Assembly: GCA_000091205.1 (NCBI GenBank)
Contig: AP006485.2
Length of the DNA: 64,000 nucleotides
From: Cyanidioschyzon merolae
Lineage: Eukaryota
Direction: 5' to 3' (one strand)
In this document: one piece after another, positions 1 through 64,000 of the stretch
Position numbering within the stretch: the stretch's first letter is position 1
How the letters are laid out: the number at the start of each line of letters is the position of its first letter
The notes under the pieces: model-generated
Seen by the model: the letters and a program-made list of their open reading frames with translations, nothing else
What the model was told of the DNA's origin: nothing
Databases searched by the model: none
Program-made: the position numbers and the translations under genes

Positions 1-1266
1 TTCGCACGTCCCAAAAACAAATGGTTTCATCGAACGATCCCGAGGCCAAAACATTACCCTGGGGATTAAAGTTGCAGCAGAAGACATAATTGGAGTGTCC
101 TTCGAAACGGTGCACGGCGACGCCCCGCTCCACATCCCAGAGCCGCAGCGTGCGATCATCGGACGCGGAGGCGAGCCAGCGCGACAGGCTCGCCGAACGA
201 CTCGCCCCGCTGCCAGCTGCTGCTGCTGCGGACGCTGCACCAGCCCAGGCTACGTCGCTGATGCCTTGCGCGTGTCCCTCGAGAACGCCCACTAGTCTGC
301 CATCTGCGACTGACCATAGCCGAACCGTCTTGTCTGCAGAAGAAGACGCCAACAGACGACCGTCAGGAGAGAACTTCACAGAGGAGATGGCCTTTCGGTG
401 ACCCTCGAGCGTGTACTGCAACACGAACTGCAAGTCAGGCGAGGTCTCCTGCTCTTTGCGAGCGCTTCCAGCAAACTCGTGCACAGGCGCACAGGTGCCC
501 TCACAGCACTCTGGTCCTCGCTCTACGCCGCTGGACATGATGCGGATTCTTGCAGTCACCGCCCCAGCTCACGGTTGCTTTCGAGAGCACCCAACCGTCT
601 CAATCAGAACGCTACCGCGCTACAGGCTGCTGCTCGGCCGGTGAACCGAAGCACCGCACCAGAAGACGTACAGCAGCAGCAGCAGCAGCAACTACTATTA
701 TCGACTACCAACCAATCAACCAACCACCAGCTGCTGGGCGTCCACAGTTCTTCGACACAGCGCGGACCTGTGGCGCTTGTTAAATAAAGTCCCTGTCAAC
801 GTTAGAAGCGTTCCCCTCGAAAGCCGCCTCTGGAATGATATGCAACGACGTCGTGTTGCCGTCGTATGGCGCCCTGTGAGGCGCGCACGGATATGTGTGC
901 AACGCATTGATCCGTGACGCGCACGCACGCACGCATGCGTGCGTGTATGCGTGCGTGCGCGATGTTGCCGCGTTGCCGCGTTGCCGCCGCCGCCGTCGTT
1001 GTCGGTGCCACGCGATGTGTGACACCGATCCGGGTAGCCCGTTCGGCATGCAGCCGATGGCGAATACGCCGTCGTTGTCTACCCCGCGAGCACCCAATGC
1101 TCTATGTGATCAGTGACACGATAAATGCGCTACGACCCTGACAGGTGTATATATCTATCGATGGACAGGCGCCTCTTGGTCTTGTTTGACCGACTTTGTG
1201 CTATCGGCTGCAGCTTCTCGTTGTGCACTTCGAGCATCAGAGGGTGCCTCACAACGTAGGTTCGCC

Positions 1267-1848
1267 TCAGCTTCGCGGGTCTCTGCTCTTCAGCACCACC
1301 CATCGTCCGATACTCATGGCGGTGTTTAAGTCTCTGTTCAAGAATTTCATAGGTTTATTGCCGCTGGGTGGTTTCAGCAATGCAAGGATTCCTAGTGGTC
1401 GCACGCTATGCGCTATTAGAGTCTCGTCGACGTCCTGTCGGGGAAACATCTTTTCTCGACTATCCCCCTTCTTCTTCTTCTCTTCAATGGTCATGAATCA
1501 TGGATAGTATGGAGGAAAGGAAAGCAGCTCTATCCCGATAGATTCGGCAAAAGCCTGGACGCATGGGGAATGGTGAGATGCAACGTTGTCCGGTAGAAGG
1601 ACGCCGCCATTCGTCAGATGATTCTTCAGTGATTCGATAACGTGGTTGGTGCTCTTGTATGAGCCTTCTCTACGACCCCAAGCTGAAGCCGCCAAATGAA
1701 TCCACTGCAGCTGGAACAGATGATGGTGTCCTCGTTCTCTTCGAATTCGATCCTGAATTCCACGGACGCCCTCTATGCCAGTACGCGTGAAAGCTCCGAC
1801 AATTTCGTCTGAAAAAAAAAAGTCCCTTGCACTCAGAAAAGGATTCAA
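1267..1848 (-). pseudogene. C-terminal fragment of a TnpB/Fanzor-like RuvC nuclease (copy 1). ORFs 1498-1848 and 1267-1494 are in the same frame, separated by one TGA.
   Basis: Minus-strand translation reads ...GIEGVRGIQDRIRR... (RuvC-II-like E followed by GVRG), then AFAESIGIELLSFPPYYP (matches the TnpB 'YKAEE-G-I-x-V-x-V-x-P-x-Y-TS' block), then an in-frame TGA at 1498-1500, then ...KPMKFLNRDLNTAMSIGRW (RuvC-III-like 'RD-N-A-x-NI'). DNA and protein homology to copy 2 (16025-16300) continues down to about 1200. It has no RuvC-I/N-terminal half and has a deletion where copy 2 keeps a Cys pair, so it is a decayed fragment. Confidence 0.6.
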
Positions 1849-2658
1849 AATCCTTGTGCATCATACCAATCGCTGAGTTCCAGGAACGAATTCGTTACTT
1901 TTTCGGTAGAAAATTGCTATGCATGAACTGGAACTATTTTTGCGAATGTATACCGCTGTTTTCAGGACAACCCGAACAAGCCATTAAGCAACAGAGACGC
2001 CTCTGGTGGCTAGGATCATTGCGTTTGCTTTCCATAGGGTCATCAACGCGCTTTTTTCTACCACAGTCCATAAGCAATCTCTAAATATATCGGGTTTTGG
2101 CACGGAATGCATATGCTTCCTTCTTTCAATATGTATGAACCATCTGAGTTCTAACGTATGACTGACCTGAAGGACGCATGCAATGCTCCCCGCACTTTTC
2201 AGTAAAGAATCTCTACCCTACATTCAATTCGTCTACGATATATGCAAAAAATGCCTAGTGATTCCGACCTCCCGCTACATACCGCGAAAACGCATTCCAA
2301 GAAATTCAGCAAGGGTGCAACACAATTGAGTTGAAAGACTATAAGGTGCAACGGGTGCACGCCCGGATACCCAGCGCCGCGGCACGGCCGATGCCTTACG
2401 TTGAGGCATTGCCTGCTGCGCAGTGCAACCTTATAGTTCGAGACTTCTGGTACTAGCTTTTTGCAGAAACTTGTCTGGGATACCATACACAAACAGATAA
2501 ACTTGGGACACGATTGCACCCGGCTGCGCGTCGTGCAGGAGCTCGAAAACGTGGTTGCAACGCCACCGCACGCTGAACCTGCGGAGCGTTCTTGGCGAAC
2601 AGGACGCGACTGGGAGTCCCATTTACTGTTGGCTGGATCAACGTGACTCACGCTTATC

Positions 2659-3612
2659 ATGAGCGCTCAAGAAGCGGTGCAACGACCGCTTCCTAACTAT
2701 CTGCAGTTCGTTTTCGGCGGACTGGCAGGCATGGGTGCGACGCTTCTGGTGCAGCCGTTCGACGTCGTGAAAACACGCATGCAGTTGACGCAATCAGTCC
2801 AAGGCGCTCAGGCTCCAGGTCCGCTGTACGTGCTCCGCGCGATTGTTGTCCAGGAGGGCGCCTCAAAACTCTATGCGGGCTTATCAGCGGGGCTGTTCCG
2901 CCAGATCACTTACACGACGACGCGTCTCGGGGTATACGGTGTTCTTCTCGAAGAACTCACCCGTATTCGAAAAGCCCAGCAGGCGAGCTCGGCTCACGAC
3001 GGCGAGTCCCAGCGGCAGGGCGTTGCACTGCCCTTCAGCTGGAAAGCTGGCGCTGGACTCACCGCTGGTACTATTGGAGCATTGGTCGGCACGCCTGCGG
3101 AGGTGGCGCTCATTCGGATGATGGCAGACGGACGACTGCCCCCAGAGCGACGACGAAACTATCGGTCTGTCTTCGATGCCCTGATTCGCATCGTACGCGA
3201 AGAAGGCATTATGACACTGTGGCGGGGAGCTTTGCCGACGGTAGGGCGCGCAGCGCTGCTCAATATGGCGCAACTCGGTACGTATTCCCAGGCGAAGGAG
3301 ATGATTTTGAGCACTGGGCTCGTTGGGGATCATCTCGGAACCCATGTCTTGGCATCGACGTGTAGCGGCTTTGCAGCTACGTGTATTTCCTTGCCTCTCG
3401 ATAACGCTAAGACGAAGCTGCAGCATATGCGGGATCGTGAGTACGCCGGAATGCTGGATGCGCTGTTGAAGACTTCACGTTCTGAGGGCATTCCTGCGCT
3501 TTGGAGGGGGTTCATGCCCTACTTTTTGCGTTTAACACCGCACACCATTGGAGCATTCGTCTTACTCGAGCAGTTGAAGAAGCTCTATTTTACGTGGCGC
3601 CAAGTGTTGTAG
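2659..3612 (+). CDS. Mitochondrial 2-oxoglutarate/malate carrier-like protein (SLC25 family)
   Basis: 317 aa with three mitochondrial-carrier repeats: PFDVVKTRMQL; LYAGLSAGLFRQITYTTTRLGVY; GTPAEVALIRMMADGRLPPERRRNYRSVFDALIRIVREEGIMTLWRG; LPLDNAKTKLQ; GFMPYFLRLTPHTIGAFVLLEQ. These blocks are near-identical in pattern to animal/fungal OGC (SLC25A11). Confidence 0.85.
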   Translation: MSAQEAVQRPLPNYLQFVFGGLAGMGATLLVQPFDVVKTRMQLTQSVQGAQAPGPLYVLRAIVVQEGASKLYAGLSAGLFRQITYTTTRLGVYGVLLEELTRIRKAQQASSAHDGESQRQGVALPFSWKAGAGLTAGTIGALVGTPAEVALIRMMADGRLPPERRRNYRSVFDALIRIVREEGIMTLWRGALPTVGRAALLNMAQLGTYSQAKEMILSTGLVGDHLGTHVLASTCSGFAATCISLPLDNAKTKLQHMRDREYAGMLDALLKTSRSEGIPALWRGFMPYFLRLTPHTIGAFVLLEQLKKLYFTWRQVL

Positions 3613-4448
3613 CAAAAAATAGAATCTACACGGGGCGTATGATGAACCGAATCTCGGTCCAAGTTTTCCGGGGCAGGACAAAGACCAGACGCTTTGGACG
3701 GATTCTGCTCGCCAGAGTCGCGCATGTGAGGCTTGCGTACATTGCGCTTTGTTTTTTGCTCGCGTTAATGCCACCTGGGTGCACCGGCTCATGCGCAAAC
3801 TACATGTCGCTGGCATTCGCGTCGGCACGCTCCGCAGCGATGCTAGTCGTACGAAGGCGCTAACGCAACGCGAGTATGATATGAACGTCATACGAGGTTT
3901 TTTGATCACGTGTTGCAACGATACGTTCGCAACAGAAGCGAGCATGTCCAGGGACAGCTCGAATGAACAAAATGCGCATTCTACTGGCAACTAGAATGCA
4001 GAGGTTCCAGGTTTTATAGGTGCCGGTGCTGGTCGCTTGCAGCTGCGTCAAGTCATCGCTGCAATCAATGCAGTGCCGGGCACTTATTCCCCAAAATGCC
4101 GTGACGATATGCTCGTTTCATTAGATGGCTGATAATTGAGACCGTCGCGATGGAAGCGGCCCCCAAAATCAAACACAACGCTCTGTAATGGGCCGCATTC
4201 CAGGCTTGGTTCGCCTCATGAGGTAGTGTTGCCGCTTGCCATACAGCGCGACGCTGCAGTAGCGTCACAGCCGTCCTGTTTCGGGGCTCGAGGCTTTCCT
4301 TGGTATCAGCTGCGCATGCGATGATGTGGACACCCGCAAAAACGTGCGCGGTGCCGCCTCCACAATGAAGAAGCAACGCACCGAAACGCCGCGCATGTGC
4401 ACAGGCTCTCGAAGCACCGGGAGTCTTGCGAGTGAGAGTCTCACTCAG

Positions 4449-5684
4449 TCAGCGCTTGGTCGCATGCGCGGGTGCACCATTCCCCGCGGAGTCGGTCTGG
4501 TCGAGCGCCAGAGCGGCTCGTAGCATCTCGTGCAATGCATCTCCACCGTCAAGGACACTCTCTGCGTCACTGCAGGTGAGGCCCGTGCGCAAGTCTTTCA
4601 CCAAGGTAAACGGACTCAGAATATAGGAACGAACGAGGCGATCTGCACTGCCAAAGCCGGCGCTACCGCCGTGATGTGTCATTGACGCCTGTCGTTGCCT
4701 TCTTTCCTGCAGATAGCGCTCACGGAGTTTCGATCGGAGCACATATAGCGCTCGAGCCTTGTTCTGGTGCTGCGAACGCTCGCTCCGACAGGTTACCACG
4801 ATGCCACTCGGTCGATGGGTGATTCGCACTGCAGAGTCCGTCTTATTCACGTGTTGGCCACCGGCGCCCGAGGAGCGCATCGTCTCGATGAGCAAATCGT
4901 CGGGATGAATGTTGAGCGCTTGTAACGCTTCTGATGCGACTTCTTCTTCATCCAGTAGCGGTATGATCGACACACTTGCAAAGCTCGTGTGACGCCTCTG
5001 GGACGCGTCAAAAGGCGAATGACGAACCAGGCGGTGAATACCGGCCTCGCCACGGAGCCAAGCGGTAGCCCAGGCGAGTCCATCGGTGCCGCTGCGTACA
5101 AAGAGGGCAGCATAGCGAAGTCCGGCGACTTCACCCGGGCTCGAGTCCGTGAGCTTCACTTCTTGGAAACGCAGGGATCGACTCGCCGCCGCAGACTCTG
5201 CCCATCTCTGGTACATGCGAACGAGCATACTACACCAGTCCATGGCCTCAGTACCACCTGCACCTGCCCGGACCTCAACCAGGCAAGAGCGGTGGAGGTC
5301 GGAGGGTTCATCGGCGCTTTCGCTCCGCGTACTCGCCCCATGAAGAAGCGCCATTGCTTCAATTCGCTGCGATCTAAGACGCAGTGCCTCTATCTCATCA
5401 CGAAAGAGAGCACCAGAGTCCGTTGTCGCACTCCCTTCCTCTGAGCAGAGCGTCAAACAGGCCTGAACTTCTGCAGAAAGCGTATCGACTTCGGAAACGA
5501 GGCGCTGTAGCTCAGCTCTTTCGCGAAGCAGCAAAGCACCCTGCTTCGCAGCGCGGGCTGTACTCCAGGTGCCTGGTTGGAGGCATGCGTTTTCGAGCTC
5601 GCGTAGGCGACGAACCAACTGCGGATAGCGCAGGCGCTGACGAACGAGCGCTAAGGAGCGCTGTATGGCTTCTAGGTCCCGCAC
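4449..5684 (-). CDS. Class I peptide chain release factor, RF2 type (organellar)
   Basis: Has the GGQ peptidyl-hydrolase motif (SGAGGQHVNKTDSAVRITHRPSGIVVTCRSERSQHQNKARA) and the RF2-specific SPF codon-recognition tripeptide (SPFDASQRRHTSFASV). A nuclear-encoded bacterial-type RF implies mitochondrial or plastid targeting. The true N-terminus may lie upstream of the first ATG. Confidence 0.85.
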   Translation of the reverse strand: MRDLEAIQRSLALVRQRLRYPQLVRRLRELENACLQPGTWSTARAAKQGALLLRERAELQRLVSEVDTLSAEVQACLTLCSEEGSATTDSGALFRDEIEALRLRSQRIEAMALLHGASTRSESADEPSDLHRSCLVEVRAGAGGTEAMDWCSMLVRMYQRWAESAAASRSLRFQEVKLTDSSPGEVAGLRYAALFVRSGTDGLAWATAWLRGEAGIHRLVRHSPFDASQRRHTSFASVSIIPLLDEEEVASEALQALNIHPDDLLIETMRSSGAGGQHVNKTDSAVRITHRPSGIVVTCRSERSQHQNKARALYVLRSKLRERYLQERRQRQASMTHHGGSAGFGSADRLVRSYILSPFTLVKDLRTGLTCSDAESVLDGGDALHEMLRAALALDQTDSAGNGAPAHATKR

Positions 5685-8587
5685 CTCGACTGCTGAAGCG
5701 CAACGTGCGCGTCAAGCGCTGTATCACGAAAAAGAATCACAGCTTGATGCTTCAAAAAGAGGCGCCAACCGTCACCACGAAACGTAACCTGTTGTTTTTC
5801 CAACGCGGCATCCAGCGCGTGCGGTACAGTTCGACGCTGCCGAACGCTGTACGCGGAGCGTCAACGTGGACGTTCATGGAACTTGCGGAGAAAGCATTGG
5901 GAAACTCCAACTTTATCAGATTAGAATTGAGGCCTGAGCTCGTCTTTCTGTTCTTGTGTTGTAATTTTTTTCTTTACTTGTTCAGATGTACAGCGATGAG
6001 ATGCGAAATGCAGCAGGTAGGAGCGTGTAGATTCATGAGTAGTTTTCTGTCGATCGGTCGCCATTTTTTCGCGGAATGCCTCCTTTGACGCTGTACCGCT
6101 GGAATTTGTTACGTTACAGGGATCGAGGGGATTCACGACGCAATCGAATAAAGATTCGTAGAATATTCGATATAATGATCCGAGTCACTGGTTCAAGCTC
6201 CCACGCTTTAAAGTTCCGTACGTGAAGCACGCGTTAATCGTGCACTCTTCAACGCTTCAGTGTTGCTCTCTCACGGCACCCTAGGGGCGAAGCGATTCGT
6301 GTCGCTAGATTATCGAGCAATACCAGAACCCTGACGTCGTCCATGGACGACTCGTTCACAAACTCATGACCATTGCTCACGTCACTTGTCGCTTCGAATG
6401 GTCCATTGCATTCGAAAGACAAATGCTTGTCTCTTCGCGCTCATCGGCGAGACGGCATTCCAGAGCAGCAGGGTACCGTATGATGTGGTGCGCTGCTTGC
6501 GGGGCTCCCGCCTCTTCTGTTTGCTTGGGAAAGGATTCGGTACTAGAACTGGAGTCATCCGAGCGATCGATTCCAGTAGGGTGTGCGTCACCGTTTCGCA
6601 CGAAGGGAGCGTAGACAGACCGAAATTTCTTGACCCGTTTTCCAGCTTGGATCTTGTTTCTGGTAATTGTTCCATCGTCAATAACATTGCGTTTCGCAAA
6701 TCCGCTATCGAACGGAACTGCGTTCACTCTCGTATGCATCGAATAGTGTACTTGCCGAGGGGATTGCCACGCACAAGCCCCGTGATCGTGGGGTACAGTT
6801 GACGCTGCAAAAAAAAGGAGGCGTGCATGGAGCGTACCCTTCAGTAGCAGTCATGGACATGTACGGGGGCGTGAAGCAAGCGTTTCCACGCCCCAGCGCG
6901 GCGCACGGAGGAAATGAGGTGGATATAGAGGGACACACCTGACCATAACACGATATGACTGATGGAAAGGTCGCACAGCGCCTTTGTACAAACAAGCTCA
7001 ACAATGGAACAGCTACGTCGATCGCAATTTTTACTTACGTATTGACTGCGTCGACAACAGGTTGAAGCTGCAAAATCAGGATTTGCACACTGCCATAAAC
7101 ACCCTTCACCTGTTGACAAGTTAGCTCCCAGGAAAGCATTGAGCATCTTGTTCAAAGTCGGTATGGAAGAGGAAGCAGAAGCAGTCGCAAGAGAAACCCC
7201 ACCAAGACTATTATTGATGACAGTGCGAAGAGATCCAAACGTTATTCTTTGTGCCGTATTAGATGACTCGTTCCATTATATTCTGACGTGGGGGAACGCA
7301 GAGAGATTCGCATGAAGCTGCATCATGGTGAGCGCTGGCGAAAACACGGGACCAAGCATGACGCTATCCGCAGAGCGCCCCCGCTGCGCTGAAATACTAA
7401 CGCTTTGCTGTGTTCGTGCCGCGCTTGGATCTCCGGGGCGCCTTTGCAGTATAACGGCAGCAGAAACGCGTACGTCATGCACTGGGGACGCGCTCAGGTT
7501 GCTGGCGTCTGTTCAAAAGCTGGTTCTTAATCAACGTTCTTTGGTGTCAGCGTCTAACTGAAGCTAAACGCTGCGCTGGTGCAACTTGAGCGCTGCCAGT
7601 ATTTTTCTGGAAATCGTAAAAGCCATCACTCTCATTCAAATAAGCTAAAGAACGCTGTCCAACCAGAGCGAACGTCTCGTGGCGCTAGCGTACATCTGGG
7701 TTCGAGGTCAGAGCTCCGAACTACTGCTTGAACGAACTGGAAGTTTCTGTCGTAGGCGCCTGATGACGGCTCTCATTCGATTGCAACCGGGTGCCTAGGC
7801 GGTGACCTGGATTCAGTGTTTTGGTCCCTGAAAACGCCAGGGTCGCTCCAAAGGTAAGCAAAGATAGAGATCATTCACGTGCAATACATCGCCTCAATAG
7901 CGGATCCGATCCAGTGTTCCGCTCTCCAAGTCGCAAACGATAGAGGTGCAGTGACCCATCAGACTCCCTGCTGCAGAATGAACACACATACGCACATACA
8001 CAGACAAACAGCGCTGGACACGAGACTCATTCCATGTCGGAATCGATCGGAATGTGCTGTTTCCATTATTGGCGTCGGCGTTCTATGGTCAACCTCATTC
8101 AAAGACTCGTCTCTCTATGACGTGTCGTCATACAGCTCTACCACGGGCCGTTGCGGGTATCGAAGTTTTGACTTTGCATCGGCGACGAGGTGGTTTCAGG
8201 AAACAGGTCTCATTCGGACCGTCTCCAGCGAACGGCAGGTTTGACGCTTCCGCTTTACATCAAAAGAAATCAGACAGAGGCTAGCAGGTACGCCAAAGCA
8301 CGCACCTCAAGGCATACGCTGAGCGTGCTTATGAGGAACCACACTCGATGAACGGGTCAAAGACTAGTGCGCTCGGATGTACGCGTGTCCAGCCATGACG
8401 AATTTTCCGCCAGCAGATGCGTCCATCGACATGCTTCCGCCCAGCCGAGCAGGTCTCGTCGAGAAGCCGCCGTTCTGAGCACTACGCCTTGGATATGGCG
8501 AGCATCTGCCAGAGACCACGCTCATCAGCTGCCGAGAAACCATGGACATCATAAACAGAGGCTCGGTGCTGCGGTGAAACGAGAACG

Positions 8588-9883
8588 CTAACTCCGTCGG
8601 AGTATTGACGTAACGGCGGCTACGCAAGCGTCTTGGTTCTCGTTACGATAGGGCTGACCCCCGTGCACCATTGCAGTGAAAGGGCTCGTCTTGGAGACCA
8701 GTTCAGGGCACCACGCTCGACTTCCATAGTTCTGTATCCAGTCCGTGTACACGAACAGATGCGCATAGACGCGCCACCAGCTATCGTGTGCCGTCGCCAT
8801 ACGCCAGCGCTGCATGGCACTATCGAAGGGCTCATCAGGAAAGCGAGTCGCCATCCCTCGCAGCACAGTATGGGTGAAGCACGGATCACCCAGTCGATAC
8901 ACAGCATTGCCGTTCAGATGGTGATCATGAGGCCAGGTCACGCACCAACGATGTCGCTGGTAGAGGGGCGCACTCCCCATGACCCAGAAAGGGTGCCGCT
9001 TCGCCACAGATCGATGAAGCATAGGTAGAAAGCACGGACGAAGCGCGTATACGTCGGGTTCAAGCCAAACAAAGTAGTCGTACTGAAGCGCGAGCCCCAT
9101 CGGGTGGATCCTGTGCTCCTCGTGGCGACTCGTGCTCCCGGGTACGTGGTATAGGTCAAAAAGCGCATAGAATAGATTCGCTGTCCCACGAGAAATATGC
9201 CGCCTACGCCAGCGACTGAAATAGTAGGCGTCGGCGTAGTCGCTGAGGTTCGCGAACCGAAGCAGCACCCGCGAGAAAACTTGCTCTGAACGAAACGTCT
9301 CGTTTCGGACAGAGTCCAAGACTAGTTGCACTTGTTCCCGCTGGAGGCAATTAGTCTCTGCTCGACTACAGAACAGCAGCAGGTCGGACGCATAAGCGGT
9401 TTCCGCGCAAGCGCTCGCTTGGCGAAGCCACTGCCGCAGCGTCTCCAGTACCTGTGGTGCCTGCTTGGGCGGGTACGGCACGACGAGCAGCACGTTCGGC
9501 CGCGACGACCTGTTCGTCGTCAAGAGTGTTGTGCGCGGAACACAGCGTGCATAGAGCGCACCGCTCTGGTTATCTAGCCAGGGAGCATCGCTGCCGGAGG
9601 CCGTCGTGCGCGCGCCCCAGTCTCCCATACGAAGACGTGGAAACGTGCCGTCATACCAGCACAGCACTTGTACAACGAGCAGAAACCAGACAATCACTCC
9701 CCATAGACTACCTATGAACTGGGTCAAATGTCGTCGCTCAGTAGTCCGTCGGAAGCGTGACTCTTTGGCGCTGCGAAGGGACGCTCGCGACAACGCCGGT
9801 GCTCGACGCATGCACAGGACGCAGCGCGCGTTCCCCAGAGACAAGACACACAAACTGTCCACGGGACGAAAGAAGTTAGACAA
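8588..9883 (-). CDS. Hypothetical type II membrane protein of unknown function
   Basis: 431-aa ORF, the longest in its region. It has an N-terminal hydrophobic anchor (IGSLWGVIVWFLLVVQVLCW) followed by a large Trp/His-rich domain. I recognise no family motif. Confidence 0.4.
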   Translation of the reverse strand: MSNFFRPVDSLCVLSLGNARCVLCMRRAPALSRASLRSAKESRFRRTTERRHLTQFIGSLWGVIVWFLLVVQVLCWYDGTFPRLRMGDWGARTTASGSDAPWLDNQSGALYARCVPRTTLLTTNRSSRPNVLLVVPYPPKQAPQVLETLRQWLRQASACAETAYASDLLLFCSRAETNCLQREQVQLVLDSVRNETFRSEQVFSRVLLRFANLSDYADAYYFSRWRRRHISRGTANLFYALFDLYHVPGSTSRHEEHRIHPMGLALQYDYFVWLEPDVYALRPCFLPMLHRSVAKRHPFWVMGSAPLYQRHRWCVTWPHDHHLNGNAVYRLGDPCFTHTVLRGMATRFPDEPFDSAMQRWRMATAHDSWWRVYAHLFVYTDWIQNYGSRAWCPELVSKTSPFTAMVHGGQPYRNENQDACVAAVTSILRRS

Positions 9884-9980
9884 TATTTTTATAGAGTCTC
9901 AAGAAGCGCAAGGATCGTGTCATGGTGTCCGCCTGCTCCCTTGGGTAACCGTAGACACGCGCGAGCGCTGAGCGATAACG

Positions 9981-11507
9981 GTGCGCAGGGAGCGCCGGCC
10001 GGCAGGCAGCATATTCGCCCATCAGCGTTCGACAACGCCCGAGCACGTTGATTGCTTCTTCTGTGCGGTGTCTATGTTCGTGGAGCCGGAGTTTCTTTGC
10101 TCTGGTCGTATCTGGAGCTGGGATTCGGCGACAGCGTCAGTGGGAAGACCACGAAGCTGTTGCCGGTGGCTCACTTCACGGAAACAGAGCCAGTTCGAGG
10201 GTGTCGGTTGCCAGCCGTGTCGAACGCGGTCTCGTAGGGTGTTCCACGACTCGCGGTGCTGCTGCTGCTGCTGCTGGGCCGTGGGGTTGCGACCAGGCTA
10301 CCGAAAGTGGTCTGATCCGGATCGTCAGCACAGTGCTCGCCTCGAACGTCGTTTCGAGTTGGTTGCTGTTGTGGATAAGGACGCGGGTAGTTCGGAGCGT
10401 CCAGTACGCTGGAACCTCAGCGGTATTCCGCCACCACCGCCAGCCGCTCGCCAATGGATTGCGCAACCAAAACCATCAAGTGCTGAAAGCGACTACATCA
10501 ATCGGGCACCGCTCTTTTCTAAAGTACTTCGCACGCACTGTTTCGCGCTACCGTGGTCTGCTCTCGTGGAGCTGCGTGCGCGTGCCGCCGACGACATCGA
10601 CATCGACAACGCGGCACGCCTGGCAGCAACGGCTTCGACCAGTGTGCATGCTACCCTGTACCAGGGCAGTGTACCAACTGAGCCATATCCGCGGACTTTT
10701 ACAAGAAGCGGGCTCGTGTTGGAGGCCGGTAACGCCGGCACCCTCAAAAGGCGCCGAAACGCCCCGCAAGTGCCGGCACTGGTGACCGCGGAGCGCCAAC
10801 TGCCGCTTGGCGTGCTCATTGATCCTAACGCTGATGATCCTGCTATTGCAGTTTTCATAGCAGCTCGGCAACCGCGCTTTGGTAAGGAGCAAAATCGTCA
10901 AAAGCCGGCAGTGATCGCTGTAGCTGCGGTTGCCGCATCACCTCTTGGTATCGCGAATGGCGTCCTTGATGCTACCGTCGATGCACTCGTGGACATCGTT
11001 CGACGTCTGGATCCCTCGTTGCCGTCGACATCGGTTCATGAGCGAGCGATTCGAAGGTCTATGGTTGCAGCGATAGGGCCGAACCCTGCGACTGCAGATT
11101 ACGGGTTCGTCACGGTTCGTTCGGATGTGCTGAATGCGATCTTCTTGCCGTGGGAGGATCGCCCGCATGTCGGCCTGTCACGCCGCTGCTATTTCGTTCA
11201 CGATATTCAAAACGATGTGCATTCAGTGATCTGTCGGAGCCGACGTACGCGTCTATCCTTTACGTTTCTGGCGCAGCGTCTGACGGGGCGTCACCGGAGC
11301 CTGGCGAACCCGTTACCAGCGACAAGCGAGTCGCATGGTATCCAGTTCCCGTTGCAAGAGTGGTATCTTCGACTCGCGCCGCTTGTTTACGAACGATTGC
11401 GCTGCATTGGCGTTGGACAAGTTGAGCTGACGCGCGTGCTTTTGCCGCGCGTGCCGATCACATCTCGCGAGGATACGCGTCATTTTTCCTACATCGTTTT
11501 GGAGTGA
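9981..11507 (+). CDS. Hypothetical protein (frame choice uncertain)
   Basis: 508-aa ORF, the longest in a 1.5 kb stretch, but a 245-aa alternative frame (10048-10785) overlaps it and no motif was recognised. Called on length only. Confidence 0.25.
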   Translation: MRRERRPAGSIFAHQRSTTPEHVDCFFCAVSMFVEPEFLCSGRIWSWDSATASVGRPRSCCRWLTSRKQSQFEGVGCQPCRTRSRRVFHDSRCCCCCCWAVGLRPGYRKWSDPDRQHSARLERRFELVAVVDKDAGSSERPVRWNLSGIPPPPPAARQWIAQPKPSSAESDYINRAPLFSKVLRTHCFALPWSALVELRARAADDIDIDNAARLAATASTSVHATLYQGSVPTEPYPRTFTRSGLVLEAGNAGTLKRRRNAPQVPALVTAERQLPLGVLIDPNADDPAIAVFIAARQPRFGKEQNRQKPAVIAVAAVAASPLGIANGVLDATVDALVDIVRRLDPSLPSTSVHERAIRRSMVAAIGPNPATADYGFVTVRSDVLNAIFLPWEDRPHVGLSRRCYFVHDIQNDVHSVICRSRRTRLSFTFLAQRLTGRHRSLANPLPATSESHGIQFPLQEWYLRLAPLVYERLRCIGVGQVELTRVLLPRVPITSREDTRHFSYIVLE

Positions 11508-12680
11508 TTGAGAGTGTGGGCGTTGTCTGATGCAATGCAGACCGGGGGTTTCCCCAGCCCTAGTGTGCAACGCGTTCCAAAAGACGTGTTCTGCTTGATG
11601 GATACTGAGCGTTTTGATCAGCGGCCGACTTGTTGCATCGTACGCGAGTCCCGATGCCAGAGCGGAGGCAGCCTTTTCCGCCAGCCTGTGTCAATGGAGA
11701 TGTACATTCGCGGGCTCGCGTCTGCTGACCTTGATTCCAGTTTAGTGCGCTTTCGGCATGAGTCTGTGAGCAATTCATCACCGGACGAGATCAAGTGTTT
11801 CCCCTGCCTATCCAGCGCTGCGAGTGATTGCGTGCGCATGTTGCCTCGCGATAGAACAATTGGCAACTTGAAGAACGTCTGCTTCGAGCTTGCGACATGG
11901 AAGGGAAACGCAAGAATCGGGGCCTGTACATATGAATGGGTTTTCATTTTGATTACTGTACGAAGCCTTGCACGAGGGCATCGCTCATCTTCATCATGAT
12001 AGCAATCACGTAACGTTTCCCAGTGACACAGCGTCTAAGGAGCCACTCGGAAAAATCGGTCTAGCATCGTAGAACTAGGCGTGAATCCGTAAATCCTAAC
12101 TGCCGCACTTGGATTGTCAAGGCTGTCTGTGTATAAAAATAAGGTCCGAACATCAACGAAAAGCAGGTGTAGAACGAGCAGTCCCGTTTTCTCGTTTTAC
12201 CGGACCCGCGCGCATGGCGGATGTGCTTCTGCAGCGTGTTTGCGTTCGGTGCCGTTGGCGCGCGTTGCGAGGCTTGCGTTCTTATTTTATGAAAGCTGGT
12301 GGTTCTCAGGTTATTGTGGATACGTTTGTGGTGGCTTGTCTCGGTCTTGCGGGAGCCATTATTGGTCTGGAGTACGCTTTGGACGGTGACGAAGCCGCCT
12401 ACAGCGAACTCACCAACGGCAAGGACGAGGTTGCCGGCGATGCCGTTCGGGCACACGTACGTGCAACGTGGCGCAGCGCTGCACTTTCGCGGGTAGCGCA
12501 AGTGCCTGGCGGGACCTGAAACTGGTTTTTGACGAGCACGTCGCACCGGAGCTACCCAAGATGTTCCGTTTGATCGGACAGCAGTGGCTGACCCCGAAAA
12601 CTGCCTGGTTGTGGTCCGTGGTAAGCAGCTGGTGGGCAATCGCCTGAAAGGATGCGTGGTTCGTGCAGCGAGGCAAAAGC

Positions 12681-12803
12681 TGCGGCAGGTGAGACTCGAA
12701 CTCACGACCTTAGGATAGCTTTCTTGGGCTCGTGTTATGAGACCTACGCGCTGTGGCACTGAAACTGAACTGGACAAAGTTTAACCAACTGCGCTACTGC
12801 CGC
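12681..12803 (-). tRNA. tRNA-Met (anticodon CAU, elongator-like) interrupted by two introns: about 30 nt in the D-loop and 19 nt at 37/38
   Basis: The reverse complement reads GCGGCAG-TA-GCGC-AGTTGGTTA[aactttgtccagttcagtttcagtgccaca]GCGC-G-TAGGT-CTCATA[acacgagcccaagaaagct]A-TCCTA-AGGTC-GTGAG-TTCGAGT-CTCAC-CTGCCGC-A. The 7-bp acceptor stem is fully paired (GCGGCAG/CTGCCGC). An A-box (TAGCGCAGTTGG) and B-box (GAGTTCGAGTCTC) are present. The anticodon stem TAGGT/TCCTA carries the usual 31-39 non-Watson-Crick pair of elongator tRNA-Met, and the anticodon loop is CTCATAA. With both insertions removed the mature length is 74 nt. Confidence 0.7.
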
Positions 12804-14750
12804 TGATGGGAAATGCTTGCGATAATCTAGATATAAAGCCCATTGCGCCCAGGTTCGTTGCACCGACGGCGCGTGCGTTTGTTCGTGCTCGATTCTGTGC
12901 GCTAGGTTTCACCAACCGTTTCAGCATGATGTCCCTTGTATGGTGCAACTTGATTGAATTCGCACCACTTTGGACAGGTTCGGCCTCGGTGCGCACCTTG
13001 TTGCGCAGATGGGATGCTTGCTTCATGACGTCAGTGCTATGATCCCCTGTCGTGAGGTACAGATGCGCATGAAGCGATAGCGCCCTTTTGCGGGTGCACG
13101 GCTGGTGTGCCGGAATGTGCACTCATCTGGTCAGCGTAAATTTATCATGCGGCATGCTTGCACCCAAGTCGACGTATACACGGACGAGCACGACCTTGCG
13201 TCAGTTATTTTTGGGGTACGGAGTAGGGCGCTGCATGATCGTGTAGACGAACCGGGGGATTCCCGATTGCGCCATGGTTATCGGTATCCGCGAAAGCGTT
13301 CATCATTCTGCACGGGACCGCTGCGTTTCAGGAGCCAATGCCGATAACTTCTTTTCGGAATTAGGGTTTGTTCGTCCAATTTTCCTGGTGCCGAGCGCCT
13401 GCCGTGTGCGCCCACTAGGTTGCCACTAGCGTCGATATGGTTATCGCATGGCAACGGAGCGGCTTTTCCATACCATGATTGAAGAAAGCTCGAGGCATCA
13501 GCCTGCGTGTACACGCCCGCGGGCTCGCGGAACGCGTCTCTCACGGACGACTCGGATATGCACTGGCACCGGAGCTGCTGTATTTGCAGCTGCATACCAA
13601 ATCGATGCTCCTTCGCCTACGAGCTGGTGCGTCACATAAAAAGCAAACGAAATTCCTAGGTACCGTCATATCTTCGGGACGGCACAGCGTTGCAGGTTGG
13701 TCGAGCAGTCGCCCAAACTTTGGTTTGAGGCGACGCGGGTCGACGGACAACATAATGGTAACGCCCGACATGCGGCGGTTCCTGGAGGGTTTCGCCGTTT
13801 TCCTGGACGGCGTAACAGGGAGCACTCGTGATTCAAGCTGACACCGAGACAGCGGCCCCAGGCGGTCACTTTTAGACGTCCATGGTAAGTGCCATAAAAC
13901 AGTGCGAGGCTCTCACGCAGATCCGTGTCGATGATGCTACCAGATACGTTTGCTCATCAGCTTGGCCGCTCTTTCCGACGTTTCCGTGGCCGTATCCACC
14001 TATTCGATGTCCATTGGCAAGCACATTTGGTCATAGAGCACTCGCTAGCAAACAGCATAGCACAGCACTGCAGATCCTCGGCAGTTCCTGGTGCACCGCT
14101 CACACCGGTGACGCATCGCGAGTGCGCACCGCATCCTGTGCCTCGTGCTGAACTAGGTCCGTTTGATCGCATGGCATTCGCGAAAGACGCATGCAGATGG
14201 TGTGTATCGCGTTTGGCAGAGGGCTATGTTATTCAAACCAGTGAACCTGAAACAGTCTGTCATTGAGATGTTTATCGACAAACGCGTGGATGCGGCATCC
14301 TATCGTTCGCGGAGCGTCCTGTCATAGTGCCAGCGAAGAGTCGGAACTCTTACGCGAGCAGAGCTGCATTCGTTTTATTTTGCAAGCAGCCCCGGACCGT
14401 GCAGCTGCTTGCATTCTTCTGCAGATTTACATCCATCGAGGAGCGTCAAATCGTTCCGGCTGAAGCGCACAGAAACGTCGCGCGAAAGCATGTATCCGAG
14501 GATGTCGGGTGACTCCAACGGCGAACAACATCCCAGCCATTGCCGCCTACGATACGATTTGGGTAAGGCGCTTATGGAAACAGGTCGGGCCGATGCAGCC
14601 CATTTATGCACAGGCACTTGCTCTTCGTTGTATTGACCTATAGTGCAGTCCACTGCTATTGCAATGTTCATGTACACATGCTCTAGATTATCTACCGAGA
14701 TCATGCGGGTAGGCCGCAGCGTAGTCTCCAGAAAGCTCATGGAAACAGTT

Positions 14751-15875
14751 TCATGGATGAATAGTATCTTTGAATTCAAAGAACGAGTCATGCATGCGAA
14801 TGAAAGAGTACTCCTCGCATGACCCACAACACCAGTATAAATTAGGTTCTTTGTGAAAGATAGCGAACCCGGCGTGCATAAAACCTCGGAAAAACTCATC
14901 CAATTCTGGGATAGAGGCGAAACCCGCGTGCACTTCGATAAGGACTTGATTCACGTGCCGCAGCGCGTGCCAGGTTCTCAAGGCATATTGCTCTTCAGAG
15001 CTGAGTTCACGTTGGCTCCGTCCTTGGCGAAGGAGCTTGTCGGCTGCCCGGAACGCTCCCAAGAAAGAGGTGAACTCACCACCCTCGATATCGATCTTGA
15101 GCACCTCGACGACGTTTGGCAGCTCCAGGTGACCCAATCCAGACATGATCTCCGCCAGCGAATTGTTGCTCTCAGCCGGGCCAAGCGGCCGGCGAAAAAA
15201 ACGAACGCGTTCCAGAAAGCTCTCGGAGTGCATCGCAGATGGTGGCGATGATGTTGGGTCAAAGACGAAAAAATCGCAGTCCGGCAAGCGTTCATGAAGC
15301 TTCGTTTCGAAACTGAAATCGTCGTTGCTACCAAAACTGTAAACAATGCAGCGATACGGGAGCCTGAGCTGCTCACGAAACAGCCGTCCCCGGTTCAGGA
15401 TAGCAGGTGGGTCGCACACCCATTTGCCACCGTCTCCGTTGTTACCGATCCGTTCCTCTAAGGTACAGCCGATATCCGGTTCCCAGTTATTGTAGAAAAA
15501 AACCGACGGGTTTGGTTCGAGGGTAACGGTCTGGCGCTTTCGCTGACGTTGTGACCGAATCCTCCGTTGGGCCCAGAGCGCGTCCGACTCGCACCAGAAG
15601 CCGAGCGACTCTTTCAGTGCTCGCGTGTCCTTCGAAGTCACTGGTAGGGTCCGGTCCCAAATCTCCGTCAGGGTTTTCGCGTTGCGCAAAGAGCTCCCAC
15701 GACGAAGAGCCCTCGACACGGAGCGAACGCAGCTGTCATCCACGGCGGGAAGATCCGCGCGCTGGACACCACTAGAGCGTCCGTTGAGAACACTAGTAGC
15801 GCGGTATATTACGATAAGAGCATAAATAAGAAAAGTCAAAGCCCCTGAAGCGATGCACGGTTTTCGCCACGTCAT
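14751..15875 (-). CDS. Type II membrane protein with FkbM-family (Methyltransf_21) methyltransferase-like domain
   Basis: The ORF runs 14751-16115, but the first about 80 codons overlap the 3' end of the Fanzor-like gene on the same strand and use a non-ATG start, so I begin the call at the internal Met (MTWRKPCIASGALTFLIYALIVIY, a signal-anchor). The domain carries CIVYSFGSNDDFSFE ... NVVEVLKIDIEGGEFTSFLGAF ... VNQVLIEVHAG, which fits the FkbM/Methyltransf_21 pattern (LKiDvEGaE ... iE.H). Confidence 0.5.
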   Translation of the reverse strand: MTWRKPCIASGALTFLIYALIVIYRATSVLNGRSSGVQRADLPAVDDSCVRSVSRALRRGSSLRNAKTLTEIWDRTLPVTSKDTRALKESLGFWCESDALWAQRRIRSQRQRKRQTVTLEPNPSVFFYNNWEPDIGCTLEERIGNNGDGGKWVCDPPAILNRGRLFREQLRLPYRCIVYSFGSNDDFSFETKLHERLPDCDFFVFDPTSSPPSAMHSESFLERVRFFRRPLGPAESNNSLAEIMSGLGHLELPNVVEVLKIDIEGGEFTSFLGAFRAADKLLRQGRSQRELSSEEQYALRTWHALRHVNQVLIEVHAGFASIPELDEFFRGFMHAGFAIFHKEPNLYWCCGSCEEYSFIRMHDSFFEFKDTIHP

Positions 15876-16024
15876 GCCGGCCACTGAAAACAAACGTCTT
15901 TCAAAAGAAAAACGTTGCCGCCAACGGTGTACAGTAGTGACGGGAAACGCGCCGTAAGCAAATCGTCTCCAGCTGAGGTGCAGACGCATCCCAGTCTTTT
16001 TCGACCGTCCACCTACTACGTCTT

Positions 16025-18149
16025 TCATTTTCTTCTCATATAATTCCACTTTGAGAGGTCGCCCCACAGGTTCTCTCGTGTCGAATCTGGAGGTCTTTTC
16101 TCCAGCACCGCACATCTCCTGATATTGATAGCGACATTAAAGTCTCGGTTCACAAACTCCATGCGTTTCTTGCCATCTTTGGTTGTACTTACTAATACAA
16201 GTAGCCCACGAACGTTCGCCCTCCTTTCCATTTGCTCCTCCGTCAGCGGTCCGTACTTTGCTATTTCGTCGGGGCTCCTCTGGCACTTTTCCATCTCGAT
16301 CCTTTGAAGTGTACAACACAGTTCATGGTGTGTATACGATGTTCGGAACTCATCTACAGGTATTGTAACTAACCGGTCTGCACACCCCTTGTACGTTCTT
16401 GTCGTTGGAGCTGGTGTACACTCTTTTTCAGACGCCTAGCGCCCTGCTCCGTATGCTACTACCAGCCTTTGACTTTCATCCTCTTTGAAGGCACTCAGCT
16501 GATTGAAAAAGTTCGCGAACGCACACTGCTTGCCAACGTATAGATTCATACGCAATCGAGACCACCGGGGCTTTGTATACTCTTTCCACAGTGCCTCCCA
16601 ATGACCAACGCGAACTTTCATGAACTCCCGAAAAGCTTGAAAGTCGGCTCCGCGGCTCGTCACCTCGCCCAAAGCTTCCAGGTGCTCTTTCATTCCTGCA
16701 TTCCATGTCTCGATTTCCTTCCACGCATTCTTTATACCGGATTCTCGATAGTATCTCGCTCTCGAGAACCTCAAAAGACGCATGTCTTTCTGAATGAAGT
16801 TGCCGTCTGGACCATCTTCCGCACGCCTGGGTACAGCGATGGCTGTGACATTCGTATTCCCAGGGTCCGCGCCCACGACAAAGTCGTTATACTTCCTTTT
16901 CTGTGTGGCACAATCCGCCTCCTTCTCATCTTCATACCTCGTCACGTCAACGACAACGTCGTCATCCTGCACTTCCTGTGTCGCAGGATCCGTCTCTTTG
17001 TTTTCTTCATGCTTCGTCATGGGCGAAGCCGAAGGCTCGATAGGACGATACGCCCTCAAGCGCTTGCAGTCTACACAAATGGATACTCCATCGGTTTCGA
17101 TCATCCCCGTGAATACCCTCTGCTTGCTAATTTTGAGACGTTTGAAACTGAAGATATTCTTCCAGTACGTCTCCCGGTTTTCACCGGAGAATTCCTCCCT
17201 GCTGGCATTGAACTCGGGACTGATCTACTTCATGATGCCGTAGACGACTCTGGAGCCGATATAAACAAAATGGGGCTGTATGTTCCATAACGGGATGACG
17301 TAGAAGCGCTTCACCATTAGGAAAGCCCTCGGTCTCTCGCGCTCTTCATTTTTTCCTCACTCAGCTTCATCTCCGTCTTGCGTTCGAGTTTTCGGTCCAG
17401 AAACACGAAATACCGCAGAATGAGGCGATAGTGTCTTTCCATATCTTTTTTCAACTCTGGTACCTTTTCTGCTGGATTCGCCAGCCCAAAAACTGCATGG
17501 TGCTCTTGTATTGCCGCACGGATTACAGAAGCTTCATTCGTGCTCCTGCGTGGCGCCTTCTTGTCACCAAATTCGACCTCATCTTCATGCTTACGATCAT
17601 TCGTGATGCCTTGAAAATCGCACATTTTCCATCGCGAGATAGACCCGGGTAGAGTGCAAACACGGCGCGTATCATGAAACGTTCGAGGTTCACTGTCAAA
17701 TGGTGTTTCAGGTCCGTGATTTACTTCATCGCCCCGTATATGTAGATATTTCCGTCACCGCTGTATCGATTACCCTCGAAGGGGAATTCCACGAAGATTT
17801 CGTGGAGAGCATGCACTAGCTCATTTTCCCTCCGCATACCCCCTGTACCAAGCATCAGTTGACGAATAAACGTCTTGTCGAAAAACTCGTCCGAAACCTC
17901 GACTCTTTCCATGTGCGTCACATCGCGATGCATCGCCCTCACCAAATGCATTAGCCCTGACGATGCGTTTATAATACTTTTGGAGTACGAATCGACACAT
18001 GGTCTCTGATAGCGTCTCGCAAATTTTGCTTGTACTGATCCTTGGTATGTCAAAGAAGACCAGCTTTCACCACCATCTCGTCGCACAGGTGTCTTTTTCG
18101 CCGCCTTCGACGTTGGACCTCCCCTTTCGGTCCTTTTTCTTCTCTTCAT
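16025..18149 (-). mobile_element. TnpB/Fanzor-like RuvC nuclease gene (copy 2, near full-length, about 700 codons). It is split into ORFs 17721-18149, 17317-17625 and 16436-17104 + 16025-16294; the last two share a frame and are separated by a single TAG.
   Basis: Going N to C on the minus strand, the coding sequence shows: a basic NLS-like N-terminus (MKRRKRTERGGPTSKAAKKTPVRR); a RuvC-I-like [21 protein letters not shown] ('G-x-D-P-G', the Fanzor-typical variant of TnpB GIDLG) with Asp at about 16853; the Fanzor/TnpB bridge-helix pattern [26 protein letters not shown] (compare R..L.r.h.K.an.r.d..hK); an in-frame TAG at 16436-16438; RTYKGCADRLVTIPVDEFRTSYTHHELCC (compare TnpB LeYKAee.G..V..VdP.yTSq.C..C); and a RuvC-III-like MEFVNRDFNVAINIRRC with Asp at about 16143. 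The frame changes twice upstream (near 17105-17316 and 17626-17720), by frameshifts or short introns. The gene sits between AT-rich flanks. Confidence 0.65.
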
Positions 18150-19930
18150 TTTCTTCTGGACTCGGTACTGTTTTTTATTTTTTTCTGGCAGCCTGCGACA
18201 CTGGGCCTCCAGGATTATGTACTTGCTTTTTCATAACTTTGCTTTTTTAGTTTTTTTAAGAAGAAAGCCCTTTGAACGCTTCTGGTACACACTGCGAAAA
18301 AATTTGAGTAGACTTGTTTGAAGTTTGAAACACAAATGCAACCGAAAAACTGTACTTGGCTATGAACTCAACGAAAATACAACTTTTACATCAGAGCGAC
18401 ACGCTAGAGATCAAGATCACGTTTCCAGTCATCGTCGGCGATATGCGTCATGTCTCAAGCCTGTCTGATCTCCCAGCTGCGCTCGCTGTGCGCGATGCGT
18501 GCACCGCGCGAGACGCCTCACCGATCGATGAAGGACACGTGTCCGACACCCCGCCGTGGCACATGCGTGTTCGCATCGCACTGCAGCTGAAATAAAGTCT
18601 CGTAGATCGGAAACTCACGTGGAACGATCTCTTGCTATAGGCTATGTCGCTGATGCACATCGCAGTACGGACCTGACATACAAGGAGATGCAGGGGCCTG
18701 GCACGATTGCCCGCGATGCTTCTATCAAAGGCGTAGTCACTGTAGCACCTTACGCTTGTGCGAGTGAGGTATGCATCACCCTACTGAATAGGAGTTTCGT
18801 TCGTTTTATTGATCGTGAAAAAACTGTGTGCCGTAGTCTTCCCGACTACGGATATACGTTTATTCCCGTTTCTTGCAGTCCATTCCGCTCAGACGCTGGA
18901 ATGAGAAACTGGTTTGAATTGTGTTTCTATCCGGCGCCAGGCCAGCAAGTGTCGAGCAACCCACCGCAAATTCGTTCTGATCGATGGAATGTGCTTACGG
19001 CTCAATGATCCGAGAATTCACGACGAGTACCGACACCCGGGAAATCTGCCGCCATTGCGCACCAGCTCTGCGATTTCCACCAGTCACATCGCGTGCCTCA
19101 TCTCCGACATTCTGCTTTTCCGACGTTCCATTGTGCCCTGCGACTGCCGTGAGCGTTCGAAACAGCGCCCAAACCGCTGGATCGGGCGTAGCACAGAGAC
19201 CGACAGACATACCCCCTACTGGATTGGAGCCGGGAGCCATCGCTCACACGTAGCACTGCTCATTGCCGATCTCATCTGAATACTCCGTGACCACATTATA
19301 GTGATGGAAAGCGGCAACGTCTAAGGCCAGTGAAGAAGAACGTGCAACGAATAGGTCGCAAAACGTGATTCCCCGCAGCATGCGATGTTGGACGATTAGA
19401 CAATTCTCGGCGATGTATAAGTGACTACATAACCGAGTCGTAGCCAGGGCTAATAGTACCGACAGCCCCGCTGCTTTTTTTCTATGAACAGCAGTTTGCC
19501 CCCGTTTTGAATTATCCATATACAAATCTACCAAGTCTACCGAATAAAGTCTCATAAATTGAGACGGCAAAATGCCCCTGGTGGAAGAAACTTTCTCGTT
19601 GCAGTGCGAAATCGATCGTGCGCTGTTCAAGGTGCTGCAGCTACAAGTAGTAGCCTGCCATCTTCTTCGTTCACTCGTGTCGCTTCACCGCAATTTGTAT
19701 CAACCGTTCGAAAACCTCTCATCCAGCGGCTTCTTTGGAGGTACGTCATGGATATCATCCGGGCTGAAATACATGAAAGACGGGACGCTCATGTAGAGAG
19801 CTTTTGAAACTTGCTGTGGTCGGTGCAAGTCGTTCAAGGAACGGACTACGAGAGGGGTACCTCATACGTCTGCTGTCCGCACTATGTCTGGTCTGGACAA
19901 GTAAAGGCGTTTTGCTCCGAAGCCAGCCAG

Positions 19931-19954
19931 CCAGCCAGCCAGCATAAAGTCATC
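19931..19954. repeat. (AGCC)6 tetranucleotide microsatellite
   Basis: agccagccagccagccagccagcc in a gene-free stretch. Confidence 0.9.
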
Positions 19955-21307
19955 TCGCGACCTTTCACCGATCTACAATGTACAATCCACGTTTTGAATA
20001 CCTGTGCGAAAAACAAACAATTACACGTTTAGCGTGTTGATACATGTTCTTGCAAGTGCGCTGCTCTGAGTAAAAAGTCTCGTGATCGGTAGGAAGCATT
20101 CAAGATTTTTAACTTCTGAACCGCAACCTCGTGAGAAATTGCCGAGGCGCGGGTACGGCACCCTCCACTAGCGGGAATACGGTCTGTCTGGGAACCTCGT
20201 TCCTCTCTGGTACCGCAGGTGTGCAGTAGTGCATCCCGGATGCGTCCTGATCCTTCGCCCAAAAGACCTGCCGAGTGTGGCACTGCCGATCGCGAGTCTA
20301 AAACTGCTGTCGCTAAGAGCGATACGCAGGGTTCGCTCAGCAAGCACTGGTTGCCCCAGCAAGCGCTTGGGCTGGTATGCACGCCGCTGCAGTGACCCCA
20401 CGTTTGTCTCTTGGTGCTTTTCGTCATGGCTTTTATTCCGAATGATTGAGCATTCACTCAATACCCCAGAGAAAGACCGGGCGGATGGAGGATGATCGTG
20501 ATTGGCTCACGTCCTCCTCGCACGCATTGCTTCTTCGACAGACTCCCCTGACGCGAAATCTAGTCCATGGTCAGGAATCCCGTCTTGCTTGGCTGGTTGT
20601 ATTGATGACGCATCATGCGCATTGCGTGAACGCTTTCAGCTTGCGCTCACAAAGCCGACGGTCTGTAGCCAAATGATGAGGAGGCAGAATCGAGAACGGA
20701 ATACGCTGTCATTTTGGAGCGTCGCACGGAACGCATGCTCTCTATGAAGACCGCGATACTACGCAGGTATCTCGCTAATGATAGGTCGCGTACGAGGCGC
20801 TTGTGCATAGCTGCAACCTGTTACGTGTGCGGAAAGCTGAATGAATGCATCCAAGTGCCGTCTCTGGTTGCGTTTTTGAAAAGAGGGTCCAAACAAAGCC
20901 CCTGTTGTGTGGTCCCGCCCCGATGACTTTGCAAGCCATGCTGTCGGTAGATTCCCTTCGAAAAGAGCTCAACAGCTCGAGCACGATGCTTACGTATGTC
21001 CAGTGATTCAGAGGCGCCTTGCCAGCTGCTAGGAGCAATGCCGGTTGGATCCATGACACACGTCTCGCAGATGCGTCGAGAATGTTGAATGCCCGCAGGG
21101 CCCCGAGTCGAGCGATCAGGGAAGCGCATGCTCGAGGAGCCACACACGCGCCTGACGACCCGCTGATACTCTAGCATATAGACACACAGATCTCAAGACA
21201 CACAAATAAAGAGCCGCAGATATGCGATACACTCACAAGCCAGCGACCTGCACCGCACAGATCTGGCTTCGTGTGTGAAGAGCGCCTCGCCTGTTCATCT
21301 CCGGGGT

Positions 21308-22765
21308 TCACGATGACGTGGAAAATTCAAAGTCTTCGAGATCCGCATCAGCTGCGACGTTCTCAACCGCAGCACCAGGAGAGAGCGGCAAAGCAAATGC
21401 TTGCCTTTCTCTCCGAGTTTTATGCTTCCAGACATGGAACACGACTTCATCGTCAACATCAGCGACCGATAGCGGGGCAGCGTCGGTAGCAGGATTCTCA
21501 TCCATCACAACTTCTTCTGCGCTCGGTGAAGGCTCGCAGACATCAAGATCAAAAGCGTTATCCCAGTTTGAAACGATCTGGGCTCCAAGCTGCTGCGACG
21601 AAGGCAGTCCAACGTGCTTCGGCCACGTATAGTATGGGATTCTGCCAGTTGCCCAATCTTGCACCAGGACTCGAGCTGCTGCTTCGAGATCAAGAACTCC
21701 CGCTTTGCGTAACAACCCACGCCTTTTTGCAAGCAGTGCCAAGAACTGCGTGGCAAAAGATTCCTCTCGAGTAGCTTCGTTTGCAGCAACCATATCGCAC
21801 ATCGAAAATGCAGGCATTTCGTAGAGTAGAGAGAGCGCTCCATCCGCGTTATACTGACATCGTTCGAGTACCAGGCGAGCCGCAGCCACCGGATCGCTGA
21901 GCTCCTCAACAGCGAGAAATCCAGCGAGCGCCATTCGACTTTCGTCTCGAGAGCCAGATGTCGCATTGGCAACTGGCTCGGGTGAGCCCGCGGCTTTCGT
22001 CTGCTCCACCTCCACCACGGGTGCTGGATCGATTTCCTGCACATCGTCCAGCACAACACCAGGCGAGTCCAGCAACCGGATGTTGCTATCAAGCCGAACC
22101 TCCTGCAGTGTTTTGGTGATACCCGGACGGGCGCCAGTCGCCACAGCACCTTGTTCACGGCAGAGGGCGTTCAGTAGACTTGACTTGCCCACATTCGGTT
22201 TGCCGACGATGCCTACAGTGATGGTGCTGCTGGATGATTGCTTGTCCGCACGCCGTTTCGCATAGAGCTTGAGCAGCTGCACCAGCTGCGAGAGCTGTTT
22301 TGGTTGTACTGCGCTACCTGGCTGCCGCGGGCCCCGGTGCTGACCAGTCTGATCGAGGCCTTCATGCATCGCCAATGTCGGGTACTCGGCCCGAAGTCGA
22401 CACAGCCAGGCCTGGAGAGCTTCACGTGGAACCAGGTCCGCTTTGCTGAGCACCAATATCAGCCGTTTCCCGCCAGCAGCTCGCGCACCCTCGTGACGTA
22501 CCAGCAGCTCGAGCGCTGAAGATCGGCTCTCCAGCGGGTTCCGGGCGTCGAGCACCTCGACAACGACATCCGAAAACTCCACGACACGACGAAGCGCTGC
22601 AGCAAAAGACCGCCTCGAGCGCGCAACTTCGCGGAACACCGGAGTCTTCTCGAGTGCATTCGCACCGGATAACGCAGGAGCGGACACGGGCGACTCGCCC
22701 AAGGAGCCCGCTTCTGCCGTCACCGTCGATCGCAGGGCCAGTCGTCGCGCTGCCTGCTCCAGCAA
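21308..22765 (-). CDS. Circularly permuted GTPase of the YlqF/RbgA (HSR1_MMR1) family, a likely nucleolar ribosome-biogenesis GTPase (GNL/NOG2/LSG1-like)
   Basis: The G-motif order is permuted: DARNPLESRS and G4 LVLSKADLV come before G1 GIVGKPNVGKSSLLNAL, G2 PGITKT and G3 LDSPGVV. This arrangement and the fPNVGKSS signature are characteristic of the family. A long acidic C-terminal tail follows. Confidence 0.8.
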   Translation of the reverse strand: MLEQAARRLALRSTVTAEAGSLGESPVSAPALSGANALEKTPVFREVARSRRSFAAALRRVVEFSDVVVEVLDARNPLESRSSALELLVRHEGARAAGGKRLILVLSKADLVPREALQAWLCRLRAEYPTLAMHEGLDQTGQHRGPRQPGSAVQPKQLSQLVQLLKLYAKRRADKQSSSSTITVGIVGKPNVGKSSLLNALCREQGAVATGARPGITKTLQEVRLDSNIRLLDSPGVVLDDVQEIDPAPVVEVEQTKAAGSPEPVANATSGSRDESRMALAGFLAVEELSDPVAAARLVLERCQYNADGALSLLYEMPAFSMCDMVAANEATREESFATQFLALLAKRRGLLRKAGVLDLEAAARVLVQDWATGRIPYYTWPKHVGLPSSQQLGAQIVSNWDNAFDLDVCEPSPSAEEVVMDENPATDAAPLSVADVDDEVVFHVWKHKTRRERQAFALPLSPGAAVENVAADADLEDFEFSTSS

Positions 22766-23439
22766 CTGCTCCTTTTAGGGTTGAGGTTCGGTACACCGAG
22801 CTCGCGCTGGGCCTTGCGCTGCCCTTTAATCATACCTTCTTGTCGTTGCTTGCGAACCAGGCGCCGCATTCGTCGATTGTGCTCCGCCACTTTCCGCTGC
22901 ACTTTGTACTTGTGCTTTAGCGTTTCTCGTTTGCTATGGCGATGTGGTGCCATATCGCCGTCTTCTCAGAGCACGATTCGAGATTCCAGACGCACCTCTT
23001 TGGAAAAAGACCAATGCTGTACCGAGTCGGTGAAAATGCAAGCAACCGAGAAGCGCTGATAAAGGGATCGCAGCTGAGCAGTCCGCGACGCGAGGCCTAT
23101 CGTACATATGTGTCCATAAAAATACGTAAATGTACCTGTTATAACGAGTCCACACACCACCAATCGTGCGAGGGCGGATGCGCATTGCGTCATCCGCAAT
23201 GGCAACAGCGTTTGGCAAGCTGTCCCTTATATTCATTAAAATACATAAAGATACAGATAGGAACCACAGCGTCCAGGTTCATTTGTGGGAGCGCCCAGGG
23301 CGAAGCTCGCTTGACTCGAACTACGTTCTTCATACACTCCAGCATCGTACCAACTTGGCGGTGAAGGTGTATCCAGTACGCCCCGGTCCCTGCATCGGGC
23401 GAGCACTTTGATCCAGGATTTTTCAGCTCAAAGCCCTCG

Positions 23440-26295
23440 TTGTTGGACAGCTGTCACGCGCTTCAAGGAGGAGACACTGCTCCCGCAACGCTACTTGCAC
23501 TGATCACCTGGGTAAACGCCGCCTGTTGTGCTGCGCAGCCTCGACGCACCTGTGGCGGTGTTTGTCTAGTCCTTTTCCATTCGACATTGACTGAAACGGA
23601 CTTTCGCTCTGCCCAAATCGCCTACCGTGTTCGTGGAAACAAGTCTCTTCGTCGACACGAGGCTCTGACTGCGTCGCACGCTTCCATGCCGTGCGACGCA
23701 CAAGCGGGCCAGCGGCTTGTTCGGGCCCTGTCGCGAGCAGAGACTTGGGATACTCGGCGGGCTCTGCTGCAGACGCTGGTCTCTGAGCTTCGAGATACCG
23801 AGAGTGTCACTTTTTTCCTACAGGAAACGAAACTTCGCTCGGTGCTCGGCCAGCTAATCGAAAGGGCCTTGCGGGCAGCGCAGCCACACATCGTCGACCT
23901 ACTGGACCTGACGATGCAGGTGATTAAGTGCCTTGTCAAGTCGATGCAGAGAGAGGATGTGGTCGATTTTCTGGAGGAAAGCAAGTCTCTCGTTCACGGC
24001 CTTAAAGCGCTTCGAAAATTAGGACGCAGCAAAGGCGTTTCTGCGGAGAATTTCGTCGCTGACGCATCCGAAAAAGCCTGGGGCGAGCGACTTGCGACCT
24101 TGCGTGAGCAGGCTGCGAATATAATCGCTGAAATGGAACAGGTAGCTGGCCGAGAAAAACCCTCGACGCCATCAGCGCCCGAAGAAACACCAGAGGCAGG
24201 TGAGAGTCGTTCGCTACCGGTAGCCGTGCATGCACCAGTCCAAACAACCGATTCCAGTCACCCTGGTACCACTGAAGCATCTATTCACGCGAATGCAGAT
24301 GCGAGTAACGCTTCTGCAAAGGCCGCTGCATCCCAGGATGATACATCAGAGCCAGCACAGTCGACTGTTGGGGAACACGAAACGCCTCTGGCGGTCGGGG
24401 CGCTTTCGAGTTTCGCCTCGGCAGACGCGTCGATGAAAACGGGACGTAAGCGACCGCGTCCACGACCAGAACGTGACACAGCTTTGCCGGCTTTTACAAG
24501 CTCCTCTGATGAAGCTTCCCAAAGTGTTTCTGCTCGAGCTACGGAATCTGTAGGTACGCAGCCGACCGTCGACGTTAGTGACGCAGATGCGTCGCTCTTG
24601 CCACAACAAGCTTCAGCACACGTAACAGCAGCTCGAGCGGAGCGAATGCATCACTCCGATGCCCTCGAGACAACGTCACCACCTGGAGCAACAATACCCG
24701 AGCGATGTGCGAACGAAGCAACGCATCATGTACCTACACCTACCGTGCGCGATGCAGGTCACACCGGCGATATCGCCGAAAAGGAAGCATCATCAGCCGA
24801 ATCAACATCATTCGTAGCACCAGAAGAGGCAGCAGCAACTTGTGCGATAACCAATCGATCTGCGAAGCGAGCGAAAATGGAGGCTCCGCGTCCAGCCCTT
24901 CGGATCCGAACATCCGCTGACGCATCATCGACGAAACTTGCTCGAAAACCTGCATCAAAGCGTGTTCATTTCGCCCCAGAGCCTGTGCTTGTGCAAGTCT
25001 ATGCCTTTGAATATATTCCCGACGAGCGCACGCATGCCCCTGTGAACCTCGCTGGCATCGTGTCTGATACCGATGAACCGGCATTGGACGGGGAATCAGG
25101 TGCGACGAGTGCGACCAAAGAGCGATCGACGCACGCTCCAGGCAATGGATTCTCAGAGGTCGTAGAGGAGGGTCGTCTCATGCAAAAGAAACGCCAACAT
25201 CGCCAGAAAGTTCTTGCTGAAATGCGGGAGGATGCGACATTCTACCCGCCGCCACATGTCGAGAGTTCCTGTCCGCTGGGAGCAGCTGGCGAATGCGAGC
25301 AGCTGTCCGACGTTCTCGCCAACGGCTCTACTGTTGGATGCGTTCCACGCAACGCGGACAGTCATCAAAGCGGTACCATTGGAGTCGTTTCGCCTGGGTC
25401 GCTATCGTCCGGTGTGCCCGACGAACCGATGCCGCCGTCGCCACCTCGTGAGCGCTCGCTCGACAGGCAGACACCACCACCGAGCCTGCGGGTGATTCCA
25501 GAGTATCGCGTGGAGCATCCAGCTCCAACCTCGTTTTCCTACACACCGGCAGGGGCGCTTGCACCGGCGGGAACACCAGAAGCGACCGTATCTGCACCAG
25601 CGGCTGCCACGACTGCAAACCTATTGACATCGTTCCACGGGACACGAGGCCCAAGTACGCTGGATCCAACGCGATTGCAAACGAAGCCCTCGGATCGGAT
25701 ACAGCCGCCTCACCTGGAGACCAGCCTCTGGTCAGCGATTCCACCGAATACGAGCGGCACGCCTGTTTCGGCTACATCGCAAGGCCAGCATACCGACCTA
25801 TTGCAGCGCAATCAGATAGATGAGGCTATCTTGCAGCATTTCCTGCTCGTGAAAGACGAAGAGACCCGTTTACAATTACTTTGTGATGAAAATGTCCTGC
25901 GAGTAGTCCAAAAGTACGCGGAAGAGAAACAGCGAGAGGCGGCTTTGCAGCACGCACATGGCTACCGCCATGCGAACGCAGCACCCGGTAACCAGTGGAG
26001 CGGTTATCCAGCACCGGCACCGGCACCAGCACCAGCACCACTAGCGGCAGCGTTTCCTGCACTGACTCCTCAACAGGCTCCGTTCCCGGTGTTGAATGGC
26101 ATGCCATCGGACCCGATCGGCTATCACGGATTCGTTTCGCCAGCGCTGCGAAGAGAGACCGCCAGCTCCGCTGCGTACGCTCAAGCGACTGGGGTGAACA
26201 ACGACTCCGCACCTATTTGCAAGTACCACTTGCGCGGTTATTGCAGACGCGGTAAGTGGTGTCGCTTCCGGCATATATCGCCGGACAAGCCATAG
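23440..26295 (+). CDS. Low-complexity nuclear protein with a C-terminal CCCH zinc finger; the N-terminal helical region is TFIIS-N-like (PNUTS-like architecture, speculative)
   Basis: The 951-aa ORF ends with CKYHLRGYCRRGKWCRFRH (C-x7-C-x5-C-x3-H). Most of the body is Ala/Ser/Pro/Thr-rich with a PAPAPAPAPAP tract. The segment near residue 80 (MPCDAQAGQRLVRALSRAETWDTRRALLQTLVSELRD...VDLLDLTMQVIKCLVKSMQ) is a helical bundle resembling a TFIIS N-terminal domain. The annotated start is probably too far upstream. Confidence 0.5.
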   Translation: MLDSCHALQGGDTAPATLLALITWVNAACCAAQPRRTCGGVCLVLFHSTLTETDFRSAQIAYRVRGNKSLRRHEALTASHASMPCDAQAGQRLVRALSRAETWDTRRALLQTLVSELRDTESVTFFLQETKLRSVLGQLIERALRAAQPHIVDLLDLTMQVIKCLVKSMQREDVVDFLEESKSLVHGLKALRKLGRSKGVSAENFVADASEKAWGERLATLREQAANIIAEMEQVAGREKPSTPSAPEETPEAGESRSLPVAVHAPVQTTDSSHPGTTEASIHANADASNASAKAAASQDDTSEPAQSTVGEHETPLAVGALSSFASADASMKTGRKRPRPRPERDTALPAFTSSSDEASQSVSARATESVGTQPTVDVSDADASLLPQQASAHVTAARAERMHHSDALETTSPPGATIPERCANEATHHVPTPTVRDAGHTGDIAEKEASSAESTSFVAPEEAAATCAITNRSAKRAKMEAPRPALRIRTSADASSTKLARKPASKRVHFAPEPVLVQVYAFEYIPDERTHAPVNLAGIVSDTDEPALDGESGATSATKERSTHAPGNGFSEVVEEGRLMQKKRQHRQKVLAEMREDATFYPPPHVESSCPLGAAGECEQLSDVLANGSTVGCVPRNADSHQSGTIGVVSPGSLSSGVPDEPMPPSPPRERSLDRQTPPPSLRVIPEYRVEHPAPTSFSYTPAGALAPAGTPEATVSAPAAATTANLLTSFHGTRGPSTLDPTRLQTKPSDRIQPPHLETSLWSAIPPNTSGTPVSATSQGQHTDLLQRNQIDEAILQHFLLVKDEETRLQLLCDENVLRVVQKYAEEKQREAALQHAHGYRHANAAPGNQWSGYPAPAPAPAPAPLAAAFPALTPQQAPFPVLNGMPSDPIGYHGFVSPALRRETASSAAYAQATGVNNDSAPICKYHLRGYCRRGKWCRFRHISPDKP

Positions 26296-29200
26296 GCGAG
26301 CAAGGCATGAGCTTCCCCACAGACGCGGCGATTTCGAACCATGGAATATCTTTATCGTTCAACGCCTGCCCGCGAGCACCGTTCCCAGTATGTATATTTG
26401 GCGGTCCAGTGTTTCTGAAATGCGGACTCCTACCATATCCATGACCTACTCTTAAGGGGAGTATCCAATCAATCGACGCTACCCCGGCGGATGAATGTTT
26501 TCACGACAGGAGTTTTCACGGGTTTCAGCATGATTCGCAGACTAAGCACGAAATCATATGTTAGGAGTTTCGCTCTGTACAAAACTGCTGGTCGCTCCGC
26601 ACGCACGAAACATCTCCAGATATTCATAGAGACTCCGATATTTCGGTGCAGAACGTGCTCGCACCTGTGGCTGCCAGTGGCATCATTCCAAAGCGTGCCT
26701 GTCATTGTCGATTGCCCCGTTATCTGAGGTTCAGTCAGCATCCGCTGTACCATGATGTGCTTCGGTCTCTGCTTCTCGCGCGTCTGCTTCGCTGTCCGCT
26801 TCACCGGGCACCCTGACTCGTGAAGCGCGTACGTCGACCCAGACGCATCGCTGGGAATCGTGCCGCATCCATGTGCATCCACAGTTGTACGCTCTCGTGG
26901 ATGGAGCAGGAGTGCAGCCTTGGCATGCTATAGCGCATCGATTGCTCTGTGGTATCACGAAACGACACGATACGAACGATCGAAGGTTTCCTTTCCCGTC
27001 GCATGAAAAGTGTTGGTGAATGCACGCTTGTCGCCTGGGTAGAACTGGAACCGGTGGCGACCCAGCGCTGTCTCATTGACTCTTGCCGGAGATCGTCCGT
27101 ATGCGCCATTTTGGACGTCTCGGGATGCTCTAGGTGAAGCATCCGAAGCACTGGTGTCGGCGCGAGACTGTACGCAGAGCGTCGAGCTGCAGGATGGGTG
27201 GCTAGGGGCTATGGCGCCTCTGCTGCATCTCCTGGTATGCCGCATGGCGTTTATGACGCTCGACTCTCGATGACGGTGCGCTCTGGGAAACTCGAGCCGC
27301 TTCATCTGCTTTCACCCAGGATGCAAGGCTCTGTCCTTTTGATCAATACCTATGGCGACGGGCACGACACGCCCACACAAGTAGGCATCCAAAGTCCTTC
27401 TCCAGTACTACCTCGAAGGGTGGAACGTGATTCTCGAGTTTCGATGTAGGCATAGGTTTCAAAAAGGGCATGCACAGGGATATGAGGTCGCTTTCGATTT
27501 TCGATGTAAGCATCTTTCCATTTCCTCCATGTACTCGATAAATCTTACACAAACTCCGCCGACGCTCTTCTGCCGAGTTGCTCGAATGCTTCGTAGTTGA
27601 TCGCAGAGACCAACCGGCGCTCTCTGTGGAAGCCATGCACGACATACTTCTCTTTCATGATGAAATGGGCTTTGCTGTTACGCATGGGGATCACGTCGAA
27701 TAGAAGCTTGCAGAGGCGAGCACGATTGGATTCGGAGGAAGGGTCTTTTGCAGACTGCCCTGTTCAGTACATTCTTGTGGCGCAAGATTTAAGTCTTGGT
27801 TGCATCACGTCTCAACCATCATACAGGCATGACGTCGATCGGTCCGAGTCAGAGAGCAGCACGATGAGCCTGGACGATCTAAGGTTGCATTCGCGCTCTT
27901 GCTGCTGCATCTCTTCCGAACTGGCTGGCAACTCGAGCTCGGTCGCTGCCAGCTCGTCGGTTGTCTTCATGGATATCAATTAGGAACCCGTTGGATCTGT
28001 TCCCAGTTTTCTGGACCAGTGAGGTTAGGGCACCAGGTTCCAGTTCGCGATTCATGAAGCAGTCGAGACTGATCTGCACGAGATGTTTAAGACTTATTTG
28101 GTACTTATCGGGTGCCGCGCTCCCGCGTACATTCGAATCAACGAAACGGAGCACCGATGCACCAAGATACCACCGGGAACCTGCACCCATATGTCTGATC
28201 CGAGAACCAGGCCGTGCTGCATCTTCTGTCCCGAATATCCGTTTTCTCTGGGTGCGAATATTTGATCGAAACATTCCCGAGGGATATGAATAGCTGGCAG
28301 CCCTGCGTCCCGAATGCTTACGACCATTTTTGCCCGACGAGAAGCGTGCAGCCGGCAGCAGCTCAACGAGACATCCACAAGTACGATTCCATGCGATCGT
28401 TCATGGCGCTCGACATCCTCGGTTATCATCGAAGCGAGCGGCTCGTCAATTGATCAGTACGCATCAAAATAGCGTTTGACACCAAAGGAGACGCCGCCGG
28501 CAATTATGACCTAGGAAGCACATGGTGGTACGGGTCGCAGCTCAACACCAATATCCGTTGTGTCATCTTGGAACGTTTTAGAGGAGTCCGAAAAGACGTT
28601 GTGCAAGAGCCGGAGAAGAGAATCTGGTGATTTCACGTATCGAAGTGTCCTTCGACATAGGATACGACGTTGAATGATCCTGTCGATCCAGCAGTTGCAG
28701 GTGAATGCTTCATGGTGTCGCCGCCAGCGCAAATGTTGTCGACATGCCCGCTGCCCTCTTGTCTACGAACTGCAGTCTGGCCCTTCTTTGATGATCCATG
28801 TACAAGTCTAGCATTTGTCCCAAATGAAATCACATCGAATGAGACGGTGATTCATCCGTCCCGTTCAAAGCGCTCGCGTATCAGTCCTCGGTCGATGGTG
28901 CACTGTTCATGATGCAGCGGTTTCGAGTAGTGGCGTGCCCTCTTCTTCTTTGCCTCGTATCTCTTCATCACCTTTCGTATCAACAGTACGTGAACTTGAT
29001 ATTCTGTGCCTTTATTGGCAGTGTTTCGTCGCGATCATGTAGAAACCGGATACTCCGTGATTGTGACAATCGTCTAGCTATATTCTCAAGAGTTCTCTCG
29101 GGGATACACGACATTCGGAATACGGACAACGGTATATACGGTTCGTCCAGGTGCTCGGCGTCGAGCAATGGACTTGTACATCCAAGACGATTTCTAGCAA

Positions 29201-30332
29201 GCTAATTGTGATAGTAGAAGACTGCTCGCGACTTTTCACCAATTTACAGGGTATATTCCCCTTTATTGGATACCTACGAGAGGAACAAATAGTTACACGT
29301 TTCGCGTACTGGTACAGAAATTCCAGAACTCAATGCTCCGCGTACCATACGATCCCGAGCAGAGCCCGACAGGTATCAAGAAGCTCAGACTCGACGTACT
29401 TCAAAGCGTGCGCCTTTCAAGAGGCTGCTGAGCATGACATCGAGGCGTCTGAGCACCACAATGCGCGCTGGTCGCCAAGCAAAAGCGCTGCGCTTCAGCG
29501 ACGCAGCACCTATGTTGCGTCGTTGCAAGCCAGCTACCCGCTGAGGCATTGCTTCGACATGCAAAGATTTCGATCGATCTGTACAACTGAGAAAACACGC
29601 AATCCATCGACGCGTGTCTTTTGGATGTGCTCGAAAACGTGCTCGTTCTTTTGCGAGTCGCAAATGAGTGCATCGATGCTCCAGCGCAGATTAGCACCCA
29701 TAACCGATAGTCATCCACTTGATCTAGTCGGATCGCGTGCACCTAACGGATACGCCATTTGAAGCATGCGCTGTGCGCGCTCTTCCATGCCGGCAGTTGC
29801 TGCGCGCTTTTATAGTAGGGCGGCTCGCGTGCACGGACACGGGGGCACTTGCGCGACACTCGGTACGCCTGGAAGCAACCCCTCTAGTGTCAACGTATAT
29901 CCCTGTGCGGAGTGTGCTTTCGTCGTGGCGCTTCTGGCGGGGCAAGCGCAGCGAATTCACGAGCTCGGGTCGTGTACAGGCGCCGCCTCGCGCACTTCAA
30001 ACGAAGCTTCGTGTTTGAACTTGTATGCATGTGCTGTCTCGGCGACGGAGACGATACTGCAACGCAGCAATCTGGCTTCACGAGGAGTTTCTTCGTGGCA
30101 TCCAGCGGAGTACTGAGTGGGCTTTGCGCTTCACTCGATGCACAGGGCATCAGTTCGCGTGCACACGCCCCTCAGCCTTCACATTCGAGCGTGCGTTTCA
30201 TCAACGACACGCGTTCAAGAAGTACCAATGCCCGTGTGCTGTGTAGATTTTCGCAAGGTTCAAACACGGAAATTCCGTGACGATTTCGACACTATTGTCC
30301 ACATGGCAAGCATACTGGCACTCTGCATGCTT

Positions 30333-32096
30333 CTAAAGAATTGAATCTTGATCATTTTGCAGCTGTAGCTGCCGTTGCTGCTTCAGGCGACGAGCTTCCT
30401 GTCGAGCCTGGCGACGTAGTTGTTCAGATCGCATTCCCGGGCGCCGGCTCTTTCTCGAAACGCTGGTTCCCGAGGAAAGCGCCAGCTCATTACTGTTTGC
30501 CACCAGCGGGCTAGCATCCCTGCTAGTCGACTGCGCGCTCCCCATAAACGCTAACCCAAACAAATCCCGGAGGAACGGGTTGCCCTCAAGCTGGACAGTC
30601 AGTGCTCGCCCACATGCTCGACGCAGAGCATCTAACTGCCGTCGTTGCGCCCAAGTCCTGGCTTGCAGACGTTCCTGCGCTCGTCCGCGGCGAAGCGAAA
30701 GCGTCTCTATTCCAGAACGTTGCGTTGCAGCGCGTTCAACCAGACGCAGCAGTGAGCGGTTGCGCTTCCCAAGCCGATAGCGCTGGGCACCAACCGTGAA
30801 TGCGACGCGTTCCAGAGCCCTGTCAAGCTTGTCGATACCCGCGGAAGTTATCGTCGACGACGACGACGAAGAAGAAGAAGAAGAAGAAGAAGATGATGAT
30901 GATGACGAAGAACAAGGTGGTGAATCCCGGCATTCCGAAGATGCTGACGATTCGCCCGCCTGGAAAGAGCCCTCGGCTGCATCGACATGGAGACGCGCTT
31001 CTCGATCTGCCTCAGCGAATGCAGCCACAGCATCAACATCATCGTCTGTGTGATCGTTGTCCATATGATGAGCAGGTATATTGGATCCAAATACCCCGGA
31101 ATCGGTTCCTTGAGAGTGCTCCAACAACAACGCTATGGCTTCTGTTGCCGCTAAACAGGTCTCCTTCGGTGTGGATGTGCTTTTCCAGTCACCTTGGACG
31201 GCGTGCAACTCGAGCCACTGGCGTAACGGACGCGCTTTTAACTGGGTCCGTATCACCTCCGATGGACAGGCACTCGCTAACAGTGACCATCCCCGAATAG
31301 CGGCCGCTACAACCTGGTCGAACGCGCTCGACTCGCCAAGACGCTGTTTCGTTTCACCAGTTGACAGGTCGCTCGGCGACGTATCCTGCCCGAACCAGCT
31401 TTCTAAACGCTGCATCAGCGCTACCAATGCAACTGAATCAGATGAAGCCAAAAAACGCAACAGACTCACCGTCTCTATGACACAGACTTGCCACTGAACC
31501 CACTCGGGGTCCGGTCGAGGCGCACTGCGTTCACTCGCTTCGAGCAAGACCTGCTCGAAACGTGTTCGCTGCAGGAGCGCCTCAACTGTTTCAGTGTCAG
31601 TGGTGCTTGCCACAAGCGTCAATACGCTTGTACCAATGAGTCGACAGACTTCGCGTTTCTCCCAGAGCGACCCTCGTCGCAGCGGGCCTCGCAAGGCCTG
31701 CTCCACGAGCTGCTCACAGCGTGTCTCCGACCAGAGGTCGGTACGGAGTCCCAGGTCCGTCAGCTGCCGTGCCCTATGGAGCGCTGCTTCTCGTAGCCAG
31801 CGCCGTTTGTCCGTTAGACTGTCAATGCACTCGTCTAGGGCTTCAGACTCGCTCGTCAGCACGCAGCCTCGGTCGAGGATGCTTACCAGCATGTTTTCAG
31901 AGGTGCCAGTGCCCCTGAGAGACGACGCCGAGGCGTTGCTCGAATAGGAGGCGTTCCAGGAGTCACTTGAGCAGTCCAGTGGTGTTTCCTCGCCATTCGT
32001 GTCGTTTGGAGGCGTCATGGTCTCTGTTTTGTCCGAATGCCGTCGACGTCGTTGGTCGGTCTCCTTTCGGTTCCGGGCTTGCCGCCGTGGAGCCAT
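30333..32096 (-). CDS. Hypothetical protein with an internal poly-Ser(18) tract
   Basis: The 587-aa ORF is much longer than any overlapping frame. The codon-repeat region 30841-30910 (GAC/GAA/GAT on plus) encodes SSSSSSSSSSSSSSSSSS on minus. The N- and C-terminal ends are basic and Arg/Gln-rich. No family assigned. Confidence 0.45.
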   Translation of the reverse strand: MAPRRQARNRKETDQRRRRHSDKTETMTPPNDTNGEETPLDCSSDSWNASYSSNASASSLRGTGTSENMLVSILDRGCVLTSESEALDECIDSLTDKRRWLREAALHRARQLTDLGLRTDLWSETRCEQLVEQALRGPLRRGSLWEKREVCRLIGTSVLTLVASTTDTETVEALLQRTRFEQVLLEASERSAPRPDPEWVQWQVCVIETVSLLRFLASSDSVALVALMQRLESWFGQDTSPSDLSTGETKQRLGESSAFDQVVAAAIRGWSLLASACPSEVIRTQLKARPLRQWLELHAVQGDWKSTSTPKETCLAATEAIALLLEHSQGTDSGVFGSNIPAHHMDNDHTDDDVDAVAAFAEADREARLHVDAAEGSFQAGESSASSECRDSPPCSSSSSSSSSSSSSSSSSSSTITSAGIDKLDRALERVAFTVGAQRYRLGKRNRSLLRLVERAATQRSGIETLSLRRGRAQERLQARTWAQRRQLDALRRACGRALTVQLEGNPFLRDLFGLAFMGSAQSTSRDASPLVANSNELALSSGTSVSRKSRRPGMRSEQLRRQARQEARRLKQQRQLQLQNDQDSIL

Positions 32097-33139
32097 CGCT
32101 CTCCTCTCACTGCAGTACCCTAGAGTCGCTCGCGCACTGTACAGAATACTTAACTCTTTGGTGGCTACTTCTCCAGGTCAGAACAAGAATAAAACACCTA
32201 GGAAACAGTTGAAAGCGAAGTTCGGTTACGGAGTGCGGCACAAGTCTGGACGATGAACCTTCGTCCGAATGGTGGCGTTCCAAGCAGGAGCTTCGTTCAT
32301 CGATGTATTGTTGTCAAGTGAACGTCTTGGTTTACGTACGAGAAGTATCTTATAGTGTAGTTTTGAGAAATTGAGGTGCTTGTCTGTAATTCGAGGGGCA
32401 CTGAACGATCACAAGTTCACATACGCGACGGACGAGTGCGGTCAGGTACTGGAAACGAGTGCTTTTAGCGGGTAACGACGAGGGAGCAAGTTCCCGAACC
32501 TGCTGCGACGCGTGCTGGTGTCCTTAATGCGCTCCCTAGACAAGGAACTATAGGAGGTCATGGGAAGACTTGCGATCCAAGTGGTACGAGCGTCAAGCGC
32601 TTACTTACAGCCTCGTCACTTTTCTGCTACGCGACTCAAGGGGTAGTGGGGCTTTCTTCAAAGTCTCATCGTTCTCTACACGCTGCATCACAGGAAGCTG
32701 TACCGGGTCGTGCGGTTATGGATCAAACCTAGGAAAGGTAACAGCTGAAAGCTAGAACAAACAGTAGCTCGTGAGGCAGTTATACACGAGCCGTGTTCCA
32801 AGTAGCCTGCACGCGTGCGTCAGTGGACAAGGGATAAAACGGCTTGCGCAGCAACTCCAGCGAACTCGCTTGCTTCTCGCGATGTTCAAGAATCATTCAA
32901 TCTCGAGCGTTCTGAAACATTCGAACACGTCTCCACTCATTGCGGTAGCAGAGGCGCTGCACCAGTCCACGTCGCTGGACACCGGTATCTTCCACCGTAT
33001 CTCATGCGCTTCCCTTTACCCATCGATGTGAGAAAAGCGCTCCACAATGCGTTAGGATTTCACGAAAAGCACCTAGCGCCACAGCATGTCGACTAATTTA
33101 CCTCCTCTTGTCGAGAATGTAGCTCATTTCGCAGATGTC

Positions 33140-35904
33140 CTAGTCGTAGGCGACGAGCCTCTTCAATATGCTGCGCAGCGTTCGACAACGTACTGGCCAG
33201 TGAGGATCCGCAGTGGTGCTGGTGCTGGTGCTGGTGCTGGTGCTGGTGCTGGTGCTGGTGTCTCTTCCAGGGCCCATCAGGGACGCAAAATAAGCCGACA
33301 ACACCTTCTCCGTCTGCTGCCGAAAGCTCCGCAACAAGACAGCCGTTCGTGCAGCACAACGAAAGCGGATCCAACCATCAACGATAACCCGCTGAGCTTC
33401 GTGTTCAATACGGATATCGCGGCCGCTGAAAAGCAACACGGCAAAGACAGGTACAGCGCTTACCTGCTGTACAAAAGCACGACTCGTAGTGACCCGCTGG
33501 GCGTAGGTAAACCACCGGACTGCGTGAGATGACAGCTGCTGCCGCTGCTCCTCGCTACGTTCCAGACGTACCAACGATGACGGGTGCAGCCACACCGGGG
33601 TATTGGTTTCGTCAAAGAGTTGCCATGTGGTTGAATTCGGTGTCGCTCCATTCCCGTGCTTCGCAGAAGATGTATCCTTCTGCTGCTTTCCACTCACTGG
33701 GGTCGCTCGCAACAGTTGCGGCACCAGTGCTGCGTATAGGACTGCTCGGTGGATCCGTTGATGCTGTTCGTTTTCGTGCCAGTCGATGGGCCCTGGCTCG
33801 AGTCCAATGTCGTCGAGCGTTCGCTCCAGAGAAAGTCGTGTCTGTTGAATTTGTTCCATGACGCGTTCGGAGAGTGCATTCTGTGCGAGGAACGCAGCCA
33901 ACGCCCCTTTCCCCGCAGAGGCCGCCTGTGCGCACAGCGTCTGCCACTGCTGCCAAACGTAAACCGCACTTGCTATATCGCTATCGAATGAGCTGTAGGC
34001 CTCTAAGCGATGCCTCTGGATGAGACTTGAGCCACCGCCAGTGATGCGCGCAAAAGGTGAACCTTCGATCAGAACCGCTGCAGCAGTGAGACTCCAGGAC
34101 AAACAGCCAAATATGGCTCCGTAGAGGAGCAACTTGCCCACAGTCGGATCCAACGGCAGTGCGGAGAGGATGCACCCCAGGGGCGTGCATTCCAGATCCT
34201 TCAGCGACGACGACAACGACGACAACGACCAGAGTTCCGCGCTAGGACCCGTTTCCCCGTTCAGCGTTCGAGGCAAGTGCTGCGTTGCACTCGATGCTCC
34301 CGCGGGGACGTCTCCCGAGGCCTCATCGTGGACGACGACTGCGTCGCGCCTCGTCTTTTGCGCAGCAACCTTGATGCCGTTCGCCGTCCATGCAAGCCCA
34401 GATGCGGCAAGCATATCACCTGACGATAACTGCAGAGCGCCCATTTGCCACAGTCGCACGATTGCTGCCTCTGTGTGTGCCTGCGGTGGTGCCGTCATCA
34501 TCTCGCGTTGCAGCAGCTGCACAACCTGCTCGAGGCTGTGACGCGCTCCACGCTCTGCAGTCGACCAGCCGAGCAGCCAGAGGATCCAGCGCTCCAGCGG
34601 CGTGCGTACCAGTTCAGGTTCAGTGTCCTCTGGGAGATGCTTCAACCAGAAGGGATCACGTGGTATCAGTCGCCAGCAGATACCGGCGGTTACACGGCCA
34701 GCTCGTCCAGCCCGCTGTGCCGCAGACGCTTTGGAGCACCAGGACTCGCGCAACTGGAGCGCACCCCGGGTAGCGGGTTGCATCTGCAGACTCCGCACTC
34801 GACACGTGTCGATGACTGCAACAACATCCGGAACGGTAATGCTCGACTCGGCAACATTGGTTGCACATATGACTTTGCGTTGCTGTAGCGGATCCGGTGC
34901 TTCCGCGAAGACACGTTCCTGTTCGACGGCGGTTTGATTGGCGTGCAGCGGCAACGCCCAAAACGATGCTACTCCTCGGGCTTGAAAAGTGCTCGACAGC
35001 TCAGCGTCTGGGCGATGCGCGCTGCTACGACCTCCCAGTCGATGCAGTCGCCGACACAGCTGTTCGGTTTCCACGACGCCCGGCAAGAACACCAGAATAG
35101 CTCCGCGTTTCCCGGATCCACAGCGTGCTTCCTGAGCGCTCAGCTCCTCGTCTAAGCGTCGTACTACGAACTCGACTAGGGCCAGGGATGCTCCTTTGAC
35201 GCTGCTGAACCCCAGCGGTGTCCATTGTTGGGCGTCGGACGCAGCGCAGGACTCCTCGTCTGCGGGGTCGACGTTTTCGCCCCAGGTACCAGCAGCAGTG
35301 CTTCCCGACGCTTGGCGTTCCGCACTACGCTCTGGATGCCGTCCAAACACGTCCGCAGCGTTGTTACTGGCAGCGTTCGCAGTTTCTTCGAGCTGAAGCG
35401 CATCGAGCATGGGCGAGAGCTTCGTTTCCGTATTAGCGCCGGCATCAAGTGCAAGATCCATCTCTGGCGTTCTCTGGGCGCTCGCTGCTGTCGCTTCCAA
35501 ACATCGTATCTGCTCCAGCGAGCGGGCATCGGTCGCTGCTAGCTGCTTCATGGACAATGGCTTGGTATGAGCGGCACCAGCACGACCTGCCCGATGATCA
35601 GCATCATCCGTAGGGTGCTGGTGAGCGCACCGCTTTGCCAGCTGGAACGCTTGCCAGGAGGCGGCATCCTTCGCTCCCGTGTCGAGCTCATGGTGCTCGT
35701 CCTGTTCACAGAGCGACACGACTTGCGCATCATCACAGACGTGAAGTATTGGATGAGCAATGGTGGTAGCGGAGCGTTCTACGGAAGCGGTACCATGCGC
35801 GCTACCGTTCCGCCAACTGGGTAGATCCTCAAGCCAACGAATCATCACCGGAAACGTGCGACCAGGTATCTGAAGGACTCGAAGAGTGCGTGGTGTTGAC
35901 GCAT

Positions 35905-35935
<31 letters not shown>

Positions 35936-38591
35936 CCCCAGATAGCGCTCCAAAGACGCAGCGTTTGCAGTTGCACTCATGAATACGACTTGGAGATCAG
36001 ATCGTGAAGCCAGCAACCTCCGAACACAGCACAGCAGCATGTCCATCTCCGCACTACGTTCGTGAACCTCATCCAAAATTAAATGCGAAATATTCGTTAA
36101 ACTGGGGTCCTGCTGCAGCATCCGCAGCACGATACCGGTCGTGCAGAACGCCAGACGCGTGTGCGGTGAGATTCGGCCCTGCAGACGGACTTGATAGCCG
36201 ACAAGTCCAGCTTCGTGTGCGTTGTCGTCAGTTCTTGTGCGCTGTCTTTGCGGTGTTTCCGAGTCGGCGGTTAGGCGTTCACCGCGCTCATCAGCGACTC
36301 GTTTGGCAACGGTGATCGCCGCAATCCTCCTCGGTTGGGTCACTAGAATGCGTGTTTGCGAGGCTCGGCCCTGCAACAGTGCATTCTCAAGGATCATTGC
36401 GGGGCATTGGGTTGTTTTTCCCGATCCCGTCTCCGCTTGAATGAGAACGGGATTTGTTCCCGCAGCCAGCAAAGACAAGAATGCCTGCTGGTATTGACGA
36501 GCGGGTAAGCGGGTCAGTGCTGGTGGCGAATGCCGGCGCTCTATACGCTCTAAGCGTTCACGTTCTCGCTGCTGCAACTCGCGGTCTAGAGCGGGATCCG
36601 GTTCAATGCCTGCGCTGGAGAAGCTGCTCGAAGGCCCAGCCTTTCGAGAGCTGCTCTTTCGAGCAGTCAAGCTCCTGGAAGCGCCAGCAGGGCCAGGGCG
36701 AAGATGCGTCGGCCTCGAGTCTGGGTCAAATGCACGGCATGATGGGAGCGTAGGTGTCGCTCCTTGCTTGCTTTGCCATTCTGTTAGCCAATCGTAAATG
36801 GTTGGTGCAAGTACGGCTCCTCTGGCCGGTACACACTCAGGTGCTTGGCGACTACGATCCATCGCCAACAGCACCGCTCCATGGAGAGAACGAAGCCAGG
36901 CCCGCCGCACGCGTCGAGGCGGACGCCGCGTCGCTCGAACCGTCTCCAAAGTTGTCGTCGTTGTCGTCGAGTCTTCAAACCAGAGAATCGGAAGCGTCTC
37001 TGGATAACCATAGAGATGGCCACAGAGACGGGATAGTCCCCAACGTGTCGCCGTTGGTGTCGTTGGTGCTCCCGCTCCGGTTCGTGCTGAGGGCGTATCC
37101 AGCTTGGGCGCTGTTCTGCTGAGATCCATCTGCAAGTCGATTTCGAAGCCTTCGGCATCCACGTGATCATCGATCGACGATAGCGGTTGCGGTAGACTGG
37201 ACGAGGGGAGAACCTCACGAGTCCAGCGGAAAGCACGGCCGAAGCGTGCCTCCAGTTCCTGGCGTTCGAGTGCCCAGCAGCTACGGCGGAAATCGACGGT
37301 ATCCAGCCGTTGCTCTTTCTCTACTGAAGACTGCGTATCTGCAAGAGACCTGGAGCGAGGATCAAGTACATGCTCCGTTTCCTCGAAAAGCTCTGTCTCT
37401 TCAGAAAGAGGATCTCCCAACATATCCTCAGTAGCTGTCGCGTTCGCCGATGAAGCATACCTGAACATACAATCACCGCTGTCTCTGTTCCCGTTATAGA
37501 GGGTACCCTCCGAATGACGAAGAGAATTCTTATCCCCACTCAATTCTCGATGCTGGAGACGGCCAGTGCGTATCTTCGACGGCATCCGGACCCGCTCCAG
37601 CAGAAAAGCGATGGACTCGGTCGGTGTGAAGATCAAGAGCTCTCTTATCCAGTCGTGTGCAGCGTCAAGCACTCGATCCCTGTTCGCAAGAAGAAGCCTC
37701 TCTCCTTGAGCACGATTCATCAGCGCCATGGTGTTCACGAGCCATTCGAGCGCCCTTAGACGCTCGCTCTCGCTGTACGCACCCGAGTTGCTCTTCGCAA
37801 TACCAGCGCCTTTTTGAGTTGCGCCAGGCGTGCGCACCGTTGAGCAGGCCGGAGACGGGTCCAGGGACGCTTTCGGATCTACAGCCTTTGCACGGTTGTT
37901 TGCAGCTTCCAGTGCTTGTTTTGCATGCTCAGCACGAAAGGCGACAACCTCCGTGGCCTGCTCTGGTCTAAACGAGGGCGGCAATTCATCCTCATCGAGA
38001 TGAAGACATAACCAGTCGAGCGCCTGGGATCGCTGCTGCTCAGCAGAGCGCATCCCAGAGCCTGCAGGTTCCACGACACATCGTGCGGCTGCTTCCGCCG
38101 CTGCCTCAGCATCAAACCCGAGCTCCCGGAGCTGTTGCCAGAGCCAGTGCTGCTCCGCGCCTAGTGCCCGTGATGCCTGCATCCACATGCTCTCGAGAGA
38201 CGCCGACGCATCGAGTTCAAGGAGACAAACAAGCGCTTCCTCGACAGCAGCCCGCGTTCTATCTTCCAGTCGCAGTGGGACTAGGAGCTGCTGCTCTCGA
38301 TACGCTTTTTTGGCTTCCGCTCGTGCTCTTGCTCGAGCGTTCGCGGCTTCTGCTGCTTGTGCGGCAATCTGCTTTTCTTTAGCCTCGTGAGCAGCCACGA
38401 AGCGAGCCCAGAATGGCCGCAGGGACGGTTCTAAGCGCAAGGCATGGTTGCGCTGACGATCGACTGAAGCCAGCACCCACAAGGCAGCCAGCTTCGCTGC
38501 TTTTTCGTCTGTATCCACCATGTGGGCGTCTGCAGGTGATAAGGCCTCCCCATTCCAACTATAGACAGATGCTACTTGGTGATATGAACCC

Positions 38592-38624
<33 letters not shown>

Positions 38625-39136
38625 GAATGATGGCCCTTTCCGAGTCGTATGAGCCACCCGCTGGAAGGTTGCTTGGCGAGTCGCGGTTGACCTCGCAGTC
38701 CCGCCCGCTGCATCCACTCCTGCAGCAGCAGTTGAGGCGTCGCACCAACCCAGGTCCGCTTCGTGATCGTTTGCTCTTCATTTGTTGAAGCAGGCGAGCC
38801 CTGCGCCCTTCCTTGACCCAGAGACGCTGCCGAGAACGCTGCGCTAGACTGTGTCCGGCAGACACTCGCACCCATTTCAGTGCTGGTCGAGTCCGCGTCC
38901 AGGCGCTGAGCACGTAAACGCCGTGCGGCAGCTTTTCGCTCCTTGTACGCCTGAACGGGGTCCAAGTTGGTTTCCGTGGTTGTGAGGCCAGCTCCTAAGC
39001 CCGCTGCAGGGCCCGCACTAGACGCCACATCGCCCGTGCTTCGAACAACGCCACCAGCTCGTGTGGAGAGTGACGAGACCACTGCACCGCCGGGTCCGAC
39101 TCGAGTACGTCGTCGATGACGCCCTGAGCCACCCAT
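33140..39136 (-). CDS. Large DEAH-box ATP-dependent RNA helicase (DHX29/DHX57-like), about 2000 aa including a long N-terminal extension
   Basis: The helicase core carries motif I LIQAETGSGKTTQCP, motif II ISHLILDEVHERS, motif III MSATANA, FLPG, motif V ATNVAESSITVPDVVAVIDTC and motif VI QRAGRAGR, followed by HA2/OB-like sequence. Homopolymer tracts (Q11, A11) lie in the N-terminal half and an (ST)n tail from the (GCTGGT)n repeat at the C-terminus. The N-terminal 850 aa have no recognised domain and could be mis-joined. Confidence 0.8.
33214..33261. repeat. (GCTGGT)n hexanucleotide microsatellite, about 8 units, encoding the (ST)n tail of the helicase
   Basis: Direct repeat ggtgctggtgctggtgct... 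on plus, read as STSTSTSTSTSTST in the helicase frame on minus and as (HQ)n in another frame. Confidence 0.9.
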
Positions 39137-39549
39137 TGTTCAGTCAGTGTGCCCGAGTTGCACCTCCTCGATCGACTGTGCGCTGCTGGAGCGCTGTGCT
39201 CGCAACACTGCCTCCCGGACCTGCGTTTCTTGAACAGAATGGACAGTGCGTTCAGTGGAACAGGATGAAAAGCGAGACAATCTGTTCGCTAATTCGTATC
39301 CGGTACCTGCAAAAGTTCTGATCGTGCTTATTGCCCCGCATCCGGCAACGAAAACGCTCGACTCATGAGACTCTCACACTGACCCTGGAGACGCTGGTGT
39401 TGGCGTCGGCGTCGCGGTTGGCTTCAGAGGACTGGCGAGCCGCTGGCACTTTCGCGCCTGCTACGTCTCTGGTCTGGTGATAATCCTCATCAGACCTGGG
39501 TGTGTAGGTACTTGGGTGACGCTCTTCGTGAAGACGACGAAACTGATTC

Positions 39550-40347
39550 ATGTTCAGTGCTCAGGGTGCTGTGGAGCTAGGTCGACTGGATCGTGAATCC
39601 AGGCGCGACTTGTCGGCACACCGCTGCCCGCCACGCGTACCTGGAACGCTTCTGAAAGCTTCGAAACGGCGAAGAGCCGCGCAGTTGACGCTTGAGCGGC
39701 TTCCCTGCATAGTTCTCCGTACGTCTGAGGAAGAAAATGGACAAGGTGCAGGACCAGTGCGCCTGGAACAAGGCGCAACAGGCGAGAATGCACGTCCTGG
39801 TCATCTGCCAGCGATGCCGGCTCAGAAACGTGCCGTTTCGCCTCAGTCGCGCCGCTCCAACGGTGAGCAACCTGCCCCGCGAACTGACAAACATCCCAGG
39901 GCTTCTATGTTGGACTATCGGACGCGTTTGGACTTGCGTCAGTTTCAGCTGCGGTTCCAGATCTTTGTGGAAGACATCGTCGCCTTCCCGTTGACCTGGT
40001 ACAACATGCTTCGTAATCGCAAGTCCGAGTTTGCGAAGCTACCTCGAAATCCGACGACGGCGCCACCCGAGTTAGACTGCCGTGGCTGTCACGGGCTCGG
40101 ATTCGAGACTTGTCGTTACTGCGAAGGCGTTGGGCATCGGTATTTTTGGGGTAGTTCTCGTCGCCAAGAGTACGATCGTATGCGTCGGGCGGGAGAAGCG
40201 CGTCACTGGCGGACGATTGTATACGGACTCTTTCATATCGAGCGACGTGAAGTGCGATGTCGGCATTGTCGAGGCTTCGGTTGGGTTTCGTGTCGAGTTT
40301 GTCATGGGCATCAGCTTCCCAAGGAATGGGAGACGATGTATAGGTGA
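39550..40347 (+). CDS. DnaJ-type CR zinc-finger (CxxCxGxG x4) domain protein, resembling the small plastid BSD2/LQY1-type factors
   Basis: The C-terminal segment reads CRGCHGLGFETCRYCEGVGHRYF ... CRHCRGFGWVSCRVCHGHQ, which is four CxxCxGxG-type repeats in two pairs. The N-terminal region is basic and Ser/Arg-rich, consistent with an organelle presequence. Confidence 0.5.
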   Translation: MFSAQGAVELGRLDRESRRDLSAHRCPPRVPGTLLKASKRRRAAQLTLERLPCIVLRTSEEENGQGAGPVRLEQGATGENARPGHLPAMPAQKRAVSPQSRRSNGEQPAPRTDKHPRASMLDYRTRLDLRQFQLRFQIFVEDIVAFPLTWYNMLRNRKSEFAKLPRNPTTAPPELDCRGCHGLGFETCRYCEGVGHRYFWGSSRRQEYDRMRRAGEARHWRTIVYGLFHIERREVRCRHCRGFGWVSCRVCHGHQLPKEWETMYR

Positions 40348-41721
40348 GGGGTCGGCACGAGCTCTCCAGGTTCTGCGACTCGGGTGCGGGAGGTCGTCAC
40401 AGGTGCAGCCGCTTTGCGCCCACGTAGCGCTCTGCTGCAAAGTTTCTATGCATCTGGGCGAAGCGACGCATTTATAAAGCCGTTCACGCAAGCCGAAGCA
40501 AATAACAAGTTCGTCAGCAGAACAAGTGAGATCAACGCCTCGTCGATTCCTCTACCGCTACTGCTGTTACTGCAACATGCATGGCAATTGCTATGATAGG
40601 TGCTATGATGACAGCGATGTCAGAACAGAATAGAACTACTTCTCCAAGTTGGATGTATAATCTAAAGTGTGGGTGCCTTCCCAATGCCATCAATGGAAGC
40701 GTTTGTGTGATTTTTATGCGACTACTTCTTTTTTTGCTCAGTGTTCTCTGGCTTTGAATACGCCGGTCTCTCCTTTCCATCCAGTTCTGTTGTCAGTGGT
40801 CCAGGAATATTGACGAGAGCGTCTTAGTTCCGATTTCCGAGTTTTCGGTCGCTGTCGACGCTTTTCATGCACAGACGGAAGTTGCGATCTATGCTTCCCG
40901 TGCGATGTTCGCATTCAATGTAGACAGCTTCGGAGGGCATTTCGCAGCAGCGAAACTAGATTATGACCAGGTGTGCTCGTGTGTCCAACACACATTCTCT
41001 AGCGAGCGCCTTCTCGTCATGCTTGAAGGCTCGCCTCATCGCTCAGTACACGCTTTTGACCAGTACAGAAGACGCCTCTCAATACCGTCGTAAACTTGCG
41101 CTTCCGATGCCCGTACCTTTCGAGTATGTGCCTCCTATTGGCCATCCCTTCGTCGAGTGCTCTGTCCGCTGGACATGCAAGCGCACGCAGTACCGGTCGA
41201 TGTAGGATTTGTGGCACGTGATGTTGTCCAGGATGGAAAAAAGTATAGGTAGTGTAATCCAGGTCAGAGAAGCCGTTGGGAGATTTCCACCCGTTTTTCG
41301 TTTGAACTGGTGACGTATTCTCCACTTGAAGTGATCACAGCGACGACGCAAGTCGATCTCGGAATCCAAGGCCTCTTTCCGTACCAGCAAAACAAAAACG
41401 GGGAGTCCCTGACAGCATTCCCTGGGAAAGCGATCATGCTGCTATCGAATATTGTTGAATTGATTGGACCGAGTAGACCAGAATTCGTGTTTGGAACGGA
41501 ATCGATTTTTGAGCATGACAAGTTTAGTGAAATTCCGGGATAAGCTTGTAAACAAGTCGTCCGGGGTGAAGTCGAGTCTTCTTCCTGATCAGTGCGGCTG
41601 TGCGTGTTGCTGCGCGACTAGCTCCATTGAAACAGAAACATAGAAGACTTCAAGAGCATGTGATTTAAGCACGCTACACGTAAAGCGGATAGAAGCGTAG
41701 AGGCTCGTACGTAGGAATTGG

Positions 41722-41900
41722 TGAATGATATCGGTTACGAGAGGAATTCTTGTTTGACGGCGTCGGGAATCATCTTTATCCCGATGGCGTGACGGATTGT
41801 AGCAGCAAAGCATCATCGCAACCACGCCGAAAGCTCAACCAAGCATCACGAGACTAGCTATGAATTCGTTGCCCACGACTATTGAAATTTGAGTGCTGGG
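41722..41900. repeat. Dispersed repeat family, copy A (about 75% identical to copy B at 50002-50165)
   Basis: gtgaatgatatcggttacgagaggaattcttgtttgacggcgtcgggaatcatctttatcc...gtagcagcaaagcatcatcgcaacc...cacgactattgaaatttgagtg aligns with copy B along its whole length, allowing short indels. Confidence 0.6.
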
Positions 41901-42693
41901 CTTCCACATCTGCAAAACTTCCAACAAAAATCCCAAGGCATGTCCAGTGCAAACAGCGCACAGTTCAATTTTCATCTGCCAAGAGCACAGTGCTTCGTTT
42001 ACTGCAACTGCTATTGCTACTGTTACGATCAGATTAACTAGACCGCATGCGTCATATTAGTGTCGCGGCATTACACCTGATGCATATTCAACGGATATCG
42101 CATGCGGCATTGGGGAGGCTTGCTCTCCTCTAGGCAGTCTCACTTGGATCCTGAGCGCGAGAACACATCCCAGGCAGCCATGATAAGCGGCCCTGAACCA
42201 CGCAGGCGATACCGCCTCGACAGCTCCAACATCAGTTGAAGCGTTTTTCGCATCAAGCGGTAAGGGGAAAGGTTTCGGCCGGTTCCAGAGCTGGGCAGCT
42301 GCGCAGGTGGATTCTGGAAGTTTCCAATACATACGACCATGCTTTCGTCAATCTACGGGCTATGGGGATCGCACGTGCACGGCTCATCGCCAGCTGGAAA
42401 ACGACGCTTCATGAGGTAGTCCACAGCAATCATGAATGCGCTGGCGTTTGGATGGATTCATTGCGAGTTCAAGCAGCGACACAAGGAAAGCACTCTCGAC
42501 GACGACGACGACGACGACAACAACAACAACAACGAGCGATCGCCACAACAGGAACCGTGCGAGGTCGAGTGCAATGCTCACAGCCAGTACCGTTCTGCAC
42601 TCGTTGCCGGGCGGGTAGAGCGATTCTGTGCAGCTGAGAAGGATTGCCTCTCTTCGCGAGTTCGAGTGCTTTTTGCAGTGCAGCACAAGAGCA

Positions 42694-44202
42694 TCAGGTT
42701 GAGTTGGGCGTCACCACTTTTCGACGAAAACGCGGCACGTAGCGAGTGTCCGTATACTCTTCCAGGAATTCGCCATGAAGCATCTCCTCTGTATAGTTGC
42801 ATTTGAGGTACACGAAAACTTCCAGAATAAAATTCGGGTCCGCGAGGGCGCGAACCAAAGTGCGTTCCCGATGATAGTTCTCGCCGACATTTTCCAAGAC
42901 GTCGAGCATGGCGAGCTCCTCATCATCGACTCGATAGACTTCGCCTCGGACGTGCTTGCCAACTCCGGTTCGGTTCAAAAGAAACGGTGTGAAATGCGGA
43001 CCTCCGATAATCAGTGGATATCGCTCTATGGTTACGTAGCATCCCTCAAAAATGGCGTGATGGAGCAGCGGATGATTCGGATATCCCCGCTTCAGCGTGC
43101 CGTAGACAAAGACCCAGTGAGGGCGATGCTTGATCGGTTCGTGCGATCCCATGGATCGAGCTGCAAGCCACCGCTGAAGATTACTCATGTTCAGTGAAGC
43201 CGGTGAAGCGGTCGTTGAGGACATCGCAGCAGCAGAATCAGCAGCTGTTGTTGCCGATGCAACCTGCTCTACACTGTCTAGCTCGTGCCACAATGGAGAC
43301 GTCTGATGAGGGTCCGAGTGCTCCCGTCGAAAGAGGCTCGGCTCGCTGCGGATCGGATACAGACTTGCACGAAAGGACCCCGCCACTGAACCTTGCGTCG
43401 GAGATATGCAGATACCCTCACGCTCCTCGTTCTCCTCAGCCAAGCTACATCTTGAGCTCGGCGCATGCGAGTGTTCGGAGTATGCAGGAGAGCTAGTACC
43501 GACAGCGCCTGCAGCCTGTGCTCTACCGCCGTAACCAGCATGACCTCCTCTGACGGAGTTCTCCTCAGAGTCGGCACTGCTCCCCTGGTACAGCTGCTTG
43601 CGACGTTGACGGCTCGCTTGGTAATAGGTGCCGCGGAGCGAGCCACCGATGCCAAGGTCAGAGTCGAGGTCAGCCAGCAGGTGTCGTGTATGTGGGTTGC
43701 TGCGAGCCATATCCGGATGGGTGCGCCCCGGAGCCCGCACCGGACCTGTGGGCGGTGCTGGATACTTGAGCTCGTAGGGGCCCTCGAACAGAACGTCATA
43801 CCACTGACGCAGCTCTTTGCGATGCTCAGTCCGTTCCTCGTCGAGTACGTCTTCGACAGTTAGAGGAGTACCTGGTCCCTGGGACGTAGCATTTTCCCTT
43901 GCGGCTCCGGGTTGCGGGCACCGAGCAGCCTTATCTGACTGAACTACTGCTGTACAGGGAACAGCAAGGGCGCTCGCTACGCTTTCGGCCTCAGGTTCTG
44001 GTGCAGTCTCTTCTGCAGTCGCAGCAGCAGTGGCAGCAACTGCCGATACTGGTGTGCGCTCCTCGCTGTGTTCCAGCGAATTGGGCTTCAGAACGTCTTG
44101 CTCCTCGTTGAGGCCAAGTTGTTTGAACCGCCGGTACCAGTCGGCACCGTGAACTTTCTCGCCGTCTGATTGACGACTGGCACGAAAAGCACCCGGTGAC
44201 AT
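42694..44202 (-). CDS. Protein with a C-terminal gamma-glutamylamine cyclotransferase / AIG2-like (GGACT) domain and a long disordered N-terminal region
   Basis: The C-terminal 150 aa read HWVFVYGTLKRGYPNHPLLHHAIFEGCYVTIERYPLIIGGPHFTPFLLNRTGVGKHVRGEVYRVDDEELAMLDVLENVGENYHRE. The YGTLKrG...E pattern defines the AIG2/GGCT-like fold. The N-terminal 350 aa are Ala/Ser/Glu-rich. Confidence 0.6.
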   Translation of the reverse strand: MSPGAFRASRQSDGEKVHGADWYRRFKQLGLNEEQDVLKPNSLEHSEERTPVSAVAATAAATAEETAPEPEAESVASALAVPCTAVVQSDKAARCPQPGAARENATSQGPGTPLTVEDVLDEERTEHRKELRQWYDVLFEGPYELKYPAPPTGPVRAPGRTHPDMARSNPHTRHLLADLDSDLGIGGSLRGTYYQASRQRRKQLYQGSSADSEENSVRGGHAGYGGRAQAAGAVGTSSPAYSEHSHAPSSRCSLAEENEEREGICISPTQGSVAGSFRASLYPIRSEPSLFRREHSDPHQTSPLWHELDSVEQVASATTAADSAAAMSSTTASPASLNMSNLQRWLAARSMGSHEPIKHRPHWVFVYGTLKRGYPNHPLLHHAIFEGCYVTIERYPLIIGGPHFTPFLLNRTGVGKHVRGEVYRVDDEELAMLDVLENVGENYHRERTLVRALADPNFILEVFVYLKCNYTEEMLHGEFLEEYTDTRYVPRFRRKVVTPNST

Positions 44203-45212
44203 GAGCTGTTGACCCGTCCCCTACCCGAGAAAAGCCTCTGGGCGCTAATGCACTAGTCCGAGCAGCTCCAGCGTTGCGTCGCCCGTGTCGTTGCCCAGTT
44301 CGTTGAAGCCAACAGACCTGTTGCGGGCGTTCCAGCGATGATTGCATGGTGTCCATCGGTGGCGTTCGTAGCACTCACGGTTGACGTTCGCACAGAGCGG
44401 GAAGGTAAAGCCGCTCTGGGTCGATACGGCATCCGAAGTGGTGCTGTAGGCGGTATTGTGGAAGCTGGCGGTAGGATGGACACGTGACCGGTCGTATGAC
44501 CGAGCCATGAACTTCGACGGCAAGTAGGTGCAGTGGCTGGTAGAACTGAGGAGGTATGTTGCGTCACGACGTTCGCTTTATCTGATGCTGGCAGGAATCA
44601 CGCCGTTCGGGATCCCTGGTCTGTATACTCGTTGCGTCGATAAGAAAAACGGTGTTTCTAGAGTGCAACGCCGACACGTCCGGGAGCTTGCTTGCGCGAC
44701 AGCGCACGATACAGGGCAACTCGTAGGCCAAACGAGTCTTCTCGATAGATAGGCAGTAGACTGCTCTGGGCGGTACCATGCAGACACCCACGTATTTCGC
44801 GAACTGGCGAGAGCTCGAATACAGCACACGTCGAAGCTCTTCTACGAAAGCGACGTTCCCCGTAATTCCGAGTATCGCTCTTTACTGAACAAAGCACCTC
44901 TTTGACATTCTTGCTGGCGTCCTACGTAGAAAATGACAATTTCGTTGCGTCCATGGTGGTGTCAGCACATGCTTTGACGCTCTATTCGGAAGACAGAGCT
45001 CTAATCGACCTCACACGCTGTCGTTTCAAGCACGGAGCATGAGCGTCTCGACGCAAGGCGCTCCTAGTGCCGTGTGTGCAGCACAATGCACCACGAGAAG
45101 CGCACGGTGCTATGTATGGACGGCGCACGTGCGGAGCATCCAGAGCGCTGTGGCTACCCGGCGATGCACCAGAGTCTCGCTACCTCTCCATATATTGCGA
45201 GCAAACGCATCT

Positions 45213-45918
45213 GAGGCATTCCTTCGTACTATCGTTCATGTATATACTAAAGAATGTTTAAAATATCTATGAACATCCATGGGATACCTTCCGAGTGCCA
45301 TTCTGAATGGATATGAGGCATTCCTTCGTACTATCGTTCATGTATATACTAAAGAATGTTTAAAATATCTATGAACATCCATGGGATACCTTCCGAGTGC
45401 CATTCTGAATGGATATGAGGCATTCCTTCGTACTATCGTTCATGTATATACTAAAGAATGTTTAAAATATCTATGAACATCCATGGGATACCCTCCAAAT
45501 GCCATTCTGAATGGATATGAGGCATTCCTTCGTACTATCGTTCATGTATATACTGTAGAAAATGTTTAAAATATCTATGAACATCTATGGGATACCCTCC
45601 GAGTGCGATTCTGAATGGATATGAGGCATTCCTTCGTACTATCGTTCATGTATATACTAAAGAATGTTTAAAATATCTATGAACATCTATGGGATACCCT
45701 CCGAGTGCCATTCTGAATGGATATGAGGCATTCCTTCGTACTATCGTTCATGTATATACTAAAGAATGTTTAAAATATCTATGAACATCCATGGGATACC
45801 CTCCGAGTGCCATTCTGAATGGATATGAGGCATTCCTTCGTACTATCGTTCATGTGCATACTGTAGAAAATGTTTAAAATATCTATGAACATCTATGGGA
45901 TACCCTCCGAGTGCCATG
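45213..45918. repeat. AT-rich tandem array, 102-bp unit (one 108-bp variant), about 6.9 copies at over 95% identity
   Basis: The unit gaggcattccttcgtactatcgttcatgtatatactaaagaatgtttaaaatatctatgaacatccatgggataccttccgagtgccattctgaatggatat restarts at 45213, 45315, 45417, 45519, 45623, 45725 and 45827. The only variation is a tgtaga insertion in two units and a few point differences. The unit is roughly 37% GC in a GC-rich background. There is no ORF through the array. Confidence 0.95.
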
Positions 45919-46068
45919 CTGCCAACCTGCTGGTCAAGCGCAAGACGATCGCATCCACGCTCTAGTCGCAGTGCCGATCCGACGCTAGACAAGCAGCACG
46001 GTTTTTGTTGCTCGCAAGGAGCGAGCAGAAGCATTGATTCAGTTGGGGGATAGCTCTGGCGTCTGGAA

Positions 46069-47649
46069 TTGAACCAGGCTATACCTCACTGCCGACAAGG
46101 GCATGCAGATCTTCTCAGCAAGATTGCCGAAGGAATGGAACAGCGGCGGTCTGACCATAGGCGCTGGGGCCCACGGGAGCACTTGCGGCGCCTAGACTGG
46201 CAGTTTGCAGCGTTGCTGAACAGACACGCTCGCTGGGTCCATTTGCTCGAAGAAGCATTACACCTTGTCGCGGTGCTCGGTGCACCTGGAGGCAATGTGG
46301 AGCTGCGCGCAGAGGCAGTCTCCGTTCTCGCTGGAGCTCTGGAATGGTACCGTCGGAGACGTCGCACGCCTCTGAGAGAAGCAGCTGCGCTTCCTGCCAC
46401 GTTAAATTCCCTGCGCTGGGCCGAGACGCTCGTATCGATGCTCCGCGTGATCGAGCATACGGAGCTGCTCCTGGAAATGTTGAGCCAGAGCGACGTACCC
46501 GAAAGTCTGGACGGAACGGACCGCTGGCGACACGACGCAGACCCGAGCGGCGCCACAAACGACTCTGCTATGGACTGGATGCGCATCCGCCAAAACCATT
46601 GGTTTTATTCCTGGATTGGTACTCGAGTGCGAGCTGCAAACCTAGGAAACGCGCTTGAGTCGGCGCATGCGCGCACCCACTATTCCAGAGGCTTCCGACG
46701 CTCCTACAACATGGTACTGGTCCTTGAAACGCTCAAGGCGGTCCTGCGAACCGCCGTTCCCGAGCAGACGAACAACCTCTCCTCAACAAGAGGTGCATAT
46801 GACTGTGCGCAGAATGAACGTGCACAGATCAAGAAGATGCTGCTCGACTGGGAGCGACAGGGAGCACTGCAACTCCGGATTGTTCCTCGGCGCGGCGAGC
46901 GCAGTGGACGTTCATTTTTCACCTCAATACGTCCAACAACAACAACAACAACAACGGTTCTTGGTGACATAACGCCAACTGAACCCCCTCCATTGAGGCG
47001 GCCCAGTCAAGCAACCGTCGCTGATGAGCAGGCATGTGCGGAGCAAACCTGTTCCAAATACGCGAACATGGATCAGAGGCATCCGACTGCAGCCGCCTCA
47101 GTACCGATTGAGGACATCTTCATGTTTGTTGCTGATCGGCGCGGGCTCGTTATGGCTGAACGACTCTGGGCGGCGACTGAACGCTACCTACAGAGCATTC
47201 ACGAGCAAAATGCGCAGAGGAACCGGCGAAGCGCTGCAGGTGCTGCACCCTTCGTATGGGTTCCCGGTGACGATCTCCGTTCCAAGATCGCCACTTGGAT
47301 CCGCGTTTGGCGACCAGTTATCTATCTTGCCTTTGTGCCACGTGTCGCACCGTGGAGTAGTTGGCTCATTTCGTTCATGCTGGATGTGATATCGAGGCGC
47401 TGGTTGTTGCAGGGTGGCGGTGACGGCTCGCCTGCTGGCGACATTTCACACCGAGAAGGGGTCCGGATACCACCACCTTCGCCGCTGCTCTTGTACCTGT
47501 TACGAGAACCCGTATACTCCAACGTTATCGTTCGCTGTGTGCTTTTGCCGTGGATGCGTCGCGGCCGAATGCATCGATTTGTGGGATCATTGGCACTGGG
47601 CCTCACTCAGGCCGCTACAAAGTATTACTTCCTCACCGCTGCATCGTAG
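46069..47649 (+). CDS. Hypothetical protein
   Basis: 526-aa ORF dominating its region, with a non-ATG annotated start (the first ATG gives MEQRRSDHRR...). It contains a (ACA)7 Thr run. No recognisable family motif. Confidence 0.35.
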   Translation: MNQAIPHCRQGHADLLSKIAEGMEQRRSDHRRWGPREHLRRLDWQFAALLNRHARWVHLLEEALHLVAVLGAPGGNVELRAEAVSVLAGALEWYRRRRRTPLREAAALPATLNSLRWAETLVSMLRVIEHTELLLEMLSQSDVPESLDGTDRWRHDADPSGATNDSAMDWMRIRQNHWFYSWIGTRVRAANLGNALESAHARTHYSRGFRRSYNMVLVLETLKAVLRTAVPEQTNNLSSTRGAYDCAQNERAQIKKMLLDWERQGALQLRIVPRRGERSGRSFFTSIRPTTTTTTTVLGDITPTEPPPLRRPSQATVADEQACAEQTCSKYANMDQRHPTAAASVPIEDIFMFVADRRGLVMAERLWAATERYLQSIHEQNAQRNRRSAAGAAPFVWVPGDDLRSKIATWIRVWRPVIYLAFVPRVAPWSSWLISFMLDVISRRWLLQGGGDGSPAGDISHREGVRIPPPSPLLLYLLREPVYSNVIVRCVLLPWMRRGRMHRFVGSLALGLTQAATKYYFLTAAS

Positions 47650-48082
47650 GAGATTCTGAAGACATCGCTATCCGTATGCGGCTTGTAATCGCCGTCTCAC
47701 TCGGCATGCTTTCGGGCAGGCACCATCATTGTTTGAGCGAGGTGCACAGCTTCAGCGATTGGTTGTGACCAGTACGGGCACAGCTTCCTGAAGCATTCCC
47801 TTCAACTTATGCCATGTGTTTTCTGGTGCCGCGGTACCGAAGCAAGTATGCGTCCGCAGTGGCATTTTACGCATCCATCGAAAGCAGGATCCGGGCTCGT
47901 ACGAAAGCGCTACACCGCCCTGTCGTCCTGCAGTGAGGGGACCGCCCGTGTTCGCTTGTGAACATGCTCTTTCGGTAACAGCATACGTTTCTGAAAGGAG
48001 CGATGGACACACTATCGCGTGGACGCTCTCTCCTGTCCACCACAGACACGATTGAAGCAGCGCGGATGCATCTGCGCCAGCG

Positions 48083-48721
48083 TTAGCCCCACTGCGATCG
48101 CAGCTTCCACGCAGCCAACTGTGCATCGTTCAAAACGCCTTCATATGACTTAAGCTCTGCATCCCAGCTAAGGTGGCGATCAAGGCGACAACCAAGCGAG
48201 TCCGGATGCGTGCTCCCGCAGCACGACCAGCGATACTGGAGGACCCACCGACTCGCTGAGCCCGTATCTCTTCCGTACTCGGGCCAGGTGAGTGAGGCTT
48301 CGGCTTCTTCGCGAGGCACCATGAACAATCGATAGTAGCCGCGGTCGCCAAGCGGGTGTCCGTGGAAACGACAAGCTCGCTTGTGGTTGAGACGCTCTTC
48401 GAACAGCTCGCCACAACGTCGACAACGCCCAAGGCGCAACACAATTGGCTCTGTATCCACGTCTTTCGGAGCATTTTCCTCGGGTCCCGGTGATGAAGGC
48501 GTTTTCCTGGAGTTGTCCCCCGCACAGCTTGAGTGCCAGCCACGACGCGAGGTTCGCACGTGTCCGAGGCTGCGGACTCCCCGAGCACCCCGCCGACCAG
48601 CTTGCCTGGGTCGACCAGGTAACGAGCGAGACCACTCGTCACCACGGCGCAGGTCGTTGCGCAGCCTGAGCGCTCCTGTCCAGGATCTGGGAACACAAAG
48701 ATTAACCTGTATGGTAAACAT
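48083..48721 (-). CDS. Hypothetical Cys-rich small protein
   Basis: 212-aa ORF with CRRCGELFEERLNHKRACRFHGH and RWSCCGSTHPDSLGC, which is possibly a zinc-binding module. Called on length and Cys pattern only. Confidence 0.3.
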   Translation of the reverse strand: MFTIQVNLCVPRSWTGALRLRNDLRRGDEWSRSLPGRPRQAGRRGARGVRSLGHVRTSRRGWHSSCAGDNSRKTPSSPGPEENAPKDVDTEPIVLRLGRCRRCGELFEERLNHKRACRFHGHPLGDRGYYRLFMVPREEAEASLTWPEYGRDTGSASRWVLQYRWSCCGSTHPDSLGCRLDRHLSWDAELKSYEGVLNDAQLAAWKLRSQWG

Positions 48722-50001
48722 AGTGAATTCGTCGTTTCCCGGGCACGATACGCTCGAGGAGAAGTACGCGCTTCGAAACGGTATCGCGTCATCGGGATTC
48801 CTGCTGGGCTACGCACGTGTCCTTGTATGCAAAGATTGTCTCATGTTCCCATAGACGCCCTCAGCGCTACCGCTTCTTCTATCCTCATATGCACCCGCGC
48901 TAGACTTGAAAAGACCAGGTACACGAACACGGGTGCATGCACGAGAGGTTTGGATGCCTTCCTCATGTCATGGACACCATTTTTAGGGGTTTTCCCTGCA
49001 GCTGCTTCGTTTGCCAGTCCACTCACGCCGTCCTTCAAAGAGGCCGGTCTGTCGTATCCCTGTAGCTCCGGTGCCAATAGTCGAAGGGTGATGCTGAAGC
49101 TCACGATGATCACGGCAGCGTCCAGGTTCCATAGCCGCTGATTCCGGCGGTTGTCAACGCATTCCATGCCCAGACGAAATGAGCGATCAAGATATCGCTT
49201 GACGCATTCGTCCTCTTTGTGACCGGCCTCGGTGCGCTTTGCGCAGCGGCGACGCCATGTGCTGCTCCGCTCTACTCACAGCTGTACCATAAAACCTTAT
49301 ATTCGGAGAACTGCTGTGTTGCACTTGAACATTTGCTTCATCGCTTGGTACACGCTCTTGTCGGGGACGAGAGAATCACCTTGTTGTCGGCCTCGGTTTC
49401 CGCGTTCGGTACCTACCCTACGATCACGTTCGCCTTCTGGGCGATTCCGTCGACGATGACGCTGGCGTATTCGATAGAGAGTTCTTGGAGCACGATATTG
49501 TCCGAGATGAAACAGGTACAACAGCGGGGATATCCAGACTGGAGGACATGTCGAGAGGTCTCCTCCCGTGTACGCTTACCTCATGCGAAGCGTTTCCATA
49601 CGCTCCACTGGAAGCGACCCCTCTGATGACTGCATTCTGTGTCGAGTAGTCTTCTCCGTGCAAATAGAACAGACGGGAGCCTCTGTTGGCACATCCCATG
49701 ATAAGTACCACGATGCTACGGAAAGCTGATTCGTCGACAGTAGCGCTAGAAGAAAAGCGAACCGTTTGTCGTTCGAAACGAATCTCATACGGATCGCGAG
49801 ATGTTCAGTGTGCTATCGGCATAAGCTGTGAACAAGTCGTCAACCTCGACATCAAGGTACTTTCCTCGTCGATCCAGCGGCATGCCTTGCTGCACATACG
49901 AGTTCCGTGGCAACAGAGCAAGCGTCCTGTTGTCTTCTGCGTTGTTCATGCGAGCTCCAATGATGGAAAGAAGAAGTTTGGAGTCCTCTACCAATAAACT
50001 T

Positions 50002-50165
50002 GATTATGATATAGGCTACGATACGAACGCTTGTTCGACGGCTTCGCGAACCATCTTGATCCAGTTGAGTTGACGAATTTCAGCAGCAAAGCATCGAAGG
50101 CAACATTCCTATACGACGACCGCGAATCCTGACACGACTTGTGAATCCGTAGGAACTGATGGTGC
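50002..50165. repeat. Dispersed repeat family, copy B
   Basis: gattatgatataggctacgatacgaacgcttgttcgacggcttcgcgaaccatcttgatcc...ttcagcagcaaagcatcgaaggcaac...cacgacttgtgaatccgtagg aligns with copy A. Confidence 0.6.
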
Positions 50166-50904
50166 ACGGTGAATGCCCAGGCTGTATACCCGAAAAGAAT
50201 ACGGAAAGAATCATAGCGCTAGAACAGTGCAAGCAGTTAAAAATGTTCTATTCGTGTCGGCAACGGACGAGGTGCACCAGAGCCCCTGTCCAGTTTCGTC
50301 GCATCGCGGCACATAAACGTGCCTACAGTATAAACAGCACTTGTGCACAAACGGATCGATGGATGGATTTTACGTAGTAGATGAGCGCATACCCGGGCGC
50401 CTGGCGGATCGTTCAGAGTCTTGCGTCCACAACGTTTCGGACGTACCGTCCCCGACGTTGCGTTCACAGAGACTACAAGCAACACCATCGGAAACCCGAC
50501 ACCGTCGAAAGCGCACCTATTGCGTTTCCGGACCTGGTGCCTTTGAGGCGCTACAGAGTTGTGAAAGTTTCCGCACATATCGCAGCGACGCCAAAGTGGG
50601 GTATTCGCTCTGCAAAGCAGGTACTTTGACGGACAGCAAGCGATCGAATGCTTGCCTGCGACACATCAAGATGCTGTAGCCCGAATATCCTCCACACTTC
50701 TGTTACGCACTGTCCAGAGCGTACCTCGGTACCGTGCTCGGCAATAAAAATTCATACAAGCTGCAGGTAAGTCGGCACATGAATGCTACAAATGGAAACC
50801 TTTACACGCGATGATAAACGATACGCATATCCCATGCAGGATGCACGTTCTCATGCAAGTCAACGTCGATATCAGGAGCCAGCGTGGACGCACTCGGTGC
50901 GACC

Positions 50905-52578
50905 CTACGCTACCTCAGAGACCCGTGTGCTGTACAATGCTGCGTGCTGAAATCCGCTTACAATATGGAAGGTCGAATTCGCAAACTCGGCTCCATCCGC
51001 AGGGCTTGCACGAAAGACATGTACAGGTTCCCAGAAATCGATCGTTCCCGCTCCAGCATCCGGTACCATACGATCGCCTAGTCCGAGTGCTCCACAGAGG
51101 CCGCTGCCCCAACTGTAGAGATCCACGTGACTGTTCTGTATGCCTACGCGAATCGCGTAACTCGTCCGGTAGCCAGCAGCAATGTCGATGATGCTCGCGT
51201 CAGACTGGGCATCCATGAAAGCTTCTATAGGCTGCGGTGACTGCACTGCATGGGAGGCTTGAGTCCCGTAACCCAGACCCAAGCAACCGTTTTCGTTACT
51301 GCCCCAGCTGTAGACCATCCGACGACGGAGCCCGTCTGGCGCCAACTCGACGAGCACCAGCACGTGGTTGAATCCGAACGCAACCTTTTGGACTCGCCCT
51401 CGAATCGACGGCAGCGGAGTCGGTTCCCAGAAGATCCTGTCGGAGAACTTGCCCCAGACAACGAGCTCACCGCTCTTCTTCAGGATTGCACCGGCTGCGT
51501 TGAAGCCAGCAAAGAGCTTTGCCACCGGTTCGCCGTGCAGTGCACGCAGCCGTCGAAAAGTCCCCACGAAGCGCTGTCCGCCTGGACCAGAGAGCGTCTG
51601 GTCCACAGTCGCAGGATGTCCTAAACCCAGTTGTCCGTACTCGATGGAGCCGCTGCCGTAGACACTGCCATCAGCAGCGCGTATGAGTGTGAACTGATCC
51701 CCACAGACTGCCTGCACGGCATGAACGTTTGATCGGGCCAATGCTTCGACAAGCAGCGGGCGTTCGATCGTTTTCGGAACGGATGCAATGCCCCGAGCGC
51801 TCCGTCCAGTAGACACATGCCCCAGTTGCCCGTGGGTGCCACGTCCACACGTATACACGTGTCCATCCGAGGACACCCAAACCGAATGGGCAGCACCAGC
51901 CGCTACATCCGAAAGGTGCGGCTGCTGCTGAGGTGCCCAGCGAACAGCGAGCGGTGTCCAACGCGACCAGCGCATCCAGCGCCATGGCCAACGACTGAAG
52001 CCAACTTGCTGCTGCTGGTGCTGCTGCTGGTGCAACCATGCAGTGAGCAGCGACTGGAGTGGTGCACGCGGCACCAGCGCTTCCGAAGGCAGTCCGAGCT
52101 GACCCTCGGACCCGAGACCGAAGCTATACGCGTCCCCGTTCTCCAGCAGCACGATGGAGTGCGCAGCTCCAAGCGCAACCCGTTTGATGGAACTCGGCAA
52201 ATTGTCGAGGGCCTCGGGCCTCGTACAGCGTCGCCCAGCACCAAAGTCGCGATCCAGCTCCGTTCGTGAGAGCGGTACCCCGAGACGGCCGTCGTCTGCG
52301 TTACCCCAAAACCAAACAACGCCTTTCGGTTTGCTGTGCGACTCCTCAGTGGCACCGAGGTCTTGCGCCTTTACCGAGAAGCGCCGAGCGCCGAGCTTGG
52401 GAGCGATGAACCCTAGCGCAGTACTGAGTGCCCGCTGCAGGTCACTCGGGCAGCGCTCTATTACCTGGAATCCTGCGAAGGGATGCAGGCCGGTAAAACC
52501 ACGCCCAAGCTTGAACGCGTATCGCAACTGCATTCGGTCTCCAGTCGACGATAGCAGTGCAGTAGTAGAACCAGTCAC
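50905..52578 (-). CDS. RCC1-repeat (regulator of chromosome condensation-like) beta-propeller protein
   Basis: At least six RCC1 repeats carry the signature spacing: VYTCGRGTHGQLG, VYGSGSIEYGQLGLG, LVVWGKF, VYSWGSNENGCLGLG, LYSWGSGLCGALGLG and AYSFGLGSEGQLGLP. An internal poly-Gln run (QQQHQQQQ) is present. Confidence 0.8.
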   Translation of the reverse strand: MTGSTTALLSSTGDRMQLRYAFKLGRGFTGLHPFAGFQVIERCPSDLQRALSTALGFIAPKLGARRFSVKAQDLGATEESHSKPKGVVWFWGNADDGRLGVPLSRTELDRDFGAGRRCTRPEALDNLPSSIKRVALGAAHSIVLLENGDAYSFGLGSEGQLGLPSEALVPRAPLQSLLTAWLHQQQHQQQQVGFSRWPWRWMRWSRWTPLAVRWAPQQQPHLSDVAAGAAHSVWVSSDGHVYTCGRGTHGQLGHVSTGRSARGIASVPKTIERPLLVEALARSNVHAVQAVCGDQFTLIRAADGSVYGSGSIEYGQLGLGHPATVDQTLSGPGGQRFVGTFRRLRALHGEPVAKLFAGFNAAGAILKKSGELVVWGKFSDRIFWEPTPLPSIRGRVQKVAFGFNHVLVLVELAPDGLRRRMVYSWGSNENGCLGLGYGTQASHAVQSPQPIEAFMDAQSDASIIDIAAGYRTSYAIRVGIQNSHVDLYSWGSGLCGALGLGDRMVPDAGAGTIDFWEPVHVFRASPADGAEFANSTFHIVSGFQHAALYSTRVSEVA

Positions 52579-53050
52579 GAAGCCAAAGTGCTTTGCATAT
52601 GTTCAGTGCATCTCCTGGAAGCTCCGTGTTTTGTACGATACCAGTATACACACAAACACGAACACGAACAAACAAAGCCCTGCTAACGTTCACGTTTCCA
52701 CCCCGAATACCCCTGAATGCCTCGAGGCGATAACGATCCGCCTGTACCGCTGGGCAGTTGCCGGCGTCTATCAAGTAGTCGTACGGGAAAACAGGGGAGT
52801 AGGAAGCGTGTCTTCGACTGCACCTGTTTCACTGGGGTTAAGATCGAGCACTCGTGTCCAGGACTGCTCTTGCGTTGCTGCTTTCTTGATCGGTCGCAAG
52901 ATACCAGTCTCTTCGGTGCGGGCTTGGACGGCTTCTACAGAGGCTGCGGAGCAGCCGACAGGGATCAGCGCGCTCACGCGGTTTCGAGTCCGAGCACTGG
53001 GACACTTGAGGCGGCTTAGGACTTGAGCACTCGCGTGCTCACTGCACGAG

Positions 53051-54049
53051 GTGCCGCATGCAGCGATGCTGGAGTTCGTGAACCGCGACAGCGGGCGAGG
53101 CATCAACTTGTTGGTCGACACCCTGGCTGGCGGTCTCGCCGGAGCACTCGCTGACCTACTGATGCACCCCGTGGACACCATAAAAGCTCGCCTCCAAGTC
53201 CAGCAGTCTAGTCGAGTCAAGCGATCCGGGGAGTCGCGCTGGTCGAGTCGCGATGAGCTGGCTCACGGGCGACCCTATCGCGGTATGTTGGACTGTGCGG
53301 TTCGCATCGTTAGGGAGCAGGGCGTGCGCGGCGGCCTGTATGCAGGACTTTCAGCTGTACTACTCGGAAGCGTACCATCCCATGCGATTACCTTCGCTTC
53401 GTACAAATACCTTAAATCCTGGACACCTGGCGGCGGCTACGGAGCAGACGGCATCCCCAACTGGTGGAGCGACGTGGTATCCGCGTCTGCAGCCGACTTG
53501 TTAGCCCTGTCAACGTACGTTCCTGCAGAGGTTGTGGCGAAACGTCTGCAAGTTGCTGGTATGGGGCCTGCTCGGGACTACAGCTCGCCATTTCACGCTC
53601 TGCGAGTGATCGCTCGAACCGAAGGCATTCGCAAGGGTCTGTATGCTGGGGCAACTGCCACCATGTTTCGTGATGTGCCGTTTACGGCGCTCCAGTTTGC
53701 CATTTTCGAGCAGATGAAGTCGCTGTTGGGAGATTTTGCCCAGACTTCGGGCGGCATGTTGTTGTGCGGTTTGACGGCCGGCGCTGGTGCCGGGGCGGCA
53801 ACAACCCCTCTGGATGTCGTCAAGACTCGCTTACAAACGCAACACATTGGTGCGGATCGCGCTTACCGAGGCGTGCTCCATTGTCTTCGCACGATTCTCG
53901 CTGAGGAAGGGCCTGCAGCGCTCTTCAAAGGCGTATTCCCGCGAATTGTTTGGGTAGCGCCTGCGTCTGCAGTTACGCTAGCAGCCTATGAGCAGTTGAT
54001 TCGCTGGATCCAACCGAACCGTCAGACGCTCACGCCCGCGTCTGAATAG
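53051..54049 (+). CDS. Mitochondrial carrier family protein (SLC25); first-repeat signature resembles the S-adenosylmethionine carrier subgroup
   Basis: 332 aa with three carrier repeats: HPVDTIKARLQ, SAADLLALSTYVPAEVVAKRLQ and TPLDVVKTRLQTQ, and the usual 6-TM periodicity. Substrate assignment is tentative. Confidence 0.8.
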   Translation: MPHAAMLEFVNRDSGRGINLLVDTLAGGLAGALADLLMHPVDTIKARLQVQQSSRVKRSGESRWSSRDELAHGRPYRGMLDCAVRIVREQGVRGGLYAGLSAVLLGSVPSHAITFASYKYLKSWTPGGGYGADGIPNWWSDVVSASAADLLALSTYVPAEVVAKRLQVAGMGPARDYSSPFHALRVIARTEGIRKGLYAGATATMFRDVPFTALQFAIFEQMKSLLGDFAQTSGGMLLCGLTAGAGAGAATTPLDVVKTRLQTQHIGADRAYRGVLHCLRTILAEEGPAALFKGVFPRIVWVAPASAVTLAAYEQLIRWIQPNRQTLTPASE

Positions 54050-55674
54050 TGCAGCGTTGGTAAGATGATTGGCGTTATTTGGAGCTCCACTGTTCCTGTG
54101 CCCAAGGCACACCGGCATGCGGTGCAAGGCCGTAGACCTGGGTACTCTGTACGATTCTGGGCACGCCAGTAGAAGCTGATCTATCAGCGATGTGACCCTT
54201 TGGAAGCCGACAGTTTCTCTGACAGATCCGTTCGCAACGAAGATACGGAATGCATTTTGCATCAGAGCGGCCGTCGTTATTCGCTCTGCGCATCTACGCT
54301 GCCTGGATCGCTAACTTTTTTGTGCCCCAGAGCATATATGAACACAGACATTCCAAGTCCTTCGGGATGCTTGATGCTCCCGATGCAGTTCGTGTCGCGT
54401 ACGCAGCAGAGGAGGTGTGTGGGGCGCTAGTGGCGTCCTGCGAGCGTCGCCAGGCACAACTTTAGCCTCTGTTCTTGAGATACAGACACCTGTCACGCAA
54501 TATTCCTGCCATGCTAGCACCAGTAAATGAGCTCGTAGACAAGTGCAGCGCCGAGACGCCACTCATGCTCTCTGCTGGCTCGCTCCAGCTTCCCGTATCC
54601 AGCACCACTTCGGATCTCGATTCATCGGGTCTGGATAGGATGCCAACGCATGAGTTCTGGCACAGTCGTGCTTTCGCCTCCCATTGAGACGAGATGTACG
54701 GCGACCAGACACGATTCATGCGATGAACGACGTGCATTCGTTCGGCAGCCGCCGGGCAGCGTAGCCGAGGCCCACGCCAAAAGCAAAATCAGTCGCTGGT
54801 GTGGTATCTTTTAGGCTGATGGCGACACCTTACGTCCCGTGGACACGGCCTTGGGCATCGACACGTTCCAGGAACCTGTCGTGGACGCACATGTGGTGTC
54901 TAGTGCCCGGAAACGCCTCACCAGAGCGTCAGGGCATCGTCCAATGTCTTCCGCTCGGAATCCCTCGACATCGTGGATGCAGCGTATTGCCGCAGGGCGC
55001 TTGTCCGCGACACATGGAACCTCGATGTGCTTCGATTCCGATTATCATGGAATTTTGCGGTCTCCGAGTTGAACCGAATGCAAGCTTTCTCAGCAATCAG
55101 AGCAATGAACGTCATGGATGCTTGTTGAAACATGCGTTCAGCTTGCCCTGGACCCGCATGTTGCGCAACGTGCCTCTCATGGACACGCTGGTCGACTCAT
55201 TTGGTGGTATCGTTCCGCTGCATCCAACAAGGCATCCTCGAGACGCCCGTCGACGTGAGCACACAGCACTCCTGGGACGCACTGTTTGCACCTTCGACCC
55301 TGCTGCAGGGCATGCGGTGCACTCATGTCGGCTGGTCCGATAGCGTGCATGTATCCACGCTCATGCGACCACGAAGAGCGCTGACTTCCACCTCACTTCG
55401 ATGCAAGGGATACCTGCACTACTCCCGAACGCGTATCAGCGATGCTCTTCGGGTCATCGATACCATAAGAGGAAACGTGAACGACGGCAATGGCGCTGTT
55501 GCTTCTCTCAGTGGTGCTCGTATACGCCATGGATCAACCAAGCCTCCAATGCATTGTAGACGGGTACACTGCAGATGCTAGACAGCGCCAGCATCGTCTG
55601 GATCGGATTTCGATTGCGCTTACCTCCCGTAAACGTACTTGGAATCTCGCGAACGCAATCTTCTTACACAAATG

Positions 55675-55932
55675 ATCACGACTGCTTGTATACAAGGATA
55701 GCTTTCATTCTTGAAAAGAAAAGCCTAGCGGTACGCAGTCAGTGAGCGCAATACGCATATCATGAAGACTGCTTGTAGAAAAGGTCATGTTCCATTATGG
55801 AAAAGAAAAGCATAGCGTTACACGGCCAGCGAGCGCAATACACATATCATCACGACTGCTTGTATACAAGGTCTGCTTCCATTCTTGAAAAGAAAAGCAT
55901 AGCGTTATATGGCCAGCGAGCGCAATACACTT
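55675..55932. repeat. 87-bp tandem repeat x3, intergenic and upstream of the 56166 gene
   Basis: Units at 55675-55761, 55762-55848 and 55849-~55932 share ...actgcttgtatacaagg...cattcttgaaaagaaaagcatagcg...gccagcgagcgcaatacacatatc at roughly 85-90% identity. Confidence 0.85.
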
Positions 55933-56165
55933 TTGAACGGCACGTTGCGCCCTCGCCGAAAGACTGTTGGCGCCGCCAACGCTTCTGACGGATGCGTTTT
56001 TTCTCCTCCAATCGCTCTCTAAGGGACATTTGCTGTTGTTCGCCATACCTTTCAATCAAGTTGCCCGCTGCTTCCTGTTTACTTCTACTAGTGAGGTACT
56101 GGCGTCGCTTGTACCTTGGGGAAGGTATATCCGCGTGTAATCTCACTAGATTCGCGTTCTAGGAC

Positions 56166-57602
56166 GTGAACCTTATGGAAGACGACGGGACACGACAATC
56201 CTTGCTTAAGCTCGGGGCAAGCCAGCGAAAGCCGAGTTCTAGGACAGCATGCGTCGCTTCCGGCAACGCTTCTGAGGAGTTTGCGGGTTCACGGCGGCGG
56301 GCCAAGGTGCGTGCCAAGCACTTGATTGCGCTGACTTTTTGTCTGCTGTTTGTGGGCGTCACTGCGTGGTGCGAGCTTCGTTTCGCGCTTCTTCAATACG
56401 TGATCAACGGGGGCTACCCCGAGGACACCGCGCCGGTAACCGATAAGAACCCACGATATCACATACAGATGAGCCTTCAACGACAACTGGGAAACTTTTG
56501 TACCTTTTTAGATCTTTACTACGGGCGCTGCGACGGTGACTACGACTGCTACGCGAAGCTGCTACCGCGGCGTCGAAGAGTGTGGTATCGAGGGCGCCTT
56601 CGCCCAGTGTTTGAGCGGCCTGTAACCGTATCGCCGCTTCCGCGAGGCAGCCGTCTTGACCCGGCGTACTGCCTAACCTCGAACAGTCTGATGCCGCTGT
56701 CCGCAGAGCAGATAGAGCGGGTGCGGCTCGCGCGGAACTGCCCAGTGCGGCCGCGGTACCTCTGGTTTGTGTACATCGTTCGCGACGAGGCGAGACTGCT
56801 TGTCCAAAACATCCTGCATCATCTTGGGCAGGGTGTCGAGCATTTCCTCGTGTACGACAACGAATCGAGCGATAACCTCTCCAACGCGTTGGAACCATTT
56901 CAAAAGCTCGGTCTGGTGAGCCTCTACAATATTTCAGGCCAGGGAGTGCAGCTGCGCGCCTACGACGATGCGCTCAGCAGGGCGCGACGTGCAGGCGTGT
57001 CCTGGCTCGGAGCTATCGATGCCGATGAGTTTTTCATTTCGACGCGTGCGCCCTGCATACCGAGCGTACTCGAGAAGCTGCAGCGTGAGAAAAATGCGAC
57101 AATGGCTGCGCTTGCGGTCAACTGGCGATTCCCAGGGCGGTATCCAAAGCTCTTGAATGCAACAACATTTCCTGCGGAGAGCGCGGTTTTTTCCATCGGG
57201 AGCCCAAACAAGCACGTCAAGTCCATCGTCTACGCGCCCCGCACGAGGTTCTTTAGGTCGCCTCACCATGCGCGTTATGACCCTGGAATGAAAGCGCTCA
57301 GCGTGTCCGGCGAGGTAGTAGAGGGCCCGTTCCAGGAGCCTCCCAGCGCCGAGAACACGGCACTCTTTCACTTCCACTCCAAAAATGTGAATGAGTGGAT
57401 ACAAAAACGGATCCGAGGTCGCGCCGATGTTTCCTGGGCTTTCATGAAGACGCAGCCCGAAATATTTTTCAATGATGATCTCGTCTCGTTTTTCACAGAA
57501 TGGCTGGGATACACGAAGGCCACCGGGCCGAAAGGCCATCCGCTGGCATTGGCCCTGCGGAACCACACCATAGCGCTAAAACGGGCCATTTGGGGCTGGT
57601 GA
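56166..57602 (+). CDS. Golgi-type type II membrane glycosyltransferase-like protein (GT-A fold, GT92/DUF23-like)
   Basis: Short cytosolic N-terminus, a TM anchor (LIALTFCLLFVGVTAWCELRF), then a lumenal domain with FLVYDNESSDNL and the GT-A DxD-type motif GAIDADEFF. Family assignment is from motif pattern only. Confidence 0.5.
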   Translation: MNLMEDDGTRQSLLKLGASQRKPSSRTACVASGNASEEFAGSRRRAKVRAKHLIALTFCLLFVGVTAWCELRFALLQYVINGGYPEDTAPVTDKNPRYHIQMSLQRQLGNFCTFLDLYYGRCDGDYDCYAKLLPRRRRVWYRGRLRPVFERPVTVSPLPRGSRLDPAYCLTSNSLMPLSAEQIERVRLARNCPVRPRYLWFVYIVRDEARLLVQNILHHLGQGVEHFLVYDNESSDNLSNALEPFQKLGLVSLYNISGQGVQLRAYDDALSRARRAGVSWLGAIDADEFFISTRAPCIPSVLEKLQREKNATMAALAVNWRFPGRYPKLLNATTFPAESAVFSIGSPNKHVKSIVYAPRTRFFRSPHHARYDPGMKALSVSGEVVEGPFQEPPSAENTALFHFHSKNVNEWIQKRIRGRADVSWAFMKTQPEIFFNDDLVSFFTEWLGYTKATGPKGHPLALALRNHTIALKRAIWGW

Positions 57603-58524
57603 GCTAATCGATCCCAGCGCGTGTACGGTGCAGAGATCGTCGCGTCTTGAGCGGGCGTTTTGGCTCGCGGCGAACACGGTGCCTGGATCTGTTCGTCTCT
57701 GGTTGCAAAACCTGACTGAGCGCGTTGGCAGCCACAGTCGCGCAGGATGGCAACGACGTTTGATTAGTATGGGTACATGCGAGCCGAGCATCCCTGGATG
57801 CAACGGCACATAAAGCGCGCTCACGAAATTCCGTTCGCGATGGGCGTCGTGTAACGCCGAGGCTCGATGCCGGTGCGATGAATGGGCTGCTTTGTAAAGT
57901 TTATTCCTTTTTGTGTAGTAATGATAGTATATGACGCATATGGTCCGCATCCGCGCACGCAACGTGTCCTTTCGTATGGCGTTCCGTGCGCGCACCGACA
58001 CGACGGCACGGCCTGTCGTGCGCCGTCCGCTATATGCGCCAGTCTGAAGACGCTCACCTGTCCGGCGACCGTGTCATAGAGCAGCACACGAGGACACTGG
58101 CTCGGGGAAGAGCAACGACCCGTTGAGCACCCAACTATGGTCGAGGCATCATATATCAGATATCCTCTGCTGGCGTTGAGCGCAGGGCACGCACCAAACA
58201 CGAAGCATGGGATTCGCGTGCCCCTGCGCCAGCATCCAGTTCGATCGAATACATGGTCACCAAAAGACACCGTGGTATATTATAGTCAAAACCTATATAT
58301 AACGGCATTTTTTGGCCATTTTATTGACATACTCAAGCTGCGCGTTCATGTCGCACATCGCCGCCGCCGCTGCCGCTGCCGTCGTCAATGTCCGGCTGTC
58401 GATCAAGAGCGCCAGCACTGCGCTGCGGTGCGCTGCCCAGCGAAGCGCGAACGTGTCTGTAGACACGTGCCGCGTTTTCGAGTCTTAGCGACCTCGATCG
58501 GTCTAGGAACAGTTCAGGGGTGCT

Positions 58525-60111
58525 ATGCGTTTGTCAAGGATCTCTCGTGCGGTGGCGTTTTGCCTGCTTCCTCTGTTATTCGCAGCTGCAGTTTTGGCTG
58601 CGAAGAGTGGAGCGTCGGCTTCAGTGTCGCTGAACGAGAAAACGTTCGATAAGCAGATCAACGCGCACCGCATAGCGTTGGTCAAGTTTATTGCCCCATG
58701 GTGTGGTCACTGCAAGCGAATGAAGGAAGACTGGGACGCAGCTGCGGTGGATTTGAGCGGACAGAAGGATCTTTTGGTTGCAGAGGTCGACGCAACCGTG
58801 GAAACCAAGTTACGTGATCGTTTCGAGATTCGAGGGTTTCCGACCATTAAACTATTCGTGAACGGCAAGCCGGTTGCCGACTATAACGGTGAACGCACCA
58901 AAGACGCGCTGGTCAACTTTGTTCGTCGGCAAATGACACCTCCCGTCGTGGTTGTGAACAGTTCCGCACAAGTCTCCGCGTTGAATGTGGATAAAGAGCG
59001 GGCTCGGGTGGTTGCCTATCTGCCAGAGACGCTCTCGGCAACAGAACGAGCAGCGCGGCTGACACAGCTCGAACAGGCAGCCCGAACTTTGCGCGAGCTC
59101 TTCCCAGACCTGATGTTTTACCAAACGAGTGACGTGGAGGCTGCCCACGCGCTCGGTGCAGACGCGCATCCAGCGCTCGCGAAGGATACGGCTGCTATCG
59201 TTGTGGCGCGGCCGCATACCGAGTCCGAGTCCGTTCAGGAGCGCGTGCATATTAAGGCATGGGATGCACCAGGTGCGGCAGGCACTCGACAGGACAAAAC
59301 AGAGGACACGACGGAGCCACTGCAGCAGTTCATTCGGCTGCATGCGGTGCCACTCGTTGGCGAGATCTCCCAGGCAACTGCAGAGTTGTACCAGGATATC
59401 GGGAACCCGTTGTTTATTATGTTCGACGATGCACCACACAAACCAGAGCAAAAGGGCGTGTCCATCATGAAGCAGATGGCGAAGAAGTATCGTTCGCGAA
59501 TCAGTTTCGTGCTGGCGGACGCGGAGAAACTTGCACGATTTCGCGAATACATCGGGTGTACGGACGGCAGGCGTTTTGCGATCCATGTGCTTGGCGAGGA
59601 TAGCAATTTCATTTACGACGGTGCAACCGACGAGGCGTCCATCGAAAAATTCATCTCGGATTATCTCGATGGTAAGCTGCAGCCGACGCTACGCTCCGAG
59701 GAGCCTCCAGCAGAGAACACGGGTCCCGTACAGGTTGTTGTAGGCAAAACCTGGGATCAAATCGTCATGGACCCGGAGAAAGACGTCTTTGTGGAACAGT
59801 ATGCTCCCTGGTGTGGACACTGTCGCAATCTGGAACCAGCATATGAAGAACTTGCACGCAAACTAGCACCAGTGAAAACCGTGGTCATCGCCAAGATGGA
59901 TGCGACGAAAAACGATGCGCCTGGCGAGTACAAAGCTCGCGGTTTCCCGACGCTGCTCTTCTTCCCAGCAGGTTCGACAAAAAAATCCATTCGATATGAG
60001 GGTGATCGTTCCGTTGCGGACATGCTTTCGTTCATCCAGAAACATGCGACGCACAAGTTCACGCTCCCGAGCAGCGCGGACTCGATAGAAACAGAAAAGG
60101 ACGAATTATAA
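58525..60111 (+). CDS. PDI: Protein disulfide isomerase (ER lumenal, two thioredoxin active sites, KDEL retrieval signal)
   Basis: N-terminal signal peptide (MRLSRISRAVAFCLLPLLFAAAVLAA). Two APWCGHC active-site boxes, one near residue 57 and one near residue 415. The C-terminus is ...ETEKDEL. Confidence 0.92.
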   Translation: MRLSRISRAVAFCLLPLLFAAAVLAAKSGASASVSLNEKTFDKQINAHRIALVKFIAPWCGHCKRMKEDWDAAAVDLSGQKDLLVAEVDATVETKLRDRFEIRGFPTIKLFVNGKPVADYNGERTKDALVNFVRRQMTPPVVVVNSSAQVSALNVDKERARVVAYLPETLSATERAARLTQLEQAARTLRELFPDLMFYQTSDVEAAHALGADAHPALAKDTAAIVVARPHTESESVQERVHIKAWDAPGAAGTRQDKTEDTTEPLQQFIRLHAVPLVGEISQATAELYQDIGNPLFIMFDDAPHKPEQKGVSIMKQMAKKYRSRISFVLADAEKLARFREYIGCTDGRRFAIHVLGEDSNFIYDGATDEASIEKFISDYLDGKLQPTLRSEEPPAENTGPVQVVVGKTWDQIVMDPEKDVFVEQYAPWCGHCRNLEPAYEELARKLAPVKTVVIAKMDATKNDAPGEYKARGFPTLLFFPAGSTKKSIRYEGDRSVADMLSFIQKHATHKFTLPSSADSIETEKDEL

Positions 60112-63100
60112 ACGGGTATCATTCGTGTTGCGTGCTCATTCCGGGTATGGTGCCGCGTCCGTCATGTGCTGGGCATATGGCACGTTTCCGTTCCAAGGAG
60201 CGTCTCTGGTACCGCGCAACGCTTCCTCTGAGCTGGAGGCATGCCGATGCACCTCGCAGAGAACCGCGAACGCCTCCTCGTGATGCTGTTGCAACAGCAT
60301 CACAAGAATCACTGCACGGGACCTCACTCGAAACGTTGAGATGAGCGCATCGCGCCCCTACCCCGACGGTACGCTTTGGCGGTGCGACTTGTCGACTCCG
60401 ACGCATCAGCGATGTGCGGCTCGGACAAGCACAACGGCGATGATAACGATGGTGCTGGTGATTCTGCAGCGCTACACGCGATGCGAGAAAGGCATCCGTT
60501 TGCCGACGCTGTCGATCGAGGATACGCAAAGCTGTCTCGAGTCGTGGAACCCCATGATCGTCGATTTGTTACCTCTGGGCATTGCCCGCGGTATGCATGT
60601 GGTGCTCTAGACTCTCCGGAATGCCCAGGTGTATGAAAGGAGAGCCCTGCTCAAGGCGAGCGTTGAATGCGCCCTCACCAGATCACGGATTCTAGACGTG
60701 CAAGTCCTCAGCGATGCGGTACAATGCCGAAAAGCGCACGTGACCCGATCACTTTGGACATTCGCTCGACAAATAGCCCGTAGACGCTGCAGTTGCACAA
60801 GACCTTTCCATATGTTGATCGAAGCATTCGAGTCTCGATACGATGAGCACTTGCATGCAATGGTGGTGGTGATGGGGGTTGTGCAACCACACCCTTGCAA
60901 GCCTCCCAACAACAATGCTCGTACCGTACAGCAATCGGTACGTTTACCACCCACCATCTTATGTGCAAAATGGTCTGTTTCACGCGCTTCTTCTCGATCT
61001 GTATCCACATGCGTCCTTGCTCATGTCGCGGCAACTTCGTCATGAAATCGTCCACGGGTATTGTGTAGAAACGATTCCGGGACTCGTCGTATGTCGCCTT
61101 CGAAGGAGCAGGCGTGCAGTCAGTTCGAAAAGCAGCATGTAGAGCGCATTAACCTTGCACCGGCAAACGCCTCAATGATCGGTCGTTGCCTTTGGCATTT
61201 CATGGAACAAGTCGGCGAGTACATGCTTGTAACCGGTTCGTTCAACCGTATCCGTTGGCGACGCCAGCGCGTTCTCATGAACGTCTGCGGGAGAGCGTTC
61301 GCATGCGCCAGTTGGACGCTTGTGGACTCTCTGAACAAGGCAGTCAACGCATCTCACGCTGCTCAGTACGATGCATGGAGCCTCGAAAGGGGTCCTGACG
61401 CTGCCGCTGCGCCACCGTTCTGTATGTCGTATGGCGCGCATCATGTCCGACTCTCAAAGAAACCTACCCGCTGGATAGCTGAGCATCCTCATCTGCTATC
61501 CGCACATGTCCTGCGCTCCAGCCTTTTGAGCTGGAGGTACGTTTATGCCCACGAGGGACATCGCCTGGGATCCACGGTCACGATGAACGCACTCGCGTTA
61601 TCGCCCATGAGACATTGAGAAAGAGTCTCGGAGTTAATCTAGACCTAGGTTTTGCATAGTGCATGCAAGTAGATAGCATGGCGGTGTTTATCGTTCGTGA
61701 GGATATCGTTACGTTTCCTCATTGGAAACGGCTGTCCTCGAACGAACTCTGCAGATGCCCTTGGCAACAGCGCTCGAGTACTTGATACCTGCGTCCAGCC
61801 ATGACTTGTAGCTCAAAAAAGCGGCAATGCAGCACATTATAGAAAAGTCTGCAGGGATAACATCGGCCTCGATCTGACATATTGGAGCCATATCGAGTAG
61901 GCGCTGCTAGAATCGAGGGCGCTCAGATCCTTTCTGGATGTCTGTTTCAGCGTGGAGGACGCTGTTCAGGAAATTATATGAGCGCAAGGTGCACGACCGG
62001 CAGGTATTACGTCTTCGCAATCCCCTGTATGCAACGTCCATCAGTCCGAGGACGAGTTCGGCACACCAAGTTCGGACGATCCCACGCGACCGCTGCTCCC
62101 GTCACACAGGTTGCACCGAACGTGCACCAATCTCTTCCGCAACCACCAGGTCCTCGTTTGCAGCCATCAAGACCGAACGGGTCCCTTTTCCCGTGTGCCT
62201 ACTTTCGAGGCCAATAAGGTGAGGTTACACCTGCTCCAGGATGCAGTTTGTGAATCGGTCGATACGGACCGGCATCGAGTTTTGGCTTGCAAGGTTGCCT
62301 CGAAACTTGTCAACGTGTGCGCTGTTGATGTTCAGGTCATCCATGTGGCACGACTACTCGTCAAAATATTCTGGGAGGCGTGTGTGCGCTCGTCTTTGAT
62401 GTTACGATCAGTACTCCATGCATTTTCGGTGCCGTACCTCAGTTTTGTTGCCGCACAGATGTTCGATCGAACAATGCCAATGCCATGCGGACAGCGGGGC
62501 GTTCTGCGTCTAGAAATGCCAACGGAAGATAGCTTGACGAGGTGCCTGATGGAACGAGACGCTAGACGAGGCTTCTTTGAGCCAAGAGCTACGCGAACTG
62601 TCATGATGCCCGGGAGCTCGCTTTTGCGGAGATCCACGCGTTTGACATGTTTCGCTAGGGATGCGTCGACAATGGTTTCAGACTGAAACCCACATTCCGA
62701 TCGTTGCTCTTTTCTGTTCCTTCTTGTCCTCTTTGTCTGATGTATTCTTCTCCTTCCCTATCTATGATCTTGCGGGCTAGCATCCATGCGGTCAATGTAA
62801 TCTGTATCCGTTTACTCCCGAAGGATGCACGCGGCCTGTATGGATACTGAAGCTGCTACGCACCTTCTCTACGCACTTGCACAGCATTCCACGAGGGCCT
62901 TCTCGTTACAGTCTCCATCGCGAGCTGGTCCACAGTCCGAAGCGAGCCTCTCAGCTCCCTCTCGTGCAAGAGCAGAGAACCAACAGACAGGTTCAGGCCA
63001 GGTGAATGTCGTAGAAAACGATTCTTTGCGGATGCGAAGGGCTCCTCTATTGATCCGAACTGGTAAGCATCGCGTTCGACAACCGAGAAGACGCCCCTCG

Positions 63101-64000
63101 ACCGTATTGTAGCGGGTACAAGACGCTCGCCTGAAGAGCAGCTCCATACCAGTCTCAGTCGCGTACTTGCTGGCCTTTTCTGAGCGATGTACAGCGATTT
63201 TGACCTTGTGCAGGACAGAGCAATACGACTGGGAGAATTTCCAAAATACCTCGACAAGTCATGAGGTATTGAACGACCCCGTCCTTTCGGCAATTTCTAG
63301 GCGACCGCACTTGACAGCATCAGCGCTGGGCCTGATGTCGTCGGAGAGCTCGCCTGCAACTTGGTAACGCATACAAAAGTGCGCTTATTTGAGTACCCGT
63401 ATTCGGGACTACCATTCCTCCCAAATCAAGTTTCTTCGAGTGAGATGCATACACGTCCATCCTGGAGCAAGCCTTCACCCTGTCGTATAAAATCGATGGT
63501 GGGTGGTTCAATGCGCGAGTCGCTCTCCCAGAGAAGCCCTCGTTTGTCTGCATCTATGCGGACCTTTTCATGGCCTGTTGTATTGAGGGCATTCAATTCA
63601 ACAGCTTGTATCCTCTATGGATGTATTTCTAGAAGACCGTGTAGAGTAGCACGGCTTCTCGCGGAGGCAGTCGTATCCATGTAGATTGACGTGTTCTGTT
63701 TCGGGTGCATGTTGCTCATGGTAACGATTACAAGAATTATGTCTGATGCACCTGCTTGTCATAGATCACCTGACTTGGACAATGGTAACCGTTTGTTACG
63801 CAGCCCAGCAGACACCTGCATCAATGCTCTCACCGCGGCTTGTCACCAGTCCATAGGATACACGGCGTTCGCTGAAGATCTGCAACAAGAATACACGAAT
63901 TAGACTACACTGGACCAATATTCCAGAATGCATCGCGCTGAGCATACCCGTCCATAGAGTGCAACAGCGCTGATGCGCACGAGGAGCCTCGATATCACCC

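Follow-up and report, generated by a model that had tools for sequence, protein, structure and literature searches.

Transposons of the Tc1/mariner type that carry a Fanzor1 gene have been described previously. These are PUl-1 and PUl-2 of Pythium ultimum and PGv-1 (Bao & Jurka 2013, Mob DNA 4:12; PMC3627910), and 'Mariner/Tc1' associations of Fanzor were reported as well by Jiang et al. 2023 (PMC10530073). The Fanzor1 element known from Cyanidioschyzon merolae is CMe-1A, which is present in ~150 copies. It is 3169 bp in size and encodes a 734-aa Fanzor1 and no transposase; its 5' 635 bp correspond to TE-N2_CMe. CMe-1A was called non-autonomous, of unknown class and without terminal inverted repeats (TIRs), and a DDE transposase partner was not mentioned (Bao & Jurka 2013, PMC3627910).

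Here we analyzed a locus near the beginning of a stretch of 64,000 nucleotides of C. merolae DNA (contig AP006485.2), referred to as the window. ORF 2659-3609 of the window matched C. merolae BAM79081.1 / XP_005535367.1 with full identity. An earlier note had read positions 1267-1848 as the decayed C-terminal half of a Fanzor/TnpB gene, related to another copy about 15 kb away (copy 2). According to our analysis the minus strand from ~1101 to 2345 is probably a dead, neutrally evolving ~1.24-kb copy, here named element A, of a ~1.5-kb DNA-transposon unit that occurs in Cyanidioschyzon and related Cyanidiales. Most of the locus is taken up by a broken Tc1/IS630-type transposase gene, and of a Fanzor no more than the last ~80 codons are present. 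The element is of a known kind and represents ordinary debris in the genome, left by an already described repeat family. The features are summarized in Table 1.

Table 1. Features of element A and its surroundings (positions of the window)
Feature	Position	Strand	Basis or remark
Element A, whole decayed copy	1101..2345	-	nhmmer DNA profile of the ~1.5-kb dispersed unit
Left-end motif TTATAGTCTTTCAACTCAATTGTGTTGCACCC	2313..2345	-	homology between copies begins here
Tc1/IS630-type (Pfam DDE_3, DD34E) transposase pseudogene	1483..2208	-	tblastn, family DDE HMM, Pfam
In-frame stop 1	1984..1986	-	within the transposase pseudogene
In-frame stop 2	1861..1863	-	within the transposase pseudogene
'TGIEGVRG'	1759..1782	-	aligns to GRNGRPVHGY, between first and second catalytic Asp of intact transposases
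In-frame TGA	1498..1500	-	Trp-to-stop in the PPY(S/A)PWFNPIE (PPYSPWFNPIE) motif
Private-deletion junction	1478..1483	-	profile positions 844-1134 (~290 bp) missing; gap in nhmmer coordinates
Fanzor1 (CMe-1 family) 3' tail, last ~80-100 codons	1157..1440	-	family HMM, BLASTP, DNA profile
3' terminal non-coding part of the unit (...ATTTATCGTGTCACTGATCAC)	1101..1156	-	homology between copies stops here

The two minus-strand ORFs described before (1498-1848 and 1267-1494), divided by an in-frame TGA, were confirmed. However, the TGA belongs to the transposase gene and not to a Fanzor, since the intact 294-aa transposase P0139 aligned to 2208-1483 in one frame and as a single HSP (tblastn, query 7-245, E 6e-23). 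The tryptophan replaced by this stop is kept in the homologues P0127, P0128, P0130, P0139 and P0144. The catalytic core spans ~1812-1483, and the family DDE HMM matched 1480-1812 with an E-value of 3.6e-29. On this copy alone Pfam DDE_3 reached 20.8 bits (E 3.7e-4; gathering cutoff 28.6), and the family consensus protein scored 82 bits (E 4.9e-23). A full HMMER search with ORF 1501-1860 returned 13 matches, and seven of the ten that were scanned exceeded the Pfam DDE_3 gathering score. For the consensus transposase 94 homologues were found, among them ~295-aa proteins with DDE_3 and HTH_Tnp_Tc3_2. The transposase further shared homology with the 'Mariner-like' enzyme that the Fanzor1 element PUl-1 encodes (E 1e-14 to 6e-22). 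In a word-indexed protein search the 193-aa conceptual protein matched nothing but its own locus in a strain with 99% identity, and PDB sequence searches with the consensus transposase and the locus gave nothing significant except a weak match to the SETMAR mariner transposase.

The gene resembles the IS630/Tc1 DD34E transposases (PF13358 DDE_3 and PF01498 HTH_Tnp_Tc3_2) in its HTH N-terminus, the order D, D, 34 residues, E, the PPYSPxxNPIE motif and the size of the ancestral protein of ~295 aa. The catalytic residues correspond to D 1809-1807 (FSDEIV), D 1590-1588 (LLPDNVASHH) and E 1485-1483 (FMTIE), the last two being separated by 34 residues; the triad is conceptual only in this copy because the ORF is broken. 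The HTH region (~2208-1930) could be aligned with its counterpart in P0139, P0144 and P0149. The consensus transposase matched HTH_Tnp_Tc3_2 weakly (E 0.004), and its homologues carry PF01498/PF13592. In contrast to these enzymes, the copy found here is a pseudogene with three in-frame stops, frameshifts and a deletion of the C-terminal ~55 codons. A locally better alternative frame was observed at 1679-1801. The stretch 'TLIAHSVR', considered as C-terminus of the transposase, was rejected, as the consensus places it in the frame of the Fanzor tail and the true C-terminus is deleted here.

The TGA had been regarded as the single lesion of the locus. This did not hold, since further stops at 1986-1984 and 1863-1861, a frameshift at ~1270-1288 and a ~290-bp deletion at ~1478-1483 are present as well. 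The stop at 1861-1863 accounts for the apparent start of the ORF near 1848-1860. By the ~290-bp loss the transposase codons (...NPIE) are brought into one frame with the sequence that precedes the Fanzor tail, and this chance fusion of two frames produced the long pseudo-ORF on which the first reading was based.

The Fanzor-like part is small. The Fanzor-family HMM (671 positions) matched 1261-1398 with positions 585-632 and, in another frame, 1157-1288 with positions 623-666, which places a frameshift near 1270-1288. Altogether only positions 585-666 of 671 are covered, corresponding to RuvC-III and the extreme C-terminus and not to a C-terminal half; Fanzor-like DNA makes up only one third of the interval 1267-1848. 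The RuvC-III motif NRDLNTAMSI is located at 1338-1309 (19.4 bits on the segment). Its similarity to copy 2 was upheld by BLASTP (19 of 42 residues identical, E 2e-9), by blastn (1287-1362 against 16099-16174, 72%, E 1e-5) and by a local DNA alignment of 1362-1166 with 16174-15981 (score 44, shuffles 12.4 +/- 1.4). In addition, the tail segment of the unit DNA profile matched copy 2 at 16235-15940 (E 3e-32). A similarity of roughly 300 bp had been claimed. We found ~200 bp in the pairwise comparison and ~300 bp when guided by the family alignment, spanning ~1130-1440 with an identity of 42-68% depending on the block; it does not extend over 1267-1848, and roughly half of it lies to the left of 1267. 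The NRD motif is thus not the only shared feature, since ~200-300 bp around and downstream of it are shared; the homology claimed upstream of the motif is absent.

These results also bear on the first interpretation, according to which 1267-1848 is the RuvC-II to RuvC-III half of a second Fanzor/TnpB gene that decayed independently of copy 2. The RuvC-III motif and the surrounding ~200-300 bp are truly homologous to copy 2, and the family is multi-copy (PMC3627910). However, 'IEGVRG' and 'AESIGIELLSFPPYYP', taken before as RuvC-II-like, are located within the DDE_3 transposase remnant, and the ORF carrying them (1501-1848) gave an E-value of 28 against copy 2 in BLASTP. With this ORF being a DDE_3 transposase, the interpretation is refuted for 1441-1848. 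The HMM did not align upstream of 1398, and neither the RuvC-II Glu (DE[FY]xTS) nor the RuvC-I Asp (DPGxxN) was found with it at the locus; copy 2 carries the latter as GADPGNTN. As the tail begins at profile position 585, the region of the C4 zinc finger with its Cys pairs is missing. RuvC-I, RuvC-II and the zinc-finger region are missing from all unit copies. The missing Cys pair had been noted correctly; its reading as independent decay fails because the deletion is common to the whole 1.5-kb unit family. A second half-gene that decayed on its own is therefore almost certainly not what this locus represents.

The assignment of the CMe-1 family to Fanzor1 follows the classification of Bao & Jurka 2013 (PMC3627910) and is tentatively backed by a modest hhalign match of the family to a Fanzor1 of Chlamydomonas, which extends from DPG... 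through ...DEFxTS (E 9.8e-5, probability 58%). Pfam gave no match on copy 2 and the intact Fanzor homologues, and PDB sequence searches with copy 2 and the Fanzor family profile returned nothing significant. An AlphaFold2 model of the intact family member P0014, built from an alignment of 20 sequences, was unusable (pLDDT 32.8).

To the outside, the element extends beyond the interval first described. A fragment end at ~1850 next to an AT-rich tract had been proposed, but the homology of the repeat family continues to 2345: a unit profile built from 6 other loci, with this window left out, matched 2345-1483 with positions 6-843 (nhmmer, E 2e-157) and 1478-1112 with positions 1135-1495 (E 2e-58). 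What appears as an A-run at 1811-1820 corresponds to a T-run inside the element, and its length is polymorphic between strains. The right end is placed between 1101 and 1113 with an uncertainty of ~10 bp. The order of the parts within the unit is left end, transposase gene, Fanzor 5'-UTR piece and Fanzor tail. The ~290-bp stretch deleted in element A is still present in L002 and L003; its loss was also found in L001, a strain variant of the same locus. No DNA similarity was detected between the left part of element A and the copies B and C of the window.

No TIRs were found in element A, neither by repeat finding nor by comparing the left end with the reverse-complemented right end, and in 6 other unit copies the scores were at the level of shuffled sequences. 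The left-end motif resembles the left TIR of contig L034, as judged by eye only. Target-site duplications (TSDs), which the earlier note had suggested looking for, were not detected at the ends of element A, and the flanks of 10 copies contained no consistent TA duplication, with the ends known only to ~+/- 10 bp.

Further copies were collected by an exact scan with a 19-mer from the transposase core, which biases the sample to copies containing the transposase. The scan yielded 21 matches, 20 genuine loci and one chance match (L016). In all 20 genuine loci a Fanzor tail was located 100-350 bp downstream on the same strand. The loci of the scan reduce to 6 further distinct copies with unrelated flanks (65-78% identical). 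Together with L027, L033 and the tail-only copy L013 12701-13054, at least 9 distinct unit loci besides element A exist in Cyanidiales-type metagenome contigs.

One could imagine that the arrangement is a local accident, in which an independent Tc1/IS630-like element inserted in or beside a CMe-1A copy and deletions left a chance chimera without a family of its own. Old repeats frequently contain nested insertions and deletions, and a private deletion of 290 bp is indeed present in this copy. Yet the order and orientation of transposase, Fanzor 5'-UTR piece and tail are repeated at no fewer than 8 other loci with unrelated flanks, the DNA of the unit copies is homologous from end to end, and intact elements hold both genes within one pair of TIRs. 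We regard such an accident as highly improbable.

Intact composite elements are represented by contig L034 (SRR32481250), which contains a 298-aa transposase and a 624-aa Fanzor1 (HMM E 3.6e-113) in the order TIR, transposase, complete Fanzor1, TIR. The TIRs are 34 bp long and located at the contig ends (score 16, shuffles 7.6 +/- 1.4). L035 (JGI 3300064472) is a similar intact two-gene element. In the window itself the long Fanzor copies B, C and D carry DDE_3 remnants upstream on the same strand; their spacing between transposase and Fanzor exceeds that of the unit and of L034 by ~0.9 kb, which indicates that more than one architecture exists. At the intact Fanzor loci L004 and L005 no DDE gene was found nearby.

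The relation to CMe-1A was determined by comparison with its consensus. Copy 2 is a CMe-1A copy, 83-87% identical to the consensus over positions 671-3169. The earlier view of the locus as a decayed Fanzor-derived piece of a multi-copy, formerly mobile family is confirmed to this extent, as copy 2 matches CMe-1A with its ~150 copies (PMC3627910). When the CMe-1A consensus was compared with the window by blastn, copy B was the only match. The unit is collinear with CMe-1A in three blocks, and ~360 of its ~1490 bp match. Positions 2-33 of the unit consensus correspond to CMe-1A 786-817 (81% identical, E 0.001), ~80 bp are homologous to CMe-1A 869-948 (5'-UTR and Fanzor start region), and positions 1185-1424 correspond to CMe-1A 2840-3083 (79% identical, E 4e-53). 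Within the unit CMe-1A position ~948 is joined to ~2740-2840. Both occur in the same genome, share the 3' ~300 bp, the ~80-bp start piece and the 32-bp left motif, and TIRs and TSDs were detected in neither; in contrast to CMe-1A, element A contains a gene for a transposase, and its Fanzor is reduced to the last ~12%. Judged from these alignments, the locus is a relative of CMe-1A and not one of its copies. A 10-mer from the 3' terminus of CMe-1A upstream of copy C was rejected as a chance match.

Since the intact relatives such as L034 enclose a transposase and a complete Fanzor1 within TIRs, the best interpretation of the unit is a derivative of such a transposon from which Fanzor was deleted. 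In the most likely history the parent would have been a ~3.3-kb transposon of the Tc1/mariner superfamily with a Fanzor1 passenger (TIR, transposase, Fanzor1, TIR), as in L034. An internal deletion of ~1.9 kb would have removed nearly the whole Fanzor ORF and left the transposase and both ends. The unit that remains consists of a left end, the complete but decayed gene of a ~295-aa HTH and DD34E (DDE_3) transposase, a ~80-bp piece homologous to the 5'-UTR and start of Fanzor1, the last ~100 codons of Fanzor1 and its 3' end. As transposase and both ends were kept, this derivative could still have moved, probably autonomously, and spread to many sites. Every unit copy would have decayed afterwards, with a further loss of ~290 bp in element A. 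Because TIRs and TA duplications were detected in none of the Cyanidiales-type unit copies, we infer mobilization by the unit's own transposase from the intact relatives.

This history is itself inferred, and two routes may be considered, deletion from a two-gene parent or recombination with CMe-1A. In the latter case the unit would have arisen by recombination or end capture involving a Tc1/IS630 element with transposase only and CMe-1A with Fanzor only, the two sharing ends because the former mobilizes CMe-1A. The 32-bp left motif, the 80-bp segment and the ~300-bp 3' part shared by unit and CMe-1A would fit a classic pair of an autonomous and a non-autonomous element. CMe-1A was described as non-autonomous, of unknown class and TIR-less (PMC3627910), and the intact Fanzor loci without transposase point in the same direction. 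However, two-gene elements with TIRs do exist (L034, L035), the piece spanning the region of the Fanzor start codon (CMe-1A 869-948) is most simply a deletion scar, and the shared left motif is internal in CMe-1A (position 786) and not terminal. We therefore consider the recombination origin unlikely and keep to the deletion from a two-gene parent.

Compared with the PUl-type elements, this arrangement has the same gene order on the same strand (5' transposase, 3' Fanzor1) and a homologous transposase. The PUl-type elements differ by clear TIRs of 24-33 bp and TA duplications, neither of which is seen in the C. merolae copies, and in element A the Fanzor ORF is lost. As in internally deleted class II transposons, the ends of the longer element were kept, internal coding sequence was lost and amplification followed. 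The retained Fanzor 3' region is also reminiscent of the stand-alone fRNA copies in Chlamydomonas (Jiang et al. 2023, PMC10530073). In contrast to both, the passenger Fanzor was removed here and the transposase was kept, so that the derivative was probably still autonomous, and unlike for the Chlamydomonas copies nothing pointed to an RNA product of the unit.

With three in-frame stops, frameshifts and the ~290-bp deletion, element A most probably has no present function. Compared with a 99.1% identical strain, the polymorphism of the element (10.4/kb) was close to that of intergenic DNA (9.6/kb), with 1.0/kb in the neighboring carrier gene. A codon-position test among the copies revealed no excess variability at third positions and hence no signal of past selection. 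As a separate observation, divergence was lower at unit positions 600-1000 than elsewhere in the unit, and no codon periodicity was seen; this counts against the preferred reading.

The retained tail raises the question of a non-coding role. The 3' end of the Fanzor/TnpB gene encodes the guide RNA, which continues into the right end of the transposon, ~20 extra stand-alone fRNA copies are present in Chlamydomonas (PMC10530073), and the tail is found in every unit copy. The tail and right end might accordingly owe their retention to a stand-alone guide RNA (omegaRNA / fRNA), or to some other functional non-coding element, that would serve the Fanzor1 of CMe-1A in trans. The structural tests were all negative: RNAalifold on 13 tails predicted no conserved structure (-8.6 kcal/mol, covariation term -0.34), the folding z-scores (-0.02 for this tail, -1.3 for copy 2) indicated no excess of stability, and Rfam gave no match. 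Furthermore, the tails are 33-50% diverged between copies, polymorphism is at the intergenic level, and the terminal hairpin of CMe-1A is missing from the short units. That the tail was kept for such a role is very improbable.

A related proposal goes further and takes the units as guide-bearing satellites that use the Fanzor1 of CMe-1A in trans for homing or retention, with the 1.5-kb element at the same time being the autonomous partner that moves the ~150 'unclassified' CMe-1A copies. The retained tail and right end would then represent a guide-RNA (omegaRNA / fRNA) gene, a recognition end for Fanzor, or both. If true, the units would be a eukaryotic counterpart of the guide-carrying non-autonomous derivatives of IS200/IS605. 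Taken jointly, we judge these assumptions very unlikely and prefer the dead, Fanzor-deleted transposon copy as explanation of the locus.

With this analysis the false lead of a second Fanzor half is removed, and the locus shows no sign of function. For the family as a whole, the 1.5-kb unit, the DDE remnants that precede three other Fanzor copies of the window and the intact two-gene elements with TIRs tie CMe-1 to a DD34E transposase of the Tc1/IS630 type. On the basis of these sequence comparisons, the CMe-1 family belongs with the known composites of Tc1/mariner and Fanzor1. Since the association of Fanzor with Tc1/mariner is already established in other taxa, the finding is incremental. 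Still, CMe-1 was previously unclassified, without TIRs or transposase (PMC3627910), and the link to a transposase is a modest positive result that provides a concrete candidate enzyme for the past movement of CMe-1 elements.

Element A, the window's copy of a dispersed repeat unit of about 1.5 kb, is located in a 2.1-kb intergenic region with a mitochondrial 2-oxoglutarate/malate carrier gene on one side (ORF 2659-3609, identical to BAM79081.1 / XP_005535367.1) and a divergently oriented WD40 gene on the other. The JGI metagenome contig L001 carried the same locus with 99.1% identity and is a strain variant of it. A GC/GT-rich palindromic repeat (gcacgcacgcacgcatgcgtgcgtgtatgcgtgcgtgcgc) was found at 919-960, immediately beyond the right end of element A; with 28 bits versus a gathering score of 100, its assignment to Rfam mir-3149 was rejected as no real family match.

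The minus strand has an ORF of 116 aa at 1498-1848 and one of 75 aa at 1267-1494, both in the same frame, with a TGA at 1498-1500 between them. The earlier note had assigned the interval 1267-1848 to a decayed Fanzor/TnpB-like copy. By homology, two thirds of it are instead a Tc1/IS630-type transposase pseudogene and not a Fanzor RuvC-II region. The transposase ORF matched the Pfam domain DDE_3 weakly (E 3.7e-4), and in a PDB search the mariner domain of SETMAR was weakly matched across the DNxxxH…PPYSP motif. A full HMMER search with ORF 1501-1860 covered 1.8 billion representatives and returned 13 matches; seven of the ten scanned passed the Pfam gathering score of DDE_3. The reconstructed consensus protein of the repeat family reached 82 bits on DDE_3 (E 4.9e-23). 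It had 94 homologues, many of them intact proteins of ~295 aa with DDE_3 and Tc3-type HTH domains. The transposase is also a homologue of the one, described as 'Mariner-like', that the Fanzor1 element PUl-1 of Pythium encodes.

Using P0139, a 294-aa homologue, tblastn aligned residues 7-245 to 2208-1483 in one frame (E 6e-23), with three in-frame stops (1986-1984, 1863-1861 and the TGA 1498-1500). The catalytic triad was discernible with DD34E spacing (D 1809-1807, D 1590-1588, E 1485-1483). TGIEGVRG, previously read as RuvC-II-like, lies between the first and second catalytic Asp, where it aligned with GRNGRPVHGY, and is part of the transposase. The TGA is present as noted earlier; however, it occupies the Trp position of the transposase motif PPYSPWFNPIE and is a lesion of the transposase. 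An extra weak DDE_3-like remnant (VIRAIDS…HEGS…NNIAF; family HMM positions 42-102, E 0.0026) was seen at 6554-6733 on the plus strand, with no Fanzor part nearby.

The Fanzor content of element A comprises, as judged from profile matches, RuvC-III and the extreme C-terminus only. A Fanzor-family HMM of 671 positions, made from 33 long homologues, matched solely with its C-terminal end (positions 585-632 at 1261-1398; positions 623-666 at 1157-1288 in another frame), with a frameshift near 1270-1288 and NRDLNTAMSI at 1338-1309 on the minus strand. On its left side the remnant reaches about 110 bp past 1267. Homology to copy 2, a long decayed Fanzor1 copy, is real but narrower and placed elsewhere than first described: family-guided alignment gave ~300 homologous bp, ~1130-1440 versus 15950-16250, with blockwise identities of 42-68%. 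Within this region blastn aligned 76 bp (1287-1362 versus 16099-16174, 72%, E 1e-5), a local DNA alignment of 1362-1166 with 16174-15981 scored 44 (shuffles 12.4 +/- 1.4), and BLASTP of the tail gave 19/42 identities (E 2e-9). The 116-aa ORF with 'IEGVRG' and 'AESIGIELLSFPPYYP' showed no similarity to copy 2 in BLASTP (E = 28).

Copy 2 had more than 240 homologues (60-78% identity) and matched positions 671-3169 of the published CMe-1A consensus with 83-87% identity. CMe-1A was described as a 3169-bp element of unknown class without terminal inverted repeats (TIRs), present in ~150 copies each ~80% identical to the consensus (Bao & Jurka 2013, PMC3627910). A multi-copy Fanzor family in C. merolae is therefore already in the literature. 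In hhalign, the CMe-1 family profile aligned with a Chlamydomonas Fanzor1 (E 9.8e-5); the alignment extends from DPG of RuvC-I to DEFxTS of RuvC-II.

In two contigs (L002, L003) a DDE homologue was followed closely downstream by a Fanzor tail, with DNA homology to the window over both parts. A conserved 19-mer, scanned against JGI metagenome contigs, yielded 21 loci, 20 of them genuine. In all 20 the tail (HMM range about 548/580 to 650/665) lay 100-350 bp past the DDE part on the same strand. These loci reduce to six additional distinct copies with unrelated flanks and 65-78% identity across 0.75-1.4 kb; three more were found in L027, L033 and, tail-only, L013 (12701-13054). Since this order recurs in distinct copies with unrelated flanks, it represents a repeat unit and not a local accident.

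A unit DNA profile built with the window left out matched 2345-1483 (profile 6-843, E 2e-157) and 1478-1112 (profile 1135-1495, E 2e-58). Element A thus spans ~1101-2345, well past the boundary proposed at ~1850, and the AT-rich tract there is a unit-internal T-run (A-run 1811-1820) whose length differs between strains. About 290 bp of the unit are missing. This private deletion removed the transposase C-terminus, and ...NPIE now reads straight into the frame of the Fanzor tail. A decayed, multi-copy Fanzor-derived remnant is present at this locus. The observation in the earlier note is partly confirmed and its interpretation partly supported; lesions and boundaries were misassigned.

Neither TIRs nor target-site duplications were detectable in element A or other copies of the short unit, in agreement with the published description of CMe-1A. 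A similar motif is found at both unit ends in direct, not inverted, orientation (left …TTGTGTTGCACCC…, 2313-2345; right …TCGTGTCACTGATCAC…, 1104-1125) and at equivalent positions in other copies; a terminal TGATCA(C/T)C occurs in several independent copies. L027, from the same sample series as the C. merolae-like L001, carried a near-full-length unit copy (4769-6302) with an almost uninterrupted 234-aa transposase pseudo-ORF (P0141) and, ~4 kb away, a copy of the CMe-1A 5' (TE-N2_CMe) part (10396-10704).

Coordinates of Fanzor copies, collinear blocks and genes of the two-gene relative
Feature	Position	Strand	Details
Copy 2	about 15895-18470	minus	
Decayed Fanzor copy B	15895 to about 20060	minus	DDE_3 remnant 19208-19565; matches CMe-1A 671-3169 at 83-87%
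Decayed Fanzor copy C	about 26560-29350	minus	DDE_3 remnant 28472-29038
Decayed Fanzor copy D	about 60800-63930	minus	DDE_3 remnant 63085-63512
Block 1	unit 2-33		CMe-1A 786-817
Block 2	unit 987-1070		CMe-1A 869-948, spans Fanzor start codon
Block 3	unit 1185-1424		CMe-1A 2840-3083
L034 transposase	L034:102-998		298 aa, DDE_3/HTH
L034 Fanzor1, CMe-1-like	L034:1222-3096		624 aa, family HMM E 3.6e-113

Three blocks of the unit consensus were collinear with CMe-1A, with the transposase gene positioned between blocks 1 and 2 and ~1.9 kb of Fanzor ORF absent between blocks 2 and 3. Recombination of a transposase-only element with CMe-1A could have given rise to the unit, which we consider improbable. 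Contig L034 (Logan SRR32481250, 3384 bp) carries a transposase gene and a Fanzor1 gene with all three RuvC motifs (DPGG, VDEFRTT, NRDLNAAINI), as well as ~34-bp imperfect TIRs at its extreme ends (score 16 versus shuffles 7.6 +/- 1.4); over positions 1-3384 it looks like an intact two-gene transposon. L035 (JGI 3300064472) resembled it, with a frameshifted Fanzor C-terminus, and both presumably represent the parent architecture. We favour an origin in which a Tc1/mariner-superfamily transposon carrying Fanzor1 would have lost the Fanzor by deletion, leaving the unit. Copies B, C and D were mutually collinear across ~4 kb. Each is preceded, on its own strand, by DDE_3 remnants at a distance of 0.7-1.6 kb; this architecture exceeds both CMe-1A and the 1.5-kb unit in length.

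Polymorphism, codon-position and RNA-structure tests gave no evidence for a present function of element A. In the comparison of the window with L001, the element showed a polymorphism of 10.4/kb; the value was 9.6/kb for the intergenic DNA next to it and 1.0/kb for the carrier gene. Divergence among copies had no third-position excess. Retention of the tail as a guide-RNA gene is very unlikely: RNAalifold on 13 tails gave -8.6 kcal/mol and a covariation term of -0.34, folding z-scores were -0.02 (element A tail) and -1.3 (copy 2), and Rfam had no match for the tail. Among seven distinct copies, unit consensus 600-1000 (window about 1745-1483 plus part deleted from element A) had a mean pairwise divergence of 0.22-0.31 versus 0.40-0.50 elsewhere in the unit, with no codon-position periodicity; the fishing 19-mer accounts for just 19 of these low-divergence columns.

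A link of the C. merolae Fanzor1 elements to a DD34E transposase is unreported in the 2013 description (Bao & Jurka 2013, PMC3627910). The increment over that work is that these elements are now tied to such a transposase.

Follow-up and report, generated by a model that had tools for sequence, protein, structure and literature searches.

Positions 12681-12803 of the window, the 64-kb stretch of DNA that was analyzed, very probably hold a functional nuclear gene for the elongator tRNA-Met(CAU) (eMet) of Cyanidioschyzon merolae 10D, divided into three exons by two introns that are predicted to be spliced out by proteins. The Rfam tRNA model RF00005 matches 12681..12803 on the minus strand over its full length (model positions 1-71), scoring 48.4 bits (the gathering threshold is 29) with E = 2.7e-7 over the whole window, and this is the only above-threshold Rfam match within the 64 kb. 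The E-value and the conservation described below together exclude a chance origin of the gene. In the cmscan alignment every stem is present, and the inserts amount to 32 nt at the D-loop column and 21 nt at the anticodon-loop column. Direct reading of the minus strand places a 30-nt insert after A21 of the D-loop and a 19-nt insert between A37 and A38. A first-pass annotation had described a 123-bp locus with insertions of about 30 nt in the D-loop and 19 nt at 37/38; both the extent of the locus and the insert lengths are borne out.

Removal of the two inserts in silico yields a 74-nt product, GCGGCAGUAGCGCAGUUGGUUAGCGCGUAGGUCUCAUAAUCCUAAGGUCGUGAGUUCGAGUCUCACCUGCCGCA. Folded without constraints, it adopts a cloverleaf as its minimum-free-energy structure (-27.1 kcal/mol). 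The stems of the cloverleaf are 7/4/5/5 bp long, and the CAU anticodon (window 12737-12739) is flanked by U33 and a purine at position 37. As read from the minus strand, the acceptor stem is GCGGCAG/CUGCCGC, the D-stem GCGC/GCGC, the anticodon arm UAGGU-CUCAUAA-UCCUA, the variable loop AGGUC and the T arm GUGAG-UUCGAGU-CUCAC, and the discriminator base is A. The earlier description of the stems, the anticodon and the discriminator as intact after removal of the insertions is thus correct. The 31:39 pair is U.U, as in an intronless eMet gene found on the metagenome contig L002. Eukaryotic initiator tRNAs are marked by A1:U72, an anticodon stem with three successive G:C pairs and no T54. As the present gene has G1:C72 and U54, and its anticodon stem (UAGGU/UCCUA) nowhere has three G:C pairs in a row, it encodes the elongator and not the initiator tRNA-Met, as had been proposed.

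Table 1. Features of the eMet locus and its neighbors. The precursor is numbered 1-123 on the minus strand, so that the window coordinate equals 12804 minus the index; a slash within a bulge marks the splice site.
Feature	Window coordinates	Strand	Description
TATA-like box TTTATATC	12830..12837	-	-34..-27 relative to tRNA position 1; probable upstream promoter for Pol III
Exon 1	12782..12803	-	tRNA 1-21: acceptor 5' strand, U8 A9, D-stem 5' strand, D-loop AGUUGGUUA
Helix H, exon strand (U17 G18 G19 U20)	12784..12787	-	pairs with intron bases 12754-12757
5' bulge of intron 1 motif (UA/A)	12781-12783	-	
Intron 1, 30 nt (AACUUUGUCCAGUUCAGUUUCAGUGCCACA)	12752..12781	-	between A21 and G22
Helix h', 3' strand (pre-tRNA bases 44-46)	12758..12760	-	pairs with 12778-12780 (bases 24-26)
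Helix H, intron strand (G C C A)	12754..12757	-	followed by 3' bulge CA/G (12751-12753)
Exon 2	12736..12751	-	tRNA 22-37: D-stem 3' strand, G26, anticodon stem 5' strand, loop C32 U33 C34 A35 U36 A37
Intron 2, 19 nt (ACACGAGCCCAAGAAAGCU)	12717..12735	-	canonical 37/38 position
Exon 3	12681..12716	-	tRNA 38-73: A38, anticodon stem 3' strand (U31.U39), variable loop AGGUC, T arm, acceptor 3' strand, discriminator A
T-run TTTT	12675..12678	-	starts 3 nt past the discriminator base (+3..+6); probable Pol III terminator
Methyltransferase beside the tRNA gene, 374-aa product	14751-15875	-	identical to BAM79085.1
Convergent protein-coding gene	12274-12650	+	its end lies some 30 nt away from the terminator of the tRNA gene

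ARAGORN calls no tRNA in the 64-kb window and none of the interrupted eMet genes at the orthologous loci. The same program does call the intronless eMet gene of L002, which serves as a positive control. Interrupted eMet genes are thus missed by ARAGORN but caught by the Rfam covariance model, in line with the earlier expectation that default scanners overlook genes of this form. No second tRNA was found in the window by the Rfam scan or by a scan for B-box motifs; the latter, directed at hidden or permuted tRNA genes, gave 5 matches against 3.7 expected, that is, no signal. The assignment to the Cyanidioschyzon lineage, which had been made from the letters of the sequence, is confirmed by the protein disulfide isomerase of the window (ORF 58525-60111), residue-identical to XP_005535381.1 / BAM79095.1 of C. 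merolae 10D, and multiple and ectopic tRNA introns are described for C. merolae in a published survey (PMC3728597). The locus is a clean positive control, in which a reader given only the sequence recognized a doubly interrupted tRNA gene and deduced its lineage.

Intact, syntenic 123-nt orthologues of the gene are present in four related genomes (L003-L005, L008 and L009). L003, L004 and L005 are metagenomic loci retrieved via the adjacent methyltransferase; their gene order, IFRD-GTPase-methyltransferase, is that of the window, at about 54% protein identity. L008 is a Logan contig; its methyltransferase groups with KAK4532559.1 of Cyanidiococcus yangmingshanensis. L009 represents a strain similar to C. 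merolae, with 96.2% identity across 4.9 kb. Rfam scoring covered L003-L005, where the tRNA gene reaches 48.4 bits with 32- and 21-nt insertions, the same as in the window; the eMet genes of L008 and L009 were located by sequence.

The exons and the introns of these genes have changed at very different rates. Between 10D and L003, 1 of 74 exon positions and 29 of 49 intron positions differ (Fisher p = 5e-14). The corresponding counts are 2/74 and 21/49 for 10D and L008 (p = 2e-8), 1/74 and 17/49 for L003 and L008 (p = 3e-7), and 0/74 and 2/49 for the closely similar pair 10D and L009 (p = 0.16). Exon 1 is the same in 10D, L003 and L009 and carries a single D-loop change, U16C, in L008; exon 2 is invariant among all orthologues; and exon 3 shows one change, U47C, in L003 and L008. 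The position and length of both introns (30 and 19 nt) are exactly unchanged among the intact orthologues, while the flanking coding DNA is about 67-70% identical between lineages at the nucleotide level. Although the comparative depth is small, at four distinct intact sequences, the conservation of intron position and length and a compensatory change, seen in at least three cyanidiophycean lineages, give sequence-level support to the predicted splice sites.

The search for further relatives produced some candidates that were discarded. L007, a Cyanidium caldarium sequence reached via its methyltransferase homologue, has neither synteny nor a tRNA and is not an orthologous locus. A DNA-pattern scan of metagenome contigs returned L001, which is described below, and L002 only. 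The collection scanned is incomplete, as L003-L005 and L009 hold exact matches to the pattern yet were not returned; it misses samples that are indexed on the protein side. L002 proved to be a false positive for an interrupted eMet gene: it is an intronless gene in front of which its own 5' end is partly duplicated in tandem. The gene (499-594, minus strand) comes from an unrelated organism. The duplicate directly before it repeats its first 23 nt (GCGGCAATAGCGCAGTTGGCAGC), and the gene sits in a tight cluster with a tRNA-Sec gene, a tRNA-Ser gene and two tRNA-Leu genes.

Both flanks of the gene carry conserved signals. The TATA-like box reads TTTATAAA at -35..-28 in L003-L005 and TTTATATG in L008, and is identical in L009. 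The T-run is kept in L003-L005, L008 and L009, with TTTTT at the same place in L003-L005 and L008. The first-pass annotation had counted the A and B boxes among the intact elements. An A-box-like sequence, TAGCGCAGTTGG, is indeed included in exon 1, and a B-box-like sequence, AGTTCGAGTCT, in the T arm of exon 3, but the likely promoter is the conserved TATA-like box and not these boxes. [quoted passage not shown] A scan for sigma-70 promoters and intrinsic terminators found nothing, which is irrelevant to a Pol III gene.

Intron 1 comprises bases 23-52 of the precursor and lies at the junction of the D-loop and the D-stem, between Sprinzl positions 21 and 22, a boundary that in 10D is sequence-degenerate with 20a/21. 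Its placement in the D-loop by the first-pass annotation holds for the region and is narrowed here to the loop/stem junction. At the 3' end of the intron, G47-C48-C49-A50 can form a 4-bp central helix H with U20-G19-G18-U17. The four pairs of helix H (U:A, G:C, G:C and U:G) are invariant in all sequences compared. Helix H is followed on the 5' strand by the bulge U21-A22/A23 and is flanked on the 3' strand by the bulge C51-A52/G53. The inner helix h' of 10D consists of A24:U46, C25:G45 and U26:A44; it is 3-5 bp long among the orthologues, with 5 bp in L003. The 26:44 pair is U:A in 10D and L001 and A:U in L003 and L008, a compensatory change of both sides. The outer helix h is absent (0 bp) in every orthologue because G53, which is G22 of the tRNA, doubles as the closing base of the D-stem. 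The motif of intron 1 is therefore of the relaxed HBh' type. The strict archaeal hBHBh' arrangement, with a 4-bp helix, two 3-nt bulges and helices of at least 2 bp on both sides, is found at neither intron.

When the explicit precursor structure is applied to the sequences, helix h' is paired in 100% of cells, and the overall pairing is 95.8% of cells; shifting the 3' partners by 1-3 columns lowers it to 28-45%. Among 20,000 shuffled introns, only 0.37% combine a 4-bp central helix with a flanking helix of 3 bp or more and have boundaries placed so that the product is the same (p = 0.0037). Loose bulge-helix-bulge (BHB)-like arrangements are frequent by chance, 18 of them occurring in the 123-nt sequence, and a BHB search in a single sequence was for this reason rejected as too permissive to be evidence by itself. 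Four loose BHB-like boundary pairs are kept in all three intact orthologues tested, and a cloverleaf results from only one of them, 22/53 (the precursor bases on either side of intron 1). The interior of the intron is substituted at 14 of 17 positions relative to L003, and its 3' end, GUGCCAC, is conserved. The D-loop motif has energies of -0.5, -2.8 and -0.9 kcal/mol in the three orthologues tested, against +5.1, +0.6 and +2.7 kcal/mol for the 37/38 motif, and is the more stable of the two by 3.4-5.6 kcal/mol in each of them. It is nevertheless weak beside the strict motifs of tRNA-Phe and tRNA-Ile, for which about -11 kcal/mol has been reported.

A real gene with other boundaries of the D-loop intron is an unlikely alternative to the assignment at 22/53, although the 10D sequence taken alone lends it some appeal. 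The boundary pair 20/49, which corresponds to a 28-nt intron and an 11-nt D-loop (AGUUGGUCACA), has a 4-bp helix H and a 5-bp helix h' in 10D, and 21/48 has 4 bp in both helices. In L003 and L008 these two pairs fall to 3 pairs in helix H, while 22/53 holds 4 with an h' of 3-5 bp, and both were rejected as not conserved. Furthermore, 20/49 leaves five bases between G19 and G22, beyond the usual range of D-loops. The pair 21/52 (Sprinzl 20a/21) yields an identical mature sequence in 10D, L003 and L009, and PlantRNA puts the D-loop introns of Chondrus at 20/21. In L008, where the last base of intron 1 is G and not A, the use of 21/52 would turn the conserved A21 into G, and this fixes the junction at Sprinzl 21/22. 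Comparison across lineages thus helps to pin down a boundary that is ambiguous in 10D.

Intron 2 (bases 69-87) has the same length in all orthologues and is substituted at 12 of 19 positions relative to L003. It forms two of the four central-helix pairs, C32:G(-3) and U33:A(-4), as well as C2:G13, and its motif energy is positive. In a single sequence this motif is no better than chance, as it is matched by 13% of shuffles. The trinucleotide AAG at -5..-3, which supplies the partners of C32 and U33, and the pair C2:G13 are kept in the intact copies; both helix H pairs are present in 10D, L003-L005, L008 and L009, and C32:G(-3) is lost in the broken L001 copy only. The intron shows the signals of canonical eukaryotic 37/38 introns: base 32 pairs with intron base -3 (the anticodon-intron pair), and three nucleotides bulge out at the 3' splice site. 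It therefore looks like a eukaryotic anticodon intron rather than an archaeal BHB intron, and among the motif types published it ranks with the relaxed ones, 'hBH / no H'. The check for BHB motifs at both insertion boundaries that had been advised thus gives a conserved, relaxed motif and not a strict one at intron 1, and two of the four central-helix pairs at intron 2.

A clearly broken copy of the gene is found in the related contig Ga0080006_1176537 (L001), which aligns to window 12500-14716 at 96.2% identity with clustered differences. From 13000 onward there is about 1 difference per 100 bp. The 100-bp bins from 12600 to 12999 contain 9, 8, 33 and 11 differences, and 54 of the 61 differences in this patch are specific to L001 when it is compared with 10D and L009. 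Within positions 1-500 of L001 (window 12500-13000), the patch is about 400 bp long, diverges by 15-33% and is centered on the eMet gene and its promoter. Mismatches occur at 2:71 and 3:70 of the acceptor stem and at 51:63 and 53:61 of the T-stem; G53:C61 is a universal tRNA pair. Changes are equally frequent in exons and introns (8/74 and 5/49), the TATA-like box is absent, and Rfam makes no call on this copy. Ordinary neutral decay cannot account for a patch of 15-33% divergence against a 1% background. The patch might stem from gene conversion, or from chimeric joining to an older paralogous copy during assembly. The methyltransferase has a paralogue, BAM82952.1, of about 97% identity on another 10D chromosome (1,282,939 bp), which indicates a recent segmental duplication that might have included a copy of the tRNA region.

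The broken copy and the silence of ARAGORN could be taken to mean that the window itself contains a dead tRNA-Met pseudogene, with the insertions as debris and no expression. This is highly improbable. The exons are perfect and near-invariant in a setting where the introns are scrambled and the flanking coding DNA has diverged as described, and the TATA box and the terminator are conserved. The truly decayed copy in L001 is different in each of these respects, with exons changing as often as introns, stems broken and the TATA box lost. In addition, no other tRNA is found in the window. It is still harder to believe that only the 37/38 intron is spliced and that the D-loop insert is retained in the mature tRNA as an expansion of the D-arm. 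The exactly conserved length of 30 nt would fit such an expansion, but the interior of the insert is not conserved, and the insert sequesters G18 and G19, which are needed for the tRNA elbow. In the RT-PCR of Soma et al., D-arm introns of other C. merolae tRNAs are removed (PMC3728597). A functional gene with two spliced introns remains the preferred reading.

On this basis, a pathway of maturation can be proposed for the eMet precursor. Pol III would start about 30 nt downstream of the TATA-like box and stop at the TTTT run. In the precursor, GCCA of intron 1 would pair with U17-G18-G19-U20 to form the 4-bp helix with bulges UA/A and CA/G and an inner helix of 3-5 bp (relaxed HBh'). The tRNA-splicing endonuclease (cmSen2/cmSen34, with or without cmSen54) would then cut both bulges, and a ligase would join A21 to G22. 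G18 and G19 form the elbow between the D-loop and the T-loop of tRNA. The loss of intron 1 would release these two bases for the elbow. The 19-nt intron would be removed next, in the eukaryotic manner, with C32:G(-3) and the 3-nt bulge at the 3' splice site as signals. Trimming of the ends and addition of CCA would complete the mature tRNA.

We infer the splicing of eMet, its order with the D-loop intron first, and the enzymes by analogy with other C. merolae tRNAs studied by Soma et al. (2013). Their RT-PCR for Asn, Phe, Ile and Gly is reported to show intron removal, with the 37/38 motif invariably the last to be processed (PMC3728597). The higher stability of the D-loop motif of eMet fits this rule. 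The mature-domain geometry required by a Sen54-type ruler presumably cannot form until intron 1 is gone, which is consistent with the proposal of two complexes by Soma et al. A more speculative and rather doubtful idea is that the D-loop intron serves as a checkpoint of maturation, which imposes an order on the processing, or the modification, of the only elongator tRNA-Met ahead of any recognition of the anticodon-loop intron. It is suggested by the exact maintenance of intron position and length despite randomized interiors and by the sequestration of G18 and G19 in intron 1. If this idea were right, the introns would not be neutral leftovers. Equally speculative is that the L001 patch might hint at turnover or gene conversion of an essential single-copy gene in natural populations.

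That C. merolae 10D has ectopic and multiple tRNA introns has been known since 2013. Soma et al. (2013, Sci Rep 3:2321; PMC3728597) searched its nuclear genome with SPLITS and SPLITSX. They list 43 nuclear tRNA genes and find introns in 27. The introns number 42 and measure 11-69 nt; D-loops hold 14 and position 37/38 holds 17, and nine genes have two introns (PMC3728597). The motifs described there range from strict hBHBh' to relaxed HBh', hBH and 'no H', and the eMet gene is listed in Figure 1 (PMC3728597). The text of Soma et al. aside, no explicit statement on the C. merolae eMet was found in the literature examined; non-canonical C. merolae introns are annotated in PlantRNA 2.0 (bioRxiv 10.1101/2021.12.21.473619). 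As a discovery, the gene adds little, since the set of 43 tRNA genes including eMet is catalogued in Soma et al. 2013 and in PlantRNA. What appears to be new, judged from sequence comparison and from the literature searched, where no such comparative result was found, is the conservation of the gene across Cyanidioschyzon- and Cyanidiococcus-like lineages and its broken, hyper-diverged copy in a metagenome.

The eMet gene belongs to the class of disrupted tRNA genes, as it has an intron outside 37/38, more than one intron, a relaxed BHB-type motif at each junction, and a TATA-like sequence with a T-stretch. Compared with the disrupted genes of the same genome in Soma et al., it shows nothing different in kind, although eMet is known here from its sequence and the RT-PCR covers Asn, Phe, Ile and Gly. 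Its closest counterpart there is tRNA-Phe(GAA), with a D-stem intron and a 37/38 intron (PMC3728597). [quoted passage not shown] The Chondrus D-loop introns adjoin position 21, and the genes are called pseudogenes or missed by tRNAscan-SE (PlantRNA 2.0). Chondrus, however, belongs to a distant red-algal class, and the comparison is with a description whose text leaves the loop of the second eMet intron unspecified.

The tRNA-eMet of the Guillardia theta nucleomorph, a genome derived from a red alga, has several non-canonical introns (Kawach et al. 2005, as cited in PMC4090602). It differs in having three introns, some of them extremely short and most without a BHB motif. Multiple introns, at the D-loop and other non-canonical sites and recognized through BHB motifs, are known from crenarchaeal tRNA genes (Marck and Grosjean 2003; Sugahara et al. 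2007-2009). Archaeal endonucleases consist of catalytic subunits only. Unlike the crenarchaeal genes, the C. merolae gene has eukaryotic eMet exons (U31.U39), a eukaryotic context, no outer helix and a eukaryote-like 37/38 intron. In plants and algae, a 37/38 intron of tRNA-eMet is widespread throughout the plant lineage and is the sole intron there (EMBO J 2026 review, PMC13578239). Intron 2 of the C. merolae gene shares with it the 37/38 site and the anticodon-intron pair.

The remaining observations concern the rest of the window. Its G+C content is 54.8%, and long uninterrupted ORFs encode the eukaryotic proteins Pex16, IFRD, a nucleolar-type GTPase and the protein disulfide isomerase, in keeping with nuclear DNA. 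An ORF of 238 aa on the minus strand (12061-12777), which overlaps the eMet gene, is probably spurious, as the codon periodicity of the conserved sequence downstream belongs to the convergent plus-strand gene. Compared with the single 172-aa ORF of L003, the window homologue of this convergent gene shifts its reading frame near 12495-12507; this could reflect a frameshift, a small intron or a divergent C-terminus. Sub-threshold Rfam matches at 919-960, 30868-30943 and 40827-40859 (mir-3149 on both strands, archaeal sR52 C/D snoRNA and CRISPR-DR56) lie far under their gathering scores (E 0.4-2.2) and are most likely due to chance. L009 differs from the window by about 1-4% over most of the 4.9 kb, and by 20-26 differences per 100 bp at 17000-17300.

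Follow-up and report, generated by a model that had tools for sequence, protein, structure and literature searches.

A structured module at the right end of the Fanzor1 element CMe-1A in Cyanidioschyzon merolae is a candidate ωRNA scaffold

To our knowledge, every characterised Fanzor1 carries its ωRNA at the 3′-terminal position. Fanzor1 ωRNAs comprise SL1 and one to three more stem-loops, followed by the guide (PMC11423790). [quoted passage not shown] The Fanzor1 element CMe-1A was described by Bao & Jurka 2013 (Mob DNA 4:12), with the consensus in Additional file 2; it is of unknown class, without terminal inverted repeats or detectable target-site duplications, and the consensus protein of 734 aa ends at a family TAG equivalent to positions 15956-15954 of the sequence analysed here (PMC3627910). 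That description predates the ωRNA and contains no RNA or 3′ structure. As the element has been known as a Fanzor since 2013, and the 3′-end location of ωRNAs in Fanzor genes since 2023, the present finding is expected on both counts. What is new is a delimited candidate scaffold of ~110 nt, with coordinates, a structure model and a covariance model, from a red-algal Fanzor1 of a thermo-acidophile; a literature search found no ωRNA for such a Fanzor1.

The window, i.e., the whole 64-kb stretch of the C. merolae 10D genome that was analysed, identified by an exact protein match to BAM79081.1, contains a nuclease remnant that, by its alignment to the published consensus, is a broken copy of CMe-1A (features in Table 1). 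Identity is 83.2% over consensus positions 671-2193 and 87.2% over 2117-3169, and the core of the copy (18470-15895) corresponds to positions 671-3169. The 5′ 670 bp of the consensus are absent because the window copy has a different head: its 5′ part (18939-18470) belongs to another subfamily than the published head, which is a 635-bp TE-N2-like segment. In other respects, the copy agrees with the published description of CMe-1A (length ~3 kb, consensus identity ~80%, inverted repeats absent, 5′ part modular), except that it is a pseudogene. A search of CMe-1A copies for inverted repeats and target duplications found neither. The element has a copy number of ~150, and tail-29 nt-head tandem junctions and exchangeable 5′ heads are seen among its copies. 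These are decaying (~80% identity to the consensus), and a fully intact ORF was found at none of 55 sampled loci. The orthologous locus L023 is uninformative as a test of constraint after insertion, as true orthologous divergence there amounts to no more than 1-2% and the copy has undergone replacement of its 5′ two thirds.

Table 1. Features of the CMe-1A copy and its surroundings in the window
Feature	Positions	Strand	Sequence or basis
Degenerate CMe-1A copy, whole	15881..18939	-	identity to consensus and extents of subfamily-A head
Minus-strand ORF	16025..16294	-	ends in TGA at 16027-16025
Apparent stop (TGA) of the frameshifted frame	16025..16027	-	ORF reading
Former nuclease C-terminal coding sequence, now out of frame	15957..16069	-	alignment to 85 copies and intact proteins
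Ancestral stop of the Fanzor ORF	15954..15956	-	TAG/TAA in family, TAC in window copy; family alignment and consensus ORF
3′-terminal module, candidate ωRNA scaffold	15881..15991	-	common to all copies; also found alone; covariance-model match
Stem-loop I	15960..15990	-	5′ arm 15990-15982 GATGCGTCT (family GAGGCGTCT); 3′ arm 15968-15960 AGACGATTT
Stem-loop II	15939..15953	-	GGCGCG-TTT-CCCGTC; family GGCGGG-TTT-CTCGCC
Linker, near-invariant, non-coding	15927..15940	-	TCACTACTGTACAC; family CCACTACTGTACAC
Stem-loop III, long terminal hairpin	15881..15927	-	inner stem 15916-15893; 3′ arm reaches the final base of the element
Element right end	15881 (+/-5 nt)	-	paralogue alignment limits
Flank, guide source if the module is an ωRNA	15861..15880	-	CCGGCATGACGTGGCGAAAA; analogy with SpuFz1; unrelated among copies
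Methyltransf_22 gene	14751..15875	-	Pfam E = 9e-33
"Copy 1", Fanzor C-terminal fragment of a second, chimeric family, without tail module	1165..1492	-	similarity limits

The nuclease, initially annotated as Fanzor-like, proved to be a true Fanzor1. A profile of 49 relatives matched the PDB sequences of PpFz1 (9cf0, E = 1.4e-19), SpuFz1 (8gkh, 6.3e-12) and GtFz1 (9cer, 9.4e-6) across the RuvC and TNB regions, and the RuvC residues D314 (GADPG), E486 (VDEFRT) and D555 (NRDFNAA) are invariant in these relatives, with all three motifs still legible in the window copy. The assignment rests on this profile, as Pfam scans of window fragments, close homologues and distant representatives had yielded no significant TnpB domain, and Cas12f1-like_TNB stayed below threshold (E = 0.26 and 0.0023). 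The C4 zinc ribbon that Bao & Jurka place between [TS][TS] and RD is reduced to HH..C...C (THHELGCTLQRVEMEKCQ), with the second CxxC replaced by GLLALVSTT, and the family consensus is alike. The TNB domain of the CMe-1A nuclease is, judged by these motifs, degenerate, which is no ground for exclusion, since the authors of the family filed CMe-1A as Fanzor1. An AlphaFold2 model built on a shallow alignment of 17 sequences (pLDDT 36) was left out of the fold search. Diversity at third codon positions is about twice that at positions 1 and 2 across the ORF, which points to past selection on the protein. In the window copy, the reading frame changes near 17700 and 17300 and is interrupted by a TAG at 16436-16438 and a frameshift at 16069/16070; from these lesions, its nuclease is a dead pseudogene and the copy a relic.

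The initial annotation placed the nuclease stop at 16025 and regarded 15880-16025 as non-coding. A TGA is indeed present there, but one T is missing between 16070 and 16069 relative to 85 copies and the intact proteins, and by this alignment the stop is secondary, an artefact of the 1-nt deletion, with the true stop lying 70 nt further 3′. The intact relatives P0001, P0010 and P0014 and the family consensus continue as ...ENFVGQPLKVELYEKKLEAVVGGRSKKTGRRLHVSWRRFV up to a stop codon, in the very frame that had been taken for a spurious N-terminal extension of the neighbouring ORF. Because they read through it, 16025-15957 is former nuclease coding sequence, as is most of 15957-16110, and only the ~73 nt at 15953-15881 were ever non-coding. 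Across the family, the stop lies 59-75 nt ahead of the element end.

The transposon boundary suspected in this interval lies at its lower edge. Paralogue coverage falls from 85 copies at 16000 to 35 at 15900 and zero at 15875; the furthest alignments, among >50 independent copies, end at 15881-15895, and none extends beyond. The sharp loss of similarity at 15881 in >50 copies confirms the boundary. Diversity rises from 0.13-0.45 inside the module to ~0.7, the random level, within a few bases past the end, and conserved scaffold is followed there by copy-specific sequence, the downstream flanks being unrelated among the >50 Fanzor copies homologous to the 3′ end. The published consensus stops within the terminal hairpin (...GAAAGGCG), at the equivalent of 15895 and 14 nt short of 15881; moving the right end of CMe-1A by these 14 nt completes the hairpin. 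There is very little doubt that the right end lies in this stretch and that the module there is structured and under constraint.

The right end is 5 nt ahead of an ATG at 15875-15873, which lies in the flank and probably is the start of the adjacent methyltransferase gene, given the element boundary and the hydrophobic segment that directly follows M81. The same-strand gene expected downstream of the nuclease remnant is thereby identified as a Methyltransf_22 member. In the longer ORF 14751..16115, the methyltransferase domain begins only at residue 166, and the first ~80 residues are not methyltransferase but are encoded by DNA homologous to Fanzor 3′ ends. On this homology, the ORF is a chance fusion of a transposon tail with a host gene, which affects its annotation. 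Neither start variant was found in records of called proteins.

The terminal module is ~110 nt long and runs from ~11 codons ahead of the ancestral stop, through that stop, to the right end. It consists of a stem around the stop, a stem of 5-6 bp with the linker CCACTACTGTACAC, and a terminal hairpin of 14-20 bp that closes on the last bases. A covariance model of the tail gave a single strong match in the 64-kb window (15878-15976, minus strand; 33.7 bits, E ~1e-6), so the module is more than a chance resemblance. Diversity at codon positions 1, 2 and 3 is 0.24/0.19/0.24 within the module, compared with 0.14/0.10/0.27 in the ORF body. The aligned copies thus indicate that the module is conserved at the nucleotide level and has lost codon periodicity. 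The linker (TACTGTACAC) has a diversity of 0.13, as low as that of codon positions 1 and 2 and half that of third positions (0.27). Upstream of the module, no significant depression of synonymous-site diversity was found (Mann-Whitney p = 0.2-0.3). By alignment, the module is also separable from the ORF: a solo tail (L020:983-1089 and L081:1042-1146) aligns to 15991-15889 at another locus with no Fanzor ORF upstream. In the window copy, the module is eroded.

Among the predicted structures, the terminal hairpin (stem-loop III) is the best supported. Over 49 distinct copies, the folding energy is -20.4 kcal/mol for the sense strand versus -14.6 for the antisense strand, and the sense strand is the lower in 44 of them (Wilcoxon p = 9e-9). 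In an arm-swap test, cognate arms gave -20.6 and non-cognate arms -17.2 (permutation p = 1e-4). In the covariance-model alignment, 83.4% of cells are paired, every pair shows changes on both sides, and 75 cells changed on both sides compared with 30.7±4.8 in shuffles; the copies counted are related, and their alignment had been fitted to the structure. Covariation scores 0.166, versus 0.05-0.09 with slid partners. Subfamilies keep the pairing through different sequences and even different registers. The terminal hairpin is sense-strand specific and carries compensatory changes. A plain MAFFT alignment of 51 tails gave only four pairs with RNAalifold, because indels misalign the terminal hairpin, and this approach was replaced by per-copy folding, the arm-swap test and the covariance-model alignment. 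Fold z scores range from -3.2 to -4.9 in preserved copies, compared with -1.9 in the window copy and -0.7 for the antisense strand.

The other two stems have little or no support from covariation. In stem-loop I, 82.7% of cells are paired versus 42-59% with slid partners, and covariation is weak (the observed score was reached by 4 of 500 shuffles); an alternative, the short stem H1 (AGAC/GTCT) around the stop, is 80.7% paired and shows no covariation. Of 51 copies, 38-51 retain the outer four pairs of stem-loop II and about half leave the two inner pairs unpaired; covariation does not exceed that in shuffles.

The module most likely encodes the ωRNA scaffold of the CMe-1A family, since its position, size and layout match those of Fanzor1 ωRNA scaffolds. 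The expectation that such a scaffold would overlap the 3′ end of the nuclease ORF and run to the right end is borne out, with the overlap at the ancestral end of the ORF. In the proposed mechanism, sense-strand transcription of the module would yield the 3′ end of the Fanzor transcript and continue past it, and the RNA would fold into stem-loop I over the stop, stem-loop II, a protein-contact linker (CCACUACUGUACAC) and stem-loop III closing at the last base. Read-through would add the next ~15-20 nt of flank (here 15880-15861) as guide, by analogy with SpuFz1, and the CMe-1A Fanzor would bind this RNA and cut guide-matching DNA beside a TAM. Transcription, nuclease binding, guide use and TAM are all predicted. 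Runs of T5 and T4 within the hairpin disfavour transcription by Pol III. No TAM emerged from the left ends: in subfamily B, a TTTCTYTYC-like pyrimidine-rich stretch precedes eight independent ones but may belong to the flank or to the element, and those of subfamily A are too few. The module of the window copy could be active, if at all, only in trans with intact copies.

Two comparisons proposed with the initial annotation contributed little. Local alignment to the SpuFz1 and GtFz1 scaffolds was no better than with shuffled sequences (p = 0.9 and 0.5), and similarity is not expected, because scaffolds diverge fast. Rfam 15, searched at gathering score or E up to 10, gave no match save a chance hit to ctRNA. 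The first Fanzor copy in the window has no tail and was therefore unusable as a structural comparator: similarity, both to the main family and to its own relatives, stops at ~1165, equivalent to ~15985 and just before the module, and the covariance model did not match there.

It is unlikely that the module, mainly its terminal hairpin, is instead a DNA-level transposition signal and not (only) an RNA scaffold, acting either as a top-strand single-stranded hairpin for a trans-acting enzyme (HUH/Rep-like or other) or as a 3′-primed or rolling-circle end. Such a signal would suit the position of the hairpin at the extreme end of the element, the many CMe-1A copies that are 5′ truncated with the 3′ end retained, and the existence of a solo tail. 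The strand asymmetry fits a specific DNA strand equally well as RNA. Folding with DNA energy parameters likewise gives significant hairpins (z = -2.9 to -3.8), but 169 of the 886 pairs in stem-loop III (19%) are G·U, and the corresponding G·T pairs destabilise a hairpin much more in DNA than in RNA (~-18 as DNA versus -36 kcal/mol as RNA for the same copy). Helitrons end in 5′-TC...CTRR-3′ with a subterminal hairpin, and IS200/IS605 elements have hairpins at both ends and a Y1 transposase. CMe-1A 3′ ends read ...GGTG(YGTG) or ...CAGKGG and its 5′ ends GGTTAGGC or (CG)ATGACAAAAC, and with its hairpin terminal rather than subterminal, a right end of the Helitron or IS200/IS605 type was rejected. 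A search of CMe-1A for a matching left-end hairpin or a Rep/Y1 gene found neither, and the literature on Replitron/HUH elements reports none in red algae. No transposase gene is encoded in or known for CMe-1A, and the characterised Fanzor1 systems known to us all carry an ωRNA at the position of the module. The unknown class of the element and its lack of inverted repeats and target-site duplications suit a DNA signal, but TE-N2_CMe, the 5′ 635 bp of CMe-1A, reached ~70 copies without the tail (PMC3627910).

RNA and DNA roles are not exclusive, as in IS200/IS605. A bifunctional module, at once ωRNA scaffold and the only cis-acting signal for mobility, with spread via the Fanzor RNP or 3′-primed copying, would explain why many copies are 5′ truncated yet retain the tail, why solo tails and tail-29 nt-head junctions occur and why heads are exchangeable; we consider this highly improbable. 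If true, an RNA-guided nuclease would be a driver of transposition in a eukaryote and not just a homing helper.

It is similarly very doubtful that the tail is an mRNA 3′-UTR element of the Fanzor gene, concerned with 3′-end formation or stability and without guide function. The tail does directly follow the stop codon, and in a bacterial promoter/terminator scan the hairpin and T-rich run at 15916-15893 scored as terminator-like. We know of no intrinsic terminators used by eukaryotic nuclear genes, and the score is not meaningful in a eukaryotic host. The T-rich tail occurs in one subfamily only (GTTTGTTTTCAG), the others ending in GTTGNTGGTG; furthermore, the module begins inside the ORF, where codon periodicity is lost, and persists without any ORF. 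That the tail has no function, being conserved by recent shared ancestry with incidental hairpins, would fit the decay of the copies (~80% to the consensus), stems I and II without covariation above shuffles and the marginal fold of the window copy (z = -1.9), but it is hardly credible given a linker diversity of 0.13, which is half the synonymous-site value in these copies, terminal pairing kept through different sequences and registers, and a conservation boundary that coincides with the helix end.

An ωRNA scaffold thus remains the preferred reading of the module. Testing the prediction would be cheap, given the genetic tractability and the tiny genome (16.5 Mb) of C. merolae. The separable tail also bears on how a Fanzor-only element without inverted repeats or transposase multiplies.

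Among known systems, SpuFz1 of Spizellomyces punctatus (Saito et al. 2023, PDB 8GKH) resembles CMe-1A as a single-ORF element in tens of copies, and its ORF-less "ghost" loci with an ωRNA region are comparable to the CMe-1A solo tail L020/L081. SpuFz1 carries 30-nt terminal inverted repeats, with a CA/CATA motif at its left end, whereas CMe-1A has no inverted repeats (own search and PMC3627910). Compared with the SpuFz1 scaffold, the CMe module reaches ~34 nt into the ORF, has a much longer terminal hairpin and shares no sequence similarity. GtFz1 of Guillardia theta (PDB 9CER), like CMe-1A, is an algal Fanzor1 whose ωRNA extends over the C-terminal codons (17 aa versus ~11) with several stem-loops before the guide; its scaffold is ~140 nt long with four stem-loops and has no sequence similarity to the CMe module. 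ISDra2 and other IS200/IS605 TnpB elements are bacterial, with a Y1 TnpA present or in trans and a defined left-end TAM, none of which is established for CMe-1A. Nevertheless, their scaffold, like the CMe module, overlaps the nuclease gene at its 3′ end and extends as far as the right end, and the right-end hairpin of IS200/IS605 doubles as the single-stranded DNA signal of the TnpA transposase, so that a dual role has a precedent.

The nuclease remnant belongs to CMe-1A, an element described in the C. merolae genome by Bao & Jurka 2013 (PMC3627910). The family comprises about 150 copies with about 80% identity to a 3,169-bp consensus, which encodes a 734-aa Fanzor1 protein; it has no terminal inverted repeats, its 5′ 635 bp are identical to another repeat (TE-N2_CMe), and some intact copies remain (PMC3627910). 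The protein encoded at 2659-3612 exactly matches BAM79081.1 / XP_005535367.1 of Cyanidioschyzon merolae 10D. Positions 18470 to 15895 align with consensus positions 671-3169 at 83-87% identity, and the 5′ head of the copy (18939-18470) is of a different subfamily. Pfam scans of the nuclease gave no significant match, and its AlphaFold model from a shallow alignment (pLDDT 36) was of no use. Among 1,392 relatives from a full HMMER scan, 49 diverse ones were used for a profile, which matched the solved Fanzor1 structures (PpFz1 9cf0, E = 1.4e-19; SpuFz1 8gkh, 6.3e-12; GtFz1 9cer, 9.4e-6). Three acidic residues, the D of GADPG, the E of VDEFRT and the D of NRDFNAA, are invariant in these relatives. 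In the whole clade the canonical C4 zinc ribbon, the defining TnpB/Fanzor motif, is degenerate, with HH..C...C remaining and the second CxxC gone. Diversity at third codon positions (0.27) is about double that at first (0.14) and second (0.10) positions across the ORF, which implies that selection for the protein acted while the family diversified.

A metagenome scan yielded at least 391 related stretches; the 80 loci fetched represent 55 distinct genomic places. The initial annotation had placed a candidate ωRNA and the transposon boundary at 15880-16110, between nuclease and downstream gene; the boundary and the general idea hold, but the anatomy needs correction. Paralogue coverage declines from 85 copies at 16000 to 66 at 15925, 35 at 15900 and 0 at 15875, and similarity ends abruptly, the furthest alignments reaching 15881. 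The methyltransferase ATG (15875) comes 5 nt further on. In the published consensus the element terminates 14 nt short of 15881, within a hairpin. The stretch 15991-15881 is very probably the right end together with a constrained, structured module.

The upstream nuclease gene is broken: in three-frame translation its frame shifts near 17700 and again near 17300, and a TAG interrupts it in frame at 16436-16438. The TGA previously taken as its stop is present, but it is not the family stop. Close metagenome relatives continue beyond the equivalent of 16025 (...ENFVGQPLKVELYEKKLEAVVGGRS.KAGRRLHV...), in the frame that the window's long ORF uses for its first ~70 residues. In an alignment of 85 copies the window copy lacks one T between 16070 and 16069, and the consensus C-terminus is ...RRLHVSWRRFV, with a TAG or TAA stop within GTCTAGGGCG. 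The family stop falls at 15956-15954, where the window copy has TAC. Given the relatives' frame, the missing T and this consensus stop, the apparent N-terminal extension of the neighboring ORF is not methyltransferase. It was rightly called spurious, and it consists of former Fanzor coding sequence (16069-15957) followed by non-coding element tail. The Methyltransf_22 domain begins only at residue 166 of the long ORF (Pfam, E = 9e-33). The Fanzor tail frame stays open into a downstream host gene here (methyltransferase, 14751-16115, minus strand) and at L078:541-2808 (carboxyltransferase-like gene), and gene callers may mis-annotate such long fusion ORFs.

Reading frames and tail features of the CMe-1A copy (window positions unless a locus is named)
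Feature	Position	Strand	Description
Short ORF, nuclease remnant	16294..16025	-	TGA terminator at 16027-16025
Long ORF	16115..14751	-	overlaps short ORF in a different frame
Degenerate zinc ribbon	16330-16190; P0015 (family protein) residues ~490-545		family-wide
Short stem around stop			AGAC/GTCT; one option (alignment)
Stem I, alternative to AGAC/GTCT	15987-15982 region with 15968-15960		GGCGTCT with AGACGYY; 7-9 bp (alignment)
Stem II	15953-15939		GGCGGG-TTT-CTCGCC (alignment)
Linker			CCACTACTGTACAC, almost invariant; diversity 0.13 for TACTGTACAC
Terminal hairpin	15927-15881		14-20 bp where well preserved
Solo tails	L020:983-1089; L081:1042-1146		equivalent to 15991-15889

About 60-75 nt separate the family stop from the element end. 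The codon periodicity of diversity vanishes over the last 11 codons (0.24/0.19/0.24), within which GGCGTCTGCAC shows nearly no variation. The 3′ arm of the terminal hairpin stops where family similarity stops, and two subfamilies keep the hairpin although they differ in its sequence and even in its pairing register (CGTCGTTCGA-CTT-TCGAACGGCG versus CAACGTTTTTC-TTTY-GAAAGGCGTTG).

The tail also occurs separately. At L020 and L081 the last ~107 nt alone are joined to unrelated DNA with no Fanzor ORF, beginning at GGAAGCGTCTGCACG, 34 nt upstream of the family stop. About 29 nt downstream of a solo tail, a subfamily-A CMe-1A copy begins with its left end, and such tail-spacer-head junctions might be left over from tandem or circular intermediates. 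The Fanzor fragment near the window start (copy 1), proposed as a structural comparator, proved unsuitable: its similarity to the main family ends at the ~15985 equivalent, the start of the tail module, and a covariance-model search of it gave no match. The region (1165-2069, minus strand) comes from a chimeric repeat family of its own and does not represent a second copy of CMe-1A. In it a DDE_3 (Tc1/mariner-like) transposase fragment (2069-1506) precedes the Fanzor C-terminal fragment (1492-1165), and it has relatives of about 69-71% identity in L064, L066, L068, L012, L011 and L051.

The stop stem, stem II and a closing CAGT/ACTG helix are paired in 81.7% of cells, versus 32-58% with slid partners, with no covariation beyond shuffles in these helices; alternative stem I is 82.7% paired with weak covariation (4/500 shuffles). 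Across 49 distinct copies the terminal hairpin folds at -20.4 kcal/mol in sense versus -14.6 in antisense, sense being lower in 44 (Wilcoxon p = 9e-9), and G·U accounts for 169/886 sense pairs. Own arms outperform swapped arms (-20.6 versus -17.2, permutation p = 1e-4), also when only outer arms are swapped (p = 0.015). A covariance model built from nine copies matches the tail in every locus and gives one tail match in the window (15878-15976, 33.7 bits). Its alignment has 83.4% of cells paired, two-sided changes at 25 pairs and 75 cells (shuffles 14.5±2.2 and 30.7±4.8; 0/500) and a covariation score of 0.166 versus 0.05-0.09 with slid partners, figures that are supportive and not proof, coming as they do from related copies in a structure-fitted alignment. 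A weak model match (19.7 bits, E = 0.003) lies just past copy 1 at 862-963 (plus strand), where the sequence is GC-rich and of low complexity (GCGTGC/GCATGC). It is probably chance but could reflect target preference, and similar (GCGTGCAT)n sequence adjoins the right end in L079 and L055.

Well-kept copies have RNA fold z-scores of -3.2 to -4.9, compared with -1.9 for the window copy and -0.7 for its antisense. The main rival reading is a single-stranded DNA transposition signal, which might coexist with an RNA role. DNA parameters give the same hairpins (z = -2.9 to -3.8), and predicted thermodynamics do not separate RNA from top-strand ssDNA.

Copies vary by exchange and truncation. L023, the window locus in another strain, differs by 1-2% 3′ of ~16970 and by 15-30% on the 5′ side; another subfamily has therefore replaced the 5′ two thirds of the element, a sequence pattern indicative of gene conversion or ectopic recombination. 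The breakpoint falls at a 75-nt tandem repeat (16875-17019) that encodes an acidic repeat and differs in copy number among copies. Exchangeable 5′ heads of about 500-700 bp sit on CMe-1A cores (18470-18939; L025, L022, L064, L083, L067, L021, L023): subfamily B bears the published head (TE-N2_CMe); that of the window copy is a different one and lacks about 200 nt at its 5′ end relative to L051, L020, L084 and L081. A pyrimidine-rich TTTCTYTYC-like stretch directly precedes the published left end (CGATGACAAAACG) in each of the eight independent subfamily-B loci examined (L025, L048, L022, L064, L083, L067, L021, L023); it may represent a target or TAM-like motif, or else an unrecognized element part. 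Many 5′-truncated copies keep the 3′ end and begin at equivalents of 16824-16826 or 16888, several being head-to-head inverted partial copies joined near 16888 (L039-L041, L066, L035/L036, L047, L059, L061, L070, L071).

Elsewhere in the window, an Rfam tRNA match (12681-12803, minus strand, 123 nt, 48.4 bits) without an ARAGORN call may represent an unusual tRNA gene, for example one with an intron, of a kind known in C. merolae. A 102-nt tandem array (45212-45921, 6.9 copies, 95% matches) sits in the only AT-rich kilobase (GC 0.435), and an 87-nt array spans 55665-55930 (3.1 copies).

On the best reading, a dead CMe-1A copy ends with 15991-15881 as its right end and eroded ωRNA-scaffold module, and the adjoining 15880-15861 would be the guide. 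We consider it reasonably likely that the tail module is the ωRNA scaffold of CMe-1A, and unlikely that the window copy is still functional. A C. merolae ωRNA is not mentioned in the Saito et al. supplements or the wider literature searched, and an Rfam search with the module matched no family. Alignment to characterized scaffolds, suggested initially, revealed no sequence similarity to SpuFz1 or GtFz1, and SpuFz1 has inverted repeats, unlike CMe-1A. The SpuFz1 scaffold is 75 nt, from stop to right end, with a 14-15-nt guide from the flank, and the GtFz1 ωRNA overlaps its ORF by 17 codons (PMC10432273); Fanzor1 ωRNAs consist of a 7-bp SL1, one to three further stem-loops and then the guide (PMC11423790). 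ORF-less SpuFz1 “ghost” loci of S. punctatus retain the scaffold region (PMC10432273), and the solo-tail junctions resemble them. The CMe-1A module is like known Fanzor1 ωRNAs in position, size and layout.

Follow-up and report, generated by a model that had tools for sequence, protein, structure and literature searches.

In Cyanidioschyzon merolae 10D, the divergent chromosome 3 genes CMC173C (minus strand) and CMC174C (plus strand) are separated by a 1,932-bp spacer, which contains an AT-rich tandem array that behaves as a hypervariable minisatellite. The array is specific to this locus and probably arose by duplication of an AT-rich promoter/terminator patch upstream of the transcription start of PEX16 (CMC174C), the extra copies being probably near-neutral. 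The feature is a promoter minisatellite and as such belongs to a known kind, both promoter VNTRs and AT-rich termination zones being familiar. The DNA analyzed was a stretch of 64,000 nt (the window), which was compared with environmental sequences; 35 loci were gathered through exact-protein look-ups, and the relatives discussed below are C. merolae-like environmental contigs with flanks about 99% identical. An earlier note on this DNA held that the nature of the array could not be decided from the sequence alone, which was a fair statement; public environmental contigs have settled most of the matter.

Tandem Repeats Finder places the array at 45212-45921, within three bases of the limits of 45213-45918 first claimed for it, with a period of 102 bp, 6.9 copies, 95% matches, 0% indels and a score of 1279. 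A higher-order period of 308 bp (96% matches) is also detected in the array. Seven head-to-tail units of 102 or 104 bp (six full and one truncated) start at positions 45212, 45314, 45416, 45518, 45622, 45724 and 45826, and a 27-mer that is invariant among them occurs seven times in the window versus 0.00 times expected in shuffled sequences. The units fall into two subtypes, A (102 bp, containing ...GTATATACTAAAGAATG...) and B (104 bp, containing ...GT[G/A]CATACTGTAGAAAATG...), arranged in 10D in the order A A A B A A B. Unit 1 (45212..45313, plus strand) is of the A type and is identical to unit 2. Unit 4 (45518..45621, plus strand) is the internal 104-bp B unit that gives rise to the 308-bp period, and unit 7 (45826..45921, plus strand) is a terminal B unit truncated at 96 bp. 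Pairwise comparison of the units across about 94 aligned positions gives 0 (units 1 and 2) to 10 changes, with 0-3 differences between A units and 5-10 between A and B units. The earlier estimate of more than 95% identity is therefore correct for the A units and borderline across the whole array.

The GC content of the array is 0.369, compared with 0.561 and 0.549 for the intergenic parts that flank it and 0.548 for the window, which bears out the sharp contrast in base composition seen at first inspection. At scales of 300, 700 and 1500 bp no stretch of the window is lower in GC than the array, and the whole 1.93-kb intergenic region has a GC content of 0.489. The surroundings had also been called repeat-poor, and this is broadly the case; the window holds two further long-period arrays, at 55665-55930 (87 bp × 3.1) and 16875-17019 (75 bp × 1.9), in addition to microsatellites. 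Each unit carries one palindromic TTTAAA core (at 45257, 45359, 45461, 45565, 45667, 45769 and 45873, the terminal core spanning 45873..45878). Of the eight occurrences of this hexamer in the 64 kb, seven belong to the array, and ORFs contain none. A 13-bp palindrome, CCATTCTGAATGG, is found at the unit junctions (45298..45310, and also at 45400, 45502, 45606 with one mismatch, 45708 and 45810). Both this palindrome and the motif AAAATATCT are present in each unit and absent from the rest of the window. No terminal inverted repeats are found at the array junctions.

The plus-strand neighbor CMC174C (46135..47649) encodes PEX16, a protein of 504 aa with a Pex16 domain that is identical to BAM79091.1 over 504/504 residues. 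CMC173C (42694..44202, minus strand) encodes a GGACT/AIG2-like protein of 502 aa with a GGACT/AIG2 domain that is an exact match to BAM79090.1. The end of the array lies 214 bp from the PEX16 ATG, and 1010 bp separate the array from the CMC173C ATG. The array had been described as lying just upstream of a gene at 46069 on the same strand. It does lie upstream of PEX16 on the plus strand; what had been placed at 46069 is the stop-to-stop ORF, and CMC174C is annotated as starting with an ATG at 46135. The genes CMC172C-175C are absent from the lists of H3K27me3 targets in the supplements of PMC5405695, and a full-text search of the available literature for CMC173C, CMC174C and CMC175C returned no paper.

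The unit appears to be confined to this spacer. Its 27-mer matches five contigs of the JGI metagenome collection, each of which is orthologous to the CMC173C-PEX16 region and about 99% identical to it across spacer and flanks, and has no match among viral contigs or in a collection of bacterial and archaeal genomes. C. merolae-like genomes are well represented in the JGI collection, because several of its contigs are 18-53 kb long. A comparison of the unit with the rest of the window (array masked) and with the orthologous loci of two more distant cyanidiophytes (L002 and L003) gave only chance-level matches of 10-15 nt. Of the 10D genome these searches cover the 64-kb window (beside a further 16.5 Mb), together with the metagenome, viral and prokaryotic collections. 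Within that scope the array occupies a single locus and is not dispersed, as is characteristic of a minisatellite and not of a satellite, a dispersed repeat or a transposable element. The suggestion that it might be satellite sequence is accordingly not supported, the unit having matched only this locus among the metagenome contigs and having no other copy in the window. The GC content of the array is plastid-like. Recent insertion of organelle DNA was considered and rejected, as the 27-mer scan of the metagenome gave no plastid or mitochondrial contig. On the strength of the collection and window searches, the unit is thus neither a member of a dispersed family nor a shared satellite nor a recent organelle insert.

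The environmental relatives differ from 10D, and from each other, in the make-up of the array. Among the contigs that span the spacer, some carry one unit (L004=L010, L019, L030 and L031) and others two (L005, L007=L026, L009, L011 and L018), counts that are to be taken as lower bounds since they come from short-read assemblies and units sharing up to 68 identical nt may have been collapsed. In another contig (L008) the units number 5.3 or more. At least 11 contigs end within the array or at its edge (L006, L008, L012-L016, L027-L029, L032 and L034), as happens when short-read assemblers halt at a multi-copy repeat they cannot resolve. The unit orders seen are B, B-B, A-B, ...A-B-B-A-B and A-A-A-B-A-A-B. 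The terminal unit is of the B type in all contigs that reach the right flank, and every spanning contig retains at least one unit. There are private unit variants (for example CGTTAATGTACAT in L008), and the AT-rich core itself varies among units from AAAATATC to AAACTATC. Across the units the variants form a mosaic, a pattern typical of unequal exchange or conversion. In the near-identical relatives the array amounts to 96-200 bp in an intergenic region of 1.3-1.4 kb.

That relatives differ in unit order and carry private variants is a solid observation; that they differ in copy number is likely. The array is regarded as a hypervariable minisatellite because copies number one, two or at least five, because their orders differ and because many contigs break inside it. 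Head-to-tail copies of a unit in the range of about 10 to over 100 bp, with an order that differs between strains, are what defines a minisatellite or VNTR. The 87-bp array at 55665-55930, which is older, has the same length in L005 as in the window, unlike the variable 102-bp array. The proposal of recent amplification or ongoing turnover is thus upheld by the identity of units 1 and 2, by the mosaic variants and by the differences in order and copy number between relatives that are about 99% identical.

Evidence for a function of the unit comes from transcript ends. These were read from JGI environmental contigs, which derive from relatives and not from 10D and are unstranded; their transcript origin and the type of sample were inferred solely from non-templated runs of A or T. 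Six mRNA-like contigs of PEX16 (plus strand) have their 5′ ends at positions equivalent to 45905, 45929, 45945, 45980, 45996 and 46013 (L017, L024, L023, L025, L022 and L001). These ends straddle the right edge of the array at 45921, the first lying 16 nt within the last unit and the furthest 92 nt past that edge. The poly(A) site of PEX16 is at 48734..48736 on the plus strand, as marked by non-templated tails in L001 (A21), L014 (A13) and L023 (A31), and two of the six contigs that define the 5′ ends carry poly(A) tails at 48734/5. The sequence TAAAC lies about 17 nt upstream of this site. The 3′ UTR of PEX16 is about 1.09 kb long and runs antisense across the next gene.

The terminal unit occupies the proximal promoter of PEX16, given 5′ ends at 45905-46013. 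These six assembled ends also substantiate the view that the array is promoter-proximal to the plus-strand gene, and with its end 214 bp from the PEX16 ATG it sits inside a Pol II promoter, as expected of a promoter tandem repeat. Situated some 30 nt ahead of the first of the mRNA 5′ ends, the TTTAAA core of the terminal unit may be a TATA-like element. Contigs beginning at 45794-45812 were considered as evidence of transcription starts further upstream and were discarded, as their ends coincide with variable unit positions where assemblies branch.

Transcripts also end in the two edge units of the array. A poly(A) site on the minus strand is located at 45859 in the terminal unit, where one contig from a relative (L021) has a non-templated T22 followed by a match to 45859-49661. 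On the plus strand, a poly(A) site lies in the first unit at the equivalent of 45278/45279, where, again in a single contig from a relative (L033), a match to 41978-45279 is followed by a non-templated A19 after ...ATGAACATCC. Both of these cleavage sites are 14-17 nt from the TTTAAA core of their unit. Among the functions first put forward for the array, that of a promoter or insulator repeat is favored because poly(A) sites of both strands sit in its edge units.

These observations are consistent with the following scheme. A patch of about 100 bp, AT-rich and directly 5′ of the PEX16 transcription start, would have been tandemly duplicated several times over, presumably by unequal exchange or replication slippage. 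In a compact, GC-rich genome such a patch may act as punctuation where Pol II both starts and stops. It would then provide PEX16 with its proximal or TATA-like promoter region and, as a two-way poly(A)/termination site, prevent read-through or antisense transcripts from crossing between the divergent genes, with plus-strand RNA from the left ending in the first unit and minus-strand RNA from the right ending in the last. Judging from the alleles with one or two copies, a single unit would be enough. The surplus in 10D, five or six copies, is probably redundant and almost neutral, shifting the spacing or strength of the promoter at most. That the unit works as a patch close to the promoter where polyadenylation takes place in both directions is plausible but only partly demonstrated.

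The array might instead be a purely neutral minisatellite whose unit has no role as promoter or terminator, the nearby transcript ends being coincidental or due to the flanking unique sequence. Copy number and unit order do vary freely, variants of the unit are tolerated (including the change of the AT-rich core from AAAATATC to AAACTATC), each of the two poly(A) sites in the array comes from one contig, and more distant relatives carry unrelated duplications, which are not AT-rich, at the same place. However, six independent mRNA-like 5′ ends cluster at the end of the array, both poly(A) sites in it are equally distant from the same palindromic core (a sequence nearly absent from the rest of the 64 kb), and at least one unit is kept in all spanning contigs. 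Complete neutrality is, for these reasons, judged rather unlikely. In another reading, which would resemble the unstable promoter repeats of yeast, the array is regulatory in a copy-number-dependent manner, added units boosting promoter, enhancer or terminator activity or excluding nucleosomes, so that its length tunes the expression of PEX16 (or CMC173C) and is under selection. In keeping with this, the array is rich in AT, close to the promoter and different from strain to strain, tandem duplication recurs at this spacer in three lineages, and each unit has a 13-bp palindrome and a AAAATATCT motif that are otherwise missing from the window. On the other hand, the CCATTC/GAATGG sequence shows no enrichment outside ORFs (the window has 11 copies there, as against 16 within ORFs), the units of the three lineages have no significant similarity, and several mRNA-like contigs start downstream of the array, the internal units not obviously firing. 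Selected tuning of this sort is more doubtful still. For want of such enrichment, a general promoter function of the CCATTC/GAATGG palindrome was rejected as well; the orthologous spacer of Cyanidiococcus has a cluster of it, and that of L003 has none. A scan for bacterial promoters and terminators gave no promoter-like site, the model being irrelevant for a eukaryote.

The same spacer carries tandem duplications in other cyanidiophytes. In Cyanidiococcus yangmingshanensis (L002), where gene order at the locus is conserved and the spacer measures only 621 bp, a 135-bp unit is repeated 1.9 times at 9491-9746 (98% match). In a further cyanidiophyte contig (L003) a 77-bp unit is repeated 2.2 times at 9141-9307 (98% match), to be compared with 102 bp × 6.9 at 45212-45921 (95% match) in the C. 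merolae 10D window. The PEX16 proteins of the three lineages are 46-57% identical. Similarity between the units of the three lineages does not rise above that of shuffled sequences. AT-richness is not a common property of the three duplications, because the units of L002 and L003 are not AT-rich. Arrays with a period of at least 50 bp are found in about 1-2 of 23 other spacers in the window, in one of eight in L002 and in none of eight in L003. The chance of such a coincidence is about 0.003-0.015, a rough post hoc estimate and not a formal test, with a background of 21 kb per relative. As a control, the spacer holding the 87-bp array has no recurrent duplication. The three-lineage coincidence could reflect a duplication-prone site, or luck.

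This recurrence speaks for a reading in which the array is a by-product of a replication origin or fragile site, repeated duplication being due to replication or transcription conflicts and not to promoter function. Three deeply diverged lineages each have a young duplication in the same spacer, with copies 95-98% identical, and transcripts from both sides end at the site. The observation is nevertheless post hoc, it is set against only 21 kb of background per relative, and the region of the 87-bp array used as a control shows no recurrence; an origin or fragile site is considered very improbable. A broader proposal would make the CMC173C-PEX16 spacer a conserved duplication hot spot of the Cyanidiophyceae (a two-way termination/initiation zone, possibly an origin), within which the C. 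merolae unit would be a copy-number-tunable bidirectional terminator/promoter insulator for PEX16. It is speculative, and we would regard its being correct as quite unlikely.

Low GC content also raises the possibility that the array forms all or part of the CENH3-bound centromere on chromosome 3. As described in bioRxiv 10.1101/096016 and PMC11005252, C. merolae centromeres are short low-GC regions of 2-3 kb with a mean GC content of 48.4%, one per chromosome. That of chromosome 2 is placed at 212.6-213.5 kb of 457 kb. The intergenic region as a whole measures 1.93 kb with a GC content of 0.489, and nowhere in the window is GC lower than in the array. Like the centromeres of Kanesaki et al. 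2015 (as described in bioRxiv 10.1101/096016 and PMC11005252), the array is a short region below the genome average in GC. The array differs from them in measuring 0.71 kb and not 2-3 kb, in its GC content of 36.9% in place of 48.4%, in being a repeat, in being reduced to one unit in relatives and in abutting transcript ends. Furthermore, near-identical relatives hold only 96-200 bp of it in a spacer of 1.3-1.4 kb, transcribed genes flank the site and mRNAs end inside and beside the array. According to PMC3744952, no sequence common to all centromeres of the species is known, which counts against this reading. A 64-kb window would include the centromere of a 482-kb chromosome with a prior probability of about 13%. 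Within the window, the region 15889-18389 (GC 0.478), the lowest in GC at the 2.5-kb scale, fits the published description better. A centromeric array is thus highly improbable.

The array had been described as non-coding, and an ORF scan agrees with this, giving only micro-ORFs of 28-37 aa per unit and no long ORF. Stops occur in all frames of every unit, and the reading frame is shifted by the 104-bp units. A coding tandem repeat was therefore rejected, no ORF running through the units. The possibility of an amplified small-RNA gene, also raised at the outset, was followed further. Such a gene (for a snoRNA or similar), present in tandem, might account for weak matches to C/D-box models and for the occurrence of the array edges in RNA assemblies. 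With permissive settings, the Rfam model snoZ185 matched four units with 16.2-16.8 bits (E 2.3-3.6 in a 1.3-kb search) and snR57 matched once with 19.9 bits (E 7.1) versus a threshold of 50. Thresholds overall were 39-60, and nothing in the array reached the gathering threshold. These scores are far too low, with E values above 1 even in a search space of 1.3 kb. A canonical C box (RUGAUGA) is absent on both strands by inspection, and ARAGORN found no tRNA. Folding in three unit phases on both strands gave z-scores of -1.14 to +0.30, which are not significant. Unit B differs from A by changes at unit positions 31-32 and by the 2-bp insertion, all within one arm of the sole hairpin of the unit, the other arm being unchanged between A and B, so that the variants break the hairpin and no compensatory changes are seen. 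One copy, moreover, suffices in relatives. With a best Rfam score of 19.9 bits versus 50, fold z-scores of -1.1 to +0.3 and no compensatory changes, the small-RNA option is not supported, and tandem small-RNA genes are to be considered extremely unlikely.

A minisatellite putatively derived from a promoter/terminator patch has counterparts in several known systems. Unstable tandem repeats in yeast promoters were reportedly described by Vinces et al. in 2009. Like the array they are AT-rich, lie in Pol II promoters and vary in number between strains, and exclusion or spacing of nucleosomes has been proposed for them; they differ in consisting of a short motif, whereas the C. merolae array has a minisatellite unit of 102-104 bp and edge units that are also poly(A) sites. 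Promoter VNTRs are known in the human genes INS and MAOA, and many human minisatellites are GC-rich. Classical minisatellites and VNTRs share with the array a single locus, a head-to-tail arrangement, mosaic variants and polymorphism of both length and order. The unit of the array is, in contrast, at the long end of their range and is AT-rich in a GC-rich genome. The intergenic spacers of Xenopus and Drosophila rDNA contain promoter, enhancer and terminator repeats that serve Pol I at a multi-copy locus. The likeness lies in tandem copies of a piece of the gene's own promoter directly upstream of it, together with termination of upstream transcription. The rDNA spacers, however, belong to Pol I and to multi-copy genes, while the array belongs to a single-copy Pol II gene and any enhancer activity would be putative.

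The C. merolae genome is famous for its near-absence of repeats (PMC1955436). Strain 10D was chosen as a model for a fully sequenced genome of extreme simplicity, and a hypervariable 102-bp array in such a near-repeat-free genome is a handy marker for strains and populations. Gene targeting by homologous recombination is precise in C. merolae, which makes the array a clean test of whether promoter minisatellites affect transcription. The transcript ends further hint that mRNAs of convergent genes may cross the neighboring gene and end in the next AT-rich patch, which would double as the promoter of that neighbor. If general, this rule would affect the annotation of genes and UTRs in C. merolae as well as the design of knock-in constructs.

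The motif AAAATATCT corresponds to the plant evening element and is at most a lead. It is present in every 10D unit and nowhere else in the window, and no literature linking the evening element motif to C. merolae was found. Some of the environmental units carry AAACTATCT in its place.

The intergenic spacer between the divergent GGACT and PEX16 genes, which in C. merolae carries the tandem array, may be a recurrent hot spot of duplication. The orthologous spacer of Cyanidiococcus yangmingshanensis (locus L002) contains a young tandem duplication at 9491-9746 (135 bp x 1.9, 98%), and that of a cyanidiophyte metagenome contig (L003) contains another at 9141-9307 (77 bp x 2.2, 98%). The repeat units of the three orthologous spacers are mutually unrelated. 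A further young tandem duplication (98 bp x 1.8, 97%) lies at 108-287 of the Cyanidiococcus locus, in the spacer beside the DEAD-box helicase gene.

Every unit of the C. merolae array includes AAAATATCT, at 45260-45268 and at the equivalent position of each further unit, and the motif is absent from the rest of the 64 kb. It matches the plant evening element, the target of CCA1/LHY-type MYB proteins. Some environmental units carry AAACTATCT in its place. The Cyanidiococcus spacer holds a cluster of CCATTC/GAATGG hexamers, with six in 237 bp (L002 9459-9695) and 11 across the remaining 20.9 kb. The cluster includes CCATTC-N7-GAATGG, which resembles the CCATTCTGAATGG palindrome found at the unit junctions in C. 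merolae. No such cluster is present in the L003 spacer, and within the window the hexamers are not enriched outside ORFs.

Downstream, three transcript-like contigs from environmental relatives, recognizable by their non-templated A tails, place the poly(A) site of the PEX16 mRNA at 48734-48736 (+), about 1.09 kb past the stop codon. The 3′ UTR (47650-48735, +) is therefore antisense to the entire adjacent minus-strand ORF (48083-48721), and its terminus lies at the 5′ end of that gene. Six contig ends fall at 48621-48741.

The window holds a second, older intergenic minisatellite at 55665-55930 (87 bp x 3.1, 82% matches). About 245 bp separate its end from the downstream start codon (ATG at 56175) of a plus-strand gene whose Cyanidiococcus ortholog has a Glyco_transf_92 domain. 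The length of this minisatellite is identical in the window and in an environmental C. merolae-like contig (L005), and it has no counterpart in L002 or L003.

At the 2.5-kb scale the lowest GC of the window (0.478) is found at 15889-18389, adjoining a 4-kb stretch without long ORFs (17291-21307). GC skew is strongly negative at 16-17 kb, and a 75-bp x 1.9 tandem repeat occupies 16875-17019. The region is similar in size and GC to C. merolae centromeres, described in published accounts as 2-3 kb with 48.4% GC (bioRxiv 10.1101/096016; PMC11005252).

An Rfam tRNA match at 12681-12803 (-) scores 48.4 bits, and ARAGORN reported no tRNA in the window. Because the 71-position model is stretched over 123 nt, the candidate is presumably interrupted by one or more introns.

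Microsatellites with tri- or hexanucleotide units (CCAGCA, GAA, TGGTGC, CAG, GCT and TGCTGCTGCTGG), all perfect or nearly so, occur at 26008-26040, 30868-30916, 33214-33260, 35908-35935, 38593-38623 and 52007-52033. All except 26008-26040 sit within mapped long ORFs and so probably encode homopolymeric amino-acid runs.
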